In this document: positions 1 through 64,000 of the stretch, piece by piece
Layout of the letters: each line of letters opens with the position of its first letter
Numbering within the stretch: the first letter of the stretch is position 1
IMG/VR virus record: IMGVR_UViG_3300033144_005150
From: an uncultured virus (IMG/VR IMGVR_UViG_3300033144_005150)
Taxonomy: Duplodnaviria; Heunggongvirae; Uroviricota; Caudoviricetes
DNA length: 64,000 nucleotides
Strand: one strand, 5' to 3'
Program-made: the position numbers and the translations under genes
The notes under the pieces: model-generated
The model's database searches: none
The model's input: only the letters and a program-made list of their open reading frames with translations
What the model was told of the DNA's origin: nothing

Positions 1-426
1 GGTGGTGGTTTTCTTGGGTGCCGCCTTCTTGCGAGCGGTCGTTTTCTTCGCGGCTTTCTTCGCGGTCGTCTTCTTGGGGGCTGCCTTCTTGGGGGCTGCC
101 TTCTTGGGGGCTGCCTTCTTGCGAGACGTGGTTTTCTTGGCTGCCTTCTTCGCCGTCTTTTTCGGCGCAGCCTTCTTGCGAGCCGTCGTCTTCTTGGCGG
201 ATTTTTTCGCCTTGGGCTTCGCGGTTGCTTTCTTCTTCGGTGTGGTCTTGGCCACCTTGGTCTTGTTCACCTTCTTGCGGGCCGTGGTCTTCTTCGCCGT
301 CTTCTTGGCCTTGGGCTTGGCTTTCGCTTTTGCCTTCGTGCTCGAAGAGATCTTCTTGACGCGAGGGGTGGTGGCCTTCTTGGCCTTGGATTTCGCCTTC
401 GCTTTGGTCTTTGTAGCTGTCGTCAT
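1..426 (-). CDS. Histone H1-like Lys/Ala/Thr-rich DNA-binding protein (runs off the window edge)
   Basis: ATG at 426 with GGAG upstream; reads MTTATKTKAKAKSKAKKATTPRVKK... with KKAAPKK/KKTTARKK repeats. Absent from the ORF track because no stop is in the window; the 2..517 + ORF is its antisense shadow. Confidence 0.85.
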   Translation of the reverse strand, partial: MTTATKTKAKAKSKAKKATTPRVKKISSSTKAKAKAKPKAKKTAKKTTARKKVNKTKVAKTTPKKKATAKPKAKKSAKKTTARKKAAPKKTAKKAAKKTTSRKKAAPKKAAPKKAAPKKTTAKKAAKKTTARKKAAPKKTTT

Positions 427-557
427 GTGTTTCTCCATCTGTCCGTCTGAGAGGGAGCGGCAGTGCCGCATCGTGAAAATAGTACCCGCAGAAAATCAAA
501 TCGTCTCAACGGTATGATGAGGTCAGCCATGTGTTCCTCCTTTGCAGGAGAGGACGT

Positions 558-599
558 GCCCCCTTCGGATAAGTAGTGCCATCCGGAGGGGGCTTTTTT
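558..599 (+). terminator. Intrinsic terminator-like hairpin
   Basis: GCCCCCTTCGGAT-loop-ATCCGGAGGGGGC followed by T6. Confidence 0.7.
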
Positions 600-683
600 G
601 TAGTGCTTCCACCGCTGTCCAGATCGCGTAGTATGAGGACGCGGGTTCGTACAACACGGACCCATCACACGGAGACACAACAC

Positions 684-1217
684 ATGACCGACAGTAAAAA
701 AGCATCCCAGCTTCCGGGCGATGAGCCTGAAACCACTGAGACTCAAGAAACGGTGGCCACCCTCGTGGAACGCAAGACTCCAGCACCCACCCGAATCAAA
801 GGCAACAGCGTGGTTCGTGACTCGTTGCGCAGGGCACGACAAAAAGCAGAAGAGGACTCCGAGAGCAGCGTCCAGGAGTACACCCTCGTCCGGGACGACA
901 ACCGTCCTCTCCGGTTCAACGGCATCCTGGTCGGCTACAACGAAGTGAACATCGAAGAGGATCCTCGTGGGACCCAGGTCCAGATCTTCGTCACAGGCTC
1001 ACGGAAGATCATCACCGCGGTTTACCAGTGGCAGCGCAAAGAAGGGCTCGAGCGTGAACGGCACAAAGCCAAAGTTCACGAAAACCCGGAGGCGGCTGTG
1101 GAGTTCCTCGAAGAGGACGGTGGTGGAAAGCTCGGTCGGGCTTCACGGGAAGCCTGGGACATGGCCTGCCAGGTCGAACCCTCTCTCAAGGGTCACGACG
1201 TGGAAGTGATCGACTAG
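684..1217 (+). CDS. Hypothetical protein
   Basis: ATG at 684 after GGAGA; codon style matches neighbouring genes. Confidence 0.7.
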   Translation: MTDSKKASQLPGDEPETTETQETVATLVERKTPAPTRIKGNSVVRDSLRRARQKAEEDSESSVQEYTLVRDDNRPLRFNGILVGYNEVNIEEDPRGTQVQIFVTGSRKIITAVYQWQRKEGLERERHKAKVHENPEAAVEFLEEDGGGKLGRASREAWDMACQVEPSLKGHDVEVID

Positions 1218-1259
1218 GATCTCGGTGTCTTCTCTATCGGTCTCCGTAAGGTAAGACCG

Positions 1260-1571
1260 ATGGCGAAACCTATCCCGATCCCGCAGCTTCTTCTTTTCAC
1301 GCTGCCCGCAGTTTTGACGACTGTGATCTTGGCCCTGACCCCTCTTGGGTGGGACCTCCACACGCAGCTTGAAAATTCACGAGCCGAAGTCTTCGAGCTT
1401 CGTGAAGTTCTGCACACACAAGTGACCTGCACTCCGGTGCAAGTCACTTGTGTGTGTCCCGAGTACGACCAAGGCTGGGACGATGCCGAGTTTGCCGAAG
1501 GGATCGCCATCGAAGACCTCGAACTGATCTGCGCCGAGCTCAACGAGTTCGGGTACCTCCCTCGCTGCTGA
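1260..1571 (+). CDS. Hypothetical protein with N-terminal membrane/signal segment
   Basis: Hydrophobic LLLFTLPAVLTTVILAL segment, then an acidic Cys-containing C-terminus. Confidence 0.6.
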   Translation: MAKPIPIPQLLLFTLPAVLTTVILALTPLGWDLHTQLENSRAEVFELREVLHTQVTCTPVQVTCVCPEYDQGWDDAEFAEGIAIEDLELICAELNEFGYLPRC

Positions 1572-1576
1572 CCTCT

Positions 1577-1686
1577 GCGCTGGGCGTGTGGTACGCGCAG
1601 AGGAACTCGAAGCGGTAACGTTAGAGCGGGGATCTGCTTTGCCCCGGCCATTCTCTCTGTTCCAGGTTCGACTCCTGGCTGGTGCG
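1577..1686 (+). ncRNA. tRNA-like RNA with anticodon loop replaced by a two-hairpin junction
   Basis: Acceptor GCGCTGG/CTGGTGC, D-like GCGT/ACGC, stem CAGAG/CTCTG, T arm CCAGG-TTCGACT-CCTGG; about 50-nt structured insert; T run follows. Confidence 0.6.
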
Positions 1687-1730
1687 CTTTTTCTAAACTC
1701 AGGTCTTCGTCAGAAAAATGAAGAATTCGT

Positions 1731-1759
1731 TTGACTTCGCGTCTGAGCCCCGGTAAGCC
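1731..1759 (+). promoter_or_regulatory. Sigma70-like promoter upstream of leader peptide 1 and the tRNA array
   Basis: TTGACT-N17-TAAGCC; the TTGACTTC motif recurs at 8920 and 41074-41081(-). Confidence 0.55.
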
Positions 1760-1780
1760 TTTTGAACTGAGGTAGTCACC

Positions 1781-1927
1781 ATGACCAACGTCCAGAACAT
1801 CAACTGTCGAGTCTTCCAGTCCGTCGCCGCAGATCCTTCTGCAGCCGCCGCGGCAGGATCGTGCTCCGGTTCGTGCTCAGGATGGCGAGGTATGGAGCCC
1901 AGTAGTTACGTCTCCAGACGTGTCTAG
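1781..1927 (+). CDS. Putative leader peptide 1 (48 aa) for the tRNA array
   Basis: GAGGT SD then ATG; MTNVQNINCRVFQSVAADPSAAAAAGSCSGSCSGWRGMEPSSYVSRRV*; run of 18 Ser/Ala/Gly/Cys/Trp/Arg codons. Confidence 0.65.
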   Translation: MTNVQNINCRVFQSVAADPSAAAAAGSCSGSCSGWRGMEPSSYVSRRV

Positions 1928-1966
1928 TCCCCTTCGGGTGTACTAGACAACCCCGGAGGGCTCTAC

Positions 1967-2041
1967 GCCCCCGAGGCCGACTGGAGAGGCAAGAGACTTC
2001 TAATCTCGAGGTGGCAGGTTCGATTCCTGTCGGGGGTGCCA
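1967..2041 (+). tRNA. tRNA-Arg(TCT)
   Basis: Cloverleaf, anticodon loop CT-TCT-AA, encoded CCA. Confidence 0.9.
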
Positions 2042-2088
2042 AAGTCTACAACTACTGGGCGAGACCGAAGACAACGGCTCGCCAATTT

Positions 2089-2179
2089 GGAGTCGTGTCC
2101 GAGCGGTCTATGGTGCTCGGTTGCTAACCGAGTGTGGGTTCATAGCTCACCCAGGGTTCGAATCCCTGCGACTCCGCCA
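2089..2179 (+). tRNA. tRNA-Ser(GCT)
   Basis: Long variable arm, CTCGG-TT-GCT-AA-CCGAG, GCCA end. Confidence 0.95.
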
Positions 2180-2187
2180 AACAACAT

Positions 2188-2275
2188 GGAACCGTGTCCG
2201 AGAGGCTTATGGTGCTCGCTTGGAAAGCGAGTGTGGGTAAAACCACCGAAGGTTCGAATCCTTTCGGTTCCGCCA
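2188..2275 (+). tRNA. tRNA-Ser(GGA)
   Basis: Long variable arm, CTCGC-TT-GGA-AA-GCGAG, GCCA end. Confidence 0.95.
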
Positions 2276-2278
2276 AAT

Positions 2279-2369
2279 GGAAGGCCAAGCAGATGGCTGG
2301 CGACTGCACCTGGTTTGAACCCAGACGAAGTGAAAGCTCTTTGGGGTTCGATCCCCCAGCCTTCCGCCA
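2279..2369 (+). tRNA. tRNA-Ser(TGA), atypical D arm
   Basis: Acceptor GGAAGGC/GCCTTCC, loop TT-TGA-AC, long variable arm, GCCA end. Confidence 0.85.
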
Positions 2370-2419
2370 ACAACTTTTCACCCAGGAGACTCAACAAGAA
2401 CGACGACGAACAACAACTT

Positions 2420-2509
2420 GGAAGATTGGCCGAGTCTGGCTTAAGGCACCTGTTTCGAAAACAGACGTGGGTAAAACCACCAGGGGTTCGAATCCCTTAT
2501 CTTCCACCA
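2420..2509 (+). tRNA. tRNA-Ser(CGA)
   Basis: Loop TT-CGA-AA, long variable arm, ACCA end. Confidence 0.9.
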
Positions 2510-2510
2510 T

Positions 2511-2585
2511 GCGGATGTAGCTCAGGGGTAGAGCGCAACCTTGCCAAGGTTGAAGTCGTGAGTTCGAATCTCATTATCCGCTCCA
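2511..2585 (+). tRNA. tRNA-Gly(GCC)
   Basis: Canonical cloverleaf, TCCA end. Confidence 0.95.
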
Positions 2586-2587
2586 AT

Positions 2588-2663
2588 GCGTGTGTAGCTC
2601 AGTCGGTAGAGCGCTAGCTTCCCAAGCTCGAGGCCGCGAGTTCGATTCTCGCCACATGCTCCA
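2588..2663 (+). tRNA. tRNA-Gly(CCC)
   Basis: Loop TT-CCC-AA, TCCA end. Confidence 0.92.
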
Positions 2664-2678
2664 AAAAGGAACGAAACC

Positions 2679-2960
2679 ATGATCACCATCACCAAAATGA
2701 TCGAGACTTGCGGCGGCTGCCCCTCTCAATGGGACGGCTGGGATGAGGGTGGTGCGTACTTCTACTTCCGCTTCCGACACGGCTACCTCCGGGTAGATGC
2801 TCATGATCCCGATGGCCGGCCCTACACGATCCTCGGCAAAGAAGTCGGCGACAGCATGGACGGCATCATGGGCTACGAAGCCCTCAAGTTTCACCTCGAA
2901 GGCGTCCTGGAACTCCCAGACACCGAATCCCTTCCCGACCAGGACGAGCAAGCATCATGA
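2679..2960 (+). CDS. Hypothetical phage protein (CxxCPSQW...YFRFRHG)
   Basis: AAGGA SD; ATGA overlap with the next ORF. Confidence 0.7.
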   Translation: MITITKMIETCGGCPSQWDGWDEGGAYFYFRFRHGYLRVDAHDPDGRPYTILGKEVGDSMDGIMGYEALKFHLEGVLELPDTESLPDQDEQAS

Positions 2961-3166
2961 GCAAGAAAACCATCACCACCTGGGCCCAGTGCAAGTTTCA
3001 GCGTCTCGACACGGATGCCCACATCGAGACGGTAGCCAACATCGACGCGACACACGCCAAGGTGGGACGGCGCATGACTTTCAAGGGCGTCGAAGGGATC
3101 TGGCAAATCAAACAAGCGGGGCAACCCCGCGAACGTCCCAACTTCGGTTGGGGAGGGATGGACTAA
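2957..3166 (+). CDS. Hypothetical protein
   Basis: Start coupled to the preceding stop. Confidence 0.6.
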   Translation: MSKKTITTWAQCKFQRLDTDAHIETVANIDATHAKVGRRMTFKGVEGIWQIKQAGQPRERPNFGWGGMD

Positions 3167-3220
3167 ACCAATGGGGGCAAGAAACTAAGCAAGAACTTCG
3201 AGAAAGTCCGCTCGGTCGGG

Positions 3221-3598
3221 GTGACGCCCGAAGGCAAACAAGTCATCGGGGGAATTTTCCCCATGGTGAGCTCCGAGGGAATCCTCCTCGAAATCATCGT
3301 CCAGGAAATAGACTCCAAGAACTACGTCGTTGACTGGTTCGGGTTCTGGACAGACTCCGTGGAAAACGGTTGGAACCCGCGATCCACACGAACCAAGATT
3401 CTCAATTGCATAGGAGAGCAGTTCGGACCCGTGGTCCGAGAGCAACACGAGAAGCTGCTCGATCTCCTCTACAAAATCGAGATGACCAAGAAGGATGAAG
3501 ACGATTCCAAGATGAGAGAGCTGCTGCTCGAACACCGAAAACTGGAGCAGAAGGAACAGCGAAAACGATTTCTCAACACACTACACAAGCGTGCGTAA
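3221..3598 (+). CDS. Hypothetical protein
   Basis: ORF track; start uncertain; stop lies inside tRNA-Gly(TCC). Confidence 0.5.
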   Translation: MTPEGKQVIGGIFPMVSSEGILLEIIVQEIDSKNYVVDWFGFWTDSVENGWNPRSTRTKILNCIGEQFGPVVREQHEKLLDLLYKIEMTKKDEDDSKMRELLLEHRKLEQKEQRKRFLNTLHKRA

Positions 3599-3665
3599 CT
3601 CAGTGGTTTAGAGTGTCTGCCTTCCAAGCAGAGGGTCGAGGGTTCGAATCCCTCCGCGCGCTCCA
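3589..3665 (+). tRNA. tRNA-Gly(TCC)
   Basis: TCTGC-CT-TCC-AA-GCAGA, TCCA end. Confidence 0.93.
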
Positions 3666-3666
3666 T

Positions 3667-3819
3667 GTTTTCGTAGTTCAATGCCAGAACAGCCGGATAA
3701 CGCCTCCTTCGCGGAGGGGTGCTCGGGCGGAACAGGGCCGGTCATATCCGCGGATAAAATGACCGGTCACTACCGCTGCAAACGAGTGGCAAATGCGGGT
3801 TGGATTCCCGCCGAGAACA
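3667..3819 (+). ncRNA. tRNA-like RNA with an approximately 95-nt structured domain in place of the anticodon loop
   Basis: Acceptor GTTTTCG/CGAGAAC, D arm GTTC/GAAC, stem GCC/GGC, T arm GCGGG-TTGGATT-CCCGC; insert has nested helices. Confidence 0.65.
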
Positions 3820-3825
3820 ACTTTA

Positions 3826-3905
3826 GGGGTACGGGACTGCAAGGGGTGGTCGCTTGATTTGCACTCAGGAAATACAGCAGGGTTCGATTCCCTGGTACTC
3901 CACCA
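3826..3905 (+). tRNA. tRNA-Ala(TGC), atypical
   Basis: G3:U70 pair, loop TT-TGC-AC, ACCA end; non-standard D and variable regions. Confidence 0.8.
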
Positions 3906-3928
3906 AAACGAAACGAAACGAAACGAAC

Positions 3929-4213
3929 ATGGCCAAAGCAATCGAAATCGACGGGGTCCTCTACCGGAAGCGGAGAGGGAAACTCGTGAAGATCCCTGAC
4001 GAGTGGGTGGGCAAAACTGTGGGTCGTCATGCCAAAAGCAAACGGCACTCCAAGACGAAGGCCAAGCGCATCTACACCGGCATCAACCGAGCGAAAGAGC
4101 ACGACCAGCTCCGACACGACGAAGATCCAAACCCGGCCGAGTCCAAACAGTTCGGTCGCTGGCACTACTGCTCGGGTCGCACCGACCAGTACCGAGACAA
4201 GCACAAGTCATGA
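3929..4213 (+). CDS. Small basic hypothetical protein
   Basis: MAKAIEIDGVLYRKRRGK...; preceded by (AAACG)n spacer. Confidence 0.6.
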   Translation: MAKAIEIDGVLYRKRRGKLVKIPDEWVGKTVGRHAKSKRHSKTKAKRIYTGINRAKEHDQLRHDEDPNPAESKQFGRWHYCSGRTDQYRDKHKS

Positions 4214-4404
4214 GTCAGAAGATCAACTACCGTCGAGATGCGAAGCGCCATCAGGACAACGGACCCACCTACGAAGGTGGCCCTCCGAACTCCGGCTGCA
4301 ACTCGACACACGTCGCCCGATCTCGTCGGGGCTGGCGGAACATCCGGCGTCGAAAGGAACGGCGCCAAGAGCAACAAGAGATCAAGCAGCAAATGGGACA
4401 TTAG
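4210..4404 (+). CDS. Small Arg-rich hypothetical protein
   Basis: MSQKINYRRDAKRH...; ATGA overlap; stop inside tRNA-Ala. Confidence 0.55.
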   Translation: MSQKINYRRDAKRHQDNGPTYEGGPPNSGCNSTHVARSRRGWRNIRRRKERRQEQQEIKQQMGH

Positions 4405-4470
4405 CTCAGTTGGGAGAGCGCCTGCCTTGCAAGCAGGAAGTCGTCGGTTCGATTCCGACATGTTCCACCA
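4395..4470 (+). tRNA. tRNA-Ala(TGC)
   Basis: Canonical cloverleaf, G3:U70, ACCA end. Confidence 0.95.
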
Positions 4471-4594
4471 GCCATGTACGAGAACGAAAACGAAGTATGG
4501 CTTAGCCTCGATTGGGGGGCGCTCGGACGCCTCGGGGTCTATGTAGATCCTTGGCCGATGGGAGCCATCCCACCAAACGACGGAAGATACGAAG

Positions 4595-4969
4595 ATGGAA
4601 ATTTCACGAACACAACTAATCGATCACCTGGGCAGCATGACTGTCATGGAGATGTGCGACCTGACCCGAGACCTTGAGGAGACCTGGGGAGTCTCGGCAA
4701 CGCCGCAGATCACCCAGACCACGGGAGCTCCGACAGGGGAGCCCGCTCCTGAGCAGACCGAGTTCGACGTGATCCTCGAAAGTTTCGGGGAGAAGAAGAT
4801 CCCCGTCATCAAGACGCTCCGTGCGGAGATGCCGGGACTCGGTCTCAAGGAGGCCAAGTTCCTGGTGGAACAAGCACCTGCACCGATCAAGGAAGATGTC
4901 TCAAAGGAAGAGGCTGAAAATCTCAAGGCCGAGCTCGAGAAGGCGGGCGCGACGGTCACGATCAAGTAA
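4595..4969 (+). CDS. rplL: 50S ribosomal protein L7/L12 (bL12), full length
   Basis: N-domain ...[22 protein letters not shown]-domain EQTEFDVIL...KIPVIK...GLGLKEAK...[11 protein letters not shown]. Confidence 0.95.
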
Positions 4970-5001
4970 CGTACAAGCCCCCGATCTTCGCGGGGGCACA
5001 T

Positions 5002-5077
5002 GGGGTGGTAGCTCAGATGGGAGAGCATCGCACTGGCAGTGCGAAGGTCAAGGGTTCGATCCCCTTTCACTCCACCA
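5002..5077 (+). tRNA. tRNA-Ala(GGC)
   Basis: TCGCA-CT-GGC-AG-TGCGA, G3:U70, ACCA end. Confidence 0.95.
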
Positions 5078-5225
5078 GTTTTTTCACTCGCCACAGGAAT
5101 GGTCTTGTGGCATCATGGGTCCTGAGAGAGACCAGCAAATCACTCTCACGGGTCTGAAGCCCGGTAAGAGCCGCAGCCATTTCGGAGCGGTACGGGTAGG
5201 CGAAAGCCAAGGAGAGAGACGCAAG

Positions 5226-5291
5226 ATGGAACACATTCAAGTAAACAAGAACTTCTGGTGTAGCTGGTATCCCACGGGGGAAACCGGGTAA
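5226..5291 (+). CDS. Putative Trp/Cys attenuator leader peptide (21 aa)
   Basis: AAGGAGAG upstream; MEHIQVNKNFWCSWYPTGETG*; TGG-TGT-AGC-TGG at 5256-5267. Confidence 0.75.
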   Translation: MEHIQVNKNFWCSWYPTGETG

Positions 5292-5315
5292 GCACAGCCG
5301 CATCTTGCGCTGTAA

Positions 5316-5345
5316 GCCGCCCGGTCTCTGGACCCGGCGGCTTTT
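5316..5345 (+). terminator. Attenuator terminator upstream of tRNA-Trp/Cys/Trp and trpS
   Basis: GCCGCCCGGTC-TCTG-GACCCGGCGGC-TTTT; its 5' arm can alternatively pair with ACCGGGT at 5283-5289. Confidence 0.75.
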
Positions 5346-5353
5346 CTCGTTCT

Positions 5354-5428
5354 GGGGTATTAGCTCAGCTTGGTAGAGCGGTGGTCTCCAAAACCGCGAC
5401 AGCGGGGGTTCAAATCCCTCATGCCCTA
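5354..5428 (+). tRNA. tRNA-Trp(CCA), G1:U72/A73, no encoded CCA
   Basis: GTGGT-CT-CCA-AA-ACCGC anticodon arm. Confidence 0.85.
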
Positions 5429-5434
5429 CAACAT

Positions 5435-5510
5435 GGCTCGATGGCCGAGTGGCTTTAGGCACCGGATTGCAACCCCGGTTAGATCAGTTCGATTCTGATT
5501 CGAGCCTCCA
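5435..5510 (+). tRNA. tRNA-Cys(GCA)
   Basis: Loop TT-GCA-AC, U73, CCA end. Confidence 0.92.
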
Positions 5511-5523
5511 ATTTCAACTTCAT

Positions 5524-5594
5524 AGGTCGCGGTCTGGGACCGGGCGAGACTCCAAATTTTGCCTAGCAGGGTTCGATCCCCTGGTGGCCTGCCA
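5524..5594 (+). tRNA. tRNA-Trp(CCA), short with miniature D arm
   Basis: A1:U72, G73-CCA, GGTC-TGG-GACC D arm, loop CT-CCA-AA. Confidence 0.75.
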
Positions 5595-5615
5595 ACCAAC
5601 GAAAGGACGGACAAC

Positions 5616-6602
5616 ATGAATCGAATACTGACTGGGATCCAGCCCTCGGGAGAGCTGCATCTTGGGAACTACTTCGGGGCCGTGCAGCCCTGTCTTCGAC
5701 ACCAGGAAAATCCGTCTTCGGATCTCTTGATGTTCATCGCGGACTACCACGCTCTGACGACCGTGCATGACGGGGTCCTTCTTTCAAGGAACTCGCTCAA
5801 CTTGGCCGAGGGCCTCCTCGCTCTGGGAATCGATCCCGAGCAGACGATCCTCTTCCAGCAGTCAGATGTCGAGTACGTCGCCGAGCTGACCCTGTTGCTC
5901 ACGATGGTCACGGGGATGGGCACCCTCCAGCGGTCTCCGTCCTACAAGGACAAGGTTGCCAAGGGGATTACCCCGAGCGTCGGGTTGTTCATCTACCCGA
6001 TGATCATGGCGGCCGACATCCTGCTCTACCAGAGCGACATCGTTCCGGTCGGCAAGGACCAGACCGCGCATGTCAAGATGGCTCGACAGATAGGCACGCA
6101 CTTCAACGAGACGTTCGGCCCCGTGTTCAACCTCCCCAAAGCCGTCCTCTCCGAAGTCCCTAAAGTGCCCGGTCTCGACGGGGAGAAGATGAGCAAGAGC
6201 TACGGCAACACCATCTCCGTGTTCGATCGCGGAAACACCCTGCGGGCCAAACTCGCCGGCATCAAAACCACCTCAACCCCTTTCGGAGAACCACTTCCCA
6301 TTGACGACTGCCATCTTTTCGAGCTGATCAAGCTCATGTGCTCCACCAGCGCCGAGCTCGAGGAAGTCACCCAGTTTTTCCGGACAGGCCGACGTGGCTC
6401 CCAGAAGTTCGGATACGGCCACGCCAAGGAGCTGCTGGCCGAAAAGATCGAAACCACTTTCGCCGAAGCGAATGAGCGCCGGCAGGATTTTCTCCCCCAT
6501 CGCATCGAGGTCATAGGAGCCCTGAGTCAGGGCGCGACCAAAGCACGGAGGATCGCAAAGGAAACCCTCGACAAGTGCCGATCCCTCTGTGGCATCGGCT
6601 AA
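5616..6602 (+). CDS. trpS: Tryptophanyl-tRNA synthetase
   Basis: TGIQPSGELHLGNY, YPMIMAADILL, VPVGKDQ, KMSKS motifs. Confidence 0.95.
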   Translation: MNRILTGIQPSGELHLGNYFGAVQPCLRHQENPSSDLLMFIADYHALTTVHDGVLLSRNSLNLAEGLLALGIDPEQTILFQQSDVEYVAELTLLLTMVTGMGTLQRSPSYKDKVAKGITPSVGLFIYPMIMAADILLYQSDIVPVGKDQTAHVKMARQIGTHFNETFGPVFNLPKAVLSEVPKVPGLDGEKMSKSYGNTISVFDRGNTLRAKLAGIKTTSTPFGEPLPIDDCHLFELIKLMCSTSAELEEVTQFFRTGRRGSQKFGYGHAKELLAEKIETTFAEANERRQDFLPHRIEVIGALSQGATKARRIAKETLDKCRSLCGIG

Positions 6603-6659
6603 ACACCCACCCTCAACCAAGGAGACTGTTTCAACGAAACACCGAGTAAAAACCATACC

Positions 6660-7253
6660 GTGATACGGATTGTTGGACCCAGGGACAGCCATTACGACCG
6701 CCACAACTGCACGGTGATCAACACCACCAGCAGGGCCTCGGCCCGTGACGCATGGTCTCGAGGGCTCAGCCCCTTCCACATCGGCCCTGTGCAGCTCTAC
6801 GAGGGAGCGGCAGCCGAGACCTCCCACAACGTCGAGAATGCCTGGCAGTACGCCAAGGTGTACCCGGTCCACGTTGACAAAGAGGAGAACCCAACCCAGG
6901 CGTACTTCGACTGGGCTCGGGAAGGCTGGAGAACTCGGAGAGCGATTCGCTACCCGATGGGGAAAGGTGCCGTCCCCCTCTACTCGTGGTGGGCTGGTGA
7001 AAAGCTGAGCTACGTGGACGCCCGGAAGAAGATCTACGTGCCGCTCTACACGAAGGCCGTGATCGATACGAAGGCGTTCGCAAAACTCCGTGAACTTCAT
7101 CAAACGCTGGACGAGATCTGGCTCTGGGACTTCGACGGGTACGACCACGTCGAGCTCGGGATGACGCTCAAGGAGGTCCTCAACGATCCGGCCAGGAAGA
7201 TGGGCCACGCATTCGTGCTGGCCATGATCCTGGAAGCGATGGACAAACGGTAG
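6660..7253 (+). CDS. DUF6939-like protein
   Basis: INTTSR...LSPF...NVENAWQYAKVY...ARKKIYVPLY pattern, recognised from memory. Confidence 0.55.
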   Translation: MIRIVGPRDSHYDRHNCTVINTTSRASARDAWSRGLSPFHIGPVQLYEGAAAETSHNVENAWQYAKVYPVHVDKEENPTQAYFDWAREGWRTRRAIRYPMGKGAVPLYSWWAGEKLSYVDARKKIYVPLYTKAVIDTKAFAKLRELHQTLDEIWLWDFDGYDHVELGMTLKEVLNDPARKMGHAFVLAMILEAMDKR

Positions 7254-7350
7254 TCCCACGGTATTCGCTAACTTGGTCCTCGACGGACCAAGTCCAGCGT
7301 GTAGAATTTGGTCTGTGGCGTTGTGCCACCTAGTTGAAAGGAGAAGACAA

Positions 7351-7785
7351 ATGCAGGAAGCAATCAAAACTACCTACGACACTCTCACTACGGGCCTCCA
7401 CCGGGCCCCGGTGGAGAAGACCCCAGCCTACTACCTCCAAAAGTGGAGACGTAGGAAAGGTCTGATCCAGCGCCCCGGTGGAGGGAAGATCGAGAAGTTC
7501 AGGCGAATTTCCCGTTTTCAGAACGTCTCATTCAAGGACATCATCGAGGATCGCCTGCCTCGGGTCTTCACGAGTGAGTACCATTTCTACCGGTGGAACG
7601 TTGGCAAGCTCCTTTGCGTCTACTGCAACTGCGAGCTGACTCGCAACAACAAGACTCAGGACCACGTCGTCCCTCGTGCTCGCGGGGGATCTCTCCTTGG
7701 GTCTGACAACCTCGAGCCAGCCTGCATCGAGTGCAACTCGGCAAAAGGCGACATGAAGCTGCTGGTGTTCCTCGTTACGAGGTAA
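7351..7785 (+). CDS. HNH endonuclease
   Basis: CVYC...DHVVPRARGG...NLEPACIECN. Confidence 0.85.
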   Translation: MQEAIKTTYDTLTTGLHRAPVEKTPAYYLQKWRRRKGLIQRPGGGKIEKFRRISRFQNVSFKDIIEDRLPRVFTSEYHFYRWNVGKLLCVYCNCELTRNNKTQDHVVPRARGGSLLGSDNLEPACIECNSAKGDMKLLVFLVTR

Positions 7786-7802
7786 CTTGGCAAACACATC
7801 TT

Positions 7803-7840
7803 GAAATCCCTGACAGTCCAACTGGCAGGGATTTCTTTTT
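7803..7840. terminator. Terminator between convergent genes
   Basis: GAAATCCCTG...CAGGGATTTC followed by T run. Confidence 0.7.
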
Positions 7841-7849
7841 GCGTGTGGC

Positions 7850-8116
7850 CTAGGAGCGGTTGCCCCCACGCGGCTTGTCGTTGGCCGGCTGGATGTTGAC
7901 GTTGCGCCCGTCGAGGCTGATCGATGCAGCTTTGATCGCCGCTTCGGCACCAGCCGCTTCCTTGAACGTGACGAACCCGAAACCCTTGGATTTGTTGGTG
8001 TCGCGATCCATCACGATTTTCACTTCTTCGACCGGGCCGAAGTCGGTCATGGCCATTTGCAGGCCGAGATCATCAGTTGCCCACGCGAGGCCGCCACAGA
8101 AGACTTTGTTTGCCAT
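7850..8116 (-). CDS. RRM (RNP-1) RNA-binding protein
   Basis: RNP2 KVFCGGL; RNP1 KGFGFVTF. Confidence 0.92.
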   Translation of the reverse strand: MANKVFCGGLAWATDDLGLQMAMTDFGPVEEVKIVMDRDTNKSKGFGFVTFKEAAGAEAAIKAASISLDGRNVNIQPANDKPRGGNRS

Positions 8117-8287
8117 TTTTTCGTTCCTGTTCTCTCAAATGTGAGAGGTCTACCAAGTGTTATACGCGAAAACTTTTGGGTTTTCGTGAAACTCAGCTTT
8201 CGCCGTTCGAGAAGCCTTTGAGGCTCTGGGTGTGGGTTCCTTCGTTTGGTCCCGATGGGGCTACGACTGGTGGGTACAAGTGGAGAG

Positions 8288-8923
8288 ATGGCCGATCAAG
8301 ACGCCCCCAAGCCCGAGAAGCAGATTCCACCTTTGCGACAACGACCCTGTGTCGTCATCGACACCGAAACGACCGGTCTCGATCCCAAGATTCACGAAGT
8401 CCTCGAAATCGCCATCGTGGCCCTCGACGGCACCGTGCTCCTGAACACCAAGATCAAGCCCGTGAATATCGAGGCGGCCCATCCGAAGGCGCTCGAAGTC
8501 AACGGCTACAACGAGGCCGACTGGGCCAACGCTCCGACCTTCGATGAGACCAAAGACGAGATCATGGCGGCGCTCAAGCACAAGATCCTGGTGGGTCAGA
8601 ACCCCCACTTCGACCGCAGCTTCATCGTCGAAGCGCTGGACCGGTGTGGCGTCGAGAAGGCGTACCGCAAGCTCAGCTACCATGCGATCGACACGATCAC
8701 CCTGGCGTGGGAGCACCTGGCTCCGTGCGGGCTCGAACGCCTCAACCTCGACGCCATCTGCGAGTTCCTGGGGGTCCCCCTCGACCGTGAATCTCGGCAC
8801 GGGGCCTTGGCAGATGCCCAGGCAGCGCGTGTCGTGTACCTGATGACCTTGCGTGCGACCGAGGAGCTCCGGCTCGCATGGCGTCAACGCGCCAAAGACC
8901 TGGGTCTCCTGACCGTAGATTGA
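8288..8923 (+). CDS. DEDDh 3'-5' exonuclease (DnaQ-like)
   Basis: IDTETTG, GQNPHFD, HGALADA. Confidence 0.9.
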   Translation: MADQDAPKPEKQIPPLRQRPCVVIDTETTGLDPKIHEVLEIAIVALDGTVLLNTKIKPVNIEAAHPKALEVNGYNEADWANAPTFDETKDEIMAALKHKILVGQNPHFDRSFIVEALDRCGVEKAYRKLSYHAIDTITLAWEHLAPCGLERLNLDAICEFLGVPLDRESRHGALADAQAARVVYLMTLRATEELRLAWRQRAKDLGLLTVD

Positions 8924-8953
8924 CTTCTATCACAGCAGTGCTATAGTGGGGGT

Positions 8954-9295
8954 ATGGTTTCCAAAAAACCCCGCAAGCAGTGTGCGAAGTGCCCATGGAA
9001 GGTGAGCACGAACCCGCACGATATCCCGAACGGCTACTGCGAAACTCAGCACGCCGCGCTCTCCTCCACGGTCGCCACTCCTGGTGATCTTCGGGGTCTC
9101 GGTGCGCCGGTTCACATGATGGCGTGCCACGAAACCGAGGTCGGAAAAGAGCTGCCGTGTGTGGGGTGGTTGGATCACCAGCTTGGCGCGGGCAACAACC
9201 TGGGGCTGCGGCTGGCTGTGATCCAAGGGCGCATCGACGGCAACGTCGAAGTTGAGGGTGAACAGCACCCGACCCTGGAAGACACCCTTCCATGA
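8954..9295 (+). CDS. Cys-rich protein (DUF6283-like)
   Basis: CAKCPW...MACHE...CVGWL. Confidence 0.6.
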   Translation: MVSKKPRKQCAKCPWKVSTNPHDIPNGYCETQHAALSSTVATPGDLRGLGAPVHMMACHETEVGKELPCVGWLDHQLGAGNNLGLRLAVIQGRIDGNVEVEGEQHPTLEDTLP

Positions 9296-9316
9296 AGCTG
9301 GGGCGGTACCAATAGA

Positions 9317-9341
9317 AAAGGGGACCCGAAGGTCCCCTTTT
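9317..9341. terminator. Bidirectional terminator
   Basis: AAAAGGGGACC-CGAA-GGTCCCCTTTT between convergent genes. Confidence 0.8.
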
Positions 9342-9356
9342 CATTTTCACGAACGG

Positions 9357-12095
9357 CTATTCGGAGAGTTTTTCAGCAGCGAGCTGGGCTTCGAGGTCCA
9401 GTTCGCGAGCCACGTCCATGGCCAGGTTGCGGGCCGTAGCGCGGTTCATCTTGTACACGCGGGTACGTTCTGACTTCTCGTCGTCGTAGGTCTCGTAGGT
9501 GCCTTCGTTGAGCATGAAGATGGCCTCCAGCGCCAGTTTCATCTCGTACTCTTTGAGGAACTTCTCTTCCGTGCCGGGATGCTTTTTGATGACCTGTGCC
9601 CGGATATCCAAGAACTCTTTGAACTCCGGGTTGTAGTAGAGTTCGGCTTCTTTGCTCAGGACGGTAAGGGTAAACGCAGGTAGCGAAGCCTGAGTCGGCC
9701 ACCCGAGTTCGGCCCATTCTGCTTGGTACTGCATGAACGGGATGGGCGTCGGTGCCATCAGAGGGATATCCACCTTTTGGAGATCGTCCTTCCACACCTC
9801 GACCTGCACGACCTTTTTACCTTTGCCTTTTCCGGTGCCCTTGGACTTGGTGCCAGAAGTTTTGGGGGCCTTCTTTTTGACGACCTCGATGCGGAGTTGG
9901 ACCGACAGGGAGCCGAGCTGGTGTTCAGGCGGGTAGTCGATCTGAGCTTGGATGAACCCAGTGTCCCCCACCTTGGCGCTGGCGGGGCACTCGAAGTGAC
10001 ACCGCAAACGACCCGCTTTGAACCGGTCCGCACCCGTGAAGGAGACACCGCCACCAGCCAACACCTTGAGCGGTGATTTGGCCAGGTTTTGGGGATCCCA
10101 CCAGGACTGCGGAGCCGAAGTCTCCAACACCCAGGAGTAGGACTGTCCCGGGTACATCTTGAGGGTCTTCTTTTCCAAAGCCCATCGCAACAGGCGCGGC
10201 GGAAGCTCAGGAGGAATGGGTTTCGGGGGCGGCGCTTTGCCTTTGGTGTCCCGCTCCTGGTCCTCGATGGCCTTCACACGTACCTTCATCTGCCGTTGGA
10301 TTTCGCCGAACTTGAATTGCGCTTTGCCCAAGTACTTCTCCAACGCCGTGGCGAACTGCTGATCGTCTGGACGTTTGAGTTTTTTGCTGCGCTCCATGGC
10401 GATCTCACCATCGATGCGACGCAAATCTTGGTCGTGACGCAGCCGTTTGATGACACGCTGTTTGAGGCGTGAGTGGAGCTCCCCGCTTTTCATCTGCTCA
10501 CGGGAAGACCCGAACAACGCGTACTTGGCTTCACGGGTCAGGTTTGAGCAGTCAACCCCCACCACGCAGCGGCGTCCCACGTGGGCCAAATCGGCACCAC
10601 GACCCACCGCCCCAGAGCGTACCAAAGTCGAACGCTCCTCCGCATGTGTCTGCCCATCAAGATGAAACAGGACGCAGAAGTCGGGGTTGATCAGGTTGCG
10701 CAAAGCATCCGTGTCCGTCTGGGACTCGGTAGGTTGAACCACCCAGATTTCGGCGCGAACCGAACCTGCGGGTTTGACTCCGGTGCGACCCGTGTAGTCG
10801 TGATCTCCCAGGTCGATGTCGAAGTAGTCGTAGTGACGAACTTCCATGAGGGGCGTGCCACCCTTTTTGACCACGGTGCCCGCCAACTTGCGCTGCCAAG
10901 AATCGTGAAGTTTGCTGAATGTGCCGCGGACCAGGCGTCCGGTACGGCGGTTCCCGGGAAGGCTTTTTGCTTTCCGGTGCTCTCCGCTCGCCATGTGGAC
11001 GTACTCGCTCCAAATGGGGAGCACGGTTTGCGGAAGGAGACGGTCGAGGACCGCTCCGATGGACTTGTCTCCGGAGCCCACCGTCATGGCGGCATGGTAT
11101 TGGAAGTGCCGCACGATGGTGGAGGGGACGTACCCTTCTTCCGGCATCATCAAGTCGCTCCACCATGAAGGTTTCTTGATCTTGGGGATTTTCCCTTTGA
11201 CGGTCAGGTACCGGAAAGTCGGCACACGATCTTCGTCCCGCATGAACGCTTTCTCGATGACGGTGAACATCAGGTCATCGGTGCCGGGCAGCACAGAAGC
11301 GATAAGCGACATGTCACCGTTTTGGTAGCACCCCGCAGCTCCCCACCCCCATTTGCCGATGGCGATGAGCAACAACGCTTTGAACCCGCGGTTCAGGGAA
11401 AGAAATGAGTTCCCCCAGGCGCCATCGTCTGCTGCGACGCCACAGCCGGCATCGATCAGGTCGATGATGCCCACATCGCTTCCGTAGCCACCGAAGACAC
11501 GAGCTACACAGTGGCTCTTGGCAAACGCCCCCAGCTTGGCAAGAGCCTTCGGGTCGGAGAAGTCGTCCCGACTGAGCCCGAAGTAGTGTTCCGCAGCGGC
11601 CTTCGGGTCGCTGAGCACATCAGCCATTTCGCTTTTGACGACCCATTTGCCGTCTGCGTTCTTCTCCAGGTCCCCTGCATCCTGCGCAGCGCGGAAAATG
11701 CAGGCGTCGATCATGTTGGTGGCATTTTCACATACCGCTTTGACGGCATCGCATGCCTGCGACATCTGAGCTGCGCTCGAATCGGACCCGTTGAAGTACT
11801 GCCACTCCGCGTCAGCCCCGAGAAGCTCCTCGAACTTGGAGAGGATCTCTCGGGACTGTTCCAATCCCGTGTAGCCAGGCCACGGGAGCAGATAGTGGAG
11901 AAGTGCCTTCTTGGTCGGTTCATCAAGACGAGGTGCCTTGATGCTTTCGAACACGGGCTGCATCAGGGCCGCAAACAACTTCTCGTTGTTGCTCGGCACG
12001 ATGCTCTGGTTGTTGGTGGGGGTACGTCCACTTTTCTTGTTGGCTGCCGGGGACGTACCATTCCCGGTGGCGCTTTTACGCTGAATACGATTCAT
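9357..12095 (-). CDS. Large protein with GHKL (Hsp90/MORC-like) ATPase motifs
   Basis: ENATNMIDA, IDAGCGV, GKWGWG in the expected order. Confidence 0.6.
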   Translation of the reverse strand: MNRIQRKSATGNGTSPAANKKSGRTPTNNQSIVPSNNEKLFAALMQPVFESIKAPRLDEPTKKALLHYLLPWPGYTGLEQSREILSKFEELLGADAEWQYFNGSDSSAAQMSQACDAVKAVCENATNMIDACIFRAAQDAGDLEKNADGKWVVKSEMADVLSDPKAAAEHYFGLSRDDFSDPKALAKLGAFAKSHCVARVFGGYGSDVGIIDLIDAGCGVAADDGAWGNSFLSLNRGFKALLLIAIGKWGWGAAGCYQNGDMSLIASVLPGTDDLMFTVIEKAFMRDEDRVPTFRYLTVKGKIPKIKKPSWWSDLMMPEEGYVPSTIVRHFQYHAAMTVGSGDKSIGAVLDRLLPQTVLPIWSEYVHMASGEHRKAKSLPGNRRTGRLVRGTFSKLHDSWQRKLAGTVVKKGGTPLMEVRHYDYFDIDLGDHDYTGRTGVKPAGSVRAEIWVVQPTESQTDTDALRNLINPDFCVLFHLDGQTHAEERSTLVRSGAVGRGADLAHVGRRCVVGVDCSNLTREAKYALFGSSREQMKSGELHSRLKQRVIKRLRHDQDLRRIDGEIAMERSKKLKRPDDQQFATALEKYLGKAQFKFGEIQRQMKVRVKAIEDQERDTKGKAPPPKPIPPELPPRLLRWALEKKTLKMYPGQSYSWVLETSAPQSWWDPQNLAKSPLKVLAGGGVSFTGADRFKAGRLRCHFECPASAKVGDTGFIQAQIDYPPEHQLGSLSVQLRIEVVKKKAPKTSGTKSKGTGKGKGKKVVQVEVWKDDLQKVDIPLMAPTPIPFMQYQAEWAELGWPTQASLPAFTLTVLSKEAELYYNPEFKEFLDIRAQVIKKHPGTEEKFLKEYEMKLALEAIFMLNEGTYETYDDEKSERTRVYKMNRATARNLAMDVARELDLEAQLAAEKLSE

Positions 12096-12277
12096 ATTGT
12101 CGGTCTCTGACCGCCCCGTGACGGGAATCGGTCTTGGTCAAACCGGACTGGTTTGACCGTGAGCTTGGAACCCGGACTGGGTGCCAAACGAAAAGGGCGA
12201 TTGCCCTCACACCTCTTCTACTCCGTTGATCCCGGAAATAAACCCCCCTGAGCCAACTTTTTTTGAATTTTCTTTTC

Positions 12278-12346
12278 GAGCTCCTGGGGATCACCCTGGA
12301 TCAACCTGGATCAACCTGGATCAATCTGAGGATCTATCTGGAGCTC
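12278..12346. repeat. 10-bp-phased GATC repeat (CCTGGATCAA-like) bounded by GAGCTC
   Basis: GATC at 12289, 12299, 12309, 12319 and 12331. Confidence 0.8.
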
Positions 12347-12584
12347 GGACTTCGTCAGTTTCGGCCGCCCATGTACTTGACGCAGTAGTCCATGAACTCC
12401 GGAGGGTCCATGCGCTCGAACTCATCGCAGCGTGGTTCTTGGTGAAAACACGCACGTATCCATCGCGCTCGATCCACTTACCTTCCCATGCCTTAAGTCC
12501 GCATGGGCAACTGAACTCGGTCACATTGACGAGTTTGATGTCCCCGAGGCCCTCCACGGTGACGGTGGTTTCGGTTTCCGTCAT
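12321..12584 (-). CDS. Hypothetical protein
   Basis: GGAG-preceded ATG overlapping the ARH stop; MTETETTVTVEG... Confidence 0.55.
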   Translation of the reverse strand: MTETETTVTVEGLGDIKLVNVTEFSCPCGLKAWEGKWIERDGYVRVFTKNHAAMSSSAWTLRSSWTTASSTWAAETDEVRAPDRSSD

Positions 12585-13765
12585 GACTCCTCCGAGGTCC
12601 GGCTTGCCTCCCAAGCTGCCAGTCGTTCGGCGTACTGGCTTTCCACGATGCCGTGCATGGTCTCGGTCAGCTCGCCCAAACCTTCCCAGGTCCACTGCTC
12701 GGCCTTGATGTCGTGGACGACGGGGGCGACGTGTTCGAGCACCTCTTTCGGGAACTTCTCGACCCCGATGTTGGCCCCCACGATGGTCGCAGCCATGGCC
12801 GCGATGGTGTCGGAGTCTCCTCCCACGGCGATGGCGGTCGTGATGGCCTTCCACACGTCCGTAGGAGCCGCCATGACGCAGTAGAAAGCCCACAGCGTCG
12901 AGCTGCGCGCCCAGGGGCTCACGCCCTCCCAGGAGGCGTCGTCGCCTTCCAGGACGAAGTCACGGGCCGCTGCGAACTCGTCGTCTCCGGCCTTCCACTT
13001 GACCGTCTTGCGACCGTCCCAAACGATCTTGGTCAGATCACGGATGTCCTGGGCGAATTCCTCGTGGTTCGTCTGGACGTGGGCCGCCAGCCAGTTCCAC
13101 CAACCGGGCTCGTGCGGGCCCGTGGTGCTCTCACTGGCGGTCAGCGCCATCGCGGTCGCCACGGCCATACCCACTCCAGCCGCGACGGATATCGGAGCCT
13201 TGTGCGTGATGATGGCTTGTTCGGCTGCAGCTTTCACGCAGGTCGGAACGTCGTGGTAGTAGAACATGCCGATCGGGCCAGCTCGCATGGCGGCTCCGTT
13301 GCCGGCTCGAGGGGGCGGAGTTCCGGCCTCGTCCCAGGGCACACCGTCGAGCAGACGGATGGCCGCTTGTTGGGTGGCTCCTCCGTATCCCACGATGGCG
13401 TCCTGAGCGAAGAGTTTGGCCACGCGATCGGCGAAGTCCTGGGGCACGAACTCGTTCTCATCGATCAGGGAGATCATGAGCTCCCGGCTGAGTTGCGTGT
13501 CGTCGGTGTACTGGCCGAAGCGCATCCCGTGGTGGTGTGTCCCGATGCTGTCGAAGTCGAACTCACCGAGGGTGGCTGCGAAGTCACGGGCCTCTGAGGC
13601 AGGGCGACGTTCGGCCCAGGCGCCCACGGAGTCTCCGAGCGCACAGCCAAGGAGGGCACCTTGGTAGCGGCTCAGGGAGGCTGGAGCGACGGGAGGGATG
13701 GCGTCTGGATCGGGTCCGATGGTGCGGACTTCGTTAGCCGGGGTGTGGATGCTTCGTACGTTCAT
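12581..13765 (-). CDS. ADP-ribosylglycohydrolase (DraG/ARH family)
   Basis: GALLGCALGD, YTDDTQ, GNGAAMR, GDSDT. Confidence 0.92.
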   Translation of the reverse strand: MNVRSIHTPANEVRTIGPDPDAIPPVAPASLSRYQGALLGCALGDSVGAWAERRPASEARDFAATLGEFDFDSIGTHHHGMRFGQYTDDTQLSRELMISLIDENEFVPQDFADRVAKLFAQDAIVGYGGATQQAAIRLLDGVPWDEAGTPPPRAGNGAAMRAGPIGMFYYHDVPTCVKAAAEQAIITHKAPISVAAGVGMAVATAMALTASESTTGPHEPGWWNWLAAHVQTNHEEFAQDIRDLTKIVWDGRKTVKWKAGDDEFAAARDFVLEGDDASWEGVSPWARSSTLWAFYCVMAAPTDVWKAITTAIAVGGDSDTIAAMAATIVGANIGVEKFPKEVLEHVAPVVHDIKAEQWTWEGLGELTETMHGIVESQYAERLAAWEASRTSEES

Positions 13766-14024
13766 GTCTGTTTCGTTTCGTGGCTTCGTCAATGCAATGT
13801 TGACGAAACTCGGGGTCACTGTGGTAGCGGTCGTGCTTGCGGTTTCGTTCGGTTTCCCGAATTTGATCGCCGTTCTTTTCCTTGTACTTGGCCTGCCGCA
13901 CCGAAGCCTCGAACCGGTTGCATTCGAGACAGATGTTGCGAGGGCGACGGGTGCCCTTCGCGTCCTTGTAGAACGCGAAGGTTTCGTCGGGTCCTTCGTG
14001 GGGGCAGTGCAAGCATTTTCTCAT
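13734..14024 (-). CDS. Small zinc-finger protein
   Basis: CLHC...CLEC followed by a basic helix; ATGA overlap with the nrtR stop. Confidence 0.6.
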   Translation of the reverse strand: MRKCLHCPHEGPDETFAFYKDAKGTRRPRNICLECNRFEASVRQAKYKEKNGDQIRETERNRKHDRYHSDPEFRQHCIDEATKRNRHERTKHPHPG

Positions 14025-14731
14025 TCGGGAAACTTGTGGAGTCGGGCGGGGCGGCCGGCTCCGGTCGTCTCTTCGAGATCCTCAGTTTCCAGGATCCGGC
14101 CATCTTCCACCATACGCTTGAAGCGCTTGTTGAAGTTGGACGAATCGTACGTCGTGCCCTTGCAGATTTCGTGGACCCGGCGGAACTGGGTGATCGTGAA
14201 TTCACTCGGCAGCAGGGCTCGGGCGAGGCGTGGGTCGTAGTCCACTTTGCCCCGAACGCGCTCGATTGCCGTCTTCATGATCAGGTCGTGGTCGAACGCC
14301 ATCTCAGGCAAATCTTCCACGTCGTACCACGCAGCTTCGACGGCATCGTCGCCGGCCTCGACACGGTGATACGCCTCGGGGGAGATCAGCGCGTAGTAGG
14401 CGACGGTGAAGACGCGGCCACGGGGGTCGCGCCCAGGGTTGCCGAAAGTGTAGAGCTGCTCGAGGAACACCTGATCGCGTTCGCGCTGGAGGTTGGTCTC
14501 CTCCAACAGTTCACGCTCAGCAGCCTCTTCCAGGGTTTCACCTTGGTTGCCACGGGGCTTGTGGCCGACGCCGACTTCGACGAAACCGCCGGGGATGGCC
14601 CAGCTTCCCTTGTGGGGATCGTCGCGTCGTTGGATCAGGAGAACCTTGAGGGCTCCTTTGCGGATCGTGAAGATCGCCATGTCCACGGTGACAGCAGGCA
14701 GGGGGTAATCGTACTCGTGCTTCTTGCTCAT
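14021..14731 (-). CDS. nrtR: NrtR-type regulator (Nudix domain plus winged helix)
   Basis: PAVTVD, PGGFV...RELLEET, EQLYTFGNPGRDPR, FDH, C-terminal NFNK...GRPA. Confidence 0.88.
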   Translation of the reverse strand: MSKKHEYDYPLPAVTVDMAIFTIRKGALKVLLIQRRDDPHKGSWAIPGGFVEVGVGHKPRGNQGETLEEAAERELLEETNLQRERDQVFLEQLYTFGNPGRDPRGRVFTVAYYALISPEAYHRVEAGDDAVEAAWYDVEDLPEMAFDHDLIMKTAIERVRGKVDYDPRLARALLPSEFTITQFRRVHEICKGTTYDSSNFNKRFKRMVEDGRILETEDLEETTGAGRPARLHKFPE

Positions 14732-15297
14732 GATGCTTTCTCGGTCTTCTGGTAGAGGTCGTGGATCTCGATGTAGCGGGCAACCTTGGGGCACACCAGA
14801 TCTTTCCAGGTAGCGTCCCCGGTTCGGACCTTCTCTCGAATCTGCGTGGAGTGGGTGCCCATGTTCGGAGCCTCGAAGAATCCGAACTCATCGCGGATCT
14901 CCTGCACGCCTTCCCACTGATCGAGTTCTTCGATGATGTCGGGGCCGATGACGAAACGGAACTCGCCTTCGCCTTCGTCCATCGCCTCGCACACTTTCGC
15001 CAGGAAGCGCAAAACCTTGATGGTGAAAAGAGGTGCCTTGATTCCCTCTTGGAGCATCTGACGTTCGATCGGGAGCACCTCGACAGGGATGGCCCATTCG
15101 CCGCTCCAGACCGCGAGTTCGGCCATGTTGAGCCGATGCTCGAAAGGGAACTGCTCCTTCTTGAGAGGGTGCGCCACCGAAGGGATGACGAAGATTTCGT
15201 CGAACTCGCCGGAGGCCCCGATGTGCCGAAGCACGTCACGGTGTTGATTGCCGAAGGGGCTGAAACTGCCCCCGTAAACTGCGATGCGTCGGTTCAT
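14728..15297 (-). CDS. nadD: Nicotinate-nucleotide adenylyltransferase (NadD-like)
   Basis: IAVYGGSFSP...H, HPLKK, R.NM..LA, FVIGPD...LDQW, HSTQIR. Confidence 0.85.
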   Translation of the reverse strand: MNRRIAVYGGSFSPFGNQHRDVLRHIGASGEFDEIFVIPSVAHPLKKEQFPFEHRLNMAELAVWSGEWAIPVEVLPIERQMLQEGIKAPLFTIKVLRFLAKVCEAMDEGEGEFRFVIGPDIIEELDQWEGVQEIRDEFGFFEAPNMGTHSTQIREKVRTGDATWKDLVCPKVARYIEIHDLYQKTEKAS

Positions 15298-15299
15298 GG

Positions 15300-15515
15300 T
15301 CAGTACCCCGGTTCTTTGTAGTTGTCCCAGTTGGTGCTCAGCGTCGCACCTTCGGGGAGCAGGAGTTGAACGGCCTTGTGGGTCTTGGCCTCGAGTTCGC
15401 TGTTCCGTTTGGTGAGCTCTTCGCATCGCTGCTCCGAGGCGGCCAACTTCCGTCTGGTGTCGGCCAGCTCCATTTCAGTGGTGCGCAGCTTTCGGCGTGT
15501 CTCGTCGATGTTCAT
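15300..15515 (-). CDS. Small coiled-coil protein
   Basis: Coupled ORF within the operon. Confidence 0.55.
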   Translation of the reverse strand: MNIDETRRKLRTTEMELADTRRKLAASEQRCEELTKRNSELEAKTHKAVQLLLPEGATLSTNWDNYKEPGY

Positions 15516-17203
15516 TTCATCTTCATCCTGTAGAGCTTGTTGCCCCGGAAGAACTGGAGCTGGCCCTGGTTTTTCACGAGCCGCATGTCACCACCGAGCA
15601 CCGGGTCCTCGATGGTCTTGACCGAGGTTGAGCCCTTGCGGGACGAGAAGAGCTCGATCTGCTCGTCTTCGTTGAGGCAGACGCACACGCCCGAGTCGAG
15701 CGTCACGAAGTTCAGGCCGGTCGCGGTCACGTCCTCGACCTTGCGCACGTCGTAGCTGGCGTAGTCCTTGTCGAAGCGAAACACGAAGCGGTGGTACTTG
15801 CCCTTCTCGGCCGCGACCACCATGAGCACACCGCTGTCGAACTTGGCTTCGACGATCTTGTACCCCTTGAGTTCGGACACGTTGAACTGGTAGCAGGCGC
15901 CGGGACGCGGGAACAGACTGACGTGGGGCTCTCCCAGAAGGCTCTGGATGGCGACCCCTTCGTAGAGCCGGCAGGCGTTCTCCAACACGTTGGCTGCGAG
16001 CCGAGCGCCCGCGACCGTCTTGTTTCCCGCCTGGGTGAACGTGAGTTCGAGAATCTGATCTCCGTTGCGGATGTAGATCGTCTCGCCCGTGGACATCATC
16101 TCGTCTGCGTTGAGCGTCAGATCGAGAGGCTGCTGCGTGGTGACGTTGACGGGTGTCACCGTGTTCGAGTTGGGTGCCGGGAACACCACGATGGGATGCC
16201 CGTGTTGCGGCGTGAACCCGATGGTCGGTGCGCCTTTCCAGACGCCGACCTTGCGTTTGTCCAGGTAGAGATCGGTGCCCGCGTGGACGACCATGTGGCC
16301 CCCACCGACGAACACGGCTCGGATCTCGTTCTGGAACTCGTGGAGTTCGGTGATGTCGAAATTGTTGGTGCCGCTGATTTGACGAAACACCGGACGGATC
16401 GTGATGACACCGTGGAGCCCGGTAGGTGGCTCGACGCGTTTGCCGTCCACGAACATGGCTTGAAACCAATCGCGGTAGATGTCTGGAATCACGTCGAACG
16501 GGTAAGCCACTTTGGGCACCCTGACACTCGAATCGAACACGGAGACGTTGGCTCCCATGCGCGCCTCGAATCCCTTGAGGGTCGGGTGCTTGCCCTTGAA
16601 CGGGTGGATGCCGACGAGCAGTTGGAAGCTGACGATGCCGAACGAGTACCAGTCCGACAGGGACGTGAAATCGACGCCCTGGACGAGTGGGTCCTGAACG
16701 GAAGGCATGATAGCCGTCGCGGGGTAGCGGGCCGTCTGGTAGCTGTCCACGTCGATGAAGTACGGGGTCGAGAAATCCTTGCTCACCAGGAAGTTCATCT
16801 CGTTGAGATCCACAATGAGGACCCCGGCCTTGTGGACGGCCTCGACGCCTTCCTGGAGCTTCCGTACGAGCTTGATGGCCATGTCGTGGGTGAAACCCTC
16901 CCGCTCACGGAACGCCCGTGGGAAGAGCTGACAGAGTGTCCAGGCGTCCTTCACGAAGCGGAAGGTGTGGCCGACGTGCTGTCCCTTCTGGCCCTTGTAG
17001 AGCGCGTCCTGGGGCCTGATGACGTTGGGGTCGGAGATGCCCGACAACTCCTGGATCTTGCCCACGGGGATGGCCCGTTTGGGATCGTGAAAAATCTTGT
17101 AGCCGGTCTGACCACGAGCGTAGACCTTCCCCTCACCACCTTCGGCGACGAAGTGGGTCTTGGTCAGGTTGACCTCTGGCTGCCCTTTGATGAAGACCTT
17201 CAT
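15512..17203 (-). CDS. Ser/Thr protein kinase (TerY-P/YegI-like)
   Basis: EGGEGKVY, KIF, IVDLNEMNFLV, IDVDSYQ, GIHPFKG. Confidence 0.88.
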   Translation of the reverse strand: MKVFIKGQPEVNLTKTHFVAEGGEGKVYARGQTGYKIFHDPKRAIPVGKIQELSGISDPNVIRPQDALYKGQKGQHVGHTFRFVKDAWTLCQLFPRAFREREGFTHDMAIKLVRKLQEGVEAVHKAGVLIVDLNEMNFLVSKDFSTPYFIDVDSYQTARYPATAIMPSVQDPLVQGVDFTSLSDWYSFGIVSFQLLVGIHPFKGKHPTLKGFEARMGANVSVFDSSVRVPKVAYPFDVIPDIYRDWFQAMFVDGKRVEPPTGLHGVITIRPVFRQISGTNNFDITELHEFQNEIRAVFVGGGHMVVHAGTDLYLDKRKVGVWKGAPTIGFTPQHGHPIVVFPAPNSNTVTPVNVTTQQPLDLTLNADEMMSTGETIYIRNGDQILELTFTQAGNKTVAGARLAANVLENACRLYEGVAIQSLLGEPHVSLFPRPGACYQFNVSELKGYKIVEAKFDSGVLMVVAAEKGKYHRFVFRFDKDYASYDVRKVEDVTATGLNFVTLDSGVCVCLNEDEQIELFSSRKGSTSVKTIEDPVLGGDMRLVKNQGQLQFFRGNKLYRMKMK

Positions 17204-17439
17204 GGGGTCACCTGGGTGCAGGTTGCGGGTTCGTGGGGTGCGTACCAGTCTCCACTAGGGGTTCGTTCCGGAGCCGGCTCGGGGGTGCCAGCGCCCGGAG
17301 AAACCTGCCGAACTTTGCAGACAGAACATACGGCGAAGGGTTGGCCTGCCGTATGTTGGACCCACTGATGCGGACCCGTGTAAGGGTTTGGATCCGGGTT
17401 CCCCGAAGTGAAAACCTGGATATTTCCTCCGCTAGACAT
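17200..17439 (-). CDS. Small hypothetical protein (CxxC)
   Basis: Fills the gap between phosphatase and kinase with overlapping ends. Confidence 0.5.
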   Translation of the reverse strand: MSSGGNIQVFTSGNPDPNPYTGPHQWVQHTAGQPFAVCSVCKVRQVSPGAGTPEPAPERTPSGDWYAPHEPATCTQVTP

Positions 17440-18307
17440 TGGGGTCCTCCATCCAGATGGCGGCGGCTGAGAAATCGTCGTAGTGCTGCCAGTTGTGGGT
17501 GACGCAGTGACGGGTGAGGAACTTGTGGCACCGGCGCTTGAGGAACTCGCCTTTGGTGCCTTTGATCTTGAGAAGATGACGGACTACCTCTTCCATTGGG
17601 ATGTCCACAAGGTTACGGCTCGTGCCGTCCTCGACCATCTGTTGGAACGTCTGGACACCGTCGGACAGCACCATTACGAGATCGTAAGTCTCGGCGTCGA
17701 AGAACCAGTCATCGGGGTGACCGTTAAATTCGGCGTAAAGGCTCGGCTCCCATCCGTCCTTGGGGCGGTCGTGACCGAACTTGGAGGCGTACGTTCGGAC
17801 AGCGCTCTTGTCCCCGAACTTTTTCATGTAGCCTTCGAGACGTTTTGAATCCAGATCGTAATTCAAATACTGGGGGGCGTTGTGTTCGTGGTCGATGGTG
17901 AAAATGAAAAAATCACCGTCTCGCATCCGAGCAACAACAACGCCGTCGCCACGCATCGAAACCTGGACGCCTTCCTTGCCGTCCTTCTCGACTCGGTACG
18001 CAGCAACGACGGTGGCATCCAGAGCCCGATTACCGACCTTGGCAGCGGACAAGGCCATGTAGGCGTAGTTCGCTGCGGTATTCATCACGCGGTCCGCGGA
18101 GTACCTCCCAGTGCAGAGATCCTCGATTTGGAATGCCAGGGAGGTCGCCAAGGCACGAGCCCCGATGTCGGTGTCTGGAGACGAGGAGCAACCGTCACAG
18201 ACGATCGCGTACGGGTGACGGTCGTCGGTGAACCCCGCACGAGCGTAGTCCTCACAGACCATGTGGCTCTTCCCAATGGAGAAGAAAGCATCGGCGTTCC
18301 ACCCCAT
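17432..18307 (-). CDS. PP2C-like phosphatase (YegK-like)
   Basis: GKSH..CEDY, VCDGCSS, LSDG, DDFS. Confidence 0.88.
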   Translation of the reverse strand: MGWNADAFFSIGKSHMVCEDYARAGFTDDRHPYAIVCDGCSSSPDTDIGARALATSLAFQIEDLCTGRYSADRVMNTAANYAYMALSAAKVGNRALDATVVAAYRVEKDGKEGVQVSMRGDGVVVARMRDGDFFIFTIDHEHNAPQYLNYDLDSKRLEGYMKKFGDKSAVRTYASKFGHDRPKDGWEPSLYAEFNGHPDDWFFDAETYDLVMVLSDGVQTFQQMVEDGTSRNLVDIPMEEVVRHLLKIKGTKGEFLKRRCHKFLTRHCVTHNWQHYDDFSAAAIWMEDPNV

Positions 18308-18759
18308 TAGAGCACCCCCAGTTTCTGGAGACGCTCGGCGTTCTCCCGTCCGTAGGGACCTTCGAGGAGTTTGTAGATCGGCCCCCATTCGACGGGTGCC
18401 TCGTGCTCTGCGACCTTGAACGTCTCTGGGAGATCCATGCCGGTCGTATCGAGCAGGTAGAACGTGGTGAAGTAGCCACCCGAATCGAACAGTGTGCCCT
18501 GGGTGATGAGCCGTGTTGTGGGCACCGGGTAAAGCCCGTCGCGACGTGTTGACTGCTTGAGATCGATACCTGTCTCTTCAAGGAGCTCCCGGCAAGCTGC
18601 GAGGGGACTGCTCTCTCCAGGATCGACCTTTCCTCCGGGGAGGCTCCACTTGGTGTTGTCGTCCTTGCGGGCGACGAGCACGGCTTCCCACTTCCCCTCC
18701 ACGTCGGAGTTTTGACGAAGGACGATGATGGCGACGGCGAATCTGGCTGGAGTGATCAT
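18307..18759 (-). CDS. Nudix hydrolase
   Basis: Nudix box PGGKVDPGE...ACRELLEETG. Confidence 0.9.
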   Translation of the reverse strand: MITPARFAVAIIVLRQNSDVEGKWEAVLVARKDDNTKWSLPGGKVDPGESSPLAACRELLEETGIDLKQSTRRDGLYPVPTTRLITQGTLFDSGGYFTTFYLLDTTGMDLPETFKVAEHEAPVEWGPIYKLLEGPYGRENAERLQKLGVL

Positions 18760-19010
18760 GGTTTAGGTGGGTCGGTGAATTGGTCGAAGAGTTTCTGCGC
18801 CAGGGCCTTGAGCCCCTTGGCAGCGTCGATGGCGTGCTGTGCGGTTTTCGTTCCCCGCCACCATGCCGCGATCTTGTTGGTGTCTCGATCTTGGTAGACG
18901 ACGCAGAGGTACTCGATTTTGCCGCTCGTCGCCTTGTCCAGAAGGCCCACCAAAAGAGCAACGGTCTGCTCCTTGGAGGTGTCCTTCACGTCGGTGGGGA
19001 TTCCAGCCAC
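18756..19010 (-). CDS. Hypothetical protein
   Basis: Coupled ORF with GGAG SD. Confidence 0.55.
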   Translation of the reverse strand: MAGIPTDVKDTSKEQTVALLVGLLDKATSGKIEYLCVVYQDRDTNKIAAWWRGTKTAQHAIDAAKGLKALAQKLFDQFTDPPKP

Positions 19011-19017
19011 AAGGCTC

Positions 19018-19758
19018 CTAGAACGACAGGCTCTTGCTCGGGCCTCCGGTGCCGAGCGCCTGTGACTGGGACGAGATGGACCGGCTCACGAAGTCCGCCA
19101 GCTTGGCCAGGGTGCTCGCCTTGGCGTCCCCGAGTTCGATGTACTGGGTGAACCCTGCGTTGGTGTGGAGGTCCTTGAGGTACTGGCTGATCGTCGGGTC
19201 CTGGACATTGACGCCGACCAGGATCGAGACGATGGATTCGAGCGCCTCGGACTTCACGGCTTCGGCGAGGACACGCTTGACCTCGCTCGGGGTCATGGTG
19301 GAACGGTTGTCCAGCCCATCCGTGACGACGATGACGATGCCGTTCACGTCGAAGTCGTTGTCGGACAGGTCCTTCCCGTAGGCCGTGATCGACTCGGCCG
19401 CATTGCAGGCGGCGTCGTACAACGCCGTCATGCCACCGACCTGGATGCAGTCGGTGTAACCGTCCACGTCACACTCGGTGAGGGGCCGATACCCGTGGAT
19501 CTCCTCGAGATTCGAGTCGAACGCGGTGAGGCGCATCATCAGGTTGTCGGCCCGTGGCGAGTGCTGACACGCTTTGACGACTTCCTTGACGCAGTCTTCG
19601 ATTGCGAGTCGGAAGGAGTCGATGCTCCCGCTCTTGTCGCTGGCCAGAGCGACCAGGGTGTACTCGGTGGCTCCGAGGTCTTCGACACGCTTGGCCGAAA
19701 ATCCGTAGTGTGAGCCCTTGAGCTTCTTGGCTTCCATTCCATCTGTGAAAATAGGCAT
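19018..19758 (-). CDS. vWA domain protein (TerY/YegL-like)
   Basis: MIDAS DKSGS, TALYDA, VTDG. Confidence 0.85.
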   Translation of the reverse strand: MPIFTDGMEAKKLKGSHYGFSAKRVEDLGATEYTLVALASDKSGSIDSFRLAIEDCVKEVVKACQHSPRADNLMMRLTAFDSNLEEIHGYRPLTECDVDGYTDCIQVGGMTALYDAACNAAESITAYGKDLSDNDFDVNGIVIVVTDGLDNRSTMTPSEVKRVLAEAVKSEALESIVSILVGVNVQDPTISQYLKDLHTNAGFTQYIELGDAKASTLAKLADFVSRSISSQSQALGTGGPSKSLSF

Positions 19759-19814
19759 GATTTTCTCGTTTCTGTATTCGTGTTTCTGTGTTCGTGTGAA
19801 TGAGGATGTCCAGC

Positions 19815-20633
19815 CTACGCGGCCAGGAAATCCGCCGTGGTGCTGAGGCGCATACCCCTGGACTGCATGTCCTTGAGGAACGCTGCCACCTTGCTGGAGA
19901 ACATCGTGGTGTTCGGAGGATCGGGGATCACCGAGCAGGCGTCCGTGAGGAGCACCATCTTGGCGATGTACTTGGGGTCGGTGAAGTGTGTGGCAATGTC
20001 CTCGACCGTCGAGAGCAGGCAGTGGCTCAGGGCCTCACCGCTCAGGAGGATGACATCGGCTTCCTCCAGTGTCCCGATGAACTTGGTGTTGACCTGGGTG
20101 GTCGGGTCCTCGGGGTCCGGCACCTCGGCCTTGACGCCGGAGAAGTGTTCGGTCCACATGTTGGAGCCCTTGGTGATGTAGTCGGCCTGGGCGAACCGCT
20201 CCTCCCACTCGTGGACCGCACCGAGGAGGTCCGGCACGACGTTGTGGCCTGCGTCGCTGATGAGGCAGTGCTCGGGCCACACGACGTGGGGGTAACGACC
20301 ACTGGCTTCCAGGGCCTCCAGGTACGCTTTGGTGCGGGGGAAGAAGCTCGGGAGGTGGGTAGTCCACTTGCCGTCTTTCAGGTCCTGGGCGGTGATGATG
20401 GTGAGGGGGGCCGGGCGCTTGCCGCTCGAGTCCTTCCACCACAGCGGGTGGCTGATATCGACCTTGCGGTGCGAGTCCAGCGTGATGTGGATGTCGGCGA
20501 TCTTGGGACCCAGGCGTTGGATCATGCCGCCGAGGCGCTTCATGTCCTCCTCTGCGCCGGGGACGTACAGGCTGCCGTTGGGGTTGCAGAAGTCTTCTTG
20601 GGGGTCAATTACGACTAGATGTATGCGGTTCAT
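19815..20633 (-). CDS. pncA: Nicotinamidase (isochorismatase fold)
   Basis: IDPQEDFC, LDSH, WPEHC, KG, GEALSHC. Confidence 0.85.
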   Translation of the reverse strand: MNRIHLVVIDPQEDFCNPNGSLYVPGAEEDMKRLGGMIQRLGPKIADIHITLDSHRKVDISHPLWWKDSSGKRPAPLTIITAQDLKDGKWTTHLPSFFPRTKAYLEALEASGRYPHVVWPEHCLISDAGHNVVPDLLGAVHEWEERFAQADYITKGSNMWTEHFSGVKAEVPDPEDPTTQVNTKFIGTLEEADVILLSGEALSHCLLSTVEDIATHFTDPKYIAKMVLLTDACSVIPDPPNTTMFSSKVAAFLKDMQSRGMRLSTTADFLAA

Positions 20634-20644
20634 GGGGTCTTCTC

Positions 20645-21496
20645 CTACTTGGTTGAGGGAAACTGGACATGTTTCCAGGTTTTACGTTTGACGACGAATA
20701 CGATGGTGCCGTCCGAAACACCAAAGCGTTTGGCGAGACTACGGATCGTTTCGCCGTTGTGGTGGGCCAGAAGGATCTCTTGAACCTTCTCTTCGTTCAG
20801 TTTTGCCCGGTAGTGTTCGGAGCCTTTCTTTCGCTTGGTCTCGTGGCCTTTGAGGTAGGGGATGGATTTACCTTTCTCCCGAGACACCGCAATTTCGACG
20901 GGCCATTTCTCAAGCCGGTATTCCAGAGCTTGAGGGGTGATGCCGATTTCTTCGGCCCACTGCACCAAGGGTTTGGTCGTCTCTCCAACAGTCAACATGC
21001 GCGTACGCGACGTGTTGCGAGCTTGCTCTTTTGGTGTTGCCCACCGCACGTTGCCGGGTTCGTAGTCACCGTCATTGTCGATGCGGTCGAGCGAATGACG
21101 AGCAGAGGGGCGCGGCCCCATGTCAGCGTAGAAGTCTTTGAAACTCGCCTTCCACCGATCACACACATGAACCCGTCCGGCGTAGTTGTGGAACTCCTGA
21201 TGCCGGGGGTTGGAGCACCGACCTTTCATGTTGGTCCAGATGCGGTACTCAGGCCGGTAACTGGGAGCGACTTCCAGGTCTTGTGTCGGCCCACCACCCT
21301 CTACTTCTTCCAGTTCATCGAGGTTGTAGACCCGAGCCCACGCCCCATGTTTGTGCGAGAAAAATCCAACGGGGCACAGCCAGACGTGGTCCTTCTTGAA
21401 CGGATCACTCAAAGCAACCCCCGAGGAGACCGCTCTGGCACGGGATCTTCGGCCGGTTTGTTGGGTCAGGTGCACAGTAGTTCCTTTTTTGATCAT
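20645..21496 (-). mobile_element. Free-standing HNH homing endonuclease with C-terminal HTH
   Basis: W.NMK.RC.NP, HSLDRIDNDGDYEPGNVRWAT; lower GC than flanks; sits between nadE and pncA. Confidence 0.85.
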
Positions 21497-21522
21497 GGTG
21501 TATTCTCCCCGTAGGAAGAATA

Positions 21523-22593
21523 CTACAACTTCGGAAGCTCGTTGGTCAGGATGCCGGCCTCGACGAGTTCCTTGCGGGAGCCGAGCGACGGGCAGTTGGG
21601 GTTCATCTTGTGGCGGGTGCTTCGTTCCCATTTGTTGGCAGAGACGACGTGCTCAGGTGTGAGGCCGGCTTCTTTTGCCAGATCGAGGAACTTTTGTCGG
21701 CCTTTCATGACGTTGGGCTTCTCGGACTGCATGACCCCTTCCCATGAGTACGAGAAGAGCGCCTTTTCCATGGTGATTTCCTCTTTCACGAACCCGAACA
21801 GTGTGCCCAGATCTCGTGTGTACTCGAAAGACTCATCCAAGCACCGGCTCATGGCCTCGATGGTGCCGACGCGGACGTACTCGTTGGTGTCCACGTTGAT
21901 GCGGCTGTAGGTCCACGCGACGCCCGAGAGCTTGAGCAACTCGGCCTCGTCGTTGTGCTGTTCACCGACGCCCCACAGATCAGGGGTGGGAAGTGCTTCG
22001 ACGATCTCGCGAGGCACGTTCAGTGCGACGGCCAGCTGGTCGACCTCACCCTTGCTGAGCATGGCCAGCGGGTTCGTGTCCACTTCGCCGTCCCCACCCT
22101 TCTGGTAGAAACGGAGCCAGCGGTCCTCACACTCGTTGCCGGTGCCGTGACGGATGCCACCACCGCTCATGCGGTTCACGTAGCGCCCAACGGGAGCACG
22201 CAAAGTGGAGCGGAGTGAGCCGTCTACGGAGGCGTCACCCTCCATGAACTTCACGATGATGTCGGTGTCGTAACCGGCCTCCCCGAATGCACGCATGGCT
22301 TCCAGGCCGATGGCCTCGAAAATGTCCCCGAGCTCCAGTTCAAGGAGCTTGACGCCGGCCGCTTTCGCGACGAGACGCGCTCGATCTCTGGATTCGGTGG
22401 ACGAGTTGATGCTCGAGTAGGCCGCGGTCACGTTGTCAGGGCCGAGGGCCTTGACCAGAAGCATGAGCATGACTGCGGAGTCGATGCCGCCAGACACATC
22501 CAGTTCGGCGCGAGGTATTCCCGCGTTCGAGTGGTAGCTACGGATGGCTTCGACACGGTTGGTGATCAGGGCGTCATTGTTGAGTACGGGCAT
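21523..22593 (-). CDS. nadE: NH3-dependent NAD+ synthetase
   Basis: SGGIDSA, GTGNECE, FYQKGGDG, PTPDL. Confidence 0.9.
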   Translation of the reverse strand: MPVLNNDALITNRVEAIRSYHSNAGIPRAELDVSGGIDSAVMLMLLVKALGPDNVTAAYSSINSSTESRDRARLVAKAAGVKLLELELGDIFEAIGLEAMRAFGEAGYDTDIIVKFMEGDASVDGSLRSTLRAPVGRYVNRMSGGGIRHGTGNECEDRWLRFYQKGGDGEVDTNPLAMLSKGEVDQLAVALNVPREIVEALPTPDLWGVGEQHNDEAELLKLSGVAWTYSRINVDTNEYVRVGTIEAMSRCLDESFEYTRDLGTLFGFVKEEITMEKALFSYSWEGVMQSEKPNVMKGRQKFLDLAKEAGLTPEHVVSANKWERSTRHKMNPNCPSLGSRKELVEAGILTNELPKL

Positions 22594-22596
22594 CGT

Positions 22597-24081
22597 TCAG
22601 GCTCCTGTGAGTTGGTCCACCAGGGTTTGCGTGGCGGGTGAAAGGGTGAGTTCCGGGACGGGCACATCGGCCGCTTTCCCATCGTTGAGCATGCCGTCCG
22701 CGTTCGTGATGCGGATCCTTTCCCCGGCACCTTCCTCGAAAAGATCCATGTAGTCCTCGATCTCCTCCCCACGCTGGCCAACGATGCTCAATGGGCCGTT
22801 GCCACGGAGGCGCCGGAAGGTGGTGGGTTTCCCTGGGACCGAGCGTTTGCCGATACCCACGTCGTCCCCCATCTTCATGGTGGGTTCACCACCGCTCTCA
22901 CAGAGCTTGTAGACCGCAGCCACCTTCCCACGACGCAAGTCCGTAGGAAGCGTGGCTGCGGTGAGCTGTCCACCGATCATGTAACTGAGGCGGTTCGGCT
23001 CCCAGTCAGAGAGTTTCCGGAGTTGCTCGAACTTCCGAATCATCTCCGCGTTTACGTCGCCTGCGACGTTGATGATGACGTTGTCTACGCCAGCCTCTTT
23101 GAACCGGTTCGCGCAGTACATGAAGTAGGAAGCGCGGTCTCCTGAATCGAGGCGGAACAGGAACTGGCGCTCAGGCCGGCTCTTGGCGATGCGGATGGTC
23201 TCGGGAAGGCCCGAGTCCAACGTGCTCCAGGTATCTGCGAGACACGACACGAGGCCGCACACGCGGTCAGCGTAGTTGGTGTAGGCCACGCGGTCCGAGC
23301 CACATCGTTGCGAGTGCTCGTGTCCTGCGGTGCCCGAAGGGATGAGGCCGCGTCCAACTTCACGGGCGCCTTCCACGTTGGAAGTCCGAACAATGCCGTA
23401 CTCGGCACAGACTTCGAGCACCATGCGGTGATGCTCGGAACAGATCGCTGAGCGTAGACCACCCTCAACGATGCGCAGTCCAACGTCCCCGCCGTCGAGT
23501 GCAGAGACAATGTCTCGAGCGGTCTCGTGGAGCGTCTCCCGGTACTCGTCGTCGATGCGCTCGATAGGGTGGCTCTCTTCGCCGAAACCAACCGCCTCGA
23601 AGACCGAACGAATGACTGCCTCGTGTTCGGCGTTGATGGCCTTGATGGGCTCTTTGCCTGCCTTGTTCCATTGGTAAAGCCACGTTGCCAACTGGATCTG
23701 GTAGTTGAGCATCGTGATGTTTCCTTCGGGCTGCGATGCCACGAACGAAGGAGCCTCGACCGCGAGGATGGGTTCCTGGTTGCAGACCCAGGTGCCTTTG
23801 GAAACGGACTCGACAAGGGCCTCTCCACGCAGGGCCTCTCGCATGGCTTCGGTCAGCCGGTAGTTGTTGCCCGCGAGGTAGTCCGCTTCCTGCTCGAACT
23901 CTGTGCGAGTGAGATCGGTAGGGGCCGTGGGGAGGAGATTCTTGACCAGTGTCTTGAGGTCTAGATCGACGTACTGCCAACCGCCCCGACGGAAAGAGAA
24001 GTAGAACCGCTCGCGTCGGAGCGGGTAGCCGGCCTGAGCCATGCTGAACTTGTAGCCATCGGTACGGAGAAGGTTGGTCAT
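22597..24081 (-). CDS. pncB: Nicotinate phosphoribosyltransferase
   Basis: TDGYKFSM, GLR, TSNV, GTAGHE, RLDSGD, VYKL; resembles NAPRT more than NAMPT. Confidence 0.8.
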   Translation of the reverse strand: MTNLLRTDGYKFSMAQAGYPLRRERFYFSFRRGGWQYVDLDLKTLVKNLLPTAPTDLTRTEFEQEADYLAGNNYRLTEAMREALRGEALVESVSKGTWVCNQEPILAVEAPSFVASQPEGNITMLNYQIQLATWLYQWNKAGKEPIKAINAEHEAVIRSVFEAVGFGEESHPIERIDDEYRETLHETARDIVSALDGGDVGLRIVEGGLRSAICSEHHRMVLEVCAEYGIVRTSNVEGAREVGRGLIPSGTAGHEHSQRCGSDRVAYTNYADRVCGLVSCLADTWSTLDSGLPETIRIAKSRPERQFLFRLDSGDRASYFMYCANRFKEAGVDNVIINVAGDVNAEMIRKFEQLRKLSDWEPNRLSYMIGGQLTAATLPTDLRRGKVAAVYKLCESGGEPTMKMGDDVGIGKRSVPGKPTTFRRLRGNGPLSIVGQRGEEIEDYMDLFEEGAGERIRITNADGMLNDGKAADVPVPELTLSPATQTLVDQLTGA

Positions 24082-24118
24082 GAGGGGGTCGAAGCTCCTA
24101 GTCAGTATTTATACCCGG

Positions 24119-24142
24119 ATTTAGGTCAGCACAACCCTAAAT
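24119..24142. promoter_or_regulatory. Candidate NrtR operator
   Basis: ATTTAGG-N10-CCTAAAT inverted repeat containing GT-N7-AC, next to a minus-strand GGGTATAAAT -10-like element upstream of pncB. Confidence 0.45.
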
Positions 24143-24223
24143 ATGGTAGAGAGTACCGGATTTATCTCACACGTTTCCCCACAAGGGTCCAGGAGGGCCC
24201 ACAGGGGCTCTGACCCAGGAACG

Positions 24224-24261
24224 CGAAAAGCCCGCTCCGGTGTCTCGGAGCGGGCTTTTCG
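24224..24261. terminator. Intrinsic terminator
   Basis: Perfect inverted repeat CGAAAAGCCCGCTCCG/CGGAGCGGGCTTTTCG. Confidence 0.8.
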
Positions 24262-24280
24262 GCCGAACGGTGATCCCCGT

Positions 24281-24595
24281 CTACGGGGAGAGGGGGAATT
24301 CGAGGGGGCAGTTGTCGTTCAGGTCGCTGATCGATCGGCCGAAACCGGCCTTCGTGAAGAAGGCGCGGCCGAGATCGGGACGGACATCGGGGGCGACATT
24401 GACCTGGGTGGCGTGTCGAGAACGGAGCTCGTCCACAAGTTGGCGTACAGCGTCGAGGGCCTTATCGCCTTCGGCATCGAGTGACACGAGCCACCAGTGA
24501 TCGACCACGATCCAACAACGGTACGCCTGGGCTACCAGGAGCGGCCCCAAGGTGATGGCTACGGAGTCTGACTTTTCATGTACGGACAGTTCCAT
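24281..24595 (-). CDS. Hypothetical protein, weak GNAT-like C-terminus
   Basis: MELSVHEK...AFFTKAGF. Confidence 0.4.
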   Translation of the reverse strand: MELSVHEKSDSVAITLGPLLVAQAYRCWIVVDHWWLVSLDAEGDKALDAVRQLVDELRSRHATQVNVAPDVRPDLGRAFFTKAGFGRSISDLNDNCPLEFPLSP

Positions 24596-24720
24596 TGATC
24601 TCGACCTCGTGTTTGCGGAGGACCACGCGGGCCTCTTGGTAGGCGGACACCAAGTAGGGGTCCGCGGAGAGCGGGAGCACCTCCACCAGATCACGTAACG
24701 CGAGGAGAGCCTGCGTCAAG

Positions 24721-25341
24721 TCAGAATTGGAGGATGGGCGGGACGTAGCCCTCGAATCCTTCGGGCTGGTCTTCGGGCTCTTCCTCGGGTGGTTTGAGGT
24801 CGGGGGCTGGAGATCCTCCGGAGAGCTTCCGTGGGTTTTTGCCGTGTCCGAAGGGCTGTTCCCGTTCAGGCTGGAGTGGCGCAGGAGCAGCTTCTCGAGG
24901 AAGTTCGGGCTCGGAGACTGGCTCGGGACCCCCTGGGCCGGCAGGTTGGAAGGCGTCCTGGGGGATGTTGAGGGCCTCAACGGCTTTGTTGATGAGATCC
25001 TGCTCGGGCTCTGGCTCGGCAACGGGGGCTGCCTCAACAGGGCCTTCTCCAGGCTCGTCAGGGGGCGGGGGCGGGGGTGGGGGGTCAGGGAGGGGTTTGG
25101 CTTCTTGGAGTTCATCGGAGTCCTTCTGGACCGCTTGTGCGGCCTCTGACTCCTTCTCTCGTTGTTTTACGAGTTCTCCAAATTTTCTACGATCTTCGTC
25201 GGTCGGTTCCCCGAGGTGCTCCGCGATCACAGCTTCGATGAAGCTGGCGACCGACTTTTTTTGGGGATCGACGTAGTCCTTGATACGTTGGTGCGTAATG
25301 GCTCTGACGCTGATGCTGCGACGGGTTTGTTTTGCGGGCAT
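24721..25341 (-). CDS. Ribbon-helix-helix-like N-terminus with Pro/Glu-rich tail
   Basis: RRSISVR...SVASFIEAVIAEHL; GAGG SD. Confidence 0.6.
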   Translation of the reverse strand: MPAKQTRRSISVRAITHQRIKDYVDPQKKSVASFIEAVIAEHLGEPTDEDRRKFGELVKQREKESEAAQAVQKDSDELQEAKPLPDPPPPPPPPDEPGEGPVEAAPVAEPEPEQDLINKAVEALNIPQDAFQPAGPGGPEPVSEPELPREAAPAPLQPEREQPFGHGKNPRKLSGGSPAPDLKPPEEEPEDQPEGFEGYVPPILQF

Positions 25342-25397
25342 GTTCCTCAGTAATTAGTTAAGAAGGGGCGCCGGGCGAAGGGCGCCCCTTTGTTGCA

Positions 25398-25946
25398 TCA
25401 ATCGTTTCCATCCTCCCGTCGAGACAGACGGTCCCGGCGAAAGCTGACCCTTGGGGTCATCTCCTGGCGCTCCACCGCATCGAGCAGAATCTTCTGCTCA
25501 AGGGCATCGTTCACCTGTTCCACACGTTTCTCGAACTCTTTGTGGGGCTTGTGGGTGACGGTCTCCTCGAAGAAGAGGGAGAACTTGGACCCGAGGGCCT
25601 GCTTGATGCCCTCGATGTCCTTCCCTTTCGGAATCTTCAACGACGCCGGCAGAATTGTCACCGTCGCTGAGCCCATGTCGTCGCCGTCGAGTTTGGTGTG
25701 GCCAACCATGCCGCCGAGTTCTTTGACCGCTGCCTGGCGAACATCTTCCTTGATGCTGTCCAGGACCTTCTTCACGCGGTCGCCGAGCTCCCACAGCACG
25801 CTACCGACTTCGATCTTGCGATCGAGGTCGGCGCCTTCCATGGATGATTGAATGGTGTCGAGGCCCTCCAGGAGGACCTTGTGTGCTACTCGTGTATCAA
25901 ATGACTGAGTCTTGTCGTTTGCGTCTGCTTGGGACATTGACTTCAT
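25398..25946 (-). CDS. Hypothetical protein
   Basis: ORF track; GAGG SD. Confidence 0.65.
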   Translation of the reverse strand: MKSMSQADANDKTQSFDTRVAHKVLLEGLDTIQSSMEGADLDRKIEVGSVLWELGDRVKKVLDSIKEDVRQAAVKELGGMVGHTKLDGDDMGSATVTILPASLKIPKGKDIEGIKQALGSKFSLFFEETVTHKPHKEFEKRVEQVNDALEQKILLDAVERQEMTPRVSFRRDRLSRREDGND

Positions 25947-26022
25947 CTCCTCTCTCTTCTCTGGTTGTGCCCTTTCGGGCGCTTTCCCTCACGGGAAAAG
26001 AATCTATAGATTAACGAAAATC

Positions 26023-26934
26023 TCACTGATCGCTATCGTCGAAACATTCGACGTGAAAAATCCCCTCATCGGCGCACCATTGGACAGGGTCGTCCTTTTC
26101 AATGGTCTCCGCACACTGGAGACACAGGCTTTCCCGGGACGCGTTCGCCCTGGCAAAGTCCTGACCCTGGGTCGGCTTGAACTTGCCCTTCTTTGGATCC
26201 CGAGGTGTGGTGCCCTCGTCCGCCATCTTCTCGATCAACTCTTCTACGGATACTCCTTTTTTGGCCGCTTCCTCTTCTTGAGCTAGTGTCTTTGCCAGAG
26301 CCGCGGCTTCCGTCGTTTCCATTTCTGCGGCCATTTCTGCCTTACGTGCTCCTATTTGGAGCATGCAGTCGGTGGCGAGCGGACAGCCTTTGCACACATC
26401 GCTGCGTGAGGACCACGCGCCGTAGCAGGAGACGGCTTCGATGGCGAGCGACCGGATGTAAGGGTCGTCGCTGTAAGGGTGTGTCGGGCTCGCGGTCGCG
26501 ACCGGGAAATGCAACACCTCGGCTCCAGCTTCGTCCTCGTCCCCCTCCAGCACTTCGGCCGTTGCGTCAGCCCGAGCCGCGACCACTTCTGGCGCGGCGA
26601 TGATTTCAGGTGCCTCGGGGGCAGCATCGCCTGCGTCTTCGCGGGCCTGATCTACGCCAACCTGGGTCAGCATCCACTGGCCTTTCTTGACCTGCTCGCC
26701 GAGCCCCTTCCCACGGATGTGCTGGCGAAACGCGAGCCCGATCTGCCGGTGAGTAAACTTGTGGCCTCCTTTAGTTTCGCCCCCATGGTCCTCCGCGATC
26801 CCCAGGATTTTGCACACAGGTTCGTACGTCTCCTCCATGTTGACGGAGATGTTCGCCTCGAACTCGGTGAGAGTGGCGAGGACTGCCAACAGGGGCTTTG
26901 CGAAATCCTTGGGAGTCATGTGGGTGGTGGTCAT
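26023..26934 (-). CDS. Hypothetical protein with Mrr-N-like winged helix and Cys motifs
   Basis: PLLAVL...KKGQWMLTQVG; CKGCP...C; CLQC...HVEC. Confidence 0.55.
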   Translation of the reverse strand: MTTTHMTPKDFAKPLLAVLATLTEFEANISVNMEETYEPVCKILGIAEDHGGETKGGHKFTHRQIGLAFRQHIRGKGLGEQVKKGQWMLTQVGVDQAREDAGDAAPEAPEIIAAPEVVAARADATAEVLEGDEDEAGAEVLHFPVATASPTHPYSDDPYIRSLAIEAVSCYGAWSSRSDVCKGCPLATDCMLQIGARKAEMAAEMETTEAAALAKTLAQEEEAAKKGVSVEELIEKMADEGTTPRDPKKGKFKPTQGQDFARANASRESLCLQCAETIEKDDPVQWCADEGIFHVECFDDSDQ

Positions 26935-26985
26935 CGTGGGTCCTTCCTTGAGTCTCTGCTTGCGCTTGGACTTCCGGTTGGTGGT

Positions 26986-28206
26986 TTACAGATCAAGGTC
27001 ATCATCCTCTACGTTGCTGGTGTCGCCTTGGTCCAGTGCGCCTCCTTTGAGGTAGGCATCGATCAGCGTCAGCGCGAGAGTCCTGTTCTCTTCGTCGGGC
27101 AACCCGTCTGCGAAGGACAGGAACCCTTGCTTGAGGAGATCCTTGGGCGGCCTGTCCATCAAACGCAGCATGTCTTCGCAGTCGCCCACCCAAGTTTCCA
27201 GGCCACGGTGGGAGAACTCGCCGTAGAGGTTCTCCTCCAACACGGCCTGACGAAGAACCTTGGTCGCGTCTCCGATCTTGGGCAGGAGGTGACCGCACTT
27301 CTCCGCGAACAGAGGGTACTTGTCACGAATGATGATCTCCTCGTCGCGCCAGTCGATCGAGTGGAACTTCACCTTGCGTTGGAGGCGATCGAGGATCGAG
27401 GTGTCGAGCACGTTGGCGCTGACATATTTGCCGCTCGCATCGCCGCCGCCCATCGTGTTGGCGGTGATGATGAGACGGGTGCCTGCAAGCACCGGGTACG
27501 TTTCACCCAGCGGCCCTTTCACTCGACCCTGGATGGAGTCGGCAACGAGACGGATCGCCTCGGCCTGTGAACGACCGGCTCGGTCGAAGTCAGACAGGAC
27601 GATGGTCATGGGGATGCGGTTCCCACTGATGGGGCTCACGTATCCGTAGACCAGATTTTTGAACAGCTCGCCGAAGACCCACTTGGTCTCGCCGTTCTCG
27701 AAGTTCTTGTCGAAGAACCACGCCATGATATCCACGTCCGCGTTGACGGGGTAGATCGACGAAGGGGTTCGGGTCAATGCACAGAGTGCAGACGGGAACG
27801 CATCCTTGCCGGAGCCCGATGGACCCCATGCCCAGAAGGAACGGAGGGCCATGAAATAGCGAGCGGCTCGCTTGATGTCTTGGGCAAGTTTGCCCTTGGT
27901 CGGAAATCGGTAAGACGGTGGCAGAGGCAGGCACGCACTTGCCGGAACATCCCAATTGACGGGCATCCGAAAGCCGGCCACATTGATGAACAACTGGTCG
28001 GGTGCGGGCGGTCGTTTTCGGTCCGTGTTTTTGACGGCCGCTGCGAACTTGGTACGAAGCGCAGGAGACTCAAGCGGAGCATTGGGAAACTGTTCGTGAT
28101 ACTGCTCCACGGTCATGTTGTGCTTTTCAGCGAGGTAAGCTGGGAGGTAATGCCTCTCAGCTCCATCGAGTTCACACTTGATTCTGGCTGTTGCGGGGTC
28201 GCTCAT
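26986..28206 (-). CDS. CobS/MoxR-like AAA+ ATPase
   Basis: WGPSGSGKD, ITANT.G.GD, LDR, SHR. Confidence 0.8.
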   Translation of the reverse strand: MSDPATARIKCELDGAERHYLPAYLAEKHNMTVEQYHEQFPNAPLESPALRTKFAAAVKNTDRKRPPAPDQLFINVAGFRMPVNWDVPASACLPLPPSYRFPTKGKLAQDIKRAARYFMALRSFWAWGPSGSGKDAFPSALCALTRTPSSIYPVNADVDIMAWFFDKNFENGETKWVFGELFKNLVYGYVSPISGNRIPMTIVLSDFDRAGRSQAEAIRLVADSIQGRVKGPLGETYPVLAGTRLIITANTMGGGDASGKYVSANVLDTSILDRLQRKVKFHSIDWRDEEIIIRDKYPLFAEKCGHLLPKIGDATKVLRQAVLEENLYGEFSHRGLETWVGDCEDMLRLMDRPPKDLLKQGFLSFADGLPDEENRTLALTLIDAYLKGGALDQGDTSNVEDDDLDL

Positions 28207-28425
28207 GGTGTTTGCCTGTTGCCTCGGGCTCGGCCCTGGGGGCCTTCTTGCCGTGGGTCTGTCTTAGGCACGGAGGTGAGGAAGAATTTACACCGGATCA
28301 TGATCTGCGCTGCTGGCGCTACTACTTCCTCTTCTCTTATACCCCTCTCAGGAGTCCTTTGAAGCGGATTCGACAAATTGCGTCTTGTAGGGAAGTGTAA
28401 AAAGGTCGAGAGGTCCGTGCATACG

Positions 28426-31419
28426 ATGATGGGGAACAAGGAAACGAAGCTGGAGACCTTTCCGGGAGCGCACTACTGGCGCGCTATGCAGGGATCAGTA
28501 GATGCCATCCTGACGCCCATTGGGGAGAAACGACGCGTCCTGTCCATGGGTACGCAGTTCGTGAACTTCGATGCGTGGACCGGCGAGAAATTCGCCCATG
28601 TCTTGTGTGAGTTCCTGGGGAAAAACCCCACCCGGATGCCCACCCCAAAAGAACTCAGGGATCTCATTGGAGCAGCCAATTCTGCTCGGTGCCATGATCC
28701 CCACATCCGTGTGGCGCGGATGCCGGAACGTGTGACCCTCCGTGTAGCGCGCGCGATCATCGGCGGCGGTTATCACGAAGCCTTCCACACCAAGTACTCC
28801 AAGCGGGATCGCGTTCGGCAATCCGAGGTGCAGCCCATCATCGACATCGCCGAGCAGGTCGTTCTGGCTGGCGGTAAATTCGACGCCAAAATGCGCGGCC
28901 TCGTGATGACGCTCCACCATTTGGTGGAGGACATTCGGATCGAGCGCCGAGGCAACGAAGACTTCGATGGTGCCAAGCAGGCCATGGTCGATCTCCAGGA
29001 TTTCATCTTGGACCTTGAGACCGGTGGCCGAAAGAAAGGTGCCAAGGTTAAGAACGTGACCGTCTCGATGAACGCTCGCTCCATCATGTTGTGCGCGTTC
29101 CGAGATTTGGGCCTTGGCTACAACAGCCACAAGGCTCGAGAGATGATCCAGTTTTACAAGACCCACGCACCGGGAGCCATCGGACTCTTGGCTACCGGTG
29201 GGATCCTTGCGCCGATGGTGCATGAGTCGAAGACCTTGGAGCGCAACGACAAGATGGGATCGCTTCGGGTTGCCATGAAAATCGTGGTCGAGCTTTGGCG
29301 CATCACACAGCAAGAACCCGAGGACGATGAGCAGCCCGCGATGGAGTGTCCGCAGTGTGGCGCCAGCGCGAAGAACCTCATCATTCGTTCGGTCAAGAAC
29401 GAGGACGGCATCAAGATCAAGGGCCGCGCCGAGATGGAGTGCAAGCTCTGCGGTTTCAAAACTGAGTTCGATCTCCCCGACAACAGTCTCAACCTGAACC
29501 AGCAGCAGAAGGAAAAGGAAGACGACGAAGAGCAGGAGCAGCCCGAGGTCGAGGACCTCGATCAAGACGACGTGGGTGAGGGCTCGGACGGGTTCGGTGA
29601 CGACACCCGTGAGAAGATGCGCGACCAGAAACCCGAGGAGCAGAAACCCGAGGAGCAGAAACCCGAGGAGCAGAAACCCGAGGAGGGTGATGACTCGAAA
29701 GAGCAAGAGGGTGGCGGAGACGCGAACCCCGTACCCGTCCCCGGCGACGAGCCAGAGGAGAGCGAGGGTGACGACGAGGGTGAAGGCGAAGACGAGGGCG
29801 AAGACGAAGAGTCCAAGAGCGGCAGCTCGGGCGACGGCGACGAAGAAGAGGACGGTGACGAGACCGAAGGGGGATCCGCATCTTCTGAGAAGGGTGACAA
29901 AGAGGACGGCGACGATGAGGGTGATGACACCGAAGGCGCCGGTGGTGAAGACTCCGACGATGGGAACGACGACCCCGAGTTTGAAGACCTGAACGGCCTG
30001 ACCGATGACGGTGAGGACGCCGAAGATGGTGAGGACGCCGAAGATGGTGAGGACGCCGAAGATGGTGAGGACGCCGAAGATGGTGAGGACGCCGAGGGCT
30101 CCGAAGCCGGTGACGACTCAGAAGGCGACGACTCAGAAGGCGACGACTCAGAAGGTGGGGACGCCGAGGGTGAGGACGCCGAGGGTGAGGACGCCGAGGG
30201 TGAGGACGCCGAGGGTGAGGACGCCGGCTCGGAGGGGAGCCCCACCGACCCGTCACAAAAAGGTGAAGAGAACGACGACTGGGAGATGGACGGCGAGACC
30301 TTTGAAGGGGCTGGCGGCCACATGGACCTGGGACGTGACTTCGACTCGGACCAGGATCAAGCCGAGAAGATCCTCGACGGCAATGAGAAGGACGGTGTCA
30401 TGACGAACCAGACGGCTTTGGATGAAGCCCTGGCCGAAGCGCACCACAAGTTCCTGAAAGACATCAAGCACGGGGAACGGGTTTGGAACCCCTACAACCC
30501 CATGCTCGACGAAGCGCACATCGTTCGATGCGAGAACACCCCCGAAGACTTGAAAATCGCCAACAAGATGCTCAAGGAAGTCCGAGGTTCCGTGACGTAC
30601 CTACGGACTCGCATGCGCACCATCGTCAGGGCTCAGGAGATGACTGACACGACTCATGGCGTTCGCCGGGGTCGCAAGATGAGTTCACGGATGATGGTGG
30701 ACACGGCTGTGGACTTGCGGTCTGGCCGGATGCCGAGTCGTGCGTACCAAACCACTGACGCGCAGATCGACACGAGCATCGACATGGCCATCTGCCTCGA
30801 TGAGTCGAGCTCGATGAACAAGATGAAGCGCAAGGTTGCTCAGTGCATGATGATCCTGGTGGACTCGGTGGAGTCCATCAAAGGGGGCACGTTCGCGTTC
30901 GGATTCCGCAACGGACCGTACACGGACGAGTATCCCGAGAACTGGCAGCAGACGTACCACCGTATTCACGGGATTCGCTACGACATTTTCAAGACCTGGG
31001 AAGAGAATTTCACGAACACGAAAGCCCGATTTGCCCACACCGTGGCTTACGGTTCGACGCCAATGTCCGACGGTGTTGAGTTTGGTCTCCATGCGCTCAA
31101 AGACCGTCAAGCCGCGCACCGCATCCTGGCGGTCATCACGGACGGTTCTCCCGACTCCCCACACGCACAGGTGATTCGGCGCCAGATCCGTCTGGCCAAC
31201 GAAGCGGGCATCCGCATCATCGGTATCGGCATCGGTGAGAAGGCGCTCTACGTCAAGAGTCTTTTCGGGGAGGCTAACTCGGTGTGGGCTGCGACGGTCC
31301 GGGAGATGCCGAACGAACTGCTCAAGAAGCTCAACGAGTTGTGCGACTTCGGCGGGCGCTTCCGGGGACGACGGCCGAAACTCGACGGTAAGGGTAGGAT
31401 CACACGGAAAGTGTCGTGA
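28426..31419 (+). CDS. CobT-like protein (HExxH region, Zn ribbon, acidic linker, C-terminal vWA)
   Basis: YHEAFH, EDIRIER, CPQC...CKLC, DESSSM, ITDG. Confidence 0.8.
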   Translation: MMGNKETKLETFPGAHYWRAMQGSVDAILTPIGEKRRVLSMGTQFVNFDAWTGEKFAHVLCEFLGKNPTRMPTPKELRDLIGAANSARCHDPHIRVARMPERVTLRVARAIIGGGYHEAFHTKYSKRDRVRQSEVQPIIDIAEQVVLAGGKFDAKMRGLVMTLHHLVEDIRIERRGNEDFDGAKQAMVDLQDFILDLETGGRKKGAKVKNVTVSMNARSIMLCAFRDLGLGYNSHKAREMIQFYKTHAPGAIGLLATGGILAPMVHESKTLERNDKMGSLRVAMKIVVELWRITQQEPEDDEQPAMECPQCGASAKNLIIRSVKNEDGIKIKGRAEMECKLCGFKTEFDLPDNSLNLNQQQKEKEDDEEQEQPEVEDLDQDDVGEGSDGFGDDTREKMRDQKPEEQKPEEQKPEEQKPEEGDDSKEQEGGGDANPVPVPGDEPEESEGDDEGEGEDEGEDEESKSGSSGDGDEEEDGDETEGGSASSEKGDKEDGDDEGDDTEGAGGEDSDDGNDDPEFEDLNGLTDDGEDAEDGEDAEDGEDAEDGEDAEDGEDAEGSEAGDDSEGDDSEGDDSEGGDAEGEDAEGEDAEGEDAEGEDAGSEGSPTDPSQKGEENDDWEMDGETFEGAGGHMDLGRDFDSDQDQAEKILDGNEKDGVMTNQTALDEALAEAHHKFLKDIKHGERVWNPYNPMLDEAHIVRCENTPEDLKIANKMLKEVRGSVTYLRTRMRTIVRAQEMTDTTHGVRRGRKMSSRMMVDTAVDLRSGRMPSRAYQTTDAQIDTSIDMAICLDESSSMNKMKRKVAQCMMILVDSVESIKGGTFAFGFRNGPYTDEYPENWQQTYHRIHGIRYDIFKTWEENFTNTKARFAHTVAYGSTPMSDGVEFGLHALKDRQAAHRILAVITDGSPDSPHAQVIRRQIRLANEAGIRIIGIGIGEKALYVKSLFGEANSVWAATVREMPNELLKKLNELCDFGGRFRGRRPKLDGKGRITRKVS
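29626..29685 (+). repeat. 15-bp tandem repeat x4 (QKPEE)
   Basis: CAGAAACCCGAGGAG x4. Confidence 0.9.
30007..30225 (+). repeat. Coding tandem repeats (DGEDAE x5, EGDDS, EGEDA)
   Basis: 18-bp and 15-bp units visible. Confidence 0.9.
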
Positions 31420-31464
31420 CCGATCCTCTGGTAGAGCAACATCCGGCCGAACCAACTGAGGTAA

Positions 31465-31815
31465 ATGAAACCACCCAAGAAGCCACCGCCTGACAACGTC
31501 GGAAACGTCCGAGGCCGCATTCGTGCTCTCAAAACGATGGCCCGAACTCATGCCAGGATGGCGGCCAAAGAAGGGGGCGACTACGAGCGCGCCCTGGCGA
31601 AAGAGATGCGGGCTCGAGAGTCCCAGTTCAAAAAACTGCGTGTCCGGCTGGCAAAAGTCCAGAAAACGGTCCAGGGTGCCCCGGTGTCGGAGACGAAGAC
31701 CAAGAAGGGTGCCCCCAAGGCCGCTGTGAAGCCCGAGGAGGCTCCCCAGAAGCGCAGCGCCGCCAGGGTGCCCGCAGACTACGACGACCTCCTGGACGCC
31801 CTGGGGGGCCTCTGA
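31465..31815 (+). CDS. Basic hypothetical protein
   Basis: GAGGT SD; coupled to the next gene. Confidence 0.6.
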   Translation: MKPPKKPPPDNVGNVRGRIRALKTMARTHARMAAKEGGDYERALAKEMRARESQFKKLRVRLAKVQKTVQGAPVSETKTKKGAPKAAVKPEEAPQKRSAARVPADYDDLLDALGGL

Positions 31816-32438
31816 TGGAGCCCCATCCCGTCACCATCACGAGCCTCAATGGGGCTCGTGACGTGCTCACGTCTGACAAAGCCCAGGAGCTCCAGGCCGT
31901 CATCTCGATCGGGAACCAAGTGCCGGGTAACGAGGCCGAGGGGGAGGAGTTCCCGCTCGGCTACAAGAAGTTCGGCGAAGACGGTCGTCAGGTGAAGTAC
32001 CGGATGAACATCAGCGACATCCGTTTCCTCGAAAAGGGTTGGGAGAAATGGCTCCCCCATCGCGTCACCCCGCAGCCGAAAGACCTCGAAGACCTGATCG
32101 CGTTTTTCCCGAAGATCGAGGGGCCCGTGCTGGTCCACTGCTATGCCGGCATGTCTCGTTCACCGGCTGCGGCCATGGCCTACTTGGCTTGGTGCCTGGG
32201 TCCTGGCCACGAGGCTGAGATTGTGGCCCGGCTTTTCGAGATCAAACGACTTACGACGCCCAACCATTTGATGGTCGCGTACACCGATATCCTCCTGGGA
32301 CACGGAGGGAAGCTCTACGATGCGATGCTGATCGCGCGAGGCTCCCACCTCTACCCTGAGCTGAAAATCGTCTACAAACAGGCGAGGGTCCTCATCCGGG
32401 GCGGCGATATTCCGTACATAGGCAAACCCTCTGTGTGA
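31815..32438 (+). CDS. Tyrosine/dual-specificity phosphatase-like protein
   Basis: VHCYAGMSRS (HCxxGxxR) and PN motif. Confidence 0.85.
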   Translation: MEPHPVTITSLNGARDVLTSDKAQELQAVISIGNQVPGNEAEGEEFPLGYKKFGEDGRQVKYRMNISDIRFLEKGWEKWLPHRVTPQPKDLEDLIAFFPKIEGPVLVHCYAGMSRSPAAAMAYLAWCLGPGHEAEIVARLFEIKRLTTPNHLMVAYTDILLGHGGKLYDAMLIARGSHLYPELKIVYKQARVLIRGGDIPYIGKPSV

Positions 32439-32812
32439 TCGACCCGAAGCGACTCGCCGATCGGTGGCGGCGCCAGAAGCTCAAGGAAGCGGCCGGGTTC
32501 GACCCCCTGTACCCTCGAGCCGGTCGTAACGCCCAGCCAGAGGTCCGTGAGGCTCTCGAACGATGGAAGGGCCTGTCCGACGAGGAGAAGCTCAGTGGGC
32601 CCCTATGGCACTGGCTCCTGGGAGATCCGACCCCGGTCTACAAACTCCCCGGTGACTCTGTCGGGTACGTCAGCAAGTCCAAGTTCGAGGGGCGCAAGTG
32701 CTCCAACTGCCGATACGCCTACCAACAGGTCGCCACGGGGGACCTGATCTGCTCGGTCATCCGTGGGGAGATTCACGCTGACGGCTGGTGCGAACTGTGG
32801 GACAGCGTATAG
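32435..32812 (+). CDS. HiPIP-like (4Fe-4S) domain protein
   Basis: Y...KCSNC...CSVIRGEIHADGWCELW. Confidence 0.65.
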   Translation: MIDPKRLADRWRRQKLKEAAGFDPLYPRAGRNAQPEVREALERWKGLSDEEKLSGPLWHWLLGDPTPVYKLPGDSVGYVSKSKFEGRKCSNCRYAYQQVATGDLICSVIRGEIHADGWCELWDSV

Positions 32813-32842
32813 CGTTCGTGAAAAGACGGGTACAGTCCGCGC

Positions 32843-32998
32843 ATGGGGATGCCCCGCAAAGGCTCACGAAAAGTCGAAATTGAAGGTGAGAAGTACCTTT
32901 GGCGAGTTCGTGGCGACGTGTTTGGGCGCCCATCAGCGTACACACCGCTGTGGGAGACCCGGATGAAGGGGGTGAAGGTCACCATCCAAGAATGGTGA
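32843..32998 (+). CDS. Small hypothetical protein (possibly truncated)
   Basis: MGMPRKGSRKVEIEGEKYLWRVRG...; below the ORF-track size cutoff. Confidence 0.45.
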   Translation: MGMPRKGSRKVEIEGEKYLWRVRGDVFGRPSAYTPLWETRMKGVKVTIQEW

Positions 32999-33076
32999 CC
33001 TATAGCCTTGCTACCGAAATCGGCCCTCCGTTTTCGTTATCGAGGCTATGGGGTCCCCTTACGTGAGAACTGCACG

Positions 33077-34654
33077 ATGCGCAAAACTGGAACCGAGCAG
33101 CACTTTTTCACGGTTCGTGGACGGGGCTTTGACCACAAGCAGTGGAAAGCCATAACCGAACTGTCTGAGGGCATCGTTGCGCGTGCGAAGGAAGCTGGGA
33201 TCCCAGCTATTTTCGAGGCCGACGCTCGCCGGATCATGGTCACCTCTTCGGAGGAGGGCGTGTCTCCGCTGGTGATTTGGCGAAAGGGGGAGCCGGGTAT
33301 CCCCAAGGAAGTCTCTACCCGAGGGGGATACGACAAATTGGTTCAAAGCATCCTGACGGCCACCAAGAAAGTTGCTCCCGACATTTTCGTGATGACGGCT
33401 CCAGACGGTCGGGACTACCGCCGTCTTTTGGCGAAAGCCAACGGTGGCGATCTCCCCGAGATCAAAGAGCTCGTGAAGAAGAACCGGGACGACAAAGACC
33501 GTTCTTTCATGCAGTCGGTCAAGCGTCAGCACTGGGTCCACCCCGAGACCAAGAACCAGGTCGAGTTCGTGTCTCTCCCCAAGAAGGAGCAGACGCAAAT
33601 CCGACATCGCTGGGAGTCCGAGTACGGCAAACGTTTTGACGAGCGTGCCGAGCAGACGATGAAGAAGGTCCGCGAACAGGCAAAAGCCAAGACCGAAGCC
33701 ACGCGTGGACAAGAGCAGGCTCAGGAATCTTCCAGCAAGCTCAAGAAACCCAAAATCAAGACCCAACCGAAGCAGGCAGACATCATGACCGAGGACTCCA
33801 TCCGAAAAGCCGCGATCCGTGTCGCTGCTACCACCGAAGACAAGAACCTCAAACTCGCGCTCCTCGAGATTCTGCGCGACAGTGCCGAGCCTGCTGCGGC
33901 CCCCAAGGAGGCCACGAGCCACAAGGAGGCCACGAGCCACAAAGAGGACGAGAAGAAGAGTCGTCACGAAGAGGGCAAGTCCGTCGATATCGGTGACTAC
34001 CTCAAGAGCAAGGGTCACGATGAGGACGCAGCCAAATGGGAGGAGCACGAGGGTGACATGGGCAAGAAGTCCAACGTCGCTGTGGTGTTCCCCGAGGTTC
34101 ACGAGCTCGCATGGCGTCACGTCATCAAGTTCTCGAAGTCCAACCCGTCCTCGAAAACAGCCTCGGGATCGACCGCCGATCGCGTAGTTGCAGCCGACAG
34201 CCTGGCCCGCAAGTGGGTCCAAGAGGCTCTGGGACGTGTGGCCACCATCAACGCTACGGTGCCTGCTGCCAAGTTCGAGGCGTTCCTCGCCAAGGTGCAA
34301 GCCAAAGGCGATCAGAACTTGCTCGTGGCTTGTCTGGTGGCCAAGAGCCTCCAGCCGGCGGTCAAGACCTCTGCGGATGACTCCTGGCTCAACGAAGAGA
34401 GTTTCACGAAGGCGGCCACCGAGATTTTCGGTGCCGACAAAATGGCCAAGAAGTGGATCCAGGACGCCATCAAACATCCTGGTCGGGTTCGTGAGTACCT
34501 GAATGTTCCCGAGGGTCAGGACATCCCTGGTGGCAAACTCGATGCAGCCATTGCGAAGGTGAAGAAGTCGGGCAACAAGAGCCTGCTCTCCGCTCTTCTC
34601 CTGGCCAAGCGTCTCAAGAAGATGGCCAAGGGCGCGACGCAAGCCGCCGCGTAA
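33077..34654 (+). CDS. Multi-motif hypothetical protein (possible virion/head protein)
   Basis: Shares HPETKNQVEFVSLP and IRVAA motifs with 41-46 kb proteins; ends KWIQDAIKHPG... Confidence 0.7.
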   Translation: MRKTGTEQHFFTVRGRGFDHKQWKAITELSEGIVARAKEAGIPAIFEADARRIMVTSSEEGVSPLVIWRKGEPGIPKEVSTRGGYDKLVQSILTATKKVAPDIFVMTAPDGRDYRRLLAKANGGDLPEIKELVKKNRDDKDRSFMQSVKRQHWVHPETKNQVEFVSLPKKEQTQIRHRWESEYGKRFDERAEQTMKKVREQAKAKTEATRGQEQAQESSSKLKKPKIKTQPKQADIMTEDSIRKAAIRVAATTEDKNLKLALLEILRDSAEPAAAPKEATSHKEATSHKEDEKKSRHEEGKSVDIGDYLKSKGHDEDAAKWEEHEGDMGKKSNVAVVFPEVHELAWRHVIKFSKSNPSSKTASGSTADRVVAADSLARKWVQEALGRVATINATVPAAKFEAFLAKVQAKGDQNLLVACLVAKSLQPAVKTSADDSWLNEESFTKAATEIFGADKMAKKWIQDAIKHPGRVREYLNVPEGQDIPGGKLDAAIAKVKKSGNKSLLSALLLAKRLKKMAKGATQAAA

Positions 34655-34661
34655 TCCTCTG

Positions 34662-35417
34662 ATGGACGCGGTCGCCAAAAGGGTACGGCACGAGCTGTAT
34701 CGTCGCGCGGTTCGTACCGCAGCCGACAAATGGAAAGGTCCGCTCCCCAAGGGGTGGACGGACGCGTCTCGGAAGAAATTCTGGAACACGCTTACTTCTG
34801 CTGCTCCGAAGCACAAGGTCACTGAGTGCATCAAGAAGATGGACGGGAAGGTCAGCAACCCCGGTGCCTTCTGTGCGTCGCTCGCTGACCGTTCGATCCC
34901 CGGCTGGCGTCAGGAAGCGGCCAAAGAGCGCCGCAAGAAAAAGAAGGCGTCCATCGCCAAGGTGCTGACGGATCTCGAGAAGGAGTACGGCTATGAGCCT
35001 GGGCCCGACGGTCAGGGTCTCTTGCAGGGCCGCTACGACTACAACCAGATCCCCAAGGCGCCGACCAAGAAGCGTCCCCGCTCCATGCTCCCTGGTAAGG
35101 ACCAGCTCGCGTTGAGCTCCAGGGATCTCTCCGAAGAGAAGTTCGGGAGCGGTCGCGACCCGCTTGCGTTCACCGAAGAGCAAAAAGAGAAAAGACGCAA
35201 AGAGGTCGAGGACTACGAGGAGAAGGAGCACTCCCAGGTGCCGGGGACGGACAACATGCTGATGGAAGAAGACCATCGTGTGGGATCGTCCCAGTGGATC
35301 TCACGGGACGAGATGGCGACCCTCTGTCCTCCCTGTGCGGTTCGAATGAAGAAGGCGGGTTTCACCAAGGTGCACGTCAAAGTGGTGCGTCGGATGCTCC
35401 TGGCGCAGCAGCGGTAA
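34662..35417 (+). CDS. Hypothetical protein
   Basis: ORF track; CIKKM...NPGAFCA; C-terminal CPPC. Confidence 0.65.
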   Translation: MDAVAKRVRHELYRRAVRTAADKWKGPLPKGWTDASRKKFWNTLTSAAPKHKVTECIKKMDGKVSNPGAFCASLADRSIPGWRQEAAKERRKKKKASIAKVLTDLEKEYGYEPGPDGQGLLQGRYDYNQIPKAPTKKRPRSMLPGKDQLALSSRDLSEEKFGSGRDPLAFTEEQKEKRRKEVEDYEEKEHSQVPGTDNMLMEEDHRVGSSQWISRDEMATLCPPCAVRMKKAGFTKVHVKVVRRMLLAQQR

Positions 35418-35425
35418 CATGTCTC

Positions 35426-35833
35426 ATGCAGCCCGAACCCCTGTGGCCTAAAGGGAAGAACTCCTCCTACGATGCGTTCGTGATCGAGGTCGGAGTCCGC
35501 AAGGATCATGATGGGGGCTGGCGCAGCTACCGGCGCCTACAAGCTGAGGAGGACGCCACAGTGGCAGAAACGCTCGGTCCCTCGCGCGGAATGGAGGAGG
35601 GTTCGTGGGCTTTGCTCACCGAAACGGTCCGTGCCGAGGCCATGCTCCAACTCCTCGTGAAGCTCTCTAATGAGCCGGAATTACAGGCGAAAATGAGTTC
35701 GGCGGAGAAGGCGCCCGAAGAGTTGATCGAAAAACTCAGTGAAGCTACGCTAAAACAGCTCAAGCTAAGTCTCGACAAGATGGTTGCGGGCCTTGTACGT
35801 GAAACCATCGAACAAGTGCATGATGGAATCTGA
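35426..35833 (+). CDS. Hypothetical protein
   Basis: ORF track, trimmed to ATG. Confidence 0.55.
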   Translation: MQPEPLWPKGKNSSYDAFVIEVGVRKDHDGGWRSYRRLQAEEDATVAETLGPSRGMEEGSWALLTETVRAEAMLQLLVKLSNEPELQAKMSSAEKAPEELIEKLSEATLKQLKLSLDKMVAGLVRETIEQVHDGI

Positions 35834-36107
35834 CGCGAAACCAACGGGTAGAACCGATGAAGAGGAGCTTCCGTCAGTGCTCAGTGTCATCAAAGAAAAG
35901 CTGCGTCCGCTGTTGTTACGAAAGTGGCGACGCTCTCGTGCTTCTCTAGTCGCGGAAGCGATGGAGGCCGGCCTCGACGATGAGCAACTCGAGCTTGTCC
36001 TGCGTGGGTTCCGTCGTGGGTACTGGACCGGCGCGGTGGATGTGTCCAGCGTCAAGTCTACGGATCTTCTTCCAGATCGCGCGCCGACAAAATCGAAAAT
36101 CCACTAG
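35820..36107 (+). CDS. Hypothetical protein
   Basis: ORF track, trimmed to ATG. Confidence 0.5.
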   Translation: MMESDAKPTGRTDEEELPSVLSVIKEKLRPLLLRKWRRSRASLVAEAMEAGLDDEQLELVLRGFRRGYWTGAVDVSSVKSTDLLPDRAPTKSKIH

Positions 36108-36612
36108 GAACGTTCTCAACGTCACGCTGGAGCCGTTTCCCAGGGCGAATGCGAGCGAAGATCCGCTCCTCTGAGTAGGTCCAGCGCCCTTGTGGATCCC
36201 TCACGCGCTTGCGTTTGCGCCGGGTCACCCGGAAGGTCCCCAGGTAGGTGCGGAGCTGCTCGCCCTCTTCGCATTCCATGATCACTTCGGGGAACATCCG
36301 AAGAACTTTGCGCACATCTTTCTCGGGAACGCCGGGCTCGTAGATCACCCAACCAACCCCACTTTCACGAGTCGAGAACTCCCCACCCTCCAACGTCAGG
36401 TGGCCGGCTTCGAAGTTGCTTTCGTCGATCAGGTAGTGGCCGGCGGCGCTCCCTTCCAGGATTTCGAGGAAAAGGCCACTTTTCACGGTGGGCCGGAGAG
36501 CCGATCCCGTACGAAACTTGGTGGAGTCCGGTTCAAACTCCCCCTCCGTTCCGTGGTCCACCAAGGTCCGTGTGACCTCGGCGATTCGGGCAACAAGCTC
36601 GCGGTACCGCAT
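36058..36612 (-). CDS. HU/IHF-like DNA-binding protein with an inserted domain
   Basis: MRYRELVARIAE...GVPEKDVRKVL...LGTFRVTRRKRKRVRDP...RIRPGKRL. Confidence 0.7.
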   Translation of the reverse strand: MRYRELVARIAEVTRTLVDHGTEGEFEPDSTKFRTGSALRPTVKSGLFLEILEGSAAGHYLIDESNFEAGHLTLEGGEFSTRESGVGWVIYEPGVPEKDVRKVLRMFPEVIMECEEGEQLRTYLGTFRVTRRKRKRVRDPQGRWTYSEERIFARIRPGKRLQRDVENVPSGFSILSARDLEEDP

Positions 36613-36706
36613 TACAGAGCACTCATTTGGGGTCATGGATAGGGCCGTTACCGGGCGGTAGTCAGCCTATGGGGTGCCCCCAAGTAGGAACCGCGCGGTC
36701 CTCATC

Positions 36707-37018
36707 ATGAACGATACCCGATTCAAGCAGGAGCTGATGCGCCTGTGTGAGAAGCGCCCTGAGCTTCGTAAAAAGCTGGCGGTCGAACTCGCGCGGCCTC
36801 GTAAGCCGTTGCGCAAGCACGCCAACTCCGATCGCAACTACATGGTCCTGCAGTCGTTGCTCAAACTCAGCGAACGAGCCCCCGACATCCTGGACATGAT
36901 CGGGTCCCAAGCCGACGAGCTCGAAGACTGGCAAGAATTCAAGATCACCATGGCCGCTGCGTACATCGACGCGGTCTATGATTCGATCCGTTTCCGGATG
37001 CAGGAAGAGGACCTGTAG
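36707..37018 (+). CDS. Hypothetical phage protein
   Basis: LMRLCEKRPELR; LEDWQEFKITMAAAY. Confidence 0.6.
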   Translation: MNDTRFKQELMRLCEKRPELRKKLAVELARPRKPLRKHANSDRNYMVLQSLLKLSERAPDILDMIGSQADELEDWQEFKITMAAAYIDAVYDSIRFRMQEEDL

Positions 37019-37869
37019 TGGATTGGGCCCAACAACCCATCAACCAAAGTGGTCACAAAAGGGTGCTTTGGGATCGGCAACCTCTTGGCGAAATGTCCGA
37101 CGTGGCTCTTGCGCGACAACTGGGACTCACCTCGGCGGCTGTTCGGAAAGCGCGGCTGAAACGGGGTATCCGGACGTACCACAAAAACCGGTGGCGCCAT
37201 GTTGGCTTGGGCACTTTTTCGGACAAGGACTTGGCACAGAAATTGGGCGTCTCACGACGAACGATTTCGCGAACGCGCCGTCAACACGGGTTGCATGGAC
37301 CTCAAACTATCGATTGGGATAAGCAGCCTTTGGGGCAGCTCCCTGACACCGAACTTGGACGGCGTCTTGGCGTTAGTCAAACGGCTGTTAGCTCAGCACG
37401 TAGGATTCGGGAAATCCCAACTGCACACCATCAATGGCTCACTCTCGAAGGTGAGTCGGCAACTTGGCCCGAGGCCCTGATCGATCTGTACTGGCACGAG
37501 AACCAGGTCGATCACGAATTTCAATTTAAGGTAGGTCCCTATGTGTGCGACTGGAAAATTGACAACGATTTTTTGGTCGAATACGCAGGCTTTGGTAGCC
37601 ACCGCAAACACGGTGAAAAATACCTGGACCGTCTTCAAAAGAAAATTGGTTTCTACCAAAATCAAGGCTGGAGCACCCTCGTCATCTGGCCCAAAAATCT
37701 GGGTCAATATGACCTGGGCCTTTCTCCGCAGCCACGGCACTTGATTTCGTGTGGTCAGTGTCAAAGCACCTTTGGCGTAGATCGGACCCTTTCCGGGAAA
37801 CCCCTCAAACACAAAGCCAAAGGCCTCTGTCGATCCTGTTACCGAAAAGGAAAACCATGCGCAGCGTAA
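37018..37869 (+). mobile_element. Putative free-standing endonuclease (HTH repeats, PD-(D/E)xK-like core, Zn finger)
   Basis: Three LG..SD..LA..LG repeats, YVCDW...LVEYAG, CGQC...CRSC; lower GC. Confidence 0.6.
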
Positions 37870-38642
37870 CTGCACGAGCGAAAGTGCCGGGACTTCGTCA
37901 AGAAACGCAGTTTACGTGTATGAGCGCAAGCCTCTGTGGCGCGCTGCGAGCATGGGGGAAACCTGTCACCGAAGCGGATGTGAATAAAGTTCTGCGCTGT
38001 CAGGCGATGCGGGGAGCTACATGGGAGGAAGCACTTGCAACCGCGCAGTATTTTGGGATGCGTGGGACCCTTGTTGTCCCGGCCACCTTGGAGATGCTTC
38101 GTGACTGGACAAGTCGTGGCATCCCTGTGATGATCGCCTGGAATCCTGAAGGGCGTCCTTGGTCCCATGCCTCCACTGTCTACGACGTGGATGAGGACGA
38201 CAACGTTTACGTCATGGACCCCAACATTCCGGATCCCAGTCGGACAACCCGCGTCGTCCCCAAGGATCAGTTCTACAAATTGTGGAGTGAGAAAGTCAAC
38301 GATTCCTTGATCGTGCGACGCCCCGCTTTGGCAATCGAGCGAGAGATCACTCCCGAAGGTCGGCAAGTGATGGCCTCGACCCAGGGTCCGGAGATCTACC
38401 AGGACTACCGCGACGCCCTCTACCAACTGGAGGCCAGTGCGGATGTCGTCGCACACGTCACCAACAAGCTGAGGTCCATGGGGCTCGAACCCCAGGACGC
38501 TGACTACCCCTTTCTTGAGGACATCGACGTGGTGGCCTCTGACATCTACCGTTGGCGGGGTGAGGTGGATCAGAAATACGCCCCCGACGACAACCTTCGA
38601 GTAGCCCATCGGGTTGCCCGCCGATTCCTGGAGAAGAAGTGA
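37857..38642 (+). CDS. C39-like cysteine peptidase
   Basis: QETQFTC, H, V.DP catalytic pattern. Confidence 0.75.
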   Translation: MRSVTARAKVPGLRQETQFTCMSASLCGALRAWGKPVTEADVNKVLRCQAMRGATWEEALATAQYFGMRGTLVVPATLEMLRDWTSRGIPVMIAWNPEGRPWSHASTVYDVDEDDNVYVMDPNIPDPSRTTRVVPKDQFYKLWSEKVNDSLIVRRPALAIEREITPEGRQVMASTQGPEIYQDYRDALYQLEASADVVAHVTNKLRSMGLEPQDADYPFLEDIDVVASDIYRWRGEVDQKYAPDDNLRVAHRVARRFLEKK

Positions 38643-39628
38643 TGCCTGCTCAATACGTTCAACTCGATGGTCGCCATTGGTGCAACGAAGACTTTGTGAA
38701 CAAGGTCCGACAGCTATACCCGGCCACCACCAAGAAAATCCCTCTCGGTTACAGCACGTACACGGGATGGACCGGCAAGGACGAGATTCTGTTCGTATCC
38801 CATGAGCATCTCGATGACGAGGCGAAGTTCGAGGGCAACCTCTACGAAGCCAGTTTCGATGACGTGGGGGCGACCAACTTCCGAGACAAGATCCTCGAGC
38901 AGGTCGAGTACCAGGCGCCTCGCAAAGAGCCTCGGGATCCGTCGGGACGGCAGCGCAAGCAGGCCGACCTGGACCAGCGCTGGGGGCAGACCGTGGACGA
39001 CCGCATGAAGGTCGCCACGCTCGAGAAGGACGCCCGTCGGGGCCTCGGCCTGTACGGCTACCCCAAGCCCATCCAGGCTTCGTGTGAGACCGCGGTGAAG
39101 CGCATCAATCGTCGGGCCGCAGCGCTGATGCACAAGGCGATCAAGAAAGACCGTGGCCTCGTCGCGTTCTTGCAGACGCACGCCACCCGTGGGCAGAGCA
39201 GCTCCGCTCGGGTGCTGCTTGCGGCCTACAAGGCGTCGATGCCCCAGACCGACTGGGAAGACGAGAAGGAAAACGAGAGCGCCGAGTTCGACTTCGGCAT
39301 CCAACTCACGGCTACCGAGAAGGAAGCGGCACCGAAGTGGGGCATGTACGGCTACCCCCGCAAGACTGCCAGCCTCGGCCTGAGCGCCTGTACGGCCGTC
39401 AGGGAGGCCGCAGGGTATGCGGCCTCAGACCTGCACCGTCGCAAGGCAGCCCTGTACGCTCGCGTCACAGGCTTCCTGGGGGAGCACAGCAAGATGGGCA
39501 AGAGCCACGCTGCTGGGCTCATCCTCGCCTGCTATCCCGTGGAGGGATTCATCTTCCGTCGCAGGGCCTCCGAGGAGGCTCCCACGACGGTTGGGGCTTG
39601 GCTCGACTGGGACGTTGAGCAGGGCTAG
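38639..39628 (+). CDS. Hypothetical protein with internal duplication
   Basis: Two G(L/M)YGYP...FL..H...A..L.A.Y units. Confidence 0.7.
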   Translation: MMPAQYVQLDGRHWCNEDFVNKVRQLYPATTKKIPLGYSTYTGWTGKDEILFVSHEHLDDEAKFEGNLYEASFDDVGATNFRDKILEQVEYQAPRKEPRDPSGRQRKQADLDQRWGQTVDDRMKVATLEKDARRGLGLYGYPKPIQASCETAVKRINRRAAALMHKAIKKDRGLVAFLQTHATRGQSSSARVLLAAYKASMPQTDWEDEKENESAEFDFGIQLTATEKEAAPKWGMYGYPRKTASLGLSACTAVREAAGYAASDLHRRKAALYARVTGFLGEHSKMGKSHAAGLILACYPVEGFIFRRRASEEAPTTVGAWLDWDVEQG

Positions 39629-40938
39629 AGCGCCAAGCTCTCGTCGGAGGGCATCTCCTCGCCGTGCTGGCGAGTCAGGAACTCGTTGAAGGCGCCGCCT
39701 TTGCGGGCTTCGAGCACCACATCACGGACGCGGCTGAGTGCGATTTTGATGCGGTTTTCTTCCTGCTCACAGTTGAGCCCGTTCTTTCGGGCGCTCTGGC
39801 GCAGGGCGTCGCTGACTTCCATCTCTTCGTCCCGCGTCCTTTTCTCGGCCCGCAGCTCCAGGATCTCCTGATGAGCCGTAGGATCTCGCTGCGACAACTT
39901 TTCCATGAAAAGAGTGTCGGCGATTTCACGCACGGTCATCTCTTTCACGAACTTGTCGTGCACAAGCTGGCAATGGAAGGCGGGATCGTGCTCTGGGGCG
40001 ATCTCACCCATGATGATCTTGCTGACCCGATCCAAGCAGAACTCGAAGGCGTCTGGATCGGCCACGGACTCGTAGACTTGGGCCGTAGCGTGCTCATCCT
40101 GGATGGCCTCGGTGGGGTCACTGACCCAGTCCGACTCGGAGTGTGCCGCGTACTGGTTGTGGCACAGGATGTCGGACTCGTTGATGGTCCGGGGGATGAC
40201 CTCTTCGGTCCAGTTCGCCTCTTTGAGCGCCTTGATCTCCTTGGGGGTCAGGGCGCCGTGGAAGACTCGACAGACAGGCTCGCGGCCTTCGTTGCGGATC
40301 TGGGTGTACGCGGCTTTGCGAGCCCACCCGGAGATCTGGGAGGGGGCGATGGAGCGACCCTTCTCGAGCATGCCGCGAAGGCCATCACGCTGCATGACCT
40401 TCTCGACCCAATTCATGACGTGATCGTCAACCTTGTGGAGTTGTTCGGAGCGCGGCATCTTGCGGCGCAGGGCGAGTTGGGCGCGTCCGTAGAAACGGCC
40501 CCAGTTGTCGCCCAGGTAGCGGGCGGTCTGGTTGGGTCCAGACGAGAGGACGATCTTGCCTTCATACAGGGCGCGAAGGGCCTTGGCTTTTTTGACGCCG
40601 AGGTCGGTCAGGGCCCAGTAGCCACGCTTGCCCCGAGTGGCGGGATCCATGGGACGGCAGCACAGCGCTTCGGTCTCGGAACGGTACTGCCGGGTCTGGT
40701 GGTACCAGCCGAAATGAACGATGCGGTAGAGCCCGTCACGCTGTTTGCTGGAGGTGCTTTTCAGCGGCCATGGGCAATCCTCGGGATCGAAGCCAGCGAG
40801 TCGGATCGCATCGTCTTGGAGTAGGGTGTGGTCCACCCCGACGTAGGCTTTGAAGCCGGCGTGTTTGGCAATCAGGTAGATGACAGGGGCGTAGAATAGA
40901 GATTCTTTGGGCCTTGGGCCCACTGATGCGGTGGTCAT
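39625..40938 (-). CDS. Sigma-factor-like protein with N-terminal winged helix
   Basis: RGYWALTDLG; region-2-like WARKAAYTQIR; EMTVREIAD and KIALSRVR HTH halves. Confidence 0.5.
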   Translation of the reverse strand: MTTASVGPRPKESLFYAPVIYLIAKHAGFKAYVGVDHTLLQDDAIRLAGFDPEDCPWPLKSTSSKQRDGLYRIVHFGWYHQTRQYRSETEALCCRPMDPATRGKRGYWALTDLGVKKAKALRALYEGKIVLSSGPNQTARYLGDNWGRFYGRAQLALRRKMPRSEQLHKVDDHVMNWVEKVMQRDGLRGMLEKGRSIAPSQISGWARKAAYTQIRNEGREPVCRVFHGALTPKEIKALKEANWTEEVIPRTINESDILCHNQYAAHSESDWVSDPTEAIQDEHATAQVYESVADPDAFEFCLDRVSKIIMGEIAPEHDPAFHCQLVHDKFVKEMTVREIADTLFMEKLSQRDPTAHQEILELRAEKRTRDEEMEVSDALRQSARKNGLNCEQEENRIKIALSRVRDVVLEARKGGAFNEFLTRQHGEEMPSDESLAL

Positions 40939-41052
40939 GTTTTCGGTCCTTTGCTTGGGCTCTGTGAGCCTCAGCTAAGTGGGTTAGTGGTTGCAGTTGC
41001 TCGGGTCGGGACTTGCCAGGGTTGGGCCGGTCAGAGTGACAGGAGCCTCTAT

Positions 41053-41098
41053 CTTTTAGGCGTAGGGGTGCGCGAAGTCAACCTTTTTGCGAAGTCAA
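41053..41098 (-). promoter_or_regulatory. Promoter with tandem TTGACTTCGC motifs
   Basis: TTGACT-N17-TAAAAG on the minus strand; second copy 17 bp upstream. Confidence 0.5.
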
Positions 41099-41284
41099 CC
41101 TCGGGCTGCTGTTTGTGCTGTGAAGACGCCGGGTTGCCTCCCTATAGCTCAACTATTGGAGTTCGACCGGCCCTTGAGAATCTGCCTGTGGACAACTTGG
41201 GGAGATCTCTCAATCCCGCGATCTCGCCATTTTCCTTCTATGGCTTTCCTAGAAGTGAACGTGCGGCGCGCGAGAGCTTCTCCG

Positions 41285-44200
41285 ATGTCCCCTGTAGATC
41301 AAGAAAACACGGCCCAGCAAGTGGCCTCGCGCTATTTGCTCGGCACCGTGAGCCGGCTTGCGGCCTTTACGATGGACATGTTTGCCCGCCTCTCCATCTT
41401 GGAAGGGGCCGCAGGCGTAACTCCGGGGACGTGGTTGCGTAGGAGCGCGGCCGGTTTTGGGGACGCTCTGGAGCATTTCGGCCCCAATCTGGCACCGGAG
41501 TGGACGACCACGACGAACCAGAAGGTCTACGACAAGGCGATTGCGGCGGCGAGCCGGGTCCTGTCCTCGAACTCGTCGCTCGATCCTGCCGATCTGGTGC
41601 AGGACATGGTCGTGAACAGCACGAGGTCGAGCGGCCCAGAGCGCACCCGAATTTTCTACACGGTGGGCAAGAAGCTGGGGAGTTTCAAGAACAACCTCGG
41701 GGACGGCACCATCCAACCCCGCGACTCCAAGATTCTCGGCACCCTCGAGCGCTGGATTCGTCAGGCTGCCATCACCGAGCTCAAGAGCAAACACCACCAA
41801 GTGGTGCAGCCTTTGGGCGAATATCGCCAAAATCAGACCCCCGGTGCCGGCACGCTCGACGAGGACAAACGACAGCTCCTCATGCTGTTGGCCCTCCAGA
41901 GCCCGGGAGGACCCGGTGCCGAAGTGCGCCGCGTCATCGATCGGCTCATCGACCAGCACTGGCCGCGCAAAAGGGAGCGCGCCGTGGTGAAGGGGTTCTT
42001 GCAGAAAATCTCCCAGCCCAAGTACCGGTCGCCGGCTCAGATGCGGCAGATGGTCAAGAAGTTCAACCCGGCTCGATGGTTCACCCAGACGGTCAACCTC
42101 GTGCGTGGTGAGTTGAAATCGGAGATGAGGGTCTCTTCCCAGTACCTCACCAACGTCCTCGGGTCGAAGGGGCGCAACATTTTCAAGTTCCTACGTGAAA
42201 AGGTGGGGAAAAACAGTTCCGTGAAAAAAATCATCGACGATCTTGCTGAGGAGATCGAGCTCCTCGAGCCCGGTGCCTCTCGCGTGGGCACCGAGCGCCG
42301 GTACGAACTCACCGAAGATCAGATGCCCCTCGACCCCCACGAAGCGATGATCGAATGGCTCCGTCAGATGCAGAACCGTCGTGATGATGGCGATGGCGAC
42401 GGTGAGAAGGAAGGCGGTCGTCACCCCAACCCCGATCTGTTGCACGACATCTTCGAGCCGGGCGAAGACATGGACTGGGATGCCGTGACGGGTCCCTTCC
42501 AGCAGTACAACCGTGGGCCGGTCGAGTTGCGTGTAGCTCAGCGGTTCTTGTTTGCTGGTGAGGAAGAGGAAGGCGGGGAAGACCCGTCTGAAGAGGCCCG
42601 CGAAAACCTGTCATGGGAAGAGCGTCTCAAAATGTTGGTCAAACAAGGAGACGAGAGGAACAAACGCATGTTGTATGAACTGACGAAGGCTGCTTTCGTC
42701 CACGCTGAGTTGCGTGAGGACCTCGCACCCCTGGTGCGCTTGGGACACTCCGCTCGTGTGGCTTCTCGTGATCTCGATCTACGTGGTCTGGTGATCCGTA
42801 CCGCCTACGTCTCCACGAACTTGAAGCTCAAGCGTGCGCTCCTGGACGCAGTTGTGTCCTCTGACCAGGGTCACGCCAAAACGGCCGAGCGTGGAGGATC
42901 TGGCAATTACCGAGGGGCCTTTATGCGATGGATCGCGGGTCGCAAATTTCGGAACCCGGACACGGACAACGATAACGTCTTCGTCTCATTGCCGGATGCA
43001 GAGAGGGCGCGCATCTACAAAGAGTGGCAACAGGGTCGTCTGGACTGGGCGCAGCGCCACCGACCCCAAGGACTCGGTCCCGAAACTCGGATCACCCCGC
43101 AGAACCTCAGTCAGGTTCGAGTGGGAGATGTGATCTGGCGTTCAGACAGCCCGGTGAAACTGCACCGGGTCACGAAAGTGGACAAAGAAGGTTGGCGGGC
43201 AAATGCCCCCACGTTCACGATGGTCCAGTTCGATCGGGACAACCCGGATCAAACTGGAGAGGAGCGCCATCTGCCTGCGGCTGCGGTTCGCAATGAGATG
43301 CTCGAATATCACACGGTCCCGAACATGGGTGCCCGTGCTGATCGAGAACAGGCTCGTGCAGGTCTGCCCCAGAAGCCTCGTGGTGGCTGGCCCAAGTTCC
43401 AAGACGTGGGGCTGAGCGATAGCAAACGGGAGAAGATCCAGGAAGCCTTTAAGGGGATGAAGGATGTTCGAGATCCGGCGGAAGTCTCCTTGAAACGCAT
43501 CCAGGTGCGTCTCAACGATGCCCTGGGAGCGCATGCCCCACGCAAGGCGGTCAAGGAGTTCATGCACGAGCTCCGAGATTGGGCCAAACAGCTCACCCAA
43601 GCTGCGGCACAGGGAGGCCCGGCCCTTCGTCCCCAGGCGAAGCTGTGGCGTGCGATGCAGCTCAAACTCGACCAGGGCGTCAGTCGTCTCGATGACCATG
43701 ACCGACGGGTGCGCAACACTCGTGGAGAGTCCAAGCGGCGTATGACTCCTGACATGGACTGGATGACGGACTTCATGAAAGCGAAGTTTGACGCCGGAGC
43801 TCGGGGAACGATGAAGCCCATCTATGCGCGTGCTCTCCTGGAGATGTCTGTTGGCGCAAGTCAAATGAATGCGGAGGGCGCCAAGAACCTCGTCAAGGAG
43901 TTCAAAGACGCAGGTGTGGATATGGAAGGAACTCGGGCAACGATTGCCGTGGGAGCCCTGTCGGGCTTTGCCCGGCATATCGGTGAGCGGGAAGGTATGA
44001 GCCCCAGCGAAAAGCGCAATTTGGCACGGGGTCAAGCGGATGCGGGGCGCCAAGCTAAGCGAATGATGCGTGAACGACGTGAACGCGATCGAGAGCAGGA
44101 GCAGGAGACCCAGCGTCGCCAAGAGGGACCGCGCCGTCACCAGGATCGTGCCCAACTTCGTGGTGGTGGTCGCAAGCAGATGAGCGCCAAAGCGAAACTC

Positions 44201-44722
44201 CCTTCCTACTTCATTGCCAAAGTGTTGCCGGTCGGAGCTTCGGACGAAGCCAAAGCAACGGCCAAGGCGCAGCTCAAGAAGGCCACCTACGCAGACCTTG
44301 AGACCTTGCGTGCAGCGGCTGCCTGGATCGACAACAACTGGGACGATGAGCGTGCTCGGACGCATCCGCTGGTTGAACACCTGGGTTACGACCGGGAGGG
44401 GCTCAAGAAGCTCAAGAAGTTGCTTAAGCGCAAGCTGGGCGATGTGAACGGTCGCCAGTACCACGACGATGTGAAGAACATGGCGAACAAGTACGATCTC
44501 GAAAGCGAAGATGCTGACGCGCTGTACGATTTCCGCATCGACAAACCCGCTCGGGGCCGTGCTCTGAGCGATCAAGAAAAGATGAGCAAATTCTTGGCGA
44601 AAGCCAAACCAGAGACCAGGGAGCGCATGCAGGGGATGTCCCTCGCCGACTTCATGGTCATGTACAAGGCCATCCTGAAAGAGGTCTTGGAAGACGAAGA
44701 GGAAGTCGCGGAAGCGGCCTGA
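41285..44722 (+). CDS. Large multi-domain hypothetical protein
   Basis: Long ORF; C-terminal domain paralogous to the next gene. Confidence 0.75.
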   Translation: MSPVDQENTAQQVASRYLLGTVSRLAAFTMDMFARLSILEGAAGVTPGTWLRRSAAGFGDALEHFGPNLAPEWTTTTNQKVYDKAIAAASRVLSSNSSLDPADLVQDMVVNSTRSSGPERTRIFYTVGKKLGSFKNNLGDGTIQPRDSKILGTLERWIRQAAITELKSKHHQVVQPLGEYRQNQTPGAGTLDEDKRQLLMLLALQSPGGPGAEVRRVIDRLIDQHWPRKRERAVVKGFLQKISQPKYRSPAQMRQMVKKFNPARWFTQTVNLVRGELKSEMRVSSQYLTNVLGSKGRNIFKFLREKVGKNSSVKKIIDDLAEEIELLEPGASRVGTERRYELTEDQMPLDPHEAMIEWLRQMQNRRDDGDGDGEKEGGRHPNPDLLHDIFEPGEDMDWDAVTGPFQQYNRGPVELRVAQRFLFAGEEEEGGEDPSEEARENLSWEERLKMLVKQGDERNKRMLYELTKAAFVHAELREDLAPLVRLGHSARVASRDLDLRGLVIRTAYVSTNLKLKRALLDAVVSSDQGHAKTAERGGSGNYRGAFMRWIAGRKFRNPDTDNDNVFVSLPDAERARIYKEWQQGRLDWAQRHRPQGLGPETRITPQNLSQVRVGDVIWRSDSPVKLHRVTKVDKEGWRANAPTFTMVQFDRDNPDQTGEERHLPAAAVRNEMLEYHTVPNMGARADREQARAGLPQKPRGGWPKFQDVGLSDSKREKIQEAFKGMKDVRDPAEVSLKRIQVRLNDALGAHAPRKAVKEFMHELRDWAKQLTQAAAQGGPALRPQAKLWRAMQLKLDQGVSRLDDHDRRVRNTRGESKRRMTPDMDWMTDFMKAKFDAGARGTMKPIYARALLEMSVGASQMNAEGAKNLVKEFKDAGVDMEGTRATIAVGALSGFARHIGEREGMSPSEKRNLARGQADAGRQAKRMMRERRERDREQEQETQRRQEGPRRHQDRAQLRGGGRKQMSAKAKLPSYFIAKVLPVGASDEAKATAKAQLKKATYADLETLRAAAAWIDNNWDDERARTHPLVEHLGYDREGLKKLKKLLKRKLGDVNGRQYHDDVKNMANKYDLESEDADALYDFRIDKPARGRALSDQEKMSKFLAKAKPETRERMQGMSLADFMVMYKAILKEVLEDEEEVAEAA

Positions 44723-44749
44723 ATTTCACGAACCACGGGAGAGAAAACA

Positions 44750-45868
44750 ATGGACCAACTCAACGACAAACAGCGCCAGATCATCCGTCTGGCTTTCACC
44801 AGCAAGGACCCTGAGCTCCGCCGTCGCGCGGTGGATCGGGTCATGACTGCCCGCTATACGGAGGAGTTCAAGGAGTGGGCAAACGGCCAGGGGGACGCAT
44901 TCACGCGCCAGGACACGGGCAATAAGGTGAAGTTCAACTCCCTGAGTTCTCAGGAGCAGAAGGAAGTTTACCGGCGCTACGAAGCTGGCGAGTACGAAGA
45001 CAAGGGCGGTCGCGCTGCTCCTGGTGGCGGTGAGGATAGCGGTGGAGACCGTGACCAAGGCGCTGACGATAGCGGCGGTGGCCAACATGCGAACCGCAAA
45101 GAGCTTCGTGGAAAAGGGAAGAAGAGCATGGAGGACGACGCCGGGATGAATGCGGAGGCGTTGGGCAAGATGTTCCCGGTGGAGAAACTCGAAGCAGTTG
45201 AGGATGAGGAGTGGAAGACGCTCATCCAAGACACTCTCCTTAACGGAGACTTGTCCTACGGCAAGCTCGAGGCGCTCCAGATGACTCTGCAATACATGGC
45301 CGAGAATCCGGATAAGGACTACACGAAAAACCACTGGCTCACCAAACACGCCAAACTCGATCAGGGTGAGTTGAAGAAACTCAACAAGGCCCTGGGCAAG
45401 AAACTCCAGGACGCGAAGGGACGCAAGTACAGCAGCACCGTGTTGGGGATCGCCAACAGCAACAACCTTGAAGGGGTGGACGCGGATGCCATCCACGCTT
45501 TCCGCGTGGCCAAGCCGGCTCGTGGCAAGAAACTCACCCCCGAACAGCTCAAGCAGAAGTTCCTCCAGGGTCCCTGGGGTGATGCCGAGACCAAAAAGCG
45601 GGTTCGTGAAATGGATGCCAACGAGTTCATGGCGATGCGTAACGCGATCTTCGATGAGGATGACGAAGAGGGTTTGTCATTCGACGTGGCGGCCAGCACC
45701 AAAAGCACCCTTTCCTTGTTCGATCTCCCGCCAGGTTCGGAAGACACCGACAAGGAAGCGAGCCTCACCAAAATCGGTCGCAAGATCGTTCGCATGGCTT
45801 TCAACTCCAAAGATCCAGAGGTACGACGCAAGCTGGTCCGTCGTGCCAGGGCAGAGACCACCTCCTGA
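44750..45868 (+). CDS. Hypothetical protein, paralog of the preceding C-terminal domain
   Basis: DADA...FR..KPARG...FM.M..AI shared. Confidence 0.75.
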   Translation: MDQLNDKQRQIIRLAFTSKDPELRRRAVDRVMTARYTEEFKEWANGQGDAFTRQDTGNKVKFNSLSSQEQKEVYRRYEAGEYEDKGGRAAPGGGEDSGGDRDQGADDSGGGQHANRKELRGKGKKSMEDDAGMNAEALGKMFPVEKLEAVEDEEWKTLIQDTLLNGDLSYGKLEALQMTLQYMAENPDKDYTKNHWLTKHAKLDQGELKKLNKALGKKLQDAKGRKYSSTVLGIANSNNLEGVDADAIHAFRVAKPARGKKLTPEQLKQKFLQGPWGDAETKKRVREMDANEFMAMRNAIFDEDDEEGLSFDVAASTKSTLSLFDLPPGSEDTDKEASLTKIGRKIVRMAFNSKDPEVRRKLVRRARAETTS

Positions 45869-45893
45869 CCCGAGGTTCATTGCCCTCCCGTGT

Positions 45894-45930
45894 GGCGCCT
45901 TCACCCAGGTCCGGGTGGAGGCGCCTTTTT
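45894..45930 (+). terminator. Intrinsic terminator
   Basis: GGCGCCTTCACCC/GGGTGGAGGCGCC followed by T5. Confidence 0.75.
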
Positions 45931-46026
45931 ACGTGAAATCCCCATAGCACGTCGAAATCGGGATCGCAGACCCCTCTGGGCCCTCTACGTGAAAACACGA
46001 CTCACCTGGGGTATAACACACGAGTA

Positions 46027-46605
46027 ATGGCGATCCCCGAACGCGAAACTCTGCACGATCGATACGATCGTGTTGCCGCACGACAGCGTGATTTGCTGAT
46101 CGTGAGTGCGGATGATTTTCGCGTAGACGAGTTTGGGATCTACAGCCACGAAGGCAACATGGGCATCATCGCGTGGGGCATGGCCGAGCGGAGTTTCACC
46201 GAACTCCTTCCCCTGGCGGATCGCGTGGTCGCTTTGGCCGGAGCTCCTGGCGCCGGCAAGACCACTTGGGTGAACACTTCCGGGCTCGAATCGGGCGTCC
46301 TTTACCTGGACGCGACCTTAGCGCGTCGGCTGACTCGACGGAGGGTCTGCGCGATGGCGAGCGACGCCGGCAAGGAGATCTCTTGCGTGCTCATCCACCC
46401 GAAAGTCGAGGTGTGCCTTGCGCGCAACTCGTCTCGGGGTCGTCAGGTCCCCGACGATCAGCTCCGTCGAGCGCACCACAGGTTGACGGTGTGCCCTCCT
46501 GCGACTGACGAGGGATGGTCGGAGGTCACGGTCGTCGGCGACGGTCTCGAGGCCGACAGCGGCCTCGTCGATGACAGCCTTGACAGCTCGGGCTCGGCTC
46601 TCTAG
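46027..46605 (+). CDS. P-loop kinase (polynucleotide kinase/AAA_33-like)
   Basis: GAPGAGKTT, DAT, CLARN..R.RQVP. Confidence 0.75.
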   Translation: MAIPERETLHDRYDRVAARQRDLLIVSADDFRVDEFGIYSHEGNMGIIAWGMAERSFTELLPLADRVVALAGAPGAGKTTWVNTSGLESGVLYLDATLARRLTRRRVCAMASDAGKEISCVLIHPKVEVCLARNSSRGRQVPDDQLRRAHHRLTVCPPATDEGWSEVTVVGDGLEADSGLVDDSLDSSGSAL

Positions 46606-47319
46606 TTTCGATCGGCTGTCTTCCCTCCGCGTGAATCGCGGGGGAGTACCCCATGGCAGGATGGTTCACCACCATCCGGGGGTCGAGCGGAACGTCTGCG
46701 GGCGCTGCTTACGCCGGGCATCCAGGTTCTTGGAGGAAGACCTCCGACAAGAACTCCCGGTATTGCGGCTCGCAGGTGGGGAAGCTGGGGAAACCCAGGA
46801 GGGACTACGAAGCCTCCAAGACAGTCCTGTAGATCGTCTACAGGCTAAGGTTGCACGGCAAACAAGCTGGCCCTCGAACTATCAGGGCTCTCAAGATGAC
46901 TATCTGCGCAAACCGCACCAACAAGTTCCTCGGCTCACAGGCCGAGGAGGTGTCATGCGTGGGTGGACACTCTCCTTCACCCTCTCGCTCGAACGAGAAA
47001 GCGTGCCTCGATCTCACCCCACTGGATGGCGGTGGATCGGGGCTTTCTCGTTCAGTTCTTTCAAAGAACTAAGAGTTAAGAGAGAGGGTTTAGTTGTTTG
47101 AAATAATCACACGAATACCACTGCTAATCCTGATCCCAATCCTAATCTTCATTATCCTGATACTCATCCTAGTCATACACACACCACTACTACCGAACGA
47201 AAATTGAATACCTAAGCTAGAGGACAAGGGCCATCGAAACCCTTGGGAAGACCCCCTACATGTCCAAATTCGCGGGAATCTGATCGAAAGGAATTCCGGG
47301 AACCACGGGAAAGCTGTAC

Positions 47320-47778
47320 GTGGATCGCAAGATCTTCGGTGCTGCGCCTATGGGGAACCCTTGGTTGGAGATGCCAGACAAACGCAGAGCACGGTACGGC
47401 GCTGTTGGTGGAAATCTGACTCCCCAGCAGGCCAAGAAACAATTGACGCTCCCGCTGTACGCAATGATCACCGGTCAGGCGCATGCGGAGTTTCAAGGAA
47501 GCAACCTGGCGAGCCCAGGGAGGATGGTTGCGATCGTTCCGAATAACGGAAACTGTGCGTCGCTGCCAGGGGCTCGTGGTTTCGGCTCGTCTATTCGAGT
47601 GAATGGTCGTCAGTGGCAACGAGCCGTACTCCCCGTCCTCCAGAGCCAGCAGTACACGCCAGGGACGCCGACGATCGCTGCGGTGTCGAGCGCAAACTGG
47701 ACGTACTTCCTGACCACGCTGGGTGACGCGATCGCCCAGAGTTTTTCTGATGCGGGCTACGGCCCCGTCGATAAGTAG
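47320..47778 (+). CDS. Hypothetical protein
   Basis: ORF track; start uncertain. Confidence 0.5.
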   Translation: MDRKIFGAAPMGNPWLEMPDKRRARYGAVGGNLTPQQAKKQLTLPLYAMITGQAHAEFQGSNLASPGRMVAIVPNNGNCASLPGARGFGSSIRVNGRQWQRAVLPVLQSQQYTPGTPTIAAVSSANWTYFLTTLGDAIAQSFSDAGYGPVDK

Positions 47779-47786
47779 AGTGCTGT

Positions 47787-48002
47787 ATGCCGTCGAACGT
47801 AGAACCCCCGAAGAAGAACCCTGGTGTGGAAGACGCCATCGAGCGCCCCACTGACGAAGTTGTTTGGGTGAAATGTCGAGCCCGAGCGAGTTGTGAGGGG
47901 AACATGGCGAAGGTACTTTTGAAGAAGAACATGGGGATGCAGGGGACGTGGATCCAGTACGTTTGCCAGACCTGCAAGGTCCCCTTCGGCATTAACCTGT
48001 AG
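47787..48002 (+). CDS. Small zinc-ribbon protein
   Basis: CRARASC...YVCQTC. Confidence 0.6.
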   Translation: MPSNVEPPKKNPGVEDAIERPTDEVVWVKCRARASCEGNMAKVLLKKNMGMQGTWIQYVCQTCKVPFGINL

Positions 48003-48019
48003 CGTCGGGTAAAAGGGAC

Positions 48020-48637
48020 GTGGACTCGTACCCGTCCCCCATCCTGTTTCACGGCCCTGCGGCCGAAGGAGCAGCGAAGGCAAAAGCCTCCATCATCGGA
48101 AGGCTGCTGCATGCACCGTTCGGTGCGACGGGTCTCAAGATCGCTGAGAGTCGAGAGATCGTCGAGTTGATGAACAGCGCCCCTGTTGGTGACGAGCCCG
48201 GGGTCCTCCTGATCGGTCCCATGGATCGCGCGACTCGTTCGTCACAAGACGTACTGCTCAAGAACCTCGAGGAGTTCAACGATGCGATCATTCGACCGGT
48301 CCTGTGGGCCATCGATCAAGCCGACGTGGTTTCCACGATTCGCTCCCGCTGTTTGCAGCAGTGGTGCCCTGGCCCCGATTTGTACGATGAAGACACGCTC
48401 TACCAAGCCCGTGGGGTGGTGGACTGTTCGCTGGTAGGCGACACCGCCGGCCTCGTGGAAGCCGTCAAAGACCGAGAGCCCCGACCTCTCCTGGAAGCTG
48501 CGGCTCGAGTTCTGGCCGAACGCGGCATCGACGACGACACTGCTGCCCTGTGGGGACGTGTTCGTGAGGCTCTCAGGTTCAAGCTCCCTTCTGCCAACGA
48601 ACTGCTGGCGGCCTTCCTGGAAGAGGCTGCGCCATGA
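48020..48637 (+). CDS. holB: Clamp loader delta-prime-like subunit (short)
   Basis: LFHGP, QDVLLKNLEE, TIRSRC. Confidence 0.7.
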   Translation: MDSYPSPILFHGPAAEGAAKAKASIIGRLLHAPFGATGLKIAESREIVELMNSAPVGDEPGVLLIGPMDRATRSSQDVLLKNLEEFNDAIIRPVLWAIDQADVVSTIRSRCLQQWCPGPDLYDEDTLYQARGVVDCSLVGDTAGLVEAVKDREPRPLLEAAARVLAERGIDDDTAALWGRVREALRFKLPSANELLAAFLEEAAP

Positions 48638-49638
48638 GCCAGTGGAAGCGCCCACCGCCAGTGGTCGTGCTGTCGGGATCTCACGATTACCTTCTCCAGC
48701 GCGAAGTTCGTGAAGCTGTGTCCGTAGCTGACCTCGAAGGTCGCTCCGTCGAATACGTGAAAGGGACGGATCGCGACGAGATTTCACGCATCCTCTCGAG
48801 CACGGGCGTCTTCTTTCAAGAAGAGATCCTTGTGGTCGTAGACGAGCCCGAGAACATCGACGCCGACATGGTGCTTCGTCACCACGAAAGCGGGGATACC
48901 TCGTCTGTGCTCCTGCTGCACCACAAGGGCGCCATCAAGGCCAAGACGAACCTGCACAAAGTGACGAAGGGTTTGCCCGAACGGTTCGTTGCGAAGTTCG
49001 AGAAACCCAAGCCATGGGAAGAAGCAGAACACGCTGCACGGTTTTGCGTAAACGAAGCACGCAAGTTGAAGGTGAAGATCGGCGAGCCTTTGGCGATGGC
49101 CATCGTGCAGAACACGAGCAGCGACCTGGGCATCCTCACCTTCGAGATCAAGAAGCTCGCCTATCTATTGGAATCGAGGGGGGAAACCGAGATCACTGGG
49201 CCGCACGTCAGGCAGACGATCGCGTCTTTCTCCGAACTTGGTCCAAAGCCGGTGGTCGAAGCCATCGAAAAGAGGGATCTCTCCGCGACGAGTCGGGCGC
49301 TGGCCAACATGCGACGAACTCACGCCGGTCACCTCGGGGGCGCCACTCTTTTGGCATGCGCCTGGATCGGCCGTTCAGCCGCATCTTGGATGCACGTCGC
49401 CGCACTCCACGAAGAGGGTTACAAGGTGGGTGAAATCTCCCTTAGAACTGGCCTTCACGAGTTTATGGTCCGCAAAACCTTCCTTCCGGTTGCCAGAAGG
49501 TGGGGAAAGGGGAGGTTAACCTCCCTTGTAAAATCGATTGCTGGAGTTGAGCGCTCAGTTAAATCCGGTCATCTCAGCCCTTGGGTTGAACTGGAGTGCG
49601 CCCTTTTTCGATCTCTTGAGGGAGGACTCGGTGGGTAA
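48634..49638 (+). CDS. holA: Clamp loader delta-like subunit
   Basis: VVVLSGS..YL, DL..L..EI.KL, VKSG pattern; typical length. Confidence 0.75.
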   Translation: MSQWKRPPPVVVLSGSHDYLLQREVREAVSVADLEGRSVEYVKGTDRDEISRILSSTGVFFQEEILVVVDEPENIDADMVLRHHESGDTSSVLLLHHKGAIKAKTNLHKVTKGLPERFVAKFEKPKPWEEAEHAARFCVNEARKLKVKIGEPLAMAIVQNTSSDLGILTFEIKKLAYLLESRGETEITGPHVRQTIASFSELGPKPVVEAIEKRDLSATSRALANMRRTHAGHLGGATLLACAWIGRSAASWMHVAALHEEGYKVGEISLRTGLHEFMVRKTFLPVARRWGKGRLTSLVKSIAGVERSVKSGHLSPWVELECALFRSLEGGLGG

Positions 49639-49767
49639 AGTTTTTCTCGCCGTCTGCGCTGTCGGTAGGCCGCCTATATCGTTCCCTATGTTGCGCGTGC
49701 GTCTTCAAGACCAACGCGAAGCGTACAACTTGTGAAACCCCTGCCACCGGATCGGTCGAGGCTACGG

Positions 49768-52371
49768 ATGCTCCAACCCACCGCTCAAGAAATCTCTGTC
49801 CCCAAAGACTCCCCTTCACTCTCTGCCATCACTGTGGATGCAGGAAAGAAACCGTTGGGGCCGACCGAAACGTATAGCTACGACCAGGTAGTGGCCACGA
49901 GCTTGGAGTATTTCAAGGGGGACGAGCTTGCAGCGAAGACGTGGGTTTCAAAATACGCACTCAAAAACCAGGCAGGGGATTACCTGGAAAAGACGCCGAC
50001 GGACATGCACCGGCGTTTGGCGAAAGAGTTCGCGAGGATCGAAGCGAAGTATCCGAACCCAATGAGTGAAGAGGAGATTTTTGGACTTCTCGATCGGTTC
50101 AAATACATCGTGCCGCAGGGATCGCCGATGAGTGGGATCGGCAATCATCACAAGCTCCAGAGCATCAGCAATTGTTTCGTGATCGATAGTCCCGCCGACT
50201 CGTATGGCGGGATTCTTACGACAGACCAGGAGCAGGTCCAGATCATGAAGCGTCGTGGCGGCGTGGGTTTCGACCTTTCCACGATCCGTCCCAAGGGACT
50301 GCCTACAGCCAACGCTGCACACACCACAGACGGCATCGAGATTTTCATGGATCGTTTCTCGAACTCGTGTCGCGAGGTTGCGCAGGGCGGTCGTCGAGGA
50401 GCTCTCATGCTCACCTTGGACGTTCACCATCCGCAGGTTCGGGACTTCGTGAAGATCAAACGGGATCTCAAGCGCGTCACCGGAGCCAACATCTCCCTGC
50501 GTCTTTCCGACGAATTCATGGAGGCCGTGCAGGAGCGCAAAGAAGTTCAACTTCGATGGCCCTGTGACAGCGACAAGCCCACCATCGAGGAGTACGTGGA
50601 CGCTAAAGAGCTTTGGGACGAGATCATCGAATCCGCCCACTCCTGTGCCGAGCCCGGTCTCCTGTTCTGGGGGAACGCCAAGAAGTACACGCCCTCGGAC
50701 ATTTACGAGGAAGAAGGGTTCGGCTCCATTTGCACGAACCCTTGTGGCGAGATCATCCTTTCGCCGAACGACTCATGCCGCCTGATGGTGGTGAACCTGG
50801 CCAATTTCGTCATCGACCCATTCACGGAGAACGCGGATTTCAATTGGGTGGCTTACAACGAAGTTGTCGTTAAGGCCCAGCGCCTCATGGACGACATGAT
50901 CGATCTCGAGATCGAGCAGGTGGACAAGATCCTCGCCAAGATCGAGGCCGATCCAGAGCCCGACGCGGTCAAGGCCGTGGAACTCAACCTGTGGCAGAAG
51001 ATTCGCACGGCTGCCGTCAACGGACGCCGTACGGGCCTGGGTGTCACTGCGGTCGGCGACACCGTTGCCATGATGGGGATGCGGTACGGCTCCGAAGACA
51101 GCATCACGTTCGTCGAAAACATGTACCGCGGACTGGCCGTCGGAAGTTACCGGTCATCCGTCGAGCTGGCTGGCGAGCGCGGCTGTTTCCCGGTCTACAA
51201 CTACCGCAAGGAAATTGGCCATCCCTTCATCGAGCGAATCCTTGACGCTGGTGGCCAAGAGCTTCGTGACGCTTACGAGACCCATGGTCGTCGCAACATC
51301 GCCAACACCACGACAGCCCCTTGTGGCTCGGTGTCGATCCTGACGCAAACCACCAGCGGGATCGAGCCCGTCTACACGGTCCTGTACACCCGTCGCAAGA
51401 AGATCAACCCGAACGACGAAGGCGCCTCGGTCGATTTCGTCGATGACATGGGCGACAAGTGGACAGAATTCCCTGTCCGTCACCATGGGTTCGCTCAGTG
51501 GCAAGCCATCACTGGCAAGACGGACGTGGATATCGAGGAGAGCCCCTACCACGGTGGCACCTCCAACGACGTGGATTGGGTTCAGAAGGTGAAGATGCAG
51601 GGCGCGGCCCAGAAGTACATCTGTCACGCGATCAGCAACACGACGAATCTGCCCAAAGACACCACCATCCCGACCGTCGAGGACGTGTACATGACGGCCT
51701 ACAAAGCCGGCTGCAAGGGCGTCACCATCTATGTGGATGAGTCGCGTGCCAACGTGCTCATGCAGAACAAAGAGACCAGGGAGACCGAGGAGACCTTCAA
51801 GCAGCACGATGCTCCGAAGCGTCCTGATCGTCTTCCCTGTGAGGTTCACCGGAGCCGCATCAAGGTCGGCGAGAACAAGGACGGTCCCATCATGGAGGAC
51901 TGGATTTTCTTCGTGGGGCTTTTCGAGGGCAAGCCTTTCGAGATTTTCGGTGGCACGACCGAGAACATCGAACTCCCTCGGAAGATCACCGACGGCCACA
52001 TCGTCAAGCGCACTTTCAAGGCTGGCGGCAAGTACGATTTCCACTACGGGGATCTCGACGACCCGTTCAAGATCAAGAACATCGTCCGGCAGTTCGACAA
52101 TCCGGACCAGGGGTACGTGACCCGCATGATCTCCCTGACGTTGCGTCACGGATCTCCGATTCAGTACGTCGTCGAGCAGCTCCAACGCGACAAGGACGCC
52201 GACATGTTCGCGTTCAGTCGTTGTATCGCTCGGGTGCTCAAGAAGTACATCCCCGATGGTGTGGAGTCTCGTTCGGAGAAAGTCTGCGACGACTGCGGTG
52301 CCGAAGGATCGCTGCGTTACCAGGAGGGTTGCGTGCTGTGCTCCTCCTGTGGCGCGTCCAAATGCGGGTAA
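49768..52371 (+). CDS. nrdJ: Adenosylcobalamin-dependent (class II) ribonucleotide reductase
   Basis: SNCFV, RRGA.M, TNPCGE, APCGS, C-terminal CxxC...CxxC; no beta subunit nearby. Confidence 0.9.
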   Translation: MLQPTAQEISVPKDSPSLSAITVDAGKKPLGPTETYSYDQVVATSLEYFKGDELAAKTWVSKYALKNQAGDYLEKTPTDMHRRLAKEFARIEAKYPNPMSEEEIFGLLDRFKYIVPQGSPMSGIGNHHKLQSISNCFVIDSPADSYGGILTTDQEQVQIMKRRGGVGFDLSTIRPKGLPTANAAHTTDGIEIFMDRFSNSCREVAQGGRRGALMLTLDVHHPQVRDFVKIKRDLKRVTGANISLRLSDEFMEAVQERKEVQLRWPCDSDKPTIEEYVDAKELWDEIIESAHSCAEPGLLFWGNAKKYTPSDIYEEEGFGSICTNPCGEIILSPNDSCRLMVVNLANFVIDPFTENADFNWVAYNEVVVKAQRLMDDMIDLEIEQVDKILAKIEADPEPDAVKAVELNLWQKIRTAAVNGRRTGLGVTAVGDTVAMMGMRYGSEDSITFVENMYRGLAVGSYRSSVELAGERGCFPVYNYRKEIGHPFIERILDAGGQELRDAYETHGRRNIANTTTAPCGSVSILTQTTSGIEPVYTVLYTRRKKINPNDEGASVDFVDDMGDKWTEFPVRHHGFAQWQAITGKTDVDIEESPYHGGTSNDVDWVQKVKMQGAAQKYICHAISNTTNLPKDTTIPTVEDVYMTAYKAGCKGVTIYVDESRANVLMQNKETRETEETFKQHDAPKRPDRLPCEVHRSRIKVGENKDGPIMEDWIFFVGLFEGKPFEIFGGTTENIELPRKITDGHIVKRTFKAGGKYDFHYGDLDDPFKIKNIVRQFDNPDQGYVTRMISLTLRHGSPIQYVVEQLQRDKDADMFAFSRCIARVLKKYIPDGVESRSEKVCDDCGAEGSLRYQEGCVLCSSCGASKCG

Positions 52372-52495
52372 GAGTTCCGCTCCCGTCCTGAGCGGGGGCG
52401 GTAACAGTCGGCTGGCTGTTGCTGGAGGGCGTCTCGAATGGTCGAGGCGCCCTTCTTTTTGCGTAGTCGGAGAATCTCGCGGGTAGAATCCGTAG

Positions 52496-53044
52496 ATGGC
52501 GGAAGTGGCCTACCAAGGACTCCAGATCACAGATCTGATTGGCGTTTTCTACGAAGAGAACGGCCGCATCATGGTGGCTGACGAGTTCGACGGCGCACGG
52601 GACGTGATCGAGGTCGTGCAGGCCATCGAAGCCGACGACCTGCGTCTCCTGGCCCACCACCGTCCTGTGGAGCCCATGAACAAGGAGCGGTGGGGAGGCG
52701 GCTGCTGCTTCCTCGAAAACATCGGGCACTGTCACTTCGGCCATCACGAAAAACCGTTGGACCTCTACACGTTCAACGCCGTGGGGGCCGTTCGAGTAGA
52801 AGGGATGAAGATGTTCATCGACACTCGGGAGGGCGAATCCGAAGAGTGCCTCCTGCATTTCTTGGCCGGCCACCGGTCACAGATCGTTGTTACGTCTATT
52901 CCCAACCTTGATGAGTTGGACGAGAAGGTGAAGTCGTTCGACCCTTCCAACATCGACAATCCCAACCTCGAAAACTTGACCGACCGCCTTTCTGAACTAC
53001 GCGACTTCATGTCGAAGATGAACGACCTTAAGAACAATTTGTGA
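52496..53044 (+). CDS. Hypothetical protein
   Basis: ORF track; WGGGCC...CHFGH. Confidence 0.65.
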   Translation: MAEVAYQGLQITDLIGVFYEENGRIMVADEFDGARDVIEVVQAIEADDLRLLAHHRPVEPMNKERWGGGCCFLENIGHCHFGHHEKPLDLYTFNAVGAVRVEGMKMFIDTREGESEECLLHFLAGHRSQIVVTSIPNLDELDEKVKSFDPSNIDNPNLENLTDRLSELRDFMSKMNDLKNNL

Positions 53045-56000
53045 TGCCCGACTATTACGCAGGACGTGTCCAAGCAGTCGTCTGGGCGAACGATGCCCAG
53101 TCGTTCTATGTCATGAAGATGGCGTTGGACGGGGATGGGGATCTCGATGAGGTTGCAGCTTCGGTCACCGTGCGCGGGAACGTGCCGGGGCTCGCGGTCC
53201 AAAAAGGGACGTGGTTTGGATTCGAGGCCAAGTGGGAGAACCACGACAAGTACGGGCGTCAGCTCGCCATCCAAAAGGCCCCCGTGCTCAAGGACGGTTG
53301 GGACACCGAGACCGCGCTCAAAATGCTCGAAAGCCATGGGGTGGGTATCCGTACCTGCAACGCCCTGTACGATCACTTCGGGGACGGGTTGATGGACGCC
53401 CTCAAGGACGCCGACGAGCTCCAGAAGGTGTCGTCGATCAGCAAGTTCAGCGCGCTCCACATCGTGAGCCGCTGGCAAACCGTTCGAGCCATGTTCCAGT
53501 CGCTTGAGTTCTTGGGCGATTTGCGTCTCCCGAAGAACAAGGTCGAGCAGATCTACAGCCACTTCGGAGACGACACCGAGAAGGCCCTGTCCGAAGACCC
53601 TTGGAGTCTCGTGCAGATCGATGGGATCTCTTTCGACCAAGCAGACGAGGTGGCCAGACGCCTTGGCCTGAACCTGGCGGCGGAGACACGGCTACGAGGA
53701 GCGGCTCTGTACACCTGCAAGTCGAAGCGTGGGATGGGGCACCTGTACCTCACCTCGGGCGAACTCGTGCAGGGCATCACGTCTGCGGCTCCAGAGGTCA
53801 ATAAGAGTCAGATCGCTCATGTGCTCAAGCAGCTCCATGACGAGAACCTGATGGTGCTCGATAACAAGACGCGCCCAGGGACCATGGCGATCTACGAGCC
53901 CTGGTTCCATTCGCTTGAGGTCGAGTCGGCAGTTCTCTTGGCCGAACGCCAGGAGCAGGCCCAGTTCGATGACGAAGGCCGAGCCGAGTACCTCGAACTC
54001 CTGGGCACTGTGGGTCCCAAGAGTGAGGCAGCGGCTGAGGCTGATGGTGCGAGCCTTGCCGATGTGGCCAGGACCGCGATTTTGGAGTGGTCGGAGCACG
54101 GCAACCTCAAGCTGGCCGAGAACCAACTCAACGGAGCGGTCAACGCTCTGGTCGAGCCCGTGTCCGTTTTGACGGGGCTTCCTGGTACCGGCAAGTGCGT
54201 TGTTCCGGGCACTCTTGTTGGGAGCAGAGGACTACGTCCGATCGGCGAGTTTTTACCCGAGGATCTACCTGTGGACGACCAGAGGGACCTGGAGGTTCCT
54301 ATTGATACTAGCAAAGGAGTTCGACAGACGGGATACGTCTACAATGGAGGGGTTCAACCTACGGTTCGGTTGACGACATCCTCGGGGTACACCCTCGAAG
54401 GCACTTTTGAACATCCTATTCGGGTGGTAGAGGACGGTGCGGTTGTTTGGAAAAAGCTCGGAGACTTGGACCTGAAATCGATCCCTGTTTTGGTTCGAGG
54501 AGGTTACAGTTTTGGGGTTTCTCCTAAATTGCCTCTTTTGCGTGAAGGAGACTCAAGAGAGAAACGTTATCGGGCGCCTTCCAGGATGGGCGATAGCTTG
54601 GCACAGCTTCTGGGGTACTTGGTGTCGGAGGGTACCACCACAGATCCTAAAACGCTGACGGTGACCAACCACGACCCCCGGGTGCAACGGATCCTCAAAG
54701 ATACGATCCAACATTTGTTTGGGTACAGGGGCCGGGAGCAATATGACAGCCGCACTGATCAGGTAGTCGGTATTCGGGTGCATAGCGTTCAGCTTCGCAA
54801 GTGGTTCGGGGAAACGGGTCTCGGTTACGGAGACGCCTACGACAAAGAAGTGCCTTGGTCGATTCTTCAGGCCACCAAAGGGGAAATTCGAGCATTCCTG
54901 CGGGCACTGTTTGAAGGAGACGGATCAGTAAGCGCCGACCGTTTTTCGGTCGAGTATGGGACTCGAAGTACGCGTTTGGCAACGCAAGTACACATTCTGT
55001 TGTTGGCGTTGGGCATTGTTTCTTCTTTACGGGTGGAGCAACGCGAAAGTCATCCTTCAAAGTCGAAGGAACAGCAGGAGAAGAAACCGTGGTTTCGCAT
55101 TTCGTTATACGGGGAGGACTACGATCGTTTTCGAGATCAGATTGGTTGTGATTTCAAAGAATTTCCACCTAGAACGTCGGAGTCTAATACGAACCGACAT
55201 CTCATCTACGCCAGGGATCTCATCAATACCCTGATGGAGGAAGTCAAGCCTGCGAAGGGTCACGCTTACAACTTGTTTTACCGTTATGCCAAGGGAAAAG
55301 GGCCCCATGCGCGTCGTCCTTCCCGGACCCATTTGGAAAAACTGTTGGCAATGGCCAAGCCTTCCGAAACCACGGAGGCACTACGTTCTTTGATGCGCCC
55401 TGAGTTTTTTTACGACACGGTCCGTAGTTTGGAACACGGTGAATCGCAGGTGGTGGATTTTGGGGTCCCGGAGGGCCACGAGTTCCTTTCAAACGGTTTT
55501 ATCAGTCACAACACGACCACGCTCAAGGTCGTCGTGAAGGTCCTCCAGGACGCCAACGTGCCGTTCCTGCTCGTGGCCCCCACGGGTATTGCTGCCAAGC
55601 GTCTGACCTCTGTGACGGGCGCTGAGGCGTCCACGATCCACCGTGCGTTCGGGGCCAAGGGCATGGACACCGATAACGACCGCGAGGCGACTTACGCTGG
55701 CATCGTCGGGGCCAGTGGGGGCGCCATGACGGAGGATGGATCGAAGGAGTTCTGGAGTTACTCGTCCAAGAACCCGCACCCGGCGAAGGTCGTGATCGTG
55801 GACGAGAGCTCGATGGTGGACCAGCACCTCCTGTTCCGGTTGCTCACTTGTACGGCACGGGATTGTCGCGTGGTGTTCGTGGGGGATGCGGCCCAGCTTC
55901 CCAGCGTCGGGCCCGGAAACGTCCTGCGAGACATCATCATGTCGAAGTTTTTCCCGGTGGTCGATCTCCAGGAGATTTTCCGTCAGCACGAGGCGAGCGA

Positions 56001-56715
56001 CATCGTGATCGCGGCCCATGCCATCAACAGGGGTGACGTGCCCAAATTCGAGCATCGGTCCAAGGATTTCATCGTTGTCGAAGTCAGGAACGAGGACCGG
56101 ATTCTTGAGACGCTGACTTCGACGGTTCAGAAACTGTACGACCGTGAGACCAACTTCCAGGTCCTGAGCCCTCGACACAGCGGAACTTTGGGAGTGACGA
56201 ACTTGAATCTTCGGATTCGTGAATTGCTCAATCCCAAGGCTGCGGCGCTCAAAGAGATGAGGCTCGGTCCGGAGACTATTCGCGAGGGGGATCGCGTGAT
56301 GGTTTCCAAGAACAACTACCGGTACGAGATTTTCAATGGTGACGTAGGCAAGGTTGTTCGTCTTGATCAGAAGGCAAAGATCGTGACGTTCAAGATTCAC
56401 GGTCCTCCTACGATGCACGTCCAGATGTCGTTCAAGGATGCGCCGAAGTACCTGCGCATGGCCTACTGCGTCACGGTGCACAAGAGCCAGGGGCAGGAAT
56501 ACGACGTAATTCTGATGCCTTGGTCGAGTTCGTTCCGGCACCAGCTTCAACGGAACTTGCTGTACACGGCCATCACTCGGGCTCGTAAAAAGGTCATTTT
56601 GATCGGGCATCCCGAGGCGGTTGCAAGGGCTATCGGGAATAACAAGGTGGGTGCTCGCAACACGCTTTTTCCCGAACGGCTTGGTGAAGTTCTTGGTGAA
56701 TTAAAGGGCCCCTGA
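53041..56715 (+). CDS. recD2: RecD2-like helicase with intein
   Basis: GLPGTGK, APTG.AA, IVDESSM, GD..QL, TVHKSQG. Confidence 0.92.
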   Translation: MMPDYYAGRVQAVVWANDAQSFYVMKMALDGDGDLDEVAASVTVRGNVPGLAVQKGTWFGFEAKWENHDKYGRQLAIQKAPVLKDGWDTETALKMLESHGVGIRTCNALYDHFGDGLMDALKDADELQKVSSISKFSALHIVSRWQTVRAMFQSLEFLGDLRLPKNKVEQIYSHFGDDTEKALSEDPWSLVQIDGISFDQADEVARRLGLNLAAETRLRGAALYTCKSKRGMGHLYLTSGELVQGITSAAPEVNKSQIAHVLKQLHDENLMVLDNKTRPGTMAIYEPWFHSLEVESAVLLAERQEQAQFDDEGRAEYLELLGTVGPKSEAAAEADGASLADVARTAILEWSEHGNLKLAENQLNGAVNALVEPVSVLTGLPGTGKCVVPGTLVGSRGLRPIGEFLPEDLPVDDQRDLEVPIDTSKGVRQTGYVYNGGVQPTVRLTTSSGYTLEGTFEHPIRVVEDGAVVWKKLGDLDLKSIPVLVRGGYSFGVSPKLPLLREGDSREKRYRAPSRMGDSLAQLLGYLVSEGTTTDPKTLTVTNHDPRVQRILKDTIQHLFGYRGREQYDSRTDQVVGIRVHSVQLRKWFGETGLGYGDAYDKEVPWSILQATKGEIRAFLRALFEGDGSVSADRFSVEYGTRSTRLATQVHILLLALGIVSSLRVEQRESHPSKSKEQQEKKPWFRISLYGEDYDRFRDQIGCDFKEFPPRTSESNTNRHLIYARDLINTLMEEVKPAKGHAYNLFYRYAKGKGPHARRPSRTHLEKLLAMAKPSETTEALRSLMRPEFFYDTVRSLEHGESQVVDFGVPEGHEFLSNGFISHNTTTLKVVVKVLQDANVPFLLVAPTGIAAKRLTSVTGAEASTIHRAFGAKGMDTDNDREATYAGIVGASGGAMTEDGSKEFWSYSSKNPHPAKVVIVDESSMVDQHLLFRLLTCTARDCRVVFVGDAAQLPSVGPGNVLRDIIMSKFFPVVDLQEIFRQHEASDIVIAAHAINRGDVPKFEHRSKDFIVVEVRNEDRILETLTSTVQKLYDRETNFQVLSPRHSGTLGVTNLNLRIRELLNPKAAALKEMRLGPETIREGDRVMVSKNNYRYEIFNGDVGKVVRLDQKAKIVTFKIHGPPTMHVQMSFKDAPKYLRMAYCVTVHKSQGQEYDVILMPWSSSFRHQLQRNLLYTAITRARKKVILIGHPEAVARAIGNNKVGARNTLFPERLGEVLGELKGP
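54196..55512 (+). mobile_element. Intein with LAGLIDADG endonuclease in the RecD2 P-loop
   Basis: GTGK|CVVP...FISHN|T; LGYLVSEG and LFEGDG blocks. Confidence 0.92.
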
Positions 56716-56758
56716 AAAGGGGGTATCACTCTTGAGAGCTCACCACCGGGGCGCACCT

Positions 56759-57202
56759 ATGGCAGAAGATAAAAAGTCCAAGACCCCTCCCTCCCCTGAC
56801 GAGATCAAGGAGAAACTTCGAGCGATCCGAAAGGGGATTCGCATCACGAAGATCACCTGCACCCGTTCGGTGAAAGGTCGCAACGGCGATTCGTTCGTCG
56901 GTTTCTCGGCAGCGTGGCAGTCCGTCCAGGATGACCACAGCGGCCCTGGGGCTGACGTGATGGCCAACACCGAAGACGATGCCGTCTACGCCTCCCAGGG
57001 GCTCAGCCTCAAGGACGCCAAGCTGGCTCGATACATGCTTGCCGTGGAGTGCGACCTGGCTGCCTTGGAGTCGGCTTTGGCGAACGGATCGATAAGCCCG
57101 AACTTTTTCAAGGACTCAGTGCGAGGGGTCAGGAGCAACTACGACATGCTCGTCCTGCGCGAGATGGGAGTGGACCCGAATGAAAGCAAGCCCAGCTCCT
57201 GA
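56759..57202 (+). CDS. Hypothetical protein
   Basis: ORF track, trimmed to ATG. Confidence 0.6.
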   Translation: MAEDKKSKTPPSPDEIKEKLRAIRKGIRITKITCTRSVKGRNGDSFVGFSAAWQSVQDDHSGPGADVMANTEDDAVYASQGLSLKDAKLARYMLAVECDLAALESALANGSISPNFFKDSVRGVRSNYDMLVLREMGVDPNESKPSS

Positions 57203-58208
57203 CGCGAAGGTGATTCCCAACACCCCGCTGGTGGATCTTGAGCGTATCGCGCGTACCTACGCCGAGCTCAAGAAGATGGAGATCCGTTTGGATCCCAACC
57301 CCATCGAGTACGGGCCCAAGCGTTTCAACCATCGGATCGCCCAGGTCCGAGCCATGCTCACGCGGTTGGAGCAGATCTTCCTCCAAACCAGCGAGGACCT
57401 TCACTACTTCAAACGCATCATCTCCAAGCGCACCGCTCTGTACGAGCTTGAAAAGCGAGACCTGCTGATCAACGACCCCCAGTGTCGGAGAGGGCGCAAC
57501 CGGAAAGAGTGCGAGGACCTCGCTGACATCCAACTTCAAGAGCAGCTCGAAGTTCTCTCCAAGCTCGGGATCGCTGCCCAGGACCTCGAGGCCATGATGG
57601 TGGTCATCAAGTCCAAGCGCACGGACCTCAAGGACATCCAAGGGCGTATGCGCGACCAGATGAAGCTGATCGAGCACGACATCAGCATGGGTGCCCGTTG
57701 GGGAACCAGTACGGCGCCTCCGCTTTCGACGGCCCCAGTCACGAGCGTCAGCGAGATCGACGACATCCTGGCCAACGTGGACGCGAGCATGGGCATCATC
57801 TCTGACGGCACCGGTGCCATTCTCAACGAGGTTGGGGAAGACGAGGAGGAAGAGGAAGAGGACGGCGAAGTCGTGGAGGCCGAAGATGCGGAAGACCCCG
57901 CACCTCAAGCCGAACCCGCCCCGGAACCCGAGCCTGAGCTGGTGTTCCCCGAGCCAGAACCCGAACCGGAACTCGAACCCGTGTTGGTGTTCGGTGAGGA
58001 CGATTCAGAGCCCGAACCTGAACCTGAAATTGTGATTCCCGATGAAGAAGGGGACGCAGCTCTTCCTGAAAAGACGGCAGACCAAGGTGACGCCGACGAT
58101 TTTCTCGAATCACTTGGTGCCGCTATCGATAGTGAAACTGTGGACGCTTCGGAAGAAGGATCTGAGCAAGGTATCGATGACCTCATCGCAAGCCTATCTG
58201 AGGACTGA
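57180..58208 (+). CDS. Coiled-coil protein with acidic tail
   Basis: Helical N-terminal half; E/P-rich C-terminal half. Confidence 0.65.
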   Translation: MKASPAPDAKVIPNTPLVDLERIARTYAELKKMEIRLDPNPIEYGPKRFNHRIAQVRAMLTRLEQIFLQTSEDLHYFKRIISKRTALYELEKRDLLINDPQCRRGRNRKECEDLADIQLQEQLEVLSKLGIAAQDLEAMMVVIKSKRTDLKDIQGRMRDQMKLIEHDISMGARWGTSTAPPLSTAPVTSVSEIDDILANVDASMGIISDGTGAILNEVGEDEEEEEEDGEVVEAEDAEDPAPQAEPAPEPEPELVFPEPEPEPELEPVLVFGEDDSEPEPEPEIVIPDEEGDAALPEKTADQGDADDFLESLGAAIDSETVDASEEGSEQGIDDLIASLSED

Positions 58209-58317
58209 TTCACGGGCCCCTTCAAATGGGTAGAAGACTTGAACCTGGCATGTCTAATAGACCGGCCCTTTTCACAACACCACACCAACACCACACCAAC
58301 CGAAAACGAGAGAGAAA

Positions 58318-59073
58318 ATGAGTAACGGATTTCAAGAGTTTGGTTTTAACCAAAACGACACAGGTATCGGAGAACGCGCAAAGAAGTTCAAGGGCGAAAA
58401 GGGCAAGACCTATCGCGTTGGCTTCGCATGGTGGAACGGGATGGAGTCGGATGATTTCGACATTTCCAGCCTGATTCCTGCCGAAGGAACAGACGAGTCG
58501 GTGCTCACCCCGAAGTTCATCGGGGCGCCGCGCAACTACCACAAGGAGGCGGGGTACTTCATCAACAAGGGTCCCGAGTACACCGCGCTCGCGGGCGAGA
58601 ACCCTCGCATGATGGTGGCCACTTTGATCATTTCGTGGCCTCTGGCTCGCAATGGTCAGCCCGACAAGGAGTCGCTGTTTAGCGGGATGCCGGACGTGAT
58701 GCCCTGGATCTTTTCCCAGGACAAGTACGAGAAGCTGAAGAAGATGCACGCGAGTGGCTACTGGATGCACGATCACGACGTGCAGATCGATTGCGCAGAC
58801 ACGCAGTTCCAGAAGTTCGACTTCCTTCCGGCGAAGCAGAACATCTTCAAGGAGATGCTCAAGTCGAACAACGAAAAGGGCAAGGAGATCGCCCAGTTCA
58901 TCATCGACCGTGTTCGCCAGATGGCTCCGAACCTTCCCCGTGAGATCGGTCAGGACCTGACCCTCGATCAACTCAGGGAGAAGCTCGGCGTCAGCACCGG
59001 TGGCCCGGTCGGCAACGTCGTCTCGAGTGACGCCGACGTGGACGGTCTTCTCGGCTCCATGTTGGACGACTAG
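58318..59073 (+). CDS. Putative single-stranded DNA-binding protein
   Basis: Aromatic-rich with acidic C-terminus, in replication/recombination context. Confidence 0.45.
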   Translation: MSNGFQEFGFNQNDTGIGERAKKFKGEKGKTYRVGFAWWNGMESDDFDISSLIPAEGTDESVLTPKFIGAPRNYHKEAGYFINKGPEYTALAGENPRMMVATLIISWPLARNGQPDKESLFSGMPDVMPWIFSQDKYEKLKKMHASGYWMHDHDVQIDCADTQFQKFDFLPAKQNIFKEMLKSNNEKGKEIAQFIIDRVRQMAPNLPREIGQDLTLDQLREKLGVSTGGPVGNVVSSDADVDGLLGSMLDD

Positions 59074-59099
59074 CCATGAGGCTTTGAAGGAGGGGTGGG

Positions 59100-59795
59100 G
59101 TGATCGTTTTAGGACTCGACCCCTCCTTCACGAATTTCGGCTGGGCTATCCACGATACCGAGGCCGAAGGGAAAGCCCGGTGTACCGCACGGGGCCGTTT
59201 CCAGACGACGAAGAAGGGCTTCGTGGACGAAGTGTCGCGCTACATCTTTTTGCGGCAGTCGCTCGAAGAGCTTCTCGACACCCATCCCGAAATCGACGTG
59301 ATGGGGATCGAGCACCCCGTGATGAACGAGAACTACTCCGAGGGGATGTACGCGCTGTTCATCCAAAGCCTCATCGCCATCAAAGGCGAGTCGAAAGACC
59401 TGGTGCTCGTAGGTCCTCCGCAGCTCAAGAAGTTTGCGCGGGACAAATCGGATCTTCCTTCCGACTGGAAGATGGGCAAACAGGACATGTCCGACACTGC
59501 CCGAGATGACACCGGTGGTGGTCGCTGGGACCACAACGAAGCCGACGCGTACCACGTCGCATGTTTTGCAGGCCGCTGGTGGAAATACTACGTGGGCGAT
59601 CTCGACGACGAAGAGCTCACTCCTTACGAGCTAAAAACTTTCACCCTCATACGAACCGTCACCAAAGGCAAACGAGCCGGCCAGCTCGAAATCAAAGGAT
59701 TCCTTCATCGTGAAGGGGACCGTTTTTTCCTCTGGTCAATGACAAGCAGAAACCGCCATGCCGCCAAAAAAACCCACCGAAAAACCCGCCGCTAA
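59100..59795 (+). CDS. ruvC: RuvC-like Holliday junction resolvase
   Basis: IVLGLDPS...GW, IE, HNEADA. Confidence 0.8.
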   Translation: MIVLGLDPSFTNFGWAIHDTEAEGKARCTARGRFQTTKKGFVDEVSRYIFLRQSLEELLDTHPEIDVMGIEHPVMNENYSEGMYALFIQSLIAIKGESKDLVLVGPPQLKKFARDKSDLPSDWKMGKQDMSDTARDDTGGGRWDHNEADAYHVACFAGRWWKYYVGDLDDEELTPYELKTFTLIRTVTKGKRAGQLEIKGFLHREGDRFFLWSMTSRNRHAAKKTHRKTRR

Positions 59796-62439
59796 AAAGA
59801 CCGCCAAGAAGAAGGCTGTCGCCAAGAAGTCGGCTGTCGCCAAGAAACCGGCGGTGGCGAAGAAGAAGTCTTCCAAGAAAGCGGCCAAGAAGGGCGGCAA
59901 GAAGAAGTCCTCCAACCCGTTGGCGCAGGGACGAGCTCTCCTCAAGACGGCGTTGCAGGGAGACGATTACGTCGTCGAGCTCGACCCCAAGATGGCGAGG
60001 AAGTCGATGGAGGTGTTGTCCACAGGATCGATGGTCCTGAACCACCTCATCGGCGGCAAGCTCAACGCCCATGGTGTCGCCCCGTGCCCTGGTGTGCCTC
60101 GCGGCAAGATCCTGAATCTGTACGGTCCAGAAGGCTCCGGCAAGTGTTTGCCCGCAGACGCTTTAGTTTCGACCGATGAAGGGCTCAAAACGGTTGAGGA
60201 GATTTTTGCGGAGCATCAGTTTGGCTGCACTACAGCAAACTGGACCAAAGAGGCTGAGACCGTACTTATCAACGGGCACGGTGAACCGGAACGGACCACT
60301 CATTTCACGTCGAACGGAAAACGACCTCTTTACGGTCTGAGGACTTTCAGCGGTAAACAATTGCGGGCCACTGCAAACCACCCACATCTGGTTCTTACTT
60401 CGCGTGGGTTCTGGATCTGGAAGAAGGCGAAGGAGATCCGTGAGGGTGACGTTCTCGTATCTCAACGTAAAATCCCCGCAGGGAACTCGGGCCGCGACAA
60501 GGACTACGCGTATTTCTTGGGTCTCCTCCTTGCGGATGGTTATTTGGGAGAGCAGAGGATCTCTATCTCCAACGACGATCCTTCTGTCAAAGAGTTCCTG
60601 GAGACTAAGGTGTCGGGGTTTGGGATTGGGTTTTCAGAACCGAAGCAGTACCCGAACAACGATCCTGATCCGGGCCAAGAACCCTCAATTTCGTACCATT
60701 TCAACGCCACGGAACCTCTGGCCCGTTTTTATGAAGCGTGTGGCTGGTCCCCTGGTGTGGCCAAGGACAAACACACGGGCCCTGCCGTGCGCTGCATGGA
60801 CGCGGACAGTCTCAGGGCGGTCTTACAGGGATACTTCGACTGTGAGTGCTACATCGACGATGAGAAGGGAGAGATCGAGGTCACTTCTGCCAGCCATCGC
60901 CTCCTGCGTGAGGTGTCCCAGCTTTTGCGGGTCTTTGGGATCGTCGGGCTGATCCGGGAAAAAGAGGTTCCTAAATATCCGGACAATGATTACTGGAAGT
61001 TGGTTATCGGTGGTTCCGAGGCACGGAGTTTTGCTGAACAGATCGGTACCCGGTCGGCACGTCGTGCAGGGAAACTTGAACGCTTGCGGATTCGTGTACA
61101 TGAGATGGGCCGTAGTGGGGGCACCAATTTTGACGTGGTTCCCAACTGTGGGGGTCTCTTGCGGGACCTTTACGACGCGTCGGAGACCAGTCGTGAACTC
61201 CATGATCTGTGTGCCGACTACATGGGGGAGCGTCCGCGGGCTCGTCTTACCTATGACCGTTTGGGCCAGATCCTTCGAGCTTTCCAGGAACTGAAGTCTG
61301 ATTTCAGTCAAGGTGCCTACGACCGTCTTCATGCTATCTACACGCGTGAGTATTTTTACGACGAGGTCGTAGAAGTGGAGGAAGCGAGCGAGCCGGTCCC
61401 GACTTTCGATTTCGCCATGGCGGAAACTCATTCGTTTATCGCGGAGGGTTTTGTCACCCACAATACCACCATCGCACTCCAGACCGCAGTCGAGACGATC
61501 AGGGGTGGCGGCACCGTCTGCTACGTTGACTGGGAGCACGAGATCGTTCCCGACTACGCGATGGCGCTGGGTGTGCCGATCGGTGACGACGAGAAGTTCC
61601 TGCTCATGCAGCCTGACACGCTCGACGAAGGCATCGCTATCGTGTGGACCATGGCGACTCACGGGGTCGATCTCATCGTCCTCGACTCTGTTGGCGCTGG
61701 TGTGCCCAAGGCGTTCTTCGAGAAGAGCATCAAGGACACCGCGACCCAGGGACGCGTCGGCATGAACGCGGCTGTGTGGTCGGCGTTCCTTCCCAAGCTC
61801 AAGGGTCGCATCAACAAAACCAGGTCTGCCGTCATCGGCATCTCCCAGATGCGCGACTCCATCAACACGATGGGCTACGGGGACCAGTTCACGGTCCAGG
61901 GCGGCAAGGCGTGGAAGTATTACAGCGCCCTTCGAGTTCGTCTCAAGAAGGTCGGCACCGAGAAGGCGTCCGAGTACAGCTCTTTGTCCAACAAGACGGA
62001 CAACCGTGTCGTCGGTGCGAAGGTCCGTGCCAAACTCGACAAGTGCAAGGTCTCGGCCCAGCAGGGCAACGAGGAGGATTTCTACATCCGCTGGGGCCTC
62101 GGGGTGGACGACCTTCGTTCGCTCATCGAGATCGGGCTCGCGCACAACGTCATTCGGAAGAAGGGCGCCTGGTATCGCTGGGTGGACCTCGAGGGTGAGG
62201 AGATCGGAAAGAACGGCATGGAGAAACTCCGTGGGTTTTTCGATACCAACGCCCAGGCCCGCAAGTTGTTGGAGCGACAGGTGATGCCGTTCATGGCTGC
62301 TGGTGGGTCGGACGATGCCAACAACGAAGAGGATGAACTGGACCTGTTCGGTGCGGAGCCTTTCCAGGACGACTCCGAGCTCAAGGACATCCTTTCGTCG
62401 ATCAGCACTGTCCCCGATGACGACCCGACTGACGGGTAG
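59758..62439 (+). CDS. recA: RecA with Lys-rich N-terminal extension and intein
   Basis: GVPRGKI..LYGPEGSGK, LDSV, Q.R, GG.A.KYY...R, GAWY. Confidence 0.93.
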   Translation: MPPKKPTEKPAAKKTAKKKAVAKKSAVAKKPAVAKKKSSKKAAKKGGKKKSSNPLAQGRALLKTALQGDDYVVELDPKMARKSMEVLSTGSMVLNHLIGGKLNAHGVAPCPGVPRGKILNLYGPEGSGKCLPADALVSTDEGLKTVEEIFAEHQFGCTTANWTKEAETVLINGHGEPERTTHFTSNGKRPLYGLRTFSGKQLRATANHPHLVLTSRGFWIWKKAKEIREGDVLVSQRKIPAGNSGRDKDYAYFLGLLLADGYLGEQRISISNDDPSVKEFLETKVSGFGIGFSEPKQYPNNDPDPGQEPSISYHFNATEPLARFYEACGWSPGVAKDKHTGPAVRCMDADSLRAVLQGYFDCECYIDDEKGEIEVTSASHRLLREVSQLLRVFGIVGLIREKEVPKYPDNDYWKLVIGGSEARSFAEQIGTRSARRAGKLERLRIRVHEMGRSGGTNFDVVPNCGGLLRDLYDASETSRELHDLCADYMGERPRARLTYDRLGQILRAFQELKSDFSQGAYDRLHAIYTREYFYDEVVEVEEASEPVPTFDFAMAETHSFIAEGFVTHNTTIALQTAVETIRGGGTVCYVDWEHEIVPDYAMALGVPIGDDEKFLLMQPDTLDEGIAIVWTMATHGVDLIVLDSVGAGVPKAFFEKSIKDTATQGRVGMNAAVWSAFLPKLKGRINKTRSAVIGISQMRDSINTMGYGDQFTVQGGKAWKYYSALRVRLKKVGTEKASEYSSLSNKTDNRVVGAKVRAKLDKCKVSAQQGNEEDFYIRWGLGVDDLRSLIEIGLAHNVIRKKGAWYRWVDLEGEEIGKNGMEKLRGFFDTNAQARKLLERQVMPFMAAGGSDDANNEEDELDLFGAEPFQDDSELKDILSSISTVPDDDPTDG
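60145..61464 (+). mobile_element. Intein with LAGLIDADG endonuclease in the RecA P-loop
   Basis: GSGK|CLPA...FVTHN|T; LGLLLADG block. Confidence 0.92.
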
Positions 62440-62448
62440 AGTGCCTTC

Positions 62449-63825
62449 GTGTCGATTAAAGTTCGAGTCAGGAACTTCCAGTCCGTCGAAGACGCTGAGA
62501 TCGTCATCGACGGGCTGACCGTCCTGACGGGTACGAACAACACCGGCAAATCGGCGTTCTTTCGTGCTCTTCGGGGCGCCTTCACCAACACCCGTGGCCA
62601 CGCGTTCGTGCGCTACGGGAAAGGCCACAGCACCGTCGATGTCACCTTCGACGACGACAAGGTGCTGACCTGGAAGAAGGGGAAGGGCGTCAACACGTAC
62701 ATCGTCAACGGCGACGAACTCCCCAAGGTGGGCCACGGTGTGCCTCCCGAGGCTCGTGTGTTCGGCATCGACTCGGTGGTTGCTGGCAAGACGGAGCTCT
62801 GGCCGCAGATCGCCCCGCAGATCACCGGTGTCAGTTTCCTGCTCCACGAGACTGGGTCCGTGATCGCCGAGGCCGTGGCCGACGTGAAGCGCGTCAACCA
62901 ACTCTCCCGAGCCCTGTCTGCGTGTGACAAGGACAAGCGGTCGGCGCGGTCGCAGCTCAAGATTCGCAAGGCTGACGCAAAGACCCTGGCCGAGAGGGCC
63001 GAGGGGTTCACCGGTCTCGATGCGGTGGCCGAGGGCATCTTTGCGTTGGAGGGTCGCCGCAAGAAGGCCGACAAGGTCACGAAGGCCCTCATCAACGTGG
63101 GCAAGCTCCAACAACGCCACAAGACCGCTCGAGAAGCCGTGGAAGCCTTGGAGGGGCTGGAGAAGGCCGAGAAGGCCCTGCCAGCCCAGGAGGCGATCAA
63201 GGCGAGTCAGGCCCTCTCACGGGACCTGGAGGCGGCTACCAAAGTTCGGAGCCGGCACACGGATGCCCAGGCTGAGGTGACGGCGCTGGACGGTCTCGAC
63301 GAGGCCGAGAAGGCGGTCCCAGATCCCAAGCGGACCAAGAAGGCCCAGAGCGTCGGTAGCGGCCTCCGTGGGGCTCGCAAGCTCCACGGGAGGTACACGA
63401 GCGCCAAGGCCGAGGTCGTCGCCCTGGAGGGCCTGGAGGACGCTCAGGAAGCGCTACCGAGTGAGGCTCGGGTCCAGTATGCCCAGCAGTTCCGCAAGGG
63501 TGTCCAGGTCACGGTCGAACTCGCCATGAGGTACGAAGGAGCCCTCAAAGAGCTTGAGGTCGCGGAGACGGCGCACGAGACGTTGGCTGGGATCGATCTC
63601 GATGAGAAGCTCATCGTGCGTGCAGGCAAATTCAAAAAGGCCCGTGGGAACGCAGTGAGTCTCAAAGAGCGCTACGTGAAAAACCGGGATGCCGTCTCGG
63701 ACCTGGATCGCAAGATCAAGGATCAGCAGGCAGAACTGGCTACTTTGAACGAAAGTCTCACCAGCGTGCTCGGAGACGTAGATGAGTGCCCGACCTGCGG
63801 TGGTGGCCTAGATCACGTTCACTAG
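62449..63825 (+). CDS. SbcC/Rad50-like ATPase, N-terminal half only
   Basis: RNFQS, GTNNTGKS, Q-loop, coiled coil, ends at the CPTC hook. Confidence 0.8.
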   Translation: MSIKVRVRNFQSVEDAEIVIDGLTVLTGTNNTGKSAFFRALRGAFTNTRGHAFVRYGKGHSTVDVTFDDDKVLTWKKGKGVNTYIVNGDELPKVGHGVPPEARVFGIDSVVAGKTELWPQIAPQITGVSFLLHETGSVIAEAVADVKRVNQLSRALSACDKDKRSARSQLKIRKADAKTLAERAEGFTGLDAVAEGIFALEGRRKKADKVTKALINVGKLQQRHKTAREAVEALEGLEKAEKALPAQEAIKASQALSRDLEAATKVRSRHTDAQAEVTALDGLDEAEKAVPDPKRTKKAQSVGSGLRGARKLHGRYTSAKAEVVALEGLEDAQEALPSEARVQYAQQFRKGVQVTVELAMRYEGALKELEVAETAHETLAGIDLDEKLIVRAGKFKKARGNAVSLKERYVKNRDAVSDLDRKIKDQQAELATLNESLTSVLGDVDECPTCGGGLDHVH

Positions 63826-63845
63826 GTTGCGTACAAAGGGCGACC

Positions 63846-64000
63846 ATGCCCTCTCTCAACCTGCGCAAGTTCAATCAGGCGATCGTCGATGCTGAGCTGG
63901 CTGGCCTGTCGGACTACGCGGGTCCTCCGTGCAAAGCGAAACTCCAGCACGTTGAGGAAGACGGCACAACGACGCGCGACACCATTCGTCGAACTTGCAA
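63846..64000 (+). CDS. Partial hypothetical protein
   Basis: ATG at 63846, open to the window end. Confidence 0.4.
   Translation, partial: MPSLNLRKFNQAIVDAELAGLSDYAGPPCKAKLQHVEEDGTTTRDTIRRTC

What the first reader, a model, noticed from the sequence alone, without database searches (positions are those of the whole stretch)
1577..1686. Second anticodon-less tRNA mimic, with a G3:U70 pair
Seen: perfect T arm (CCAGG TTCGACT CCTGG), miniature D arm and CAGAG/CTCTG stem capped by a junction with two hairpins (AGCG-GTAA-CGTT and CGGGG/CCCCG). The acceptor stem has G3:U70. Established: G3:U70 is the AlaRS determinant also used by tmRNA, but there is no room for a tag ORF and the discriminator is G. 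Inference: the same design principle as the 3667 RNA with an unrelated insert, suggesting a class of modular tRNA-scaffold RNAs.
Basis: partly seen in the sequence, partly recalled or inferred. Interest (0 to 1): 0.7.

Follow-up and report, generated by a model that had tools for sequence, protein, structure and literature searches.

The report
Conserved tRNA-shaped RNA in huge phages
A group of very large phages from marine sediments carries a conserved gene for a small RNA that has the upper half of a tRNA but a three-armed module where the anticodon arm should be, so it is not an ordinary tRNA, and its job is still unknown.

Summary
Ten further distinct homologues lie at the same place in related huge-phage contigs. 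On the 11-sequence alignment 96.2% of pair cells are standard pairs and 21 of 36 pairs change on both sides; slid controls give 40-52% and 1-6 pairs. A model built from them scores members at 61.6-115.5 bits and every ordinary tRNA at 36.6 bits or less.

Shared anatomy:
- a 12-bp acceptor/T stack and an invariant T loop;
- a tiny D arm containing GG;
- a 7-bp stem ending in a three-way junction with strands of 2, 0 and 7 nt;
- a hairpin capped by GNRA (10 of 11);
- a hairpin with a pyrimidine-rich loop;
- an invariant GCCAU strand placed like positions 32-36 of an anticodon loop.

The AlaRS/tmRNA reading fails: G3:U70 occurs in 1 of 11 sequences, and a 97%-identical relative has A3:U70.

ARAGORN and Rfam do not recognise the RNA. 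It is neither a decayed tRNA nor an intron-bearing one.

Best reading: a non-decoding RNA matured through its tRNA-like half, carrying a conserved module as payload. A cis role in forming the upstream mRNA's 3' end is the main rival. The closest known kind is phage T4 rnaC, with no homology.

The parts
1577..1583 (+). acceptor stem, 5' strand
   Evidence: Pairs with 1679-1685. Helix 1 has 95.8% of cells paired and 3 of 7 pairs changed on both sides. In a 97% relative, positions 3, 4 and 5 change and all three pairs are kept.
1584..1596 (+). miniature D arm: 4-5 bp stem, 3-nt loop UGG, no 8-9 linker
   Evidence: Helix 2 is 100% paired. G8-C20 (window) becomes A-U in 5 others and in the X3 relative, where both sides change. 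A second subgroup (L005, L007, L009, L011, L012) has only about 2 bp around a GGGUU loop. The GG is kept in all.
1597..1603 (+). long stem S, 5' strand (7 bp, in place of the anticodon stem)
   Evidence: Helix 3 pairs 1597-1603 with 1654-1660: 93.4% paired, 4 of 7 pairs changed on both sides.
1604..1605 (+). junction strand J1, 2 nt in 11 of 11
   Evidence: Alignment A4.
1606..1626 (+). hairpin H1: 4-bp base, internal loop, 4-bp top, GNRA tetraloop (GUAA)
   Evidence: Helices 4 and 5 have 6 of 8 pairs changed on both sides. GNRA caps the hairpin in 10 of 11 (not L005). GUAA becomes GUGA in the X3 relative.
1627..1646 (+). hairpin H2: 5-bp stem directly abutting H1 (J2 = 0 nt), 10-nt loop AUCUGCUUUG
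   Evidence: Helix 6 is 100% paired with 4 of 5 pairs changed on both sides. The loop is 10-13 nt and pyrimidine-rich, (G/C)CUUU-like in 10 of 11.
1647..1653 (+). junction strand J3, 7 nt in 11 of 11: GCCAU invariant, then G in 10 of 11 (U in the window)
   Evidence: Invariant columns of A4. It lies against the 3' strand of stem S as positions 32-38 of an anticodon loop would (my reading of the structure).
1654..1660 (+). long stem S, 3' strand
   Evidence: helix 3.
1662..1678 (+). T arm, with loop UUCGACU invariant in 11 of 11
   Evidence: Helix 7 is 100% paired with 3 of 5 pairs changed on both sides. In the second subgroup the T stem is 6 bp and the acceptor stem 6 bp, so the coaxial stack stays at 12 bp (my reading).
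1679..1686 (+). acceptor stem 3' strand (1679-1685) and discriminator G1686
   Evidence: After the discriminator, CC follows in 8 of 11 and CCA in 3 of 11 (L002, L013, L014); the window has CUU.
1260..1571 (+). upstream gene: about 100-aa protein with an N-terminal hydrophobic segment and a conserved Cys-rich C-terminus ending ...GY.P.C*; its stop codon lies 5 nt before the RNA
   Evidence: The ORF is kept in 13 of the 14 loci examined, and also in loci that lack the RNA. The gap from stop codon to RNA is 5-8 nt in 10 of 11. No Pfam family.
1413..1456 (+). 20-bp hairpin (one mismatch) inside the upstream ORF; possible processing site
   Evidence: It is kept in L001, L002 and L013 with compensating changes. 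Contigs from two RNA libraries start at 1445, in its 3' arm.
1731..1736 (+). TTGACT of a conserved promoter-like element downstream of the RNA
   Evidence: A cTTGAC(T)-type hexamer with a TAnnnn hexamer 17 nt on, then GAGGT and ATG, is seen in all 11 downstream flanks. The simple consensus scan does not call it.

Best explanation
Window 1577-1686 is the gene of a roughly 110-nt, non-decoding, tRNA-shaped RNA. It is specific to one clade of huge phages found in marine-sediment and cold-seep metagenomes, and it occurs once per genome.

Shown: a conserved tRNA upper half joined to a 7-bp stem. The upper half is a 12-bp acceptor/T stack, an invariant T loop and a D loop with GG that can form the elbow. 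The stem opens into a three-way junction of fixed geometry (2/0/7 nt) with a GNRA-capped hairpin, a second hairpin with a pyrimidine-rich loop, and an invariant GCCAU strand.

Inferred:
- The upper half makes the transcript a substrate of the tRNA maturation machinery. That means RNase P cutting at 1576/1577, and 3' trimming plus CCA addition or repair by the host's enzyme or by the phage's own CCA-adding-family enzyme. The result would be a nuclease-resistant small RNA.
- The three-way-junction module is the payload. It binds a protein or RNA partner from the tRNA/translation world, as a decoy, sponge or adaptor.
- The RNA does not decode on the ribosome and has no fixed amino-acid identity.

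My confidence that it is a real, selected, structured tRNA-like RNA is about 0.9. The figure below is for the trans-acting payload mechanism.
For: - Homologues. Eleven distinct sequences lie at one syntenic place, between an approximately 100-aa protein gene and a promoter-like element ahead of tRNA-Arg(UCU).
- Covariation. 96.2% of cells are paired, 21 of 36 pairs change on both sides, 0 of 500 shuffles reach this, and slid controls give 1-6 pairs.
- Close-relative test. The 97% relative in run X3 differs at 9 RNA positions. Five lie in stems and keep pairing, including G8-C20 to A8-U20. The other four lie in loops, and GUAA becomes GUGA. None is in GCCAU or the T loop.
- Separation from tRNAs. 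Model R1 gives members 61.6-115.5 bits. The best non-member scores 32.7 bits in 37 sources, 36.6 bits in 80 prokaryote-genome loci, and nothing at E<=0.001 in 80 further IMG/VR loci.
- Copy number. There is one copy in each of two 90-92% complete genomes of 618.7 and 230.1 kb.
- Selection beyond a processing signal. GCCAU is invariant, junction strand lengths are 2/0/7 in 11 of 11, and GNRA is present in 10 of 11, while neighbouring stems vary freely.
- tRNA-type 3' end. CC follows the discriminator in 8 of 11 and CCA in 3 of 11. Both near-complete relatives encode a PolyA_pol/CCA-adding-family enzyme.
- No fixed identity. The discriminator is A 6, G 4, U 1, and pair 3-70 is variable.
- Weak expression hint. 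Two metatranscriptome-labelled runs from two studies each hold a 100%-identical contig covering exactly 1445-1681. They hold nothing at 1300-1435 or 1708-1979, while DNA runs read on.
Against: - No partner is known, and no experiment bears on processing, stability or binding.
- The RNA-library contigs run from 1445 across the predicted RNase P site at 1577. So at least some molecules are unprocessed, or the libraries contain DNA (one search says contigs cannot show ends or transcription).
- The gene sits 5-8 nt behind a stop codon and ahead of a promoter-like element. This fits a cis-acting 3'-end element equally well.
- Encoded CCA is rarer here (3 of 11) than in the true tRNAs of the same loci (90 of 125).
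- The RNA is missing from 3 related loci with the same gene order (L006, L008, L010), so it is dispensable.
- The 11 sequences are related, so pair counts overstate the number of independent events.
Confidence: 0.45

Rival explanations
1. Cis-acting 3'-end element of the upstream operon, like the t-elements of plant mitochondria or the mascRNA of MALAT1. The tRNA-like fold recruits RNase P and 3' enzymes and may also stop transcription. This defines and stabilises, or destabilises, the 3' end of the mRNA for the A1 protein and the 100-aa protein. On this reading the small RNA itself is a by-product.
For: The RNA starts 5-8 nt after the stop codon in 10 of 11, and about 40 nt after the previous gene's stop in L005. 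A conserved TTGACT promoter-like element follows in all 11. A T run of 4 or more lies within 12 nt of the 3' end in 5 of 11 (window, L001, L002, L013, L011). RNA-library contigs join the ORF's 3' part to the RNA and stop at 1681. A conserved 20-bp hairpin lies 120 nt upstream, where those contigs begin.
Against: A processing signal needs only the acceptor/T half. It does not explain the invariant GCCAU, the fixed 2/0/7 junction, the GNRA cap or the covarying H1 and H2. Loci L006, L008 and L010 keep the upstream genes without the RNA. The consensus terminator scan finds nothing here.
Confidence: 0.27
2. A tRNA with a decorated anticodon loop. The invariant 7-nt strand GCCAU(G)N acts as an anticodon-loop surrogate presenting CAU (or CCA). 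Stem S plus the D stem total 9-12 layers, against about 10 in a tRNA, so the triplet sits at roughly the canonical distance. The RNA would then be charged, modified or cleaved by an enzyme or toxin specific for that triplet (MetRS, TilS, TrpRS, a VapC-like nuclease; these names are recalled, not tested). It would serve as a decoy or as a non-ribosomal aminoacyl carrier.
For: J3 is 7 nt in 11 of 11, GCCAU is invariant, and a purine follows in 10 of 11. Two nucleotides separate CAU from the stem's 3' strand, as positions 37-38 do in a tRNA (structure). CC(A) follows the discriminator in most members. The phage encodes TrpRS 4 kb away.
Against: Position '33' is C, not U, and '32' is G. Any 7-nt strand contains some triplet, so CAU by itself carries no weight. 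The discriminator varies, A 6, G 4, U 1. The 618-kb relative already has four canonical CAU tRNAs with ordinary CUCAUAA loops, and the RNA's body resembles none of them. The tRNA model gives no hit even at E<=10.
Confidence: 0.12
3. An ordinary tRNA gene interrupted by an intron that is spliced out to give a decoding tRNA.
For: The insert sits where tRNA introns sit. ARAGORN calls part of the L011 homologue tRNA-Arg(ccg), 82 nt.
Against: Rfam gives no group I intron or other ribozyme hit. The 50-nt insert is far below the group I size I recall (about 200 nt or more). Removing H1 and H2 leaves no loop with U33. The candidate triplets at the base of H1 are in a covarying helix and would change amino-acid identity between homologues (UCG, CUG). 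The D arm and the 1-nt variable region are not those of a decoder. The ARAGORN call in L011 starts inside the RNA and ignores the covarying acceptor stem.
Confidence: 0.03
4. tmRNA-like or AlaRS-directed mimic.
For: G3.U70 is present in the window. The D arm is reduced in one subgroup, as in the tRNA-like domain of tmRNA.
Against: G3.U70 occurs in 1 of 11, and the closest relative has A3-U70. There is no tag reading frame or pseudoknot. ARAGORN's tmRNA search and the Rfam tmRNA models are silent.
Confidence: 0.02
5. A decaying tRNA pseudogene or a chance fold.
For: Folding energy is no better than shuffles. The element is absent from three related loci.
Against: The compensatory changes in all seven helices, the invariant single-stranded motifs, and the spread across loci whose flanking protein is only 41-79% identical.
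Confidence: 0.02

Closest known systems
Phage T4 species 1 RNA (rnaC, 139 nt) and species 2 RNA (rnaD, 119 nt), annotated small stable RNAs in the T4 tRNA gene cluster
   Same: Phage-encoded, sitting in or at the edge of a tRNA gene array and next to a tRNA-Arg gene. rnaC carries a tRNA-type T arm (CCGGG-UUCGAAU-CCCGG), terminal pairing and long hairpins instead of an anticodon arm. Function unknown (recalled).
   Different: No homology. R1 gives rnaC 15.9 bits, the level of ordinary T4 tRNAs (9.4-20.2 bits), against 61.6-115.5 bits for members. The insert architecture differs, and T4 lacks the three-way junction with GCCAU and GNRA.
tmRNA tRNA-like domain
   Same: An acceptor/T stack with a reduced D region and a large non-tRNA body in place of the anticodon arm.
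   Different: G3:U70 is not conserved, there is no tag ORF and no pseudoknots, the RNA is 110 nt, and neither ARAGORN nor Rfam gives a hit.
Bacterial Y RNA-like YrlA (Rfam RF02553), partner of Ro/Rsr
   Same: A non-coding RNA with a tRNA-like module (T arm, D arm with GG) fused to another module. Ro-type proteins occur in some jumbo phages (PMC7824862, passages read).
   Different: In YrlA the RNA's ends lie at the anticodon side and the acceptor stem is closed by a loop (recalled). Here the ends form the acceptor stem. There is no RF02553 hit at the locus. No TROVE protein is found in the window or in two near-complete relatives.
t-elements of plant mitochondria and the mascRNA of MALAT1: tRNA-like structures used as RNase P / RNase Z signals at mRNA ends
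   Same: A tRNA-like fold directly behind a coding region and before the next transcription unit. The t-element paper PMC1920247 was seen only as a listing and abstract start.
   Different: Those elements need only the tRNA-like half. This RNA also keeps a conserved, covarying module. Processing was not tested here.
Engineered 'tRNA scaffold' for recombinant RNA expression
   Same: Same design principle: an RNA of interest replaces the anticodon arm, so the chimera is processed and protected like a tRNA. This is recalled; PMC3753655 from the same approach was seen as a listing and abstract start.
   Different: That is a laboratory construct. This one is natural and under selection.

Membership tests
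tRNA (Rfam RF00005; ARAGORN) | Cloverleaf recognised by tRNA models, with a 7-nt anticodon loop carrying U33 and a purine at 37 | tested here: not met
   ARAGORN finds 14 tRNAs in the window but none at 1577-1686. RF00005 gives no hit there at gathering score, at E<=10 on 4.7 kb or at E<=10 on 141 nt. The place of the loop holds a three-way junction.
tRNA (Rfam RF00005; ARAGORN) | Acceptor stem stacked on a T arm with a GTTCRA-type loop, and a D loop with GG for the elbow | tested here: met
   Helices 1 and 7 covary, the T loop TTCGACT is invariant, and GG is kept in the D loop in 11 of 11.
tmRNA | G3:U70 alanine identity pair conserved | tested here: not met
   G.U in 1 of 11; G-C 8, A-U 1, A/C 1. 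The X3 relative has A-U.
tmRNA | Tag reading frame and pseudoknots between the two halves of the tRNA-like domain | tested here: not met
   The insert is 57 nt between the stem strands, made of two simple hairpins. ARAGORN's tmRNA search is silent, as are the Rfam tmRNA models.
YrlA / Y RNA with Ro | Match to RF02553 and a Ro-binding terminal helix | tested here: not met
   No RF02553 hit at the locus. The weak YrlA hits lie at 2555-2612 and 3631-3693, on tRNA T arms.
YrlA / Y RNA with Ro | Ro/TROVE protein encoded by the same genome | tested here: not met
   No TROVE domain among the 64 window ORFs scanned. PF05731 is found in 0 of 2 near-complete relatives. The window itself covers only 64 kb of its genome.
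Phage tRNA-like stable RNAs (T4 rnaC/rnaD kind) | Encoded in or beside a phage tRNA gene array | tested here: met
   The RNA lies 280 nt upstream of tRNA-Arg(UCU), at the head of a 14-tRNA array, with the same order in the related loci.
Phage tRNA-like stable RNAs (T4 rnaC/rnaD kind) | Sequence or structure homology to rnaC or rnaD | tested here: not met
   R1 with filters off gives rnaC 15.9 bits and no hit on rnaD.
Phage tRNA-like stable RNAs (T4 rnaC/rnaD kind) | Accumulates as a discrete stable small RNA in infected cells | not testable with these tools
   There is only a weak hint: identical contigs covering 1445-1681 in two RNA-labelled runs. Contigs cannot show ends or levels.
t-element / mascRNA type processing signals | tRNA-like fold abutting an mRNA end | tested here: met
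   The RNA begins 5-8 nt after the stop codon in 10 of 11, and a promoter-like element follows in 11 of 11.
t-element / mascRNA type processing signals | RNase P / RNase Z cleavage creates the mRNA end | not testable with these tools
   No raw reads were available. The contigs run across the predicted site.
Intron-bearing bacterial tRNA (group I intron in the anticodon loop) | Group I catalytic core, and a canonical anticodon loop after removal of the intron | tested here: not met
   No intron or ribozyme family is hit. No way of removing the insert gives U33 in more than 3 of 11 sequences (alignment).

The most novel reading that the evidence does not exclude
The invariant GCCAU(G)N heptamer is a working anticodon-loop surrogate. 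On this reading the RNA is a tRNA whose anticodon loop carries a rigid two-hairpin rod on its 5' side. It presents CAU (or CCA) at the canonical distance from a CCA end. A triplet-specific tRNA enzyme or host toxin would recognise it and charge, modify or cut it. The phage would then have a decoy that protects its Met/fMet/Ile2 or Trp tRNAs, or a dedicated non-ribosomal aminoacyl carrier. Together with the unrelated RNA at 3667-3822, it would mark a general phage strategy of building effector RNAs on tRNA frames.
Probability: 0.12. Interest if true: 0.8.

Novelty: new variant of a known kind. Interest (0 to 1): 0.55.

Why it matters
Phage tRNA arrays are usually read only as codon-usage or anti-defence tRNA supplies. 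This locus shows a well-supported family, with seven covarying helices and invariant single-stranded motifs, that uses the tRNA frame for something other than decoding and that tRNA finders and Rfam both miss. The T4 species 1 and 2 RNAs are, as far as I recall, still without a function. A family with a compact, sharply defined module (GNRA hairpin, U-rich loop, GCCAU strand) offers mutable targets for finding the partner of such RNAs. If the partner is a host tRNA-directed defence or a translation factor, this would be a new kind of RNA-based counter-defence. If the role is in cis, it would bring the mitochondrial t-element logic to phage operons. In practice, model R1 and the pattern GGCCAT-N12-14-GGTTCGACTCC can be used to annotate the family.

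Tried and rejected
- **Cultured phages.** blastn of 1400-1900 found no match. Megablast of 1-12000 matched only a tRNA-Ala in 7 records.
- **IMG/VR, close searches.** Close-protein searches with the A1 protein and with TrpRS found nothing. An exact 24-mer of the RNA found nothing.
- **Own genome.** None is held for this window.
- **Looser pattern in IMG/VR.** 118 or more stretches matched. Of the 80 fetched and scanned, only the record already known is a member. The unfetched rest is untested.
- **Pattern in prokaryote genomes.** Of the 80 scanned, none is a member; they look like class II tRNAs whose variable arm begins GGCCAT.
- **Fold of the upstream A1 protein as a clue to a partner.** The model has pLDDT 69.2. 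The best Foldseek match has E 0.083, and the best VIA-align match has Z 4.7, rmsd 3.4 A over 82 residues, to a designed protein. No lead.
- **Search for tertiary or pseudoknot covariation among unpaired columns.** Only isolated column pairs turned up: 49 with 83 (C-G in 10, A-U in the window), and 29 with 92 (four pair types). That is too little to claim.
- **Consensus promoter/terminator scan.** Nothing at the locus.
- **The 14-mer around TTGACT.** It is not repeated in the window beyond chance: 12 matches against 9.7 expected.
- **'Sole CAU tRNA' idea.** The 618-kb relative has four canonical CAU tRNAs. In the 230-kb relative none was seen, but only the stretches around Rfam tRNA hits were fetched, so that says little.
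- **Derivation from tRNA-Arg.** The acceptor sequences and the position beside tRNA-Arg hinted at it, but the relative's four Arg tRNAs show no clear likeness.
- **Absence of cover in the RNA-labelled runs.** The gaps at 1300-1435 and 1708-1979 are only a weak hint.
- **Literature.** Six full-text searches, plus passages of PMC7824862 and PMC13096335, found no description of this RNA. One search failed on a term that was too short.
Full report
**Observation.**
- A 7-bp acceptor stem with three G.U pairs, including G3.U70.
- A 13-nt mini D arm.
- The stem CAGAG/CUCUG.
- The hairpins AGCG-GUAA-CGUU and CGGGG/CCCCG.
- A perfect T arm, CCAGG-UUCGACU-CCUGG.
- Discriminator G, with no CCA after it.

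The minimum-free-energy fold is this cloverleaf with a three-way junction. Its energy is ordinary, though (z -0.29; 70 of 200 shuffles fold as well). ARAGORN finds 14 tRNAs in the window and nothing here. Rfam gives no hit at gathering score, at E<=10 over 4.7 kb, or at E<=10 on the 141 nt alone. The single sequence therefore proves little, and the case rests on comparison.

**What the window is.** It is 58.7% G+C. It encodes a ribosomal protein L7/L12, a TrpRS, an RNase T-like exonuclease, ribonucleotide reductase, RecA and a RecD2-like helicase that both carry inteins, and NAD-related enzymes. It also holds a long tRNA array.
- It has no close relative among cultured phages.
- Relatives are IMG/VR records of 618,736 and 230,069 bp, rated 92% and 90% complete, with 55 and 31 tRNA-model matches.
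- Public runs that hold the stretch are labelled marine sediment, cold seep, seawater and hydrothermal vent metagenomes.

I read it as part of a huge phage genome. The host is unknown.

**Homologues.** The protein encoded just upstream (576-1217, about 177 aa in its relatives) has 28 homologues in the large protein collection. A scan of metagenome contigs with their alignment gave 13 loci.
- Nine of the 13 (L001, L002, L004, L005, L007, L009, L011, L012, L013) hold a look-alike of the RNA at the same place. That place is downstream of this protein and upstream of tRNA-Arg(UCU), Ser x4, Gly and so on.
- L006, L008 and L010 keep the gene order without the RNA. In L008 and L010 a 127-aa ORF lies there instead.
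- L003 diverges downstream of the protein.
- A pattern built from the two invariant motifs found 23 stretches in IMG/VR. Two are members: L014, and L034, which is identical to L005.
- In all there are 11 distinct sequences.

**Structure by comparison.** I gave one structure of 36 pairs in seven helices to the 11-sequence alignment.
- 96.2% of 370 cells are standard pairs.
- 21 pairs show changes on both sides, in 65 cells.
- The covariation score is 0.499 against 0.240 for shuffles, and 0 of 500 shuffles reach it.
- Sliding the 3' partners by 1-3 columns drops pairing to 39.5-51.9% and leaves 1-6 pairs with double changes.
- Every helix shows at least one double change.

An independent check comes from run X3, whose 21-kb contig is a 97% relative.
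- It differs at nine RNA positions.
- Positions 3, 4 and 5 of the acceptor stem change G.U to A-U, C-G to U.G and U.G to C-G.
- Positions 8 and 20 change together, G-C to A-U.
- The other four lie in loops. GUAA becomes GUGA, still a GNRA loop.
- None touches the T loop or GCCAU.

A covariance model built from the alignment (R1) separates members from tRNAs.

| Search | Result |
|---|---|
| Members | 61.6-115.5 bits |
| Best non-member, 37 sources | 32.7 bits |
| 80 prokaryote-genome pattern hits | 36.6 bits or less |
| 80 further IMG/VR pattern hits | only the known record |
| T4 tRNAs and rnaC | 20.2 bits or less |
| Two near-complete relatives | one copy each |

**Anatomy.** These features are shared by all or nearly all members.
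- **Acceptor/T stack.** It is 12 bp, either 7+5 or, in the subgroup L005/L007/L009/L011/L012, 6+6.
- **T loop.** UUCGACU is invariant.
- **D region.** It follows the acceptor stem without the usual two linker nucleotides. It is reduced to a 4-5-bp stem with a 3-nt loop, or to about 2 bp around GGGUU. GG is always kept, so a tRNA elbow is plausible.
- **Stem S.** It is 7 bp, with a single nucleotide between it and the T stem.
- **Three-way junction.** Its strands are 2, 0 and 7 nt in 11 of 11.
- **Hairpin H1.** A 4-bp base, an internal loop and a 3-4-bp top, capped by GNRA in 10 of 11.
- **Hairpin H2.** It abuts H1 directly and has 5 bp. Its 10-13-nt loop is (G/C)CUUU-like in 10 of 11.
- **Strand J3.** It reads GCCAU (invariant), then G (10 of 11; U in the window), then N.

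Because J2 is zero, H1 and H2 can stack into one rod. J3 then lies against the 3' strand of stem S exactly as positions 32-38 of an anticodon loop lie against positions 39-43. That would put CAU where an anticodon would be, or CCA one register earlier. This placement is my reading of the structure, not a result.

**What it is not.**
- **Not an ordinary or decayed tRNA.** The insert is the most constrained part, and tRNA models do not see the RNA.
- **Not an intron-bearing tRNA.**
  - No ribozyme family matches.
  - The 50-nt insert is far smaller than group I introns as I recall them.
  - No excision restores U33.
  - The triplets at the base of H1 sit in a covarying helix.
  - ARAGORN's 'tRNA-Arg(ccg)' in L011 starts inside the RNA and ignores the covarying acceptor stem.
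- **Not tmRNA-like.** G3.U70 is a private feature of the window (1 of 11; the closest relative has A-U). There is no tag frame and no pseudoknot.
- **Not YrlA.** There is no model hit and the topology is opposite. No TROVE protein is found in the window or in the two near-complete relatives.
- **No fixed amino-acid identity.** The discriminator is A in 6, G in 4 and U in 1, and it differs between the near-identical L007 and L009.

**Context and expression.**
- The RNA begins 5-8 nt after the stop codon of a conserved gene in 10 of 11. That gene encodes a protein of about 100 aa with a hydrophobic N-terminus and a Cys-rich C-terminus. In L005 the gene is missing, and the RNA follows the previous gene by about 40 nt.
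- After the discriminator, CC follows in 8 of 11 and CCA in 3 of 11. Among the true tRNAs of the same loci, 90 of 125 end in CCA.
- Both near-complete relatives encode a PolyA_pol/CCA-adding-family enzyme.
- A T run of 4 or more follows within 12 nt in 5 of 11.
- In all 11 there then comes a conserved element: TTGACT, 17 nt, a TAnnnn hexamer, GAGGT and ATG. It heads a conserved 46-50-aa ORF rich in Cys, Ser and Gly, followed by a hairpin and tRNA-Arg(UCU).
- The RNA therefore closes one transcription unit and precedes the likely start of the next.
- Two runs labelled metatranscriptomic, from two studies, each contain a contig identical to the window over exactly 1445-1681. They show nothing at 1300-1435 or 1708-1979, while DNA runs read through.
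- The tool warns that this is only a weak hint. The libraries may hold DNA, and contigs show no ends.
- Taken at face value, some RNA molecules join the last 130 nt of the ORF to the tRNA-like RNA and end near its 3' end.
- The start at 1445 falls in the 3' arm of a 20-bp hairpin (1413-1456). L001, L002 and L013 keep this hairpin with compensating changes although it lies in coding sequence. RNase III cutting there is my guess.

**Mechanism.**
- **Shown.** A selected, structured RNA with a tRNA upper half and a conserved three-way-junction module, in one copy per genome, at the end of an operon beside a tRNA array.
- **Inferred (0.45).** The upper half recruits RNase P, 3' trimming and CCA addition. 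This gives a stable small RNA whose module binds a partner from the tRNA or translation world. It would be a natural version of the laboratory 'tRNA scaffold', acting as decoy, sponge or adaptor.
- **Main rival (0.27).** A cis-acting 3'-end and processing element for the upstream mRNA, like mitochondrial t-elements. Position and the RNA contigs favour it. The invariant GCCAU, the fixed junction and the covarying H1 and H2 are more than such a signal needs.
- **Third reading (0.12).** GCCAU(G)N works as an anticodon-loop surrogate, recognised by a triplet-specific enzyme or toxin.
  - Any 7-nt strand contains some triplet, so CAU alone weighs little.
  - Position 33 would be C.
  - The 618-kb relative already has four canonical CAU tRNAs.

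**Comparison with the known, and novelty.**
- The closest known kind is the pair of T4 stable RNAs, rnaC and rnaD. They are annotated beside tRNA-Arg at the end of the T4 tRNA cluster. rnaC has a tRNA-type T arm and long hairpins.
- There is no homology: rnaC scores 15.9 bits with R1.
- Earlier notes of this scan list several other phage 'tRNA-shaped RNAs with inserts'. They are unchecked leads, and none matches this sequence.
- Six literature searches found no description of this family.
- I class it as a new variant of a known kind. It is a new, well-supported family of phage tRNA-frame RNAs with an unusually well-defined module.

**Limits.**
- The 11 sequences are related and come from one phage clade, so pair counts overstate independent events.
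- Only contigs, not raw reads, could be laid on the window.
- No experiment bears on processing, charging or binding.

Noticed in passing
window 3667-3822 (+); L001 13239-13365: A second tRNA-shaped RNA: acceptor GUUUUCG/CGAGAAC, a normal D arm, T arm GCGGG-UUGGAUU-CCCGC, and three to four hairpins in place of the anticodon arm. Its fold has z -3.63. L001 keeps the frame, with a U.G to C-G change in the acceptor stem and a much shorter central hairpin. It is unrelated in sequence to the 1577 RNA.
   Followed up: partly
window 1413-1456 (+): A 20-bp hairpin with one mismatch lies inside the coding sequence of the upstream 100-aa protein (peptide ...TQVTCTPVQVTCVC...). L001, L002 and L013 keep it with compensating changes. 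Contigs from the RNA-labelled runs begin at 1445, in its 3' arm, so it may be an RNase III-type processing site.
   Followed up: partly
window 1781-1927 (+), behind TTGACT at 1731-1736: A conserved 46-50-aa ORF (...INCRAFQS..AAAAGSCSGSCSGWRG...SSRRV*) is present in all 13 related loci that cover the place. Synonymous changes between loci suggest that it codes. It is a Cys/Ser/Gly-rich peptide of unknown role, and a RiPP-like precursor is only a guess. It is followed by a hairpin and tRNA-Arg(UCU).
   Followed up: partly
window 3826-3905 (+): ARAGORN calls this tRNA-Ala(UGC), with G3:U70 and an encoded CCA. It has an odd D arm (3-bp stem, 11-nt loop) and an 8-nt variable region. Rfam's tRNA model gives it only 22.3 bits, below the 29-bit cut-off.
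   Followed up: no
window 5524-5594 and 2279-2369 (+): ARAGORN calls a second tRNA-Trp(CCA) of 71 nt (5524-5594) and a tRNA-Ser(UGA) (2279-2369) that Rfam's tRNA model does not report at gathering score. The Ser gene appears only as a sub-threshold tRNA-Sec match (31.3 bits).
   Followed up: no
window 4595-4969 and 5616-6602 (+): The tRNA array contains phage-encoded ribosomal protein L7/L12 (both Pfam domains) and a class I TrpRS, next to two tRNA-Trp genes.
   Followed up: no
window 53041-56715 and 59758-62439 (+): A RecD2-like helicase and RecA are each interrupted by an intein with a LAGLIDADG endonuclease domain.
   Followed up: no
window 12581-13819, 14021-14794, 21523-22593 (-): A cluster of NAD/ADP-ribose-related genes: ADP-ribosylglycohydrolase, a NUDIX hydrolase with an NrtR winged-helix domain, and NAD synthase. 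A protein kinase (15512-17203) and a PP2C phosphatase (17432-18388) lie nearby.
   Followed up: no
L008 1400-1783 and L010 790-1173: In two related loci the place of the RNA is taken by a 127-aa ORF of unknown function. L006 has neither. The RNA is therefore an exchangeable accessory element within a conserved gene order.
   Followed up: partly
window 2085-2277 versus the X3 contig: In the 97% relative, the 191 nt holding tRNA-Ser(GCU) and tRNA-Ser(GGA) are replaced by 219 other letters. Meanwhile 1687-2085 is identical and 1300-1686 differs at 23 places. The mosaic suggests recombination within the tRNA array.
   Followed up: no

Follow-up and report, generated by a model that had tools for sequence, protein, structure and literature searches.

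Multivalent attenuators are found in enterobacterial amino acid operons such as thr (threonine and isoleucine) and ilvGMEDA (isoleucine, leucine and valine). Processive antitermination RNAs such as HK022 put and Bacillus EAR are promoter-proximal and are not known to carry an ORF. In mycobacteria, the upstream ORF (uORF) of whiB7 has an alanine-enriched composition that decides which shortages are sensed, this composition persists as the sequence drifts, and the leader is activated by inhibition of tRNAs and tRNA synthetases, according to the consulted sections of the published account (PMC10274678). The consulted sections of the report on the T4 tRNA cluster (PMC2330249) describe a single ~1.75-kb transcript that starts at a promoter immediately before the cluster and contains eight tRNAs, two stable RNAs (species I and II) and the ORF segB, whose translation initiation region is presumed to be occluded by RNA structure.

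The window, the whole stretch of 64 000 nucleotides analyzed here, comes from an uncultured phage-like genome and contains a real tRNA-operon leader that is conserved as a cassette in related metagenomic lineages. Like the attenuators of amino acid operons (trpL, hisL, thr and ilv type), the locus has a short ORF with a ribosome binding site (RBS) right after the putative promoter and upstream of the genes to be regulated, and a dense cluster of codons for set amino acids (of low complexity and recognized post hoc) lying in strong RNA structure. In contrast to those attenuators, the genes concerned are tRNAs rather than biosynthetic enzymes, there is neither an intrinsic terminator before them nor a conserved terminator/antiterminator pair, and the ORF, which with 48 codons exceeds those leaders in length, lies across a single long hairpin and not across regions 1 and 2 of a four-region switch. 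With HK022 put and Bacillus EAR it shares a conserved structured RNA right after the (here putative) promoter of a long operon, but it contains an ORF and has no sequence or Rfam match to them. The resemblance to the whiB7 antitermination leader would lie in uORF amino acid composition as a basis of sensing; as far as the consulted sections of PMC10274678 describe it, whiB7 differs in having a terminator downstream of the uORF and in encoding a transcription factor. The T4 cluster likewise combines tRNAs with structured non-tRNA RNA and a structure-masked ORF, yet the two loci are unrelated in sequence, the stable RNAs of T4 are located at the far end of the cluster whereas the hairpin here is at the head, and segB is a homing endonuclease gene rather than a 48-codon leader (PMC2330249, consulted sections). 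From these sequence features we tentatively favor control of the tRNA operon coupled to translation of the leader.

The tRNA array and its promoter-like motif

ARAGORN predicts 14 tRNAs in the array (Table 1) that serve exactly arginine, serine, glycine, alanine, tryptophan and cysteine, in agreement with the preliminary description. The anticodons are Arg-tct, Ser-gct, Ser-gga, Ser-tga, Ser-cga, Gly-gcc, Gly-ccc, Gly-tcc, Ala-tgc (twice) and Ala-ggc, together with two tRNAs for Trp and one for Cys. Rfam confirmed 11 of the 14 at the gathering score; the tRNA at 2279–2369 matched only the tRNA-Sec model, below threshold, that at 3826–3905 scored weakly (22.3 bits, below 29), and that at 5524–5594 had no Rfam match at E ≤ 1. 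Small ORFs are also present between the tRNAs. The leader is available as three full haplotypes and one partial haplotype (L001) from the window and its relatives.

Table 1. Features of the leader and tRNA array, with coordinates in the window
Feature	Position	Strand	Support or remark
Promoter-like motif: TTGACT 1731–1736, 17-nt spacer, TAAGCC 1754–1759	1731–1759	+	Sequence; conserved in L003 and L004
Long imperfect RNA hairpin, 138 nt, holding SD, AUG and codons 1–41	1766–1903	+	Fold and covariation
SD-like GAGG, 8 nt 5′ of ATG 1781	1769–1772	+	Conserved; GAG 1769–1771 paired in hairpin helix 1
Leader ORF, 48 codons, MTNVQNINCR...GWRGME...	1781–1927	+	Conserved; stop TAG 1925–1927
Ser/Ala/Gly/Cys/Trp/Arg run, 18 codons (20–37), SAAAAAGSCSGSCSGWRG; most of hairpin 3′ arm	1838–1891	+	
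Codon-level run, S20–W35, 16 codons	1838–1885	+	Codons readable by the array
12-nt tandem duplication GGATCGTGCTCC / GGTTCGTGCTCA, encoding GSCS GSCS	1856–1879	+	
In-frame AGA codon, read by the first downstream tRNA	1916–1918	+	All four haplotypes, within the last three codons
Hairpin with stop codon, TGTCTAGT 1921–1928 / ACTAGACA 1942–1949	1921–1949	+	Window and L003
GGGCTCTA, alternative partner of TGGAGCCC (1893–1900), directly 5′ of tRNA-Arg	1958–1965	+	
tRNA array with interspersed ORFs, 14 genes	1967–5594	+	ARAGORN and Rfam; gene order same in L001, L003 and L004

The promoter-like motif includes GCGTCTGAGCCC in its spacer (1739–1750). A search of both strands of the window and of relatives L001–L006 with the pattern TTGAC.{3,5}G[CT]GT[CT][AT]GAGCC gave four matches, all directly upstream of a tRNA sub-array, among them a Glu/Asn sub-array in L003. 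The promoter proposed in the preliminary description has the right coordinates, but its TAAGCC is a poor −10 hexamer, and a sigma-70 consensus scan of positions 1–7000 called no promoter, this motif included. Transcription would probably start near 1766, at the base of the hairpin.

Further upstream, an element at 1578–1690 has an acceptor-like stem and a T arm, and six compensatory pairs back its branched middle domain. Standard ARAGORN called no tRNA in it and Rfam gave no match, while ARAGORN with introns allowed and a lowered threshold made three mutually inconsistent calls; no tRNA model recognized it with a 7-nt anticodon loop, and it was rejected as a tRNA.

Conservation and codon usage of the leader ORF

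The preliminary description placed a 48-amino-acid ORF with a Shine-Dalgarno (SD) sequence between the promoter and the first tRNA, and all of its coordinates match the sequence. Similar GGAG or GAGG motifs, comparably spaced, precede the window's ATG-start genes, and the ATGACC opening of the leader ORF recurs in four of these genes. Lack of conservation of the ORF had been named as an argument against the proposed sensor; instead, ORF, SD and ATG are kept in every relative that reaches it (L003 and L004 over the whole length, L001 from codon 3). The ORF has 48 codons in the window and in L004 and 49 in L003, the L001 sequence also ends at codon 48, and 30 of the 48 residues are invariant across haplotypes. 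Indels within the ORF are multiples of three (+3 in both L003 and the X5 contig, together with a net change of −3 in the apex of the X5 contig), while the indel right after the stop is +1.

Codons 1–19 are gene-like in usage in the window (D = +7.7, matched by no off-frame gene windows and by 5% of antisense windows) and in L003 (D = +9.3), whereas the N-terminal score in L004 is not (D = −0.8). Counted by codon position, variable columns divide 10:9:10 overall and 8:6:4 within the 5′ arm and apex loop, with no third-position excess. An in-frame AGA close to the stop is found in all four haplotypes despite their differing C-termini; AGA makes up 3% of the arginine codons in the window's long ORFs.

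A conserved hairpin spans most of the ORF

The hairpin has 54 pairs, and 92.0% of its cells are paired, compared with 28–42% when the partners are slid; three pairs are compensatory, with both sides changed. The same minimum-free-energy topology is found in three lineages (dG −48.9, −54.5 and −63.6 kcal/mol; z −0.97, −2.32 and −5.07), in all of which the + strand folds better than the − strand. Unpaired columns vary more often (12/34) than paired ones (22/108), and at the apex the nonsynonymous changes from ADPS to ATSV are exactly those that keep base pairs. In helices 1 and 2, the GAG of the SD and CCAUG pair with AGCCCAGU and UAUGG. Homology between the two haplotype groups ends at 1904, the end of the hairpin and not the stop codon, so the last seven codons lie outside the conserved unit. 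The leader has no Rfam match.

A long covarying double-stranded stem is what an RNase III-type or stable leader RNA would have, and a somewhat unlikely alternative to translation coupling is that the 5′-terminal hairpin itself is the selected feature and the ORF arises as its untranslated side product. In that case the hairpin would be freed when RNase P cuts at tRNA-Arg, and it could serve as a 5′ stabilizer, an RNase III site, a stable small RNA comparable to those co-transcribed with the T4 tRNA cluster, or an antitermination RNA close to the promoter of a long structured operon. The extent of pairing, the compensatory pairs, the strand-biased common fold, the lower variability of paired columns, the lack of codon periodicity in the substitutions and the end of the homology block exactly at the hairpin 3′ end all favor this explanation, and conservation of SD and AUG needs no translation because both are within helices. 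The non-coding look of codon usage in the run described below, and the strong hairpins that likewise dominate the Glu/Asn leader, point the same way. Less easily accommodated are a GAGG-N8-ATG frame that stays open through the hairpin in every haplotype (chance about 3%, a rough estimate), indels that stay in frame, N-terminal codon usage that is gene-like in two of three lineages and period-3 G/C patterning in both arms, which is unexpected for a purely structural RNA. Under a structural role alone, the codon run and the second leader's enrichment in Glu/Asn would also have to be two unrelated coincidences.

Codon content of the run and of a second leader

As first reported, codons 20–37 are limited to the six amino acids of the array, and TCT, TCC, TCA, TCG, AGT and AGA all occur; the serine codons of the ORF comprise all six types except AGC. 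At the codon level the run is 16 rather than 18 long, because R36 is CGA, which tRNA-Arg(UCU) cannot read. Defined by the array's anticodons, the readable set has 19 codons, and the 16-codon run is the longest of such codons in six frames of the window (the next are 15 and 11). At the amino acid level, for which the preliminary description had judged an 18-codon run very unlikely by chance, the six-frame translation of the window has three runs of at least 18 (23, 20 and 18). Among 380 small ORFs of 35–80 amino acids in six frames, 38 reach the 58% six-amino-acid content of the leader and it alone has a run of at least 18. For the leader the nominal p is ~1e-3, a post hoc value that is inflated by sequence of low complexity, namely five consecutive GCN codons, (GCN)5, and the 12-nt tandem duplication.

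Codon usage in the run is unlike that of the genome's genes (D = −8.6, reached by 0.03% of in-frame gene windows) and looks like that of off-frame or antisense sequence. Complementarity between the hairpin arms is not enough to generate the run, since none of 30 000 hairpins per register simulated from real coding arms had a run of at least 15. Across lineages it is retained at 17–18 codons (an unbroken 17 in L004, where codon 20 is GTT for valine); in the X5 contig, inferred by hand from the listed variants, it is 21.

The preliminary description had proposed comparing the leaders of other tRNA clusters with their own tRNA sets, and one such sub-array was examined. In L003, the second sub-array (three tRNAs each for Glu and Asn) follows the same promoter-like motif, and its leader, a single sequence with a weak SD, has an ORF of 30 codons. 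Glu and Asn account for 7 of these 30 codons and for 4 of the 48 in the Arg leader; the six amino acids of the Arg-headed array make up 11/30 and 28/48, respectively. Of the window's 374 six-frame small ORFs, 2 show such Glu/Asn enrichment (p ~0.005), and a binomial test against the composition of genes gives p = 0.036. This leader is strongly folded (dG −82.9, z −5.0), with a long hairpin followed by UUUUCU, and its Glu codons alternate with CGA and CGU arginine codons.

In a more specific form of translation coupling, the leader may sense the codon match itself: ribosome speed on codons for the six amino acids would report the supply of charged tRNAs and adjust array output, each sub-array having its own matched leader. 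On present sequence comparisons we regard such multivalent sensing of the tRNA pool as unlikely. It would account for the record run and its retention, for the breadth of serine codons together with the rare AGA, for two leaders that are each richer in the codons of their own tRNAs, and for the motif common to the heads of both sub-arrays. Against it are the absence of a terminator and of a conserved downstream switch, a CGA that the array's Arg tRNA cannot read, the arginine codons interleaved with the Glu codons of the second leader, and the failure to build any homeostatic logic from that leader's A:B and B:C pairings. Moreover, a reader who scans very many windows picked the run statistic after the fact, and the low-complexity origin of the run leaves fewer independent codons.

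The segment before tRNA-Arg and a candidate mechanism

Between the window and L003, the stop-codon hairpin has two pairs in which both partners differ. The TGGAGCCC/GGGCTCTA pairing is part of the minimum-free-energy structure when the complete leader of the window is folded, and L003 keeps it through wobble pairs. Both elements of the preliminary description exist in these two haplotypes and are missing from the other two of the four, L001 and L004, in which the segment that holds the stop-codon hairpin and GGGCTCTA is replaced. UAUGGAGCCC can pair with the SD/AUG region or with GGGCUCUAC near tRNA-Arg, the second partner being missing in L001 and L004. A scan of 1781–1967 found no terminator-like site and the sequence has no U tract, as had been claimed for the region after the stop-codon hairpin; the leader tails of L003, L004 and L001 likewise have neither.

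Under translation-coupled control, the promoter-like motif found only before tRNA sub-arrays would start the transcript near the hairpin base, so that the SD and AUG would be the first parts of the leader to be exposed, and ribosome loading would be possible only until the 3′ arm (1838–1903) is transcribed. Once that arm is made, helices 1 and 2 would close the SD/AUG site. A ribosome already loaded would hold the hairpin open, read the 16–18 codons decoded by the array's own tRNAs and halt 15–40 nt 5′ of tRNA-Arg, and its dwell on the 3′ arm may set how the leader refolds beside tRNA-Arg. The readout is not intrinsic termination; candidates are Rho and the accessibility of the RNA to RNase P or RNase III.

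In weighing translation coupling, we counted for it the conserved ORF, SD and ATG, the gene-like RBS, the ATGACC start, the usage of codons 1–19, the in-frame indels, the SD/AUG pairing in the shared fold, the codon run, the AGA near the stop and the L003 Glu/Asn leader. Counted against it were the 10:9:10 variation, the pair-keeping apex changes, the D values of −0.8 in L004 and −8.6 in the run, the end of homology at 1904, the lack of a terminator, the lack of the downstream pairings in L001 and L004, the repeats and the CGA at codon 36.

It is quite improbable that the ORF encodes a small trans-acting protein or a peptide precursor sharing the tRNA transcript, for instance of a microcin B17-like modified peptide rich in Gly, Ser and Cys: the core GS[CS]SGSCSGWRGME is (nearly) invariant in protein with third-position changes (TCG/TCA, TGC/TGT, TCA/TCG/TCT) and other small ORFs lie between the array tRNAs, but hairpin pairing explains that core equally well, the C-terminus is exchangeable, a collection of 5.8 billion proteins, phage records and viral contigs held no homologue, and a Pfam scan of 50 window ORFs turned up no modification enzyme of the cyclodehydratase, lanthipeptide or radical-SAM type. 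The same Pfam search gave a sub-threshold C39-like peptidase 36 kb from the leader.

Conservation of the leader ORF

The preliminary description had proposed the 48-codon open reading frame (ORF) at the head of the tRNA array as a multivalent sensor of the tRNA pool. A scan of metagenome contigs, with the class I Trp/Tyr-type tRNA synthetase (TrpRS) encoded next to the array as query, gave 126 relatives, 80 of which were kept; 11 were scanned for tRNAs, with tRNAs found in five (L001-L005) and none in six (L007-L012). L003 and L004 (TrpRS 80% identical) share the array order of the window and contain the leader in full, the sequence of L001 (TrpRS 100% identical) begins at codon 3 of the leader, and the leader comparisons exclude L002, L005 and L006, which end short of it. 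Conservation of the ORF holds in every relative that reaches the leader: the promoter-like motif, the GAGG Shine-Dalgarno (SD) sequence, the ATG and the frame are all kept. The ORF measures 48, 49 and 48 codons, with L001 likewise terminating at codon 48, and 30 of the 48 residues are invariant. Every indel within the ORF preserves the frame: L003 has +3, and a low-depth contig of run X5 has +3 and a net -3, as well as a +1 indel just past the stop. A 21-kb contig of run X3 carries an identical ORF, and contigs of runs X2 and X7 span the leader in part.

Codon usage over codons 1-19 is gene-like in the window (D = +7.7, reached by 0 off-frame windows and 5% of antisense windows) and in L003 (D = +9.3), while the N-terminal part in L004 is not (D = -0.8). 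A gene in another frame or strand was rejected as an explanation, the other forward frames containing stops or lacking a start and the reverse-strand ORF at 1800-2042 overlapping tRNA-Arg. We tentatively favor a translation-coupled leader, a serious possibility that we hold short of probable, because the ribosome binding site and ATGACC start are ordinary and resemble those of other genes in the window, the frame is kept in four haplotypes, the indels are in frame and the N-terminus gene-like, and all four haplotypes have AGA, rare at 3% of Arg codons, as an in-frame codon close to the stop.

The leader peptide found one candidate in a collection of 5.8 billion proteins, with none at E<=1, and tblastn against 50,697 phage records gave no match. 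Exact and degenerate leader DNA patterns had 0 matches in viral contigs, where peptide alignment reduced 51 pattern matches to 0 relatives. In genome contigs, 99 pattern matches led to four tblastn hits in bacterial genomes or metagenome-assembled genomes, which we regard as low-complexity chance hits as none of the four has tRNAs nearby. A modified-peptide (RiPP) gene cluster was also rejected as the setting of the ORF, Pfam having found no modification enzymes in the 50 window ORFs scanned.

A 138-nt hairpin encloses the start of the ORF

The ORF and its 18-codon run of Ser, Ala, Gly, Cys, Trp and Arg codons are present as first described, but the leader RNA also forms a single long imperfect hairpin that had been overlooked. 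The same fold is obtained independently in three lineages (dG -48.9, -54.5 and -63.6; z -0.97, -2.32 and -5.07), and folding favors the forward strand. In the alignment, 92.0% of positions at 54 pairs are paired, compared with 28.4-41.5% for slid partners. Changes on both sides occur in three pairs, a number reached by 22 of 500 column shuffles, and variable columns are more frequent at unpaired (12 of 34) than at paired positions (22 of 108). The GAG of the SD pairs with AGCCCAGU and the CCAUG of the start with the UAUGG of codons 37-38. The 3' arm of the hairpin is the codon run itself. Variable columns are spread over the three codon positions (10:9:10 overall, 8:6:4 in the 5' arm and loop, 2:3:6 in the 3' arm), and at the apex the change from ADPS to ATSV is nonsynonymous yet exactly compensatory. 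By blastn, the window and L003 share homology with L001 and L004 up to 1904, where the hairpin has its last base, and the conserved unit is therefore the motif plus hairpin, not the ORF as such.

These features are the case for the hairpin acting purely as RNA: its pairs covary, its substitutions lack codon periodicity, the boundary of the module coincides with its end, and its helices account for the conservation of both SD and AUG. Set against the signs of translation in the ORF, we consider this explanation unlikely, yet to be taken seriously. Even if it is the right one, the 138-nt covarying hairpin, the promoter-like motif specific to tRNA sub-arrays and the adjacent tRNA-like RNA are new, all three being absent from Rfam. 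An nhmmer search of the window and L001-L006 for the hairpin and the tRNA-like element returned no copies beyond those already known.

A sharp mosaic junction lies at the 3' end of the hairpin (window 1904, L001 118): L001 is 100% identical to the window across 118 nt, after which its tail is of the L004 type and its tRNA-Arg(tct) a different one. Farther along L001, extra DNA of about 0.75 kb and 0.6 kb separates the Ser tRNAs.

Codon content of the leader compared with chance

The probability first put on the run, (23/61)^18, is far too optimistic for the DNA of the window. The six amino acids make up 32.6% of residues in 47 long ORFs, where the longest run is 8. Among 380 small ORFs of the spurious type from all six frames, their mean content is 46% and 38 reach the 58% of the leader; the six-frame translation of the window has three runs of at least 18, and within the 380 small ORFs only the leader has one. 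When we count array-readable codons (the 19 that match array anticodons, with CGN left out), the 16 codons from S20 to W35 are the longest stretch in the window, followed by stretches of 15 and 11. The nominal p for such a stretch in the leader ORF is ~1e-3, a value weakened because the statistic was chosen post hoc and the run is partly low-complexity, with five consecutive GCN codons and a 12-nt tandem duplication, each copy coding for GSCS. Codon usage in the run resembles that of off-frame or antisense sequence (D = -8.6, seen in 0.03% of true in-frame windows).

Complementarity within the hairpin was considered as the sole source of the run and rejected, since simulated perfect hairpins do not yield comparable runs. 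With 5' arms taken from real coding sequence (three registers, 30,000 hairpins per register), the simulated 3' arms contain 32-54% Ser, Ala, Gly, Cys, Trp and Arg. The frequency of runs of at least 12 is 0-0.2%, or about 1% when the arms have GC3 of at least 0.85, and runs of at least 15 are seen in 0 of 30,000 per register, with a maximum of 14. The run is thus unusual under the hairpin null too.

Structures between the run and the first tRNA

The two structures described downstream of the run are only partly conserved. The window and L003 both have the stop-codon hairpin, two pairs of which differ between them on both sides, but L001 and L004 lack it; the TGGAGCCC/GGGCTCTA pairing is part of the minimum-free-energy fold of the full window leader and is likewise missing in L001 and L004, where the ORF stops 15 nt upstream of tRNA-Arg. 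As already stated in the preliminary description, no U tract follows. Every version of the leader lacks both a U tract and a terminator-like site, and a classical attenuator is therefore excluded for the Arg leader.

Between the last ORF codons (1906-1920, with TCTCCAG among them) and the tRNA-Arg D-arm region at 1978-1992 there is 80% complementarity across 15 nt, and because of it the leader could compete with folding of the first tRNA.

A second sub-array with its own leader

L003 contains a second sub-array 4.8 kb upstream, with three Glu and three Asn tRNAs. A regular expression for the promoter motif has four matches in the window and L001-L006, all at sub-array heads, including that of Glu/Asn. 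In viral contigs the motif occurs at 11 loci, which we judged unrelated, nine being without tRNAs and two having the motif about 800 nt past the end of an array.

The leader of the Glu/Asn sub-array has a very stable fold (dG -82.9, z -5.0), with a terminal long hairpin and UUUUCU abutting tRNA-Glu. Alternative pairings are possible among CCCCGCGCGG, CCUGCGCGGGG and CCCCGCGCAGG, from which a homeostatic logic could not be derived. Its sole ATG ORF has 30 codons and a weak SD, with five Glu and two Asn codons, a combined content of at least 7/30 that is reached by 2 of the 374 small ORFs in the six frames of the window and by 1 of 121 in L003 (which must include the leader ORF itself); with gene composition (10.7%) as the reference, the binomial p is 0.036. 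The Arg leader has 28 of 48 codons for its own six amino acids and 4 of 48 for Glu/Asn, compared with 11 of 30 and 7 of 30 in the Glu leader. The expectation that leaders match their own sub-array is thus borne out in direction by the Glu/Asn leader, but this is one sequence in which the Glu codons alternate with CGA/CGU.

Included in our expectation of a translation-coupled leader is the specific tRNA-pool sensor, which we find doubtful. Under this model, each tRNA sub-array of this phage lineage would be its own operon with a common promoter motif and a short translated ORF made up of the codons that its tRNAs read (Ser/Ala/Gly/Cys/Trp/AGA, with Glu/Asn upstream), and the time ribosomes spend on these codons would set the amount of tRNA made or matured. 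If true, decoding would feed back on the supply of tRNA with no need for an intrinsic terminator. A small protein acting in trans is improbable, and a relic or chance ORF takes the remaining weight.

Relation to known systems

Phage tRNA arrays are usually regarded as passively co-transcribed cargo. With a conserved, structure-masked leader ORF heading each sub-array, the phage would tie tRNA production to the state of translation, and might tie it to the very codons read by the same tRNAs, which would bear on how large phages handle codon mismatch and host tRNA-cleaving defenses. Among known regulators, the Arg leader would be closest in working to multivalent leader peptides, a class defined in part by a terminator, which the Arg leader lacks. 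It would be equally close to the whiB7 uORF, which depends on composition and likewise involves a terminator (PMC10274678). The architecture also recalls the T4 tRNA precursor, where tRNAs, stable RNAs and a structure-masked ORF share one transcript (PMC2330249). Our full-text literature search, of limited coverage that does not prove absence, returned no published case of leader-peptide control of tRNA genes.

Gene content, tRNA array and adjacent tRNA-like RNA

Positions of features in the window and related contigs (window coordinates unless a contig is named)
Feature	Position	Strand	Remark
Conserved tRNA-like RNA	1578-1690; L003 5258-5370; L004 3052-3165	+ (window)	~112 nt
Promoter-like motif	1731-1759
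Long hairpin	1766-1903
Leader ORF	1781-1927	+	48 codons
tRNA array	1967-5594		14 tRNAs
Ribosomal protein L7/L12 gene	4595-4969		inside tRNA array
TrpRS gene	5559-6602		directly after tRNA array
NAD/ADP-ribose gene cluster	12581-24081	-
RecD2-like helicase and RecA genes	53041-56715, 59758-62439		each with intein and LAGLIDADG domain
Ribonucleotide reductase gene			among window genes
Glu/Asn leader	L003 86-301		same promoter-like motif, very stable fold

The window is GC-rich (56-62%), and its gene content suggests a large phage as the source; because no capsid or terminase gene lies within it, the label "phage" is one that we infer. The NAD/ADP-ribose cluster encodes an ADP-ribosylglycohydrolase, a Nudix protein with an NrtR-like domain, a cytidylyltransferase-like protein, an NAD synthase and a nicotinamide phosphoribosyltransferase-like protein, and a protein kinase and PP2C phosphatase fall within the same stretch. 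The window has a few PHROG matches and no close relative among the 50,697 phage records. In a blastn search of 1200-6700 against phages, none of 766 records had at least 80% coverage (best 5%, tRNA similarity only), and the TrpRS protein had no match in viral contigs.

Every coordinate in the preliminary description proved correct against the sequence. ARAGORN finds the 14 tRNAs for exactly Arg, Ser, Gly, Ala, Trp and Cys, with 11 of the 14 at the Rfam gathering score. Two of the ARAGORN calls are weak: Ala(tgc) at 3826-3905 scores 22.3 bits in Rfam against a threshold of 29, and the second Trp(cca) at 5524-5594 has no Rfam match at E<=1. The tRNAs are clustered by amino acid and codon-table column, both in the window array and in L003 (302-815 and 5629-10030). 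The window array covers all NGN amino acids (Cys, Trp, Arg-AGA, Ser-AGY, Gly) plus TCN and GCN, and the upstream L003 sub-array covers the NAN codons GAR and AAY.

The tRNA-like RNA sits past the stop of the preceding gene (1571) and ahead of the promoter-like motif. Its acceptor-like stem has 7 bp and its D-like stem 4 bp, its T arm carries a TTCGACT loop, and a branched middle domain of ~60 nt takes the place of the anticodon arm. The 3' end of the L004 copy reads ACCA, and six of the 38 pairs show compensatory changes. Neither Rfam nor a standard ARAGORN search recognizes it, and its identity as a tRNA with an intron was rejected after ARAGORN, run with introns and a lowered threshold, made three inconsistent calls.

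At the left end of the window, positions 1-520 are repetitive, with Gly-Ala-Ala-Phe-Leu-like repeats in one frame. L003 3688-3889 aligns with this region at several offsets, so that the region is probably a tandem repeat.

Follow-up and report, generated by a model that had tools for sequence, protein, structure and literature searches.

The window, by which we mean the whole 64,000-nt stretch of DNA that was analysed, is part of a large phage-like genome with a GC content of ~0.59. ARAGORN identifies 14 tRNA genes, which share the + strand and lie within 1967–5594; 11 of them exceed the Rfam cut-off and 13 have an encoded CCA end. Within this array lies a further tRNA-shaped gene, here called X, whose anticodon loop harbours a structured insert of 80 nt. 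Its tight packing between tRNA-Gly and tRNA-Ala, pointed out in an earlier note on this DNA, is borne out by intergenic gaps of 1 nt and 6 nt. The locus comprises the following features.

3589–3665, + strand: tRNA-Gly(UCC) with encoded CCA, the upstream neighbour, ending 1 nt before X (ARAGORN; RF00005, 71 bits)
3667–3819, + strand: X, tRNA-shaped gene of 153 nt including discriminator A3819 (sequence, MFE fold)
3667–3673, + strand: 5′ strand of the X acceptor stem, pairing with 3812–3818 in seven pairs, U·G at 4:69
3676–3690, + strand: D arm of X, 4-bp stem GTTC/GAAC with loop AATGCCA (fold)
3692–3701, + strand: 5′ strand of the X anticodon stem, GCCGG (3692–3696), and 5′ part of the loop, AUAAC (U33, then AAC) (ARAGORN intron mode)
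3702–3781, + strand: 80-nt insert, missing in the contig of a relative in run X5, unchanged in runs X2 and X4
3703–3717, + strand: hairpin 1 of the insert, CCTCC/GGAGG stem with a 5-nt loop
3734–3771 (about), + strand: hairpin 2 of the insert, a long rod with a 9-bp core (3736–3744/3760–3768), AAA bulge, 4-bp top, and CGCG loop
3782–3794, + strand: 3′ part of the X loop, ACGA, 3′ strand of the anticodon stem, GUGGC (3786–3790), and variable loop AAAU (ARAGORN intron mode)
3795–3811, + strand: T arm of X, 5-bp stem GCGGG/CCCGC with loop TTGGATT, G at position 56 (fold, ARAGORN)
3812–3818, + strand: 3′ strand of the X acceptor stem (sequence, fold)
3826–3905, + strand: atypical tRNA-Ala(UGC) of 80 nt with G3·U70 and encoded CCA, starting 6 nt after X (ARAGORN; 22.3 bits in Rfam against a cut-off of 29)

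The array has other irregular members. The tRNA-Ala(UGC) at 3826–3905 has an unusual D arm and a variable loop of 6 nt, and a second, ordinary tRNA-Ala(UGC) is located at 4395–4470. A run of the 5-nt unit GAAAC fills 3906–3925 between the former gene and the next ORF. At 5524–5594, ARAGORN but not Rfam recognizes a second, 71-nt tRNA-Trp(CCA), which overlaps the listed start of a synthetase ORF (5559–6602).

The acceptor stem of 7 bp, the TA linker (3674–3675), the D arm, and the T arm named in the earlier note can each be read from the sequence, as can the proposed GCC/GGC anticodon stem, in which 3692–3694 is complementary to 3788–3790 and a G·U pair lengthens the core. A3691, between the D arm and the anticodon stem, occupies position 26, and AAAT at 3791–3794 constitutes the variable loop. 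The standard tRNA tertiary-contact positions U8, A14, A21, A26, A15/U48, G53-C61, and A58 were checked in the sequence of X, and all of them are in place. X has the RF00005-type scaffold of a 7-bp acceptor stem, D arm, T arm, and elbow contacts, while the 5-bp anticodon stem with a 7-nt loop is lacking and 89 nt lie between 3696 and 3786 instead. The entire gene folds with an MFE of −66.3 kcal/mol (z −3.75), a stability reached by none of 200 shuffled sequences, and this fold retains the acceptor, D, and T arms. X occurs once in the window according to R1, a covariance model built from X. Its anatomy, that of a tRNA gene whose anticodon loop holds a structured insert of 80 nt, is real and clearly beyond chance. 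No CCA is encoded, A3819 being followed by ACT.

The elbow of X is unusual in that the D loop contains GC where ordinary tRNAs carry G18 G19. Together with G56 in the T loop, this swaps the 19:56 pair to C:G. The same combination recurs in other tRNAs: among 57 IMG/VR loci that share the 15-mer of the X T arm, all 11 ordinary ARAGORN tRNAs with the T loop TTGGATT (G56) carry GC rather than GG in the D loop (L022, L027, L028, L032, L034, L039, L040, L041, L051, L055, and L059), and they cover seven tRNA identities. Since 11 of 11 tRNAs with this T loop share the GC, the elbow of X follows the 19:56 covariation rule and represents a swapped pair, not damage.

Folded alone, the insert adopts two hairpins (z −2.76; 6 of 500 shuffles equally stable), and its own helices bring its two ends together. 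The apex of hairpin 2 is a 12-nt palindrome. Both hairpins are found in the MFE fold of X and in all 15 listed suboptimal folds (of 51 within 3 kcal/mol), while their connection to the anticodon stem varies between near-equal folds (−66.3 versus −64.7 kcal/mol). Four inner helices had been proposed in the earlier note. Complementary strands exist for all of them, and CCTCC/GGAGG and GCCGGTCAT/ATGACCGGT form in the MFE fold, whereas GCTCG/CGAGT and GCGG/CCGC form solely in a nested alternative; as the latter lies just 1.6 kcal/mol above the MFE, the inner topology of the insert region is unsettled. Neither sequence search nor covariance model R1 finds a second copy of the insert in the 64-kb window.

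X corresponds to no known Rfam family, an outcome in keeping with the earlier note, which had proposed this comparison. Rfam 15 yields no family over the insert at gathering thresholds, nor at E ≤ 10 on 3560–3930, where the comparison took in tRNA, group I intron, tmRNA, riboswitches, and small ribozymes. RF00005 does not match X even at E ≤ 10, and ARAGORN in default mode makes no call. Both tmRNA and YrlA-type Y RNAs resemble X as non-decoding RNAs with a tRNA-like module inside, and both identities were rejected. For tmRNA, a G3·U70 pair is expected while pair 3:70 of X is U-A, the ARAGORN tmRNA mode at an 80% threshold is empty, Rfam scores do not exceed 13.5 bits over the searched region or 9.4 bits inside X, and no tag frame is seen by eye. 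The match to YrlA/Y RNA (RF02553), a family in which a Ro-binding stem accompanies a permuted tRNA-like module, reaches 20.9 bits against a cut-off of 69 and is an artefact, because it bridges two adjacent tRNAs, taking in the tRNA-Gly T arm and the D arm of X. A riboswitch and a small ribozyme were likewise rejected by their Rfam scores. X was also rejected as a paralogue of a neighbouring tRNA, since half alignments against the 14 tRNAs reach at most 9/35 and 12/38. Internal 5-mer and 7-mer repeats, seen by eye, were dropped as being close to chance expectation, and a promoter and terminator scan gave nothing exceeding shuffles.

In intron mode, ARAGORN passes over X at its default threshold but, once this is lowered to 80%, reports a tRNA-Val(AAC) whose 82-nt intron occupies the canonical 37/38 site. 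The intron comprises 3703–3784 or, equivalently, 3702–3783, because a G at both borders permits the cut to be written equally at the canonical 37/38 site. Excision creates the 7-nt loop AUAACGA (U33, G37, A38) on the stem GCCGG/GUGGC, which contains one G·U pair and one G·G mismatch. The earlier view that excision gives no clean anticodon arm is therefore correct for the stem with its mismatch but not for the loop, which is canonical in the ARAGORN call at 80%. X might accordingly be read as a true intron-bearing gene, from which 82 nt would be removed by a phage or host endonuclease and a ligase or by a tiny self-splicer to produce a working tRNA-Val(AAC). We consider this rather improbable, even though the site is canonical and the ends of the insert are juxtaposed by its own helices.

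Known group I introns are far larger than 80 nt, and their borders follow the rule that U closes the 5′ exon and G stands at the 3′ end of the intron. A group I intron was rejected for X: neither Intron_gpI nor any other ribozyme matches at E ≤ 10, and the last base of the 5′ exon would be C, or G if the equivalent register is used. The introns of archaeal and eukaryal tRNA genes are recognized by their endonuclease at a bulge-helix-bulge, consisting of a 3-nt bulge, a 4-bp helix, and a 3-nt bulge. This type was rejected as well, as a script scan detects no such motif at the exon borders, the best candidate, with 4 of 6 flanking pairs, lying elsewhere. Moreover, the gene content looks bacterial (L7/L12 and a RecA-like protein in the window), and no protein-dependent splicing of tRNAs is known from bacteria. 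A Pfam scan of the 61 ORFs of the window reveals neither an RNA ligase nor a splicing endonuclease, and the spliced product would retain the G·G mismatch and is called only at the lowered threshold.

The identity elements of the predicted product are mixed. An excerpt from PMC9976931 gives A73, A35, and C36 as valine identity elements in E. coli, with G20 and G45 as minor elements and regular 3:70 and 4:69 pairs. X carries A73 and an AAC that is followed by the insert, but also C20, A45, and U·G at 4:69, a comparison made by E. coli rules. Thus, A73, A35, and C36, along with the loop AUAACGA and its U33, G37, and A38, agree with valine identity as described in that excerpt and favour an intron, while U·G 4:69 and C20 disagree with the E. 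coli rules (PMC9976931).

The presence of the insert was followed in public reads by aligning Logan contigs of four runs to 3400–4100 at 80% likeness. Insert-bearing contigs occur in run X2 (3424–3768 and 3766–3967, abutting within the insert), run X3 (3721–3844, part of the insert-bearing form), and run X4 (3671–3905, with the whole insert in one contig). None differs from the window, so that insert and flanks are identical across these contigs, which come from two studies other than that of the probable source run X1. Outside the insert, the contig of run X3 departs from the window past 3844, inside tRNA-Ala 3826–3905, and a contig of run X2 is 5 nt shorter in the GAAAC run. The stretch is contained in 22 listed public runs, which are labelled as metagenomes of marine sediment, seawater, cold seeps, and hydrothermal vents, with none listed as an RNA run.

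A different form is present in run X5, whose type, DNA or RNA, is unrecorded. Here, a contig of 271 nt (depth 56.2) joins 3701 straight to 3782, skipping 80 nt with no letters between the two sides. Its left side corresponds to 3639–3701 with nine differences, including T>C at 3669 and 3670, and its right side comprises 31 nt. The relative represented by it is 86% similar to the window. A second contig covers the neighbouring ORF at ~88% identity and a depth of 57.6, and since the depths match (56 versus 57.6), we read both contigs as one related phage. In a further, near-identical contig (1 difference in 118 nt), the exact match starts at 3782 and is preceded by 35 unlike letters; two contigs of this run consequently break at 3782. 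The insert-bearing form itself has no depth at 3712–3759 in run X5.

Because this relative has the same gene without exactly these 80 nt, 3702–3781 is a discrete optional module in a tRNA gene, and either X has acquired it or the relative has lost it. The left edge of the gap, 3701|3702, coincides with the left intron edge of ARAGORN, which speaks for a true intron. However, the natural gap measures 80 nt and not 82, and the joined form, read with the letters of the window since 2 of the 9 differences of the relative are known, would have a loop of 9 nt rather than 7. With bacterial group I and archaeal or eukaryal 37/38 intron-bearing tRNA genes, X shares an interruption of the anticodon loop at or next to 37/38, a 7-nt loop upon excision, and an insert-less allele in a relative; it differs from them in having no group I core, no bulge-helix-bulge, a bacterial-type gene content, and a size of 80–82 nt. 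The insert-less allele is equally compatible with a disabled gene, an intron, and a purpose-built scaffold RNA.

No insert-bearing homologue is found in IMG/VR, JGI metagenomes, GTDB genomes, or GenBank phages. In the last of these, blastn at distant sensitivity with 3560–3930 as query retrieves 77 records, which match the flanking tRNAs solely and never X. An exact scan of IMG/VR with the 19-mer of the X D arm gives 0 loci, and in the 57 loci retrieved with the T-arm 15-mer the likeness to X ends no more than 5 bases past the pattern. Combining D loop, a gap of 96–126 nt, and T loop yields 47 IMG/VR loci, 0 with matching stems, whereas a gap of 20–50 nt, as expected for insert-less forms, yields four loci attributable to chance. 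The JGI metagenome scan returns 55 loci, 0 of them X-like, and does not recover the window itself, while a 20-mer search of the GTDB genomes gives three chance matches with flanks unlike X, one of which resembles coding sequence. Without an insert-bearing homologue, the insert is left without covariation support or a sign of selection. Searches by synteny through the neighbouring 94-aa protein reach just two loci in IMG/VR, also when an alignment serves as query, and no GenBank phage; the upstream ORF gives no match. Within a limited full-text set of the literature, insert-bearing tRNA-shaped RNAs in phage tRNA arrays are not described.

A syntenic tRNA array was recovered in a single relative, a 230-kb IMG/VR phage (G001), whose counterpart of the 94-aa protein encoded downstream of X shows 61% identity. 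The order of its array is the same (Arg, Ser x4, Gly x3, Ala x3, Trp, Cys), and X is absent from the site, because tRNA-Ala(UGC) starts 3 nt past tRNA-Gly(UCC). Nor is X detected elsewhere in G001, where covariance model R1 and the T-loop 9-mer each have 0 matches. G001 encodes at least 31 tRNAs in several clusters. Its single tRNA-Val(GAC) lies in another cluster on the opposite strand, and its tRNAs with A34 include Leu(AAG) and Arg(ACG), which lends some plausibility to a spliced tRNA-Val(AAC) in a related phage. Since G001 is devoid of the gene and the relative in run X5 of the insert, both are dispensable in relatives.

This pattern of absence is also what a disabled gene would leave. Here, a tRNA gene, either Val(AAC)-like or odd-looped, would have suffered a recent insertion of 80 nt and make a useless product or none, the intact scaffold merely reflecting youth. 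We regard this as unlikely on balance but as a serious alternative, for it fits nearly as well as an unspliced RNA. Beyond the insert-less allele and the absence of X from the syntenic array, it accommodates the lack of variation among the insert-bearing contigs, the lack of an encoded CCA in X compared with its presence in 13 of 14 neighbours, the G·G mismatch in the anticodon stem, and the U·G 4:69 and C20 that are contrary to E. coli valine identity as given in the excerpt cited (PMC9976931). Contrary to what such an insertion suggests, the insert is compact and folds alone, unlike random sequence (z −2.76, 6/500 shuffles), the 64-kb window offers no other copy and hence no evident mobile source, and the insert-bearing form recurs in runs of several studies.

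A further argument against a disabled gene comes from a separate family of tRNA-shaped RNAs of ~135 nt, unrelated to X, which was found by the T-arm scan in eight IMG/VR phage contigs with seven distinct sequences. Its members are located as follows.

L177, 215–351: ~135-nt family member on an IMG/VR contig
L179–L184, 168–304, − strand: ~135-nt family members on IMG/VR contigs
L185: ~135-nt family member on an IMG/VR contig

These RNAs are built from an acceptor stem, a short D arm with a GC-type loop, a 7-bp stem enclosing ~75 nt, and the T loop TTGGATT. RNAalifold reports six pairs altered on both sides, and an extra, perfectly covarying helix is seen by eye (column 33 U/C versus column 83 A/G), which is possibly a pseudoknot. 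The family has no match in Rfam, and the intron mode of ARAGORN makes inconsistent calls on it. Its conservation with compensatory changes indicates that phages maintain tRNA-shaped RNAs with a replaced anticodon arm, and thereby RNAs of a build like that of X. Common to both are the acceptor stem, the GC of the D loop, TTGGATT, a structured domain that replaces the anticodon arm, a phage origin, and a position outside Rfam. In contrast to X, the family has another inner domain on a 7-bp stem and no variable loop, and it is conserved while X is a singleton. By BLAST, the first four members share with X the 15-nt T-arm pattern used to fetch them and nothing more, apart from one weak 14-nt match in L005.

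It is highly improbable that X is not an independent RNA gene and that the insert is instead a recombination scar, a protein-binding palindrome, or part of a small ORF, with leftover flanks. The 12-nt palindrome at the apex of hairpin 2 and the break of two X5 contigs at the same coordinate, 3782, would be compatible with an element acting at the DNA level, and X is spanned by two ORFs, of 58 aa on the + strand and 87 aa on the − strand. Neither ORF, however, shares even three 5-residue words with any protein in a collection of 5.8 billion clusters, no integrase or transposase is seen near X in Pfam scans, and the flanks form a complete tRNA body, not a fragment.

We tentatively favour, at somewhat less than an even chance, the reading that X, as part of the tRNA array of a huge marine phage, yields a processed, unspliced, and non-decoding tRNA-shaped RNA cut from the transcript of that array. 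X would be transcribed together with its tightly packed neighbours. Owing to its intact elbow, acceptor stem, and D and T arms, it is proposed to be a substrate of RNase P and of the enzymes that process tRNA 3′ ends, which would release a stable RNA of ~153 nt. The insert would stay in, leaving an RNA that has no usable anticodon loop and does not decode. While the tRNA body would supply processing and stability, the insert may act as a self-contained structured module on the anticodon stem, for example by binding a host or phage protein that recognizes the tRNA shape.

An unspliced RNA of this kind is supported by the intact scaffold, the lack of an Rfam match, and the lack of a known splicing signal, and also by the elbow pair, the tight packing in the array, the bacterial-type gene setting, the self-folding optional module, and the precedent of the ~135-nt family. 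On these grounds the scaffold-type ncRNA claimed in the earlier note gains partial support, while its novelty as a functional RNA lacks an insert-bearing homologue and covariation to back it. The roles that the earlier note offers as examples, those of a tRNase decoy, an aptamer carrier, or a ribosome-binding RNA, are conjectural. Several points count against an unspliced RNA. Gene and insert are dispensable in relatives, the insert-bearing contigs show no variation, the intact scaffold could mean a recent insertion too young to have decayed, the encoded CCA is missing, and the insert sits at the classical tRNA intron site, where excision gives a canonical 7-nt loop and favours an intron. A bolder proposal is that the 80–82 nt constitute a new type of phage tRNA intron, protein-dependent or a minimal self-splicer, which is optional and gives rise to a working tRNA-Val(AAC); in a milder version, X would be an unspliced natural tRNA scaffold displaying a two-hairpin decoy or binder. 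We deem this proposal a long shot, slightly less probable again than the plain intron described above. X is a moderately interesting lead and not a discovery, as neither an insert-bearing homologue nor an RNA run turned up in the searches.

Two further known systems come close to X. RNAC of phage T4 measures ~140 nt and is processed like a tRNA. In an excerpt from PMC3014915, RNAC and RNAD (species 1 and 2 RNAs) are portrayed as small stable RNAs of the tRNA gene region of T4 that are neither tRNA nor mRNA and whose roles are unknown. Like these two (PMC3014915), X lies within a phage tRNA cluster. X differs by its full cloverleaf body and its anticodon-loop insert, and the likeness is drawn by description, not by sequence or structure. 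In engineered tRNA scaffolds, the anticodon loop is replaced by another RNA, which is processed and stabilized by virtue of the tRNA body. According to a partial text of PMC3753655, such scaffolds serve recombinant RNA expression; they resemble X as tRNA bodies that carry a foreign structured RNA. They are laboratory designs, however, while the arrangement of X is natural and its RNA putative.

The tRNA sets of huge phages are large, and X bears on the role of their odd members. As a working RNA, X would offer a natural parallel to the engineered tRNA scaffold, and X and the conserved ~135-nt family would then indicate a broader class of tRNA-shaped phage RNAs that is so far uncatalogued. If X is spliced, it would represent a type of tRNA splicing unknown in bacteria. 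If X is a dead gene, it would record the gain and loss of members in phage tRNA arrays. The presence or absence of 80 nt between related phages makes the question testable in existing marine metagenomes and metatranscriptomes.

Several other genes of the window deserve mention. Inside or just past the array, ORFs at 4595–4969, 5559–6602, and 8246–8923 encode a bacterial-type ribosomal protein L7/L12, a class I Trp/Tyr-type tRNA synthetase, which is annotated as trpS in distant phage matches, and an RNase T-like exonuclease. A ribonucleotide reductase is encoded as well. An NAD-related cluster on the − strand (12581–24081) comprises an ADP-ribosylglycohydrolase, a Nudix protein with an NrtR-type domain, a cytidylyltransferase-like (NMNAT-like) protein, and an NAD synthase; it also contains a weak PHROG match to nicotinamide phosphoribosyltransferase, and a protein kinase and a PP2C phosphatase are interspersed. 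The C-terminus of a 548-aa ORF (33008–34654) matches the fusellovirus VP2 family (PF25632, E 1.8e-10), a DNA-binding family of archaeal viruses, in an otherwise bacterial-looking genome. Further downstream, a RecD2-like helicase (53041–56715) and a RecA-like recombinase (59758–62439) each contain an intein with a LAGLIDADG domain.
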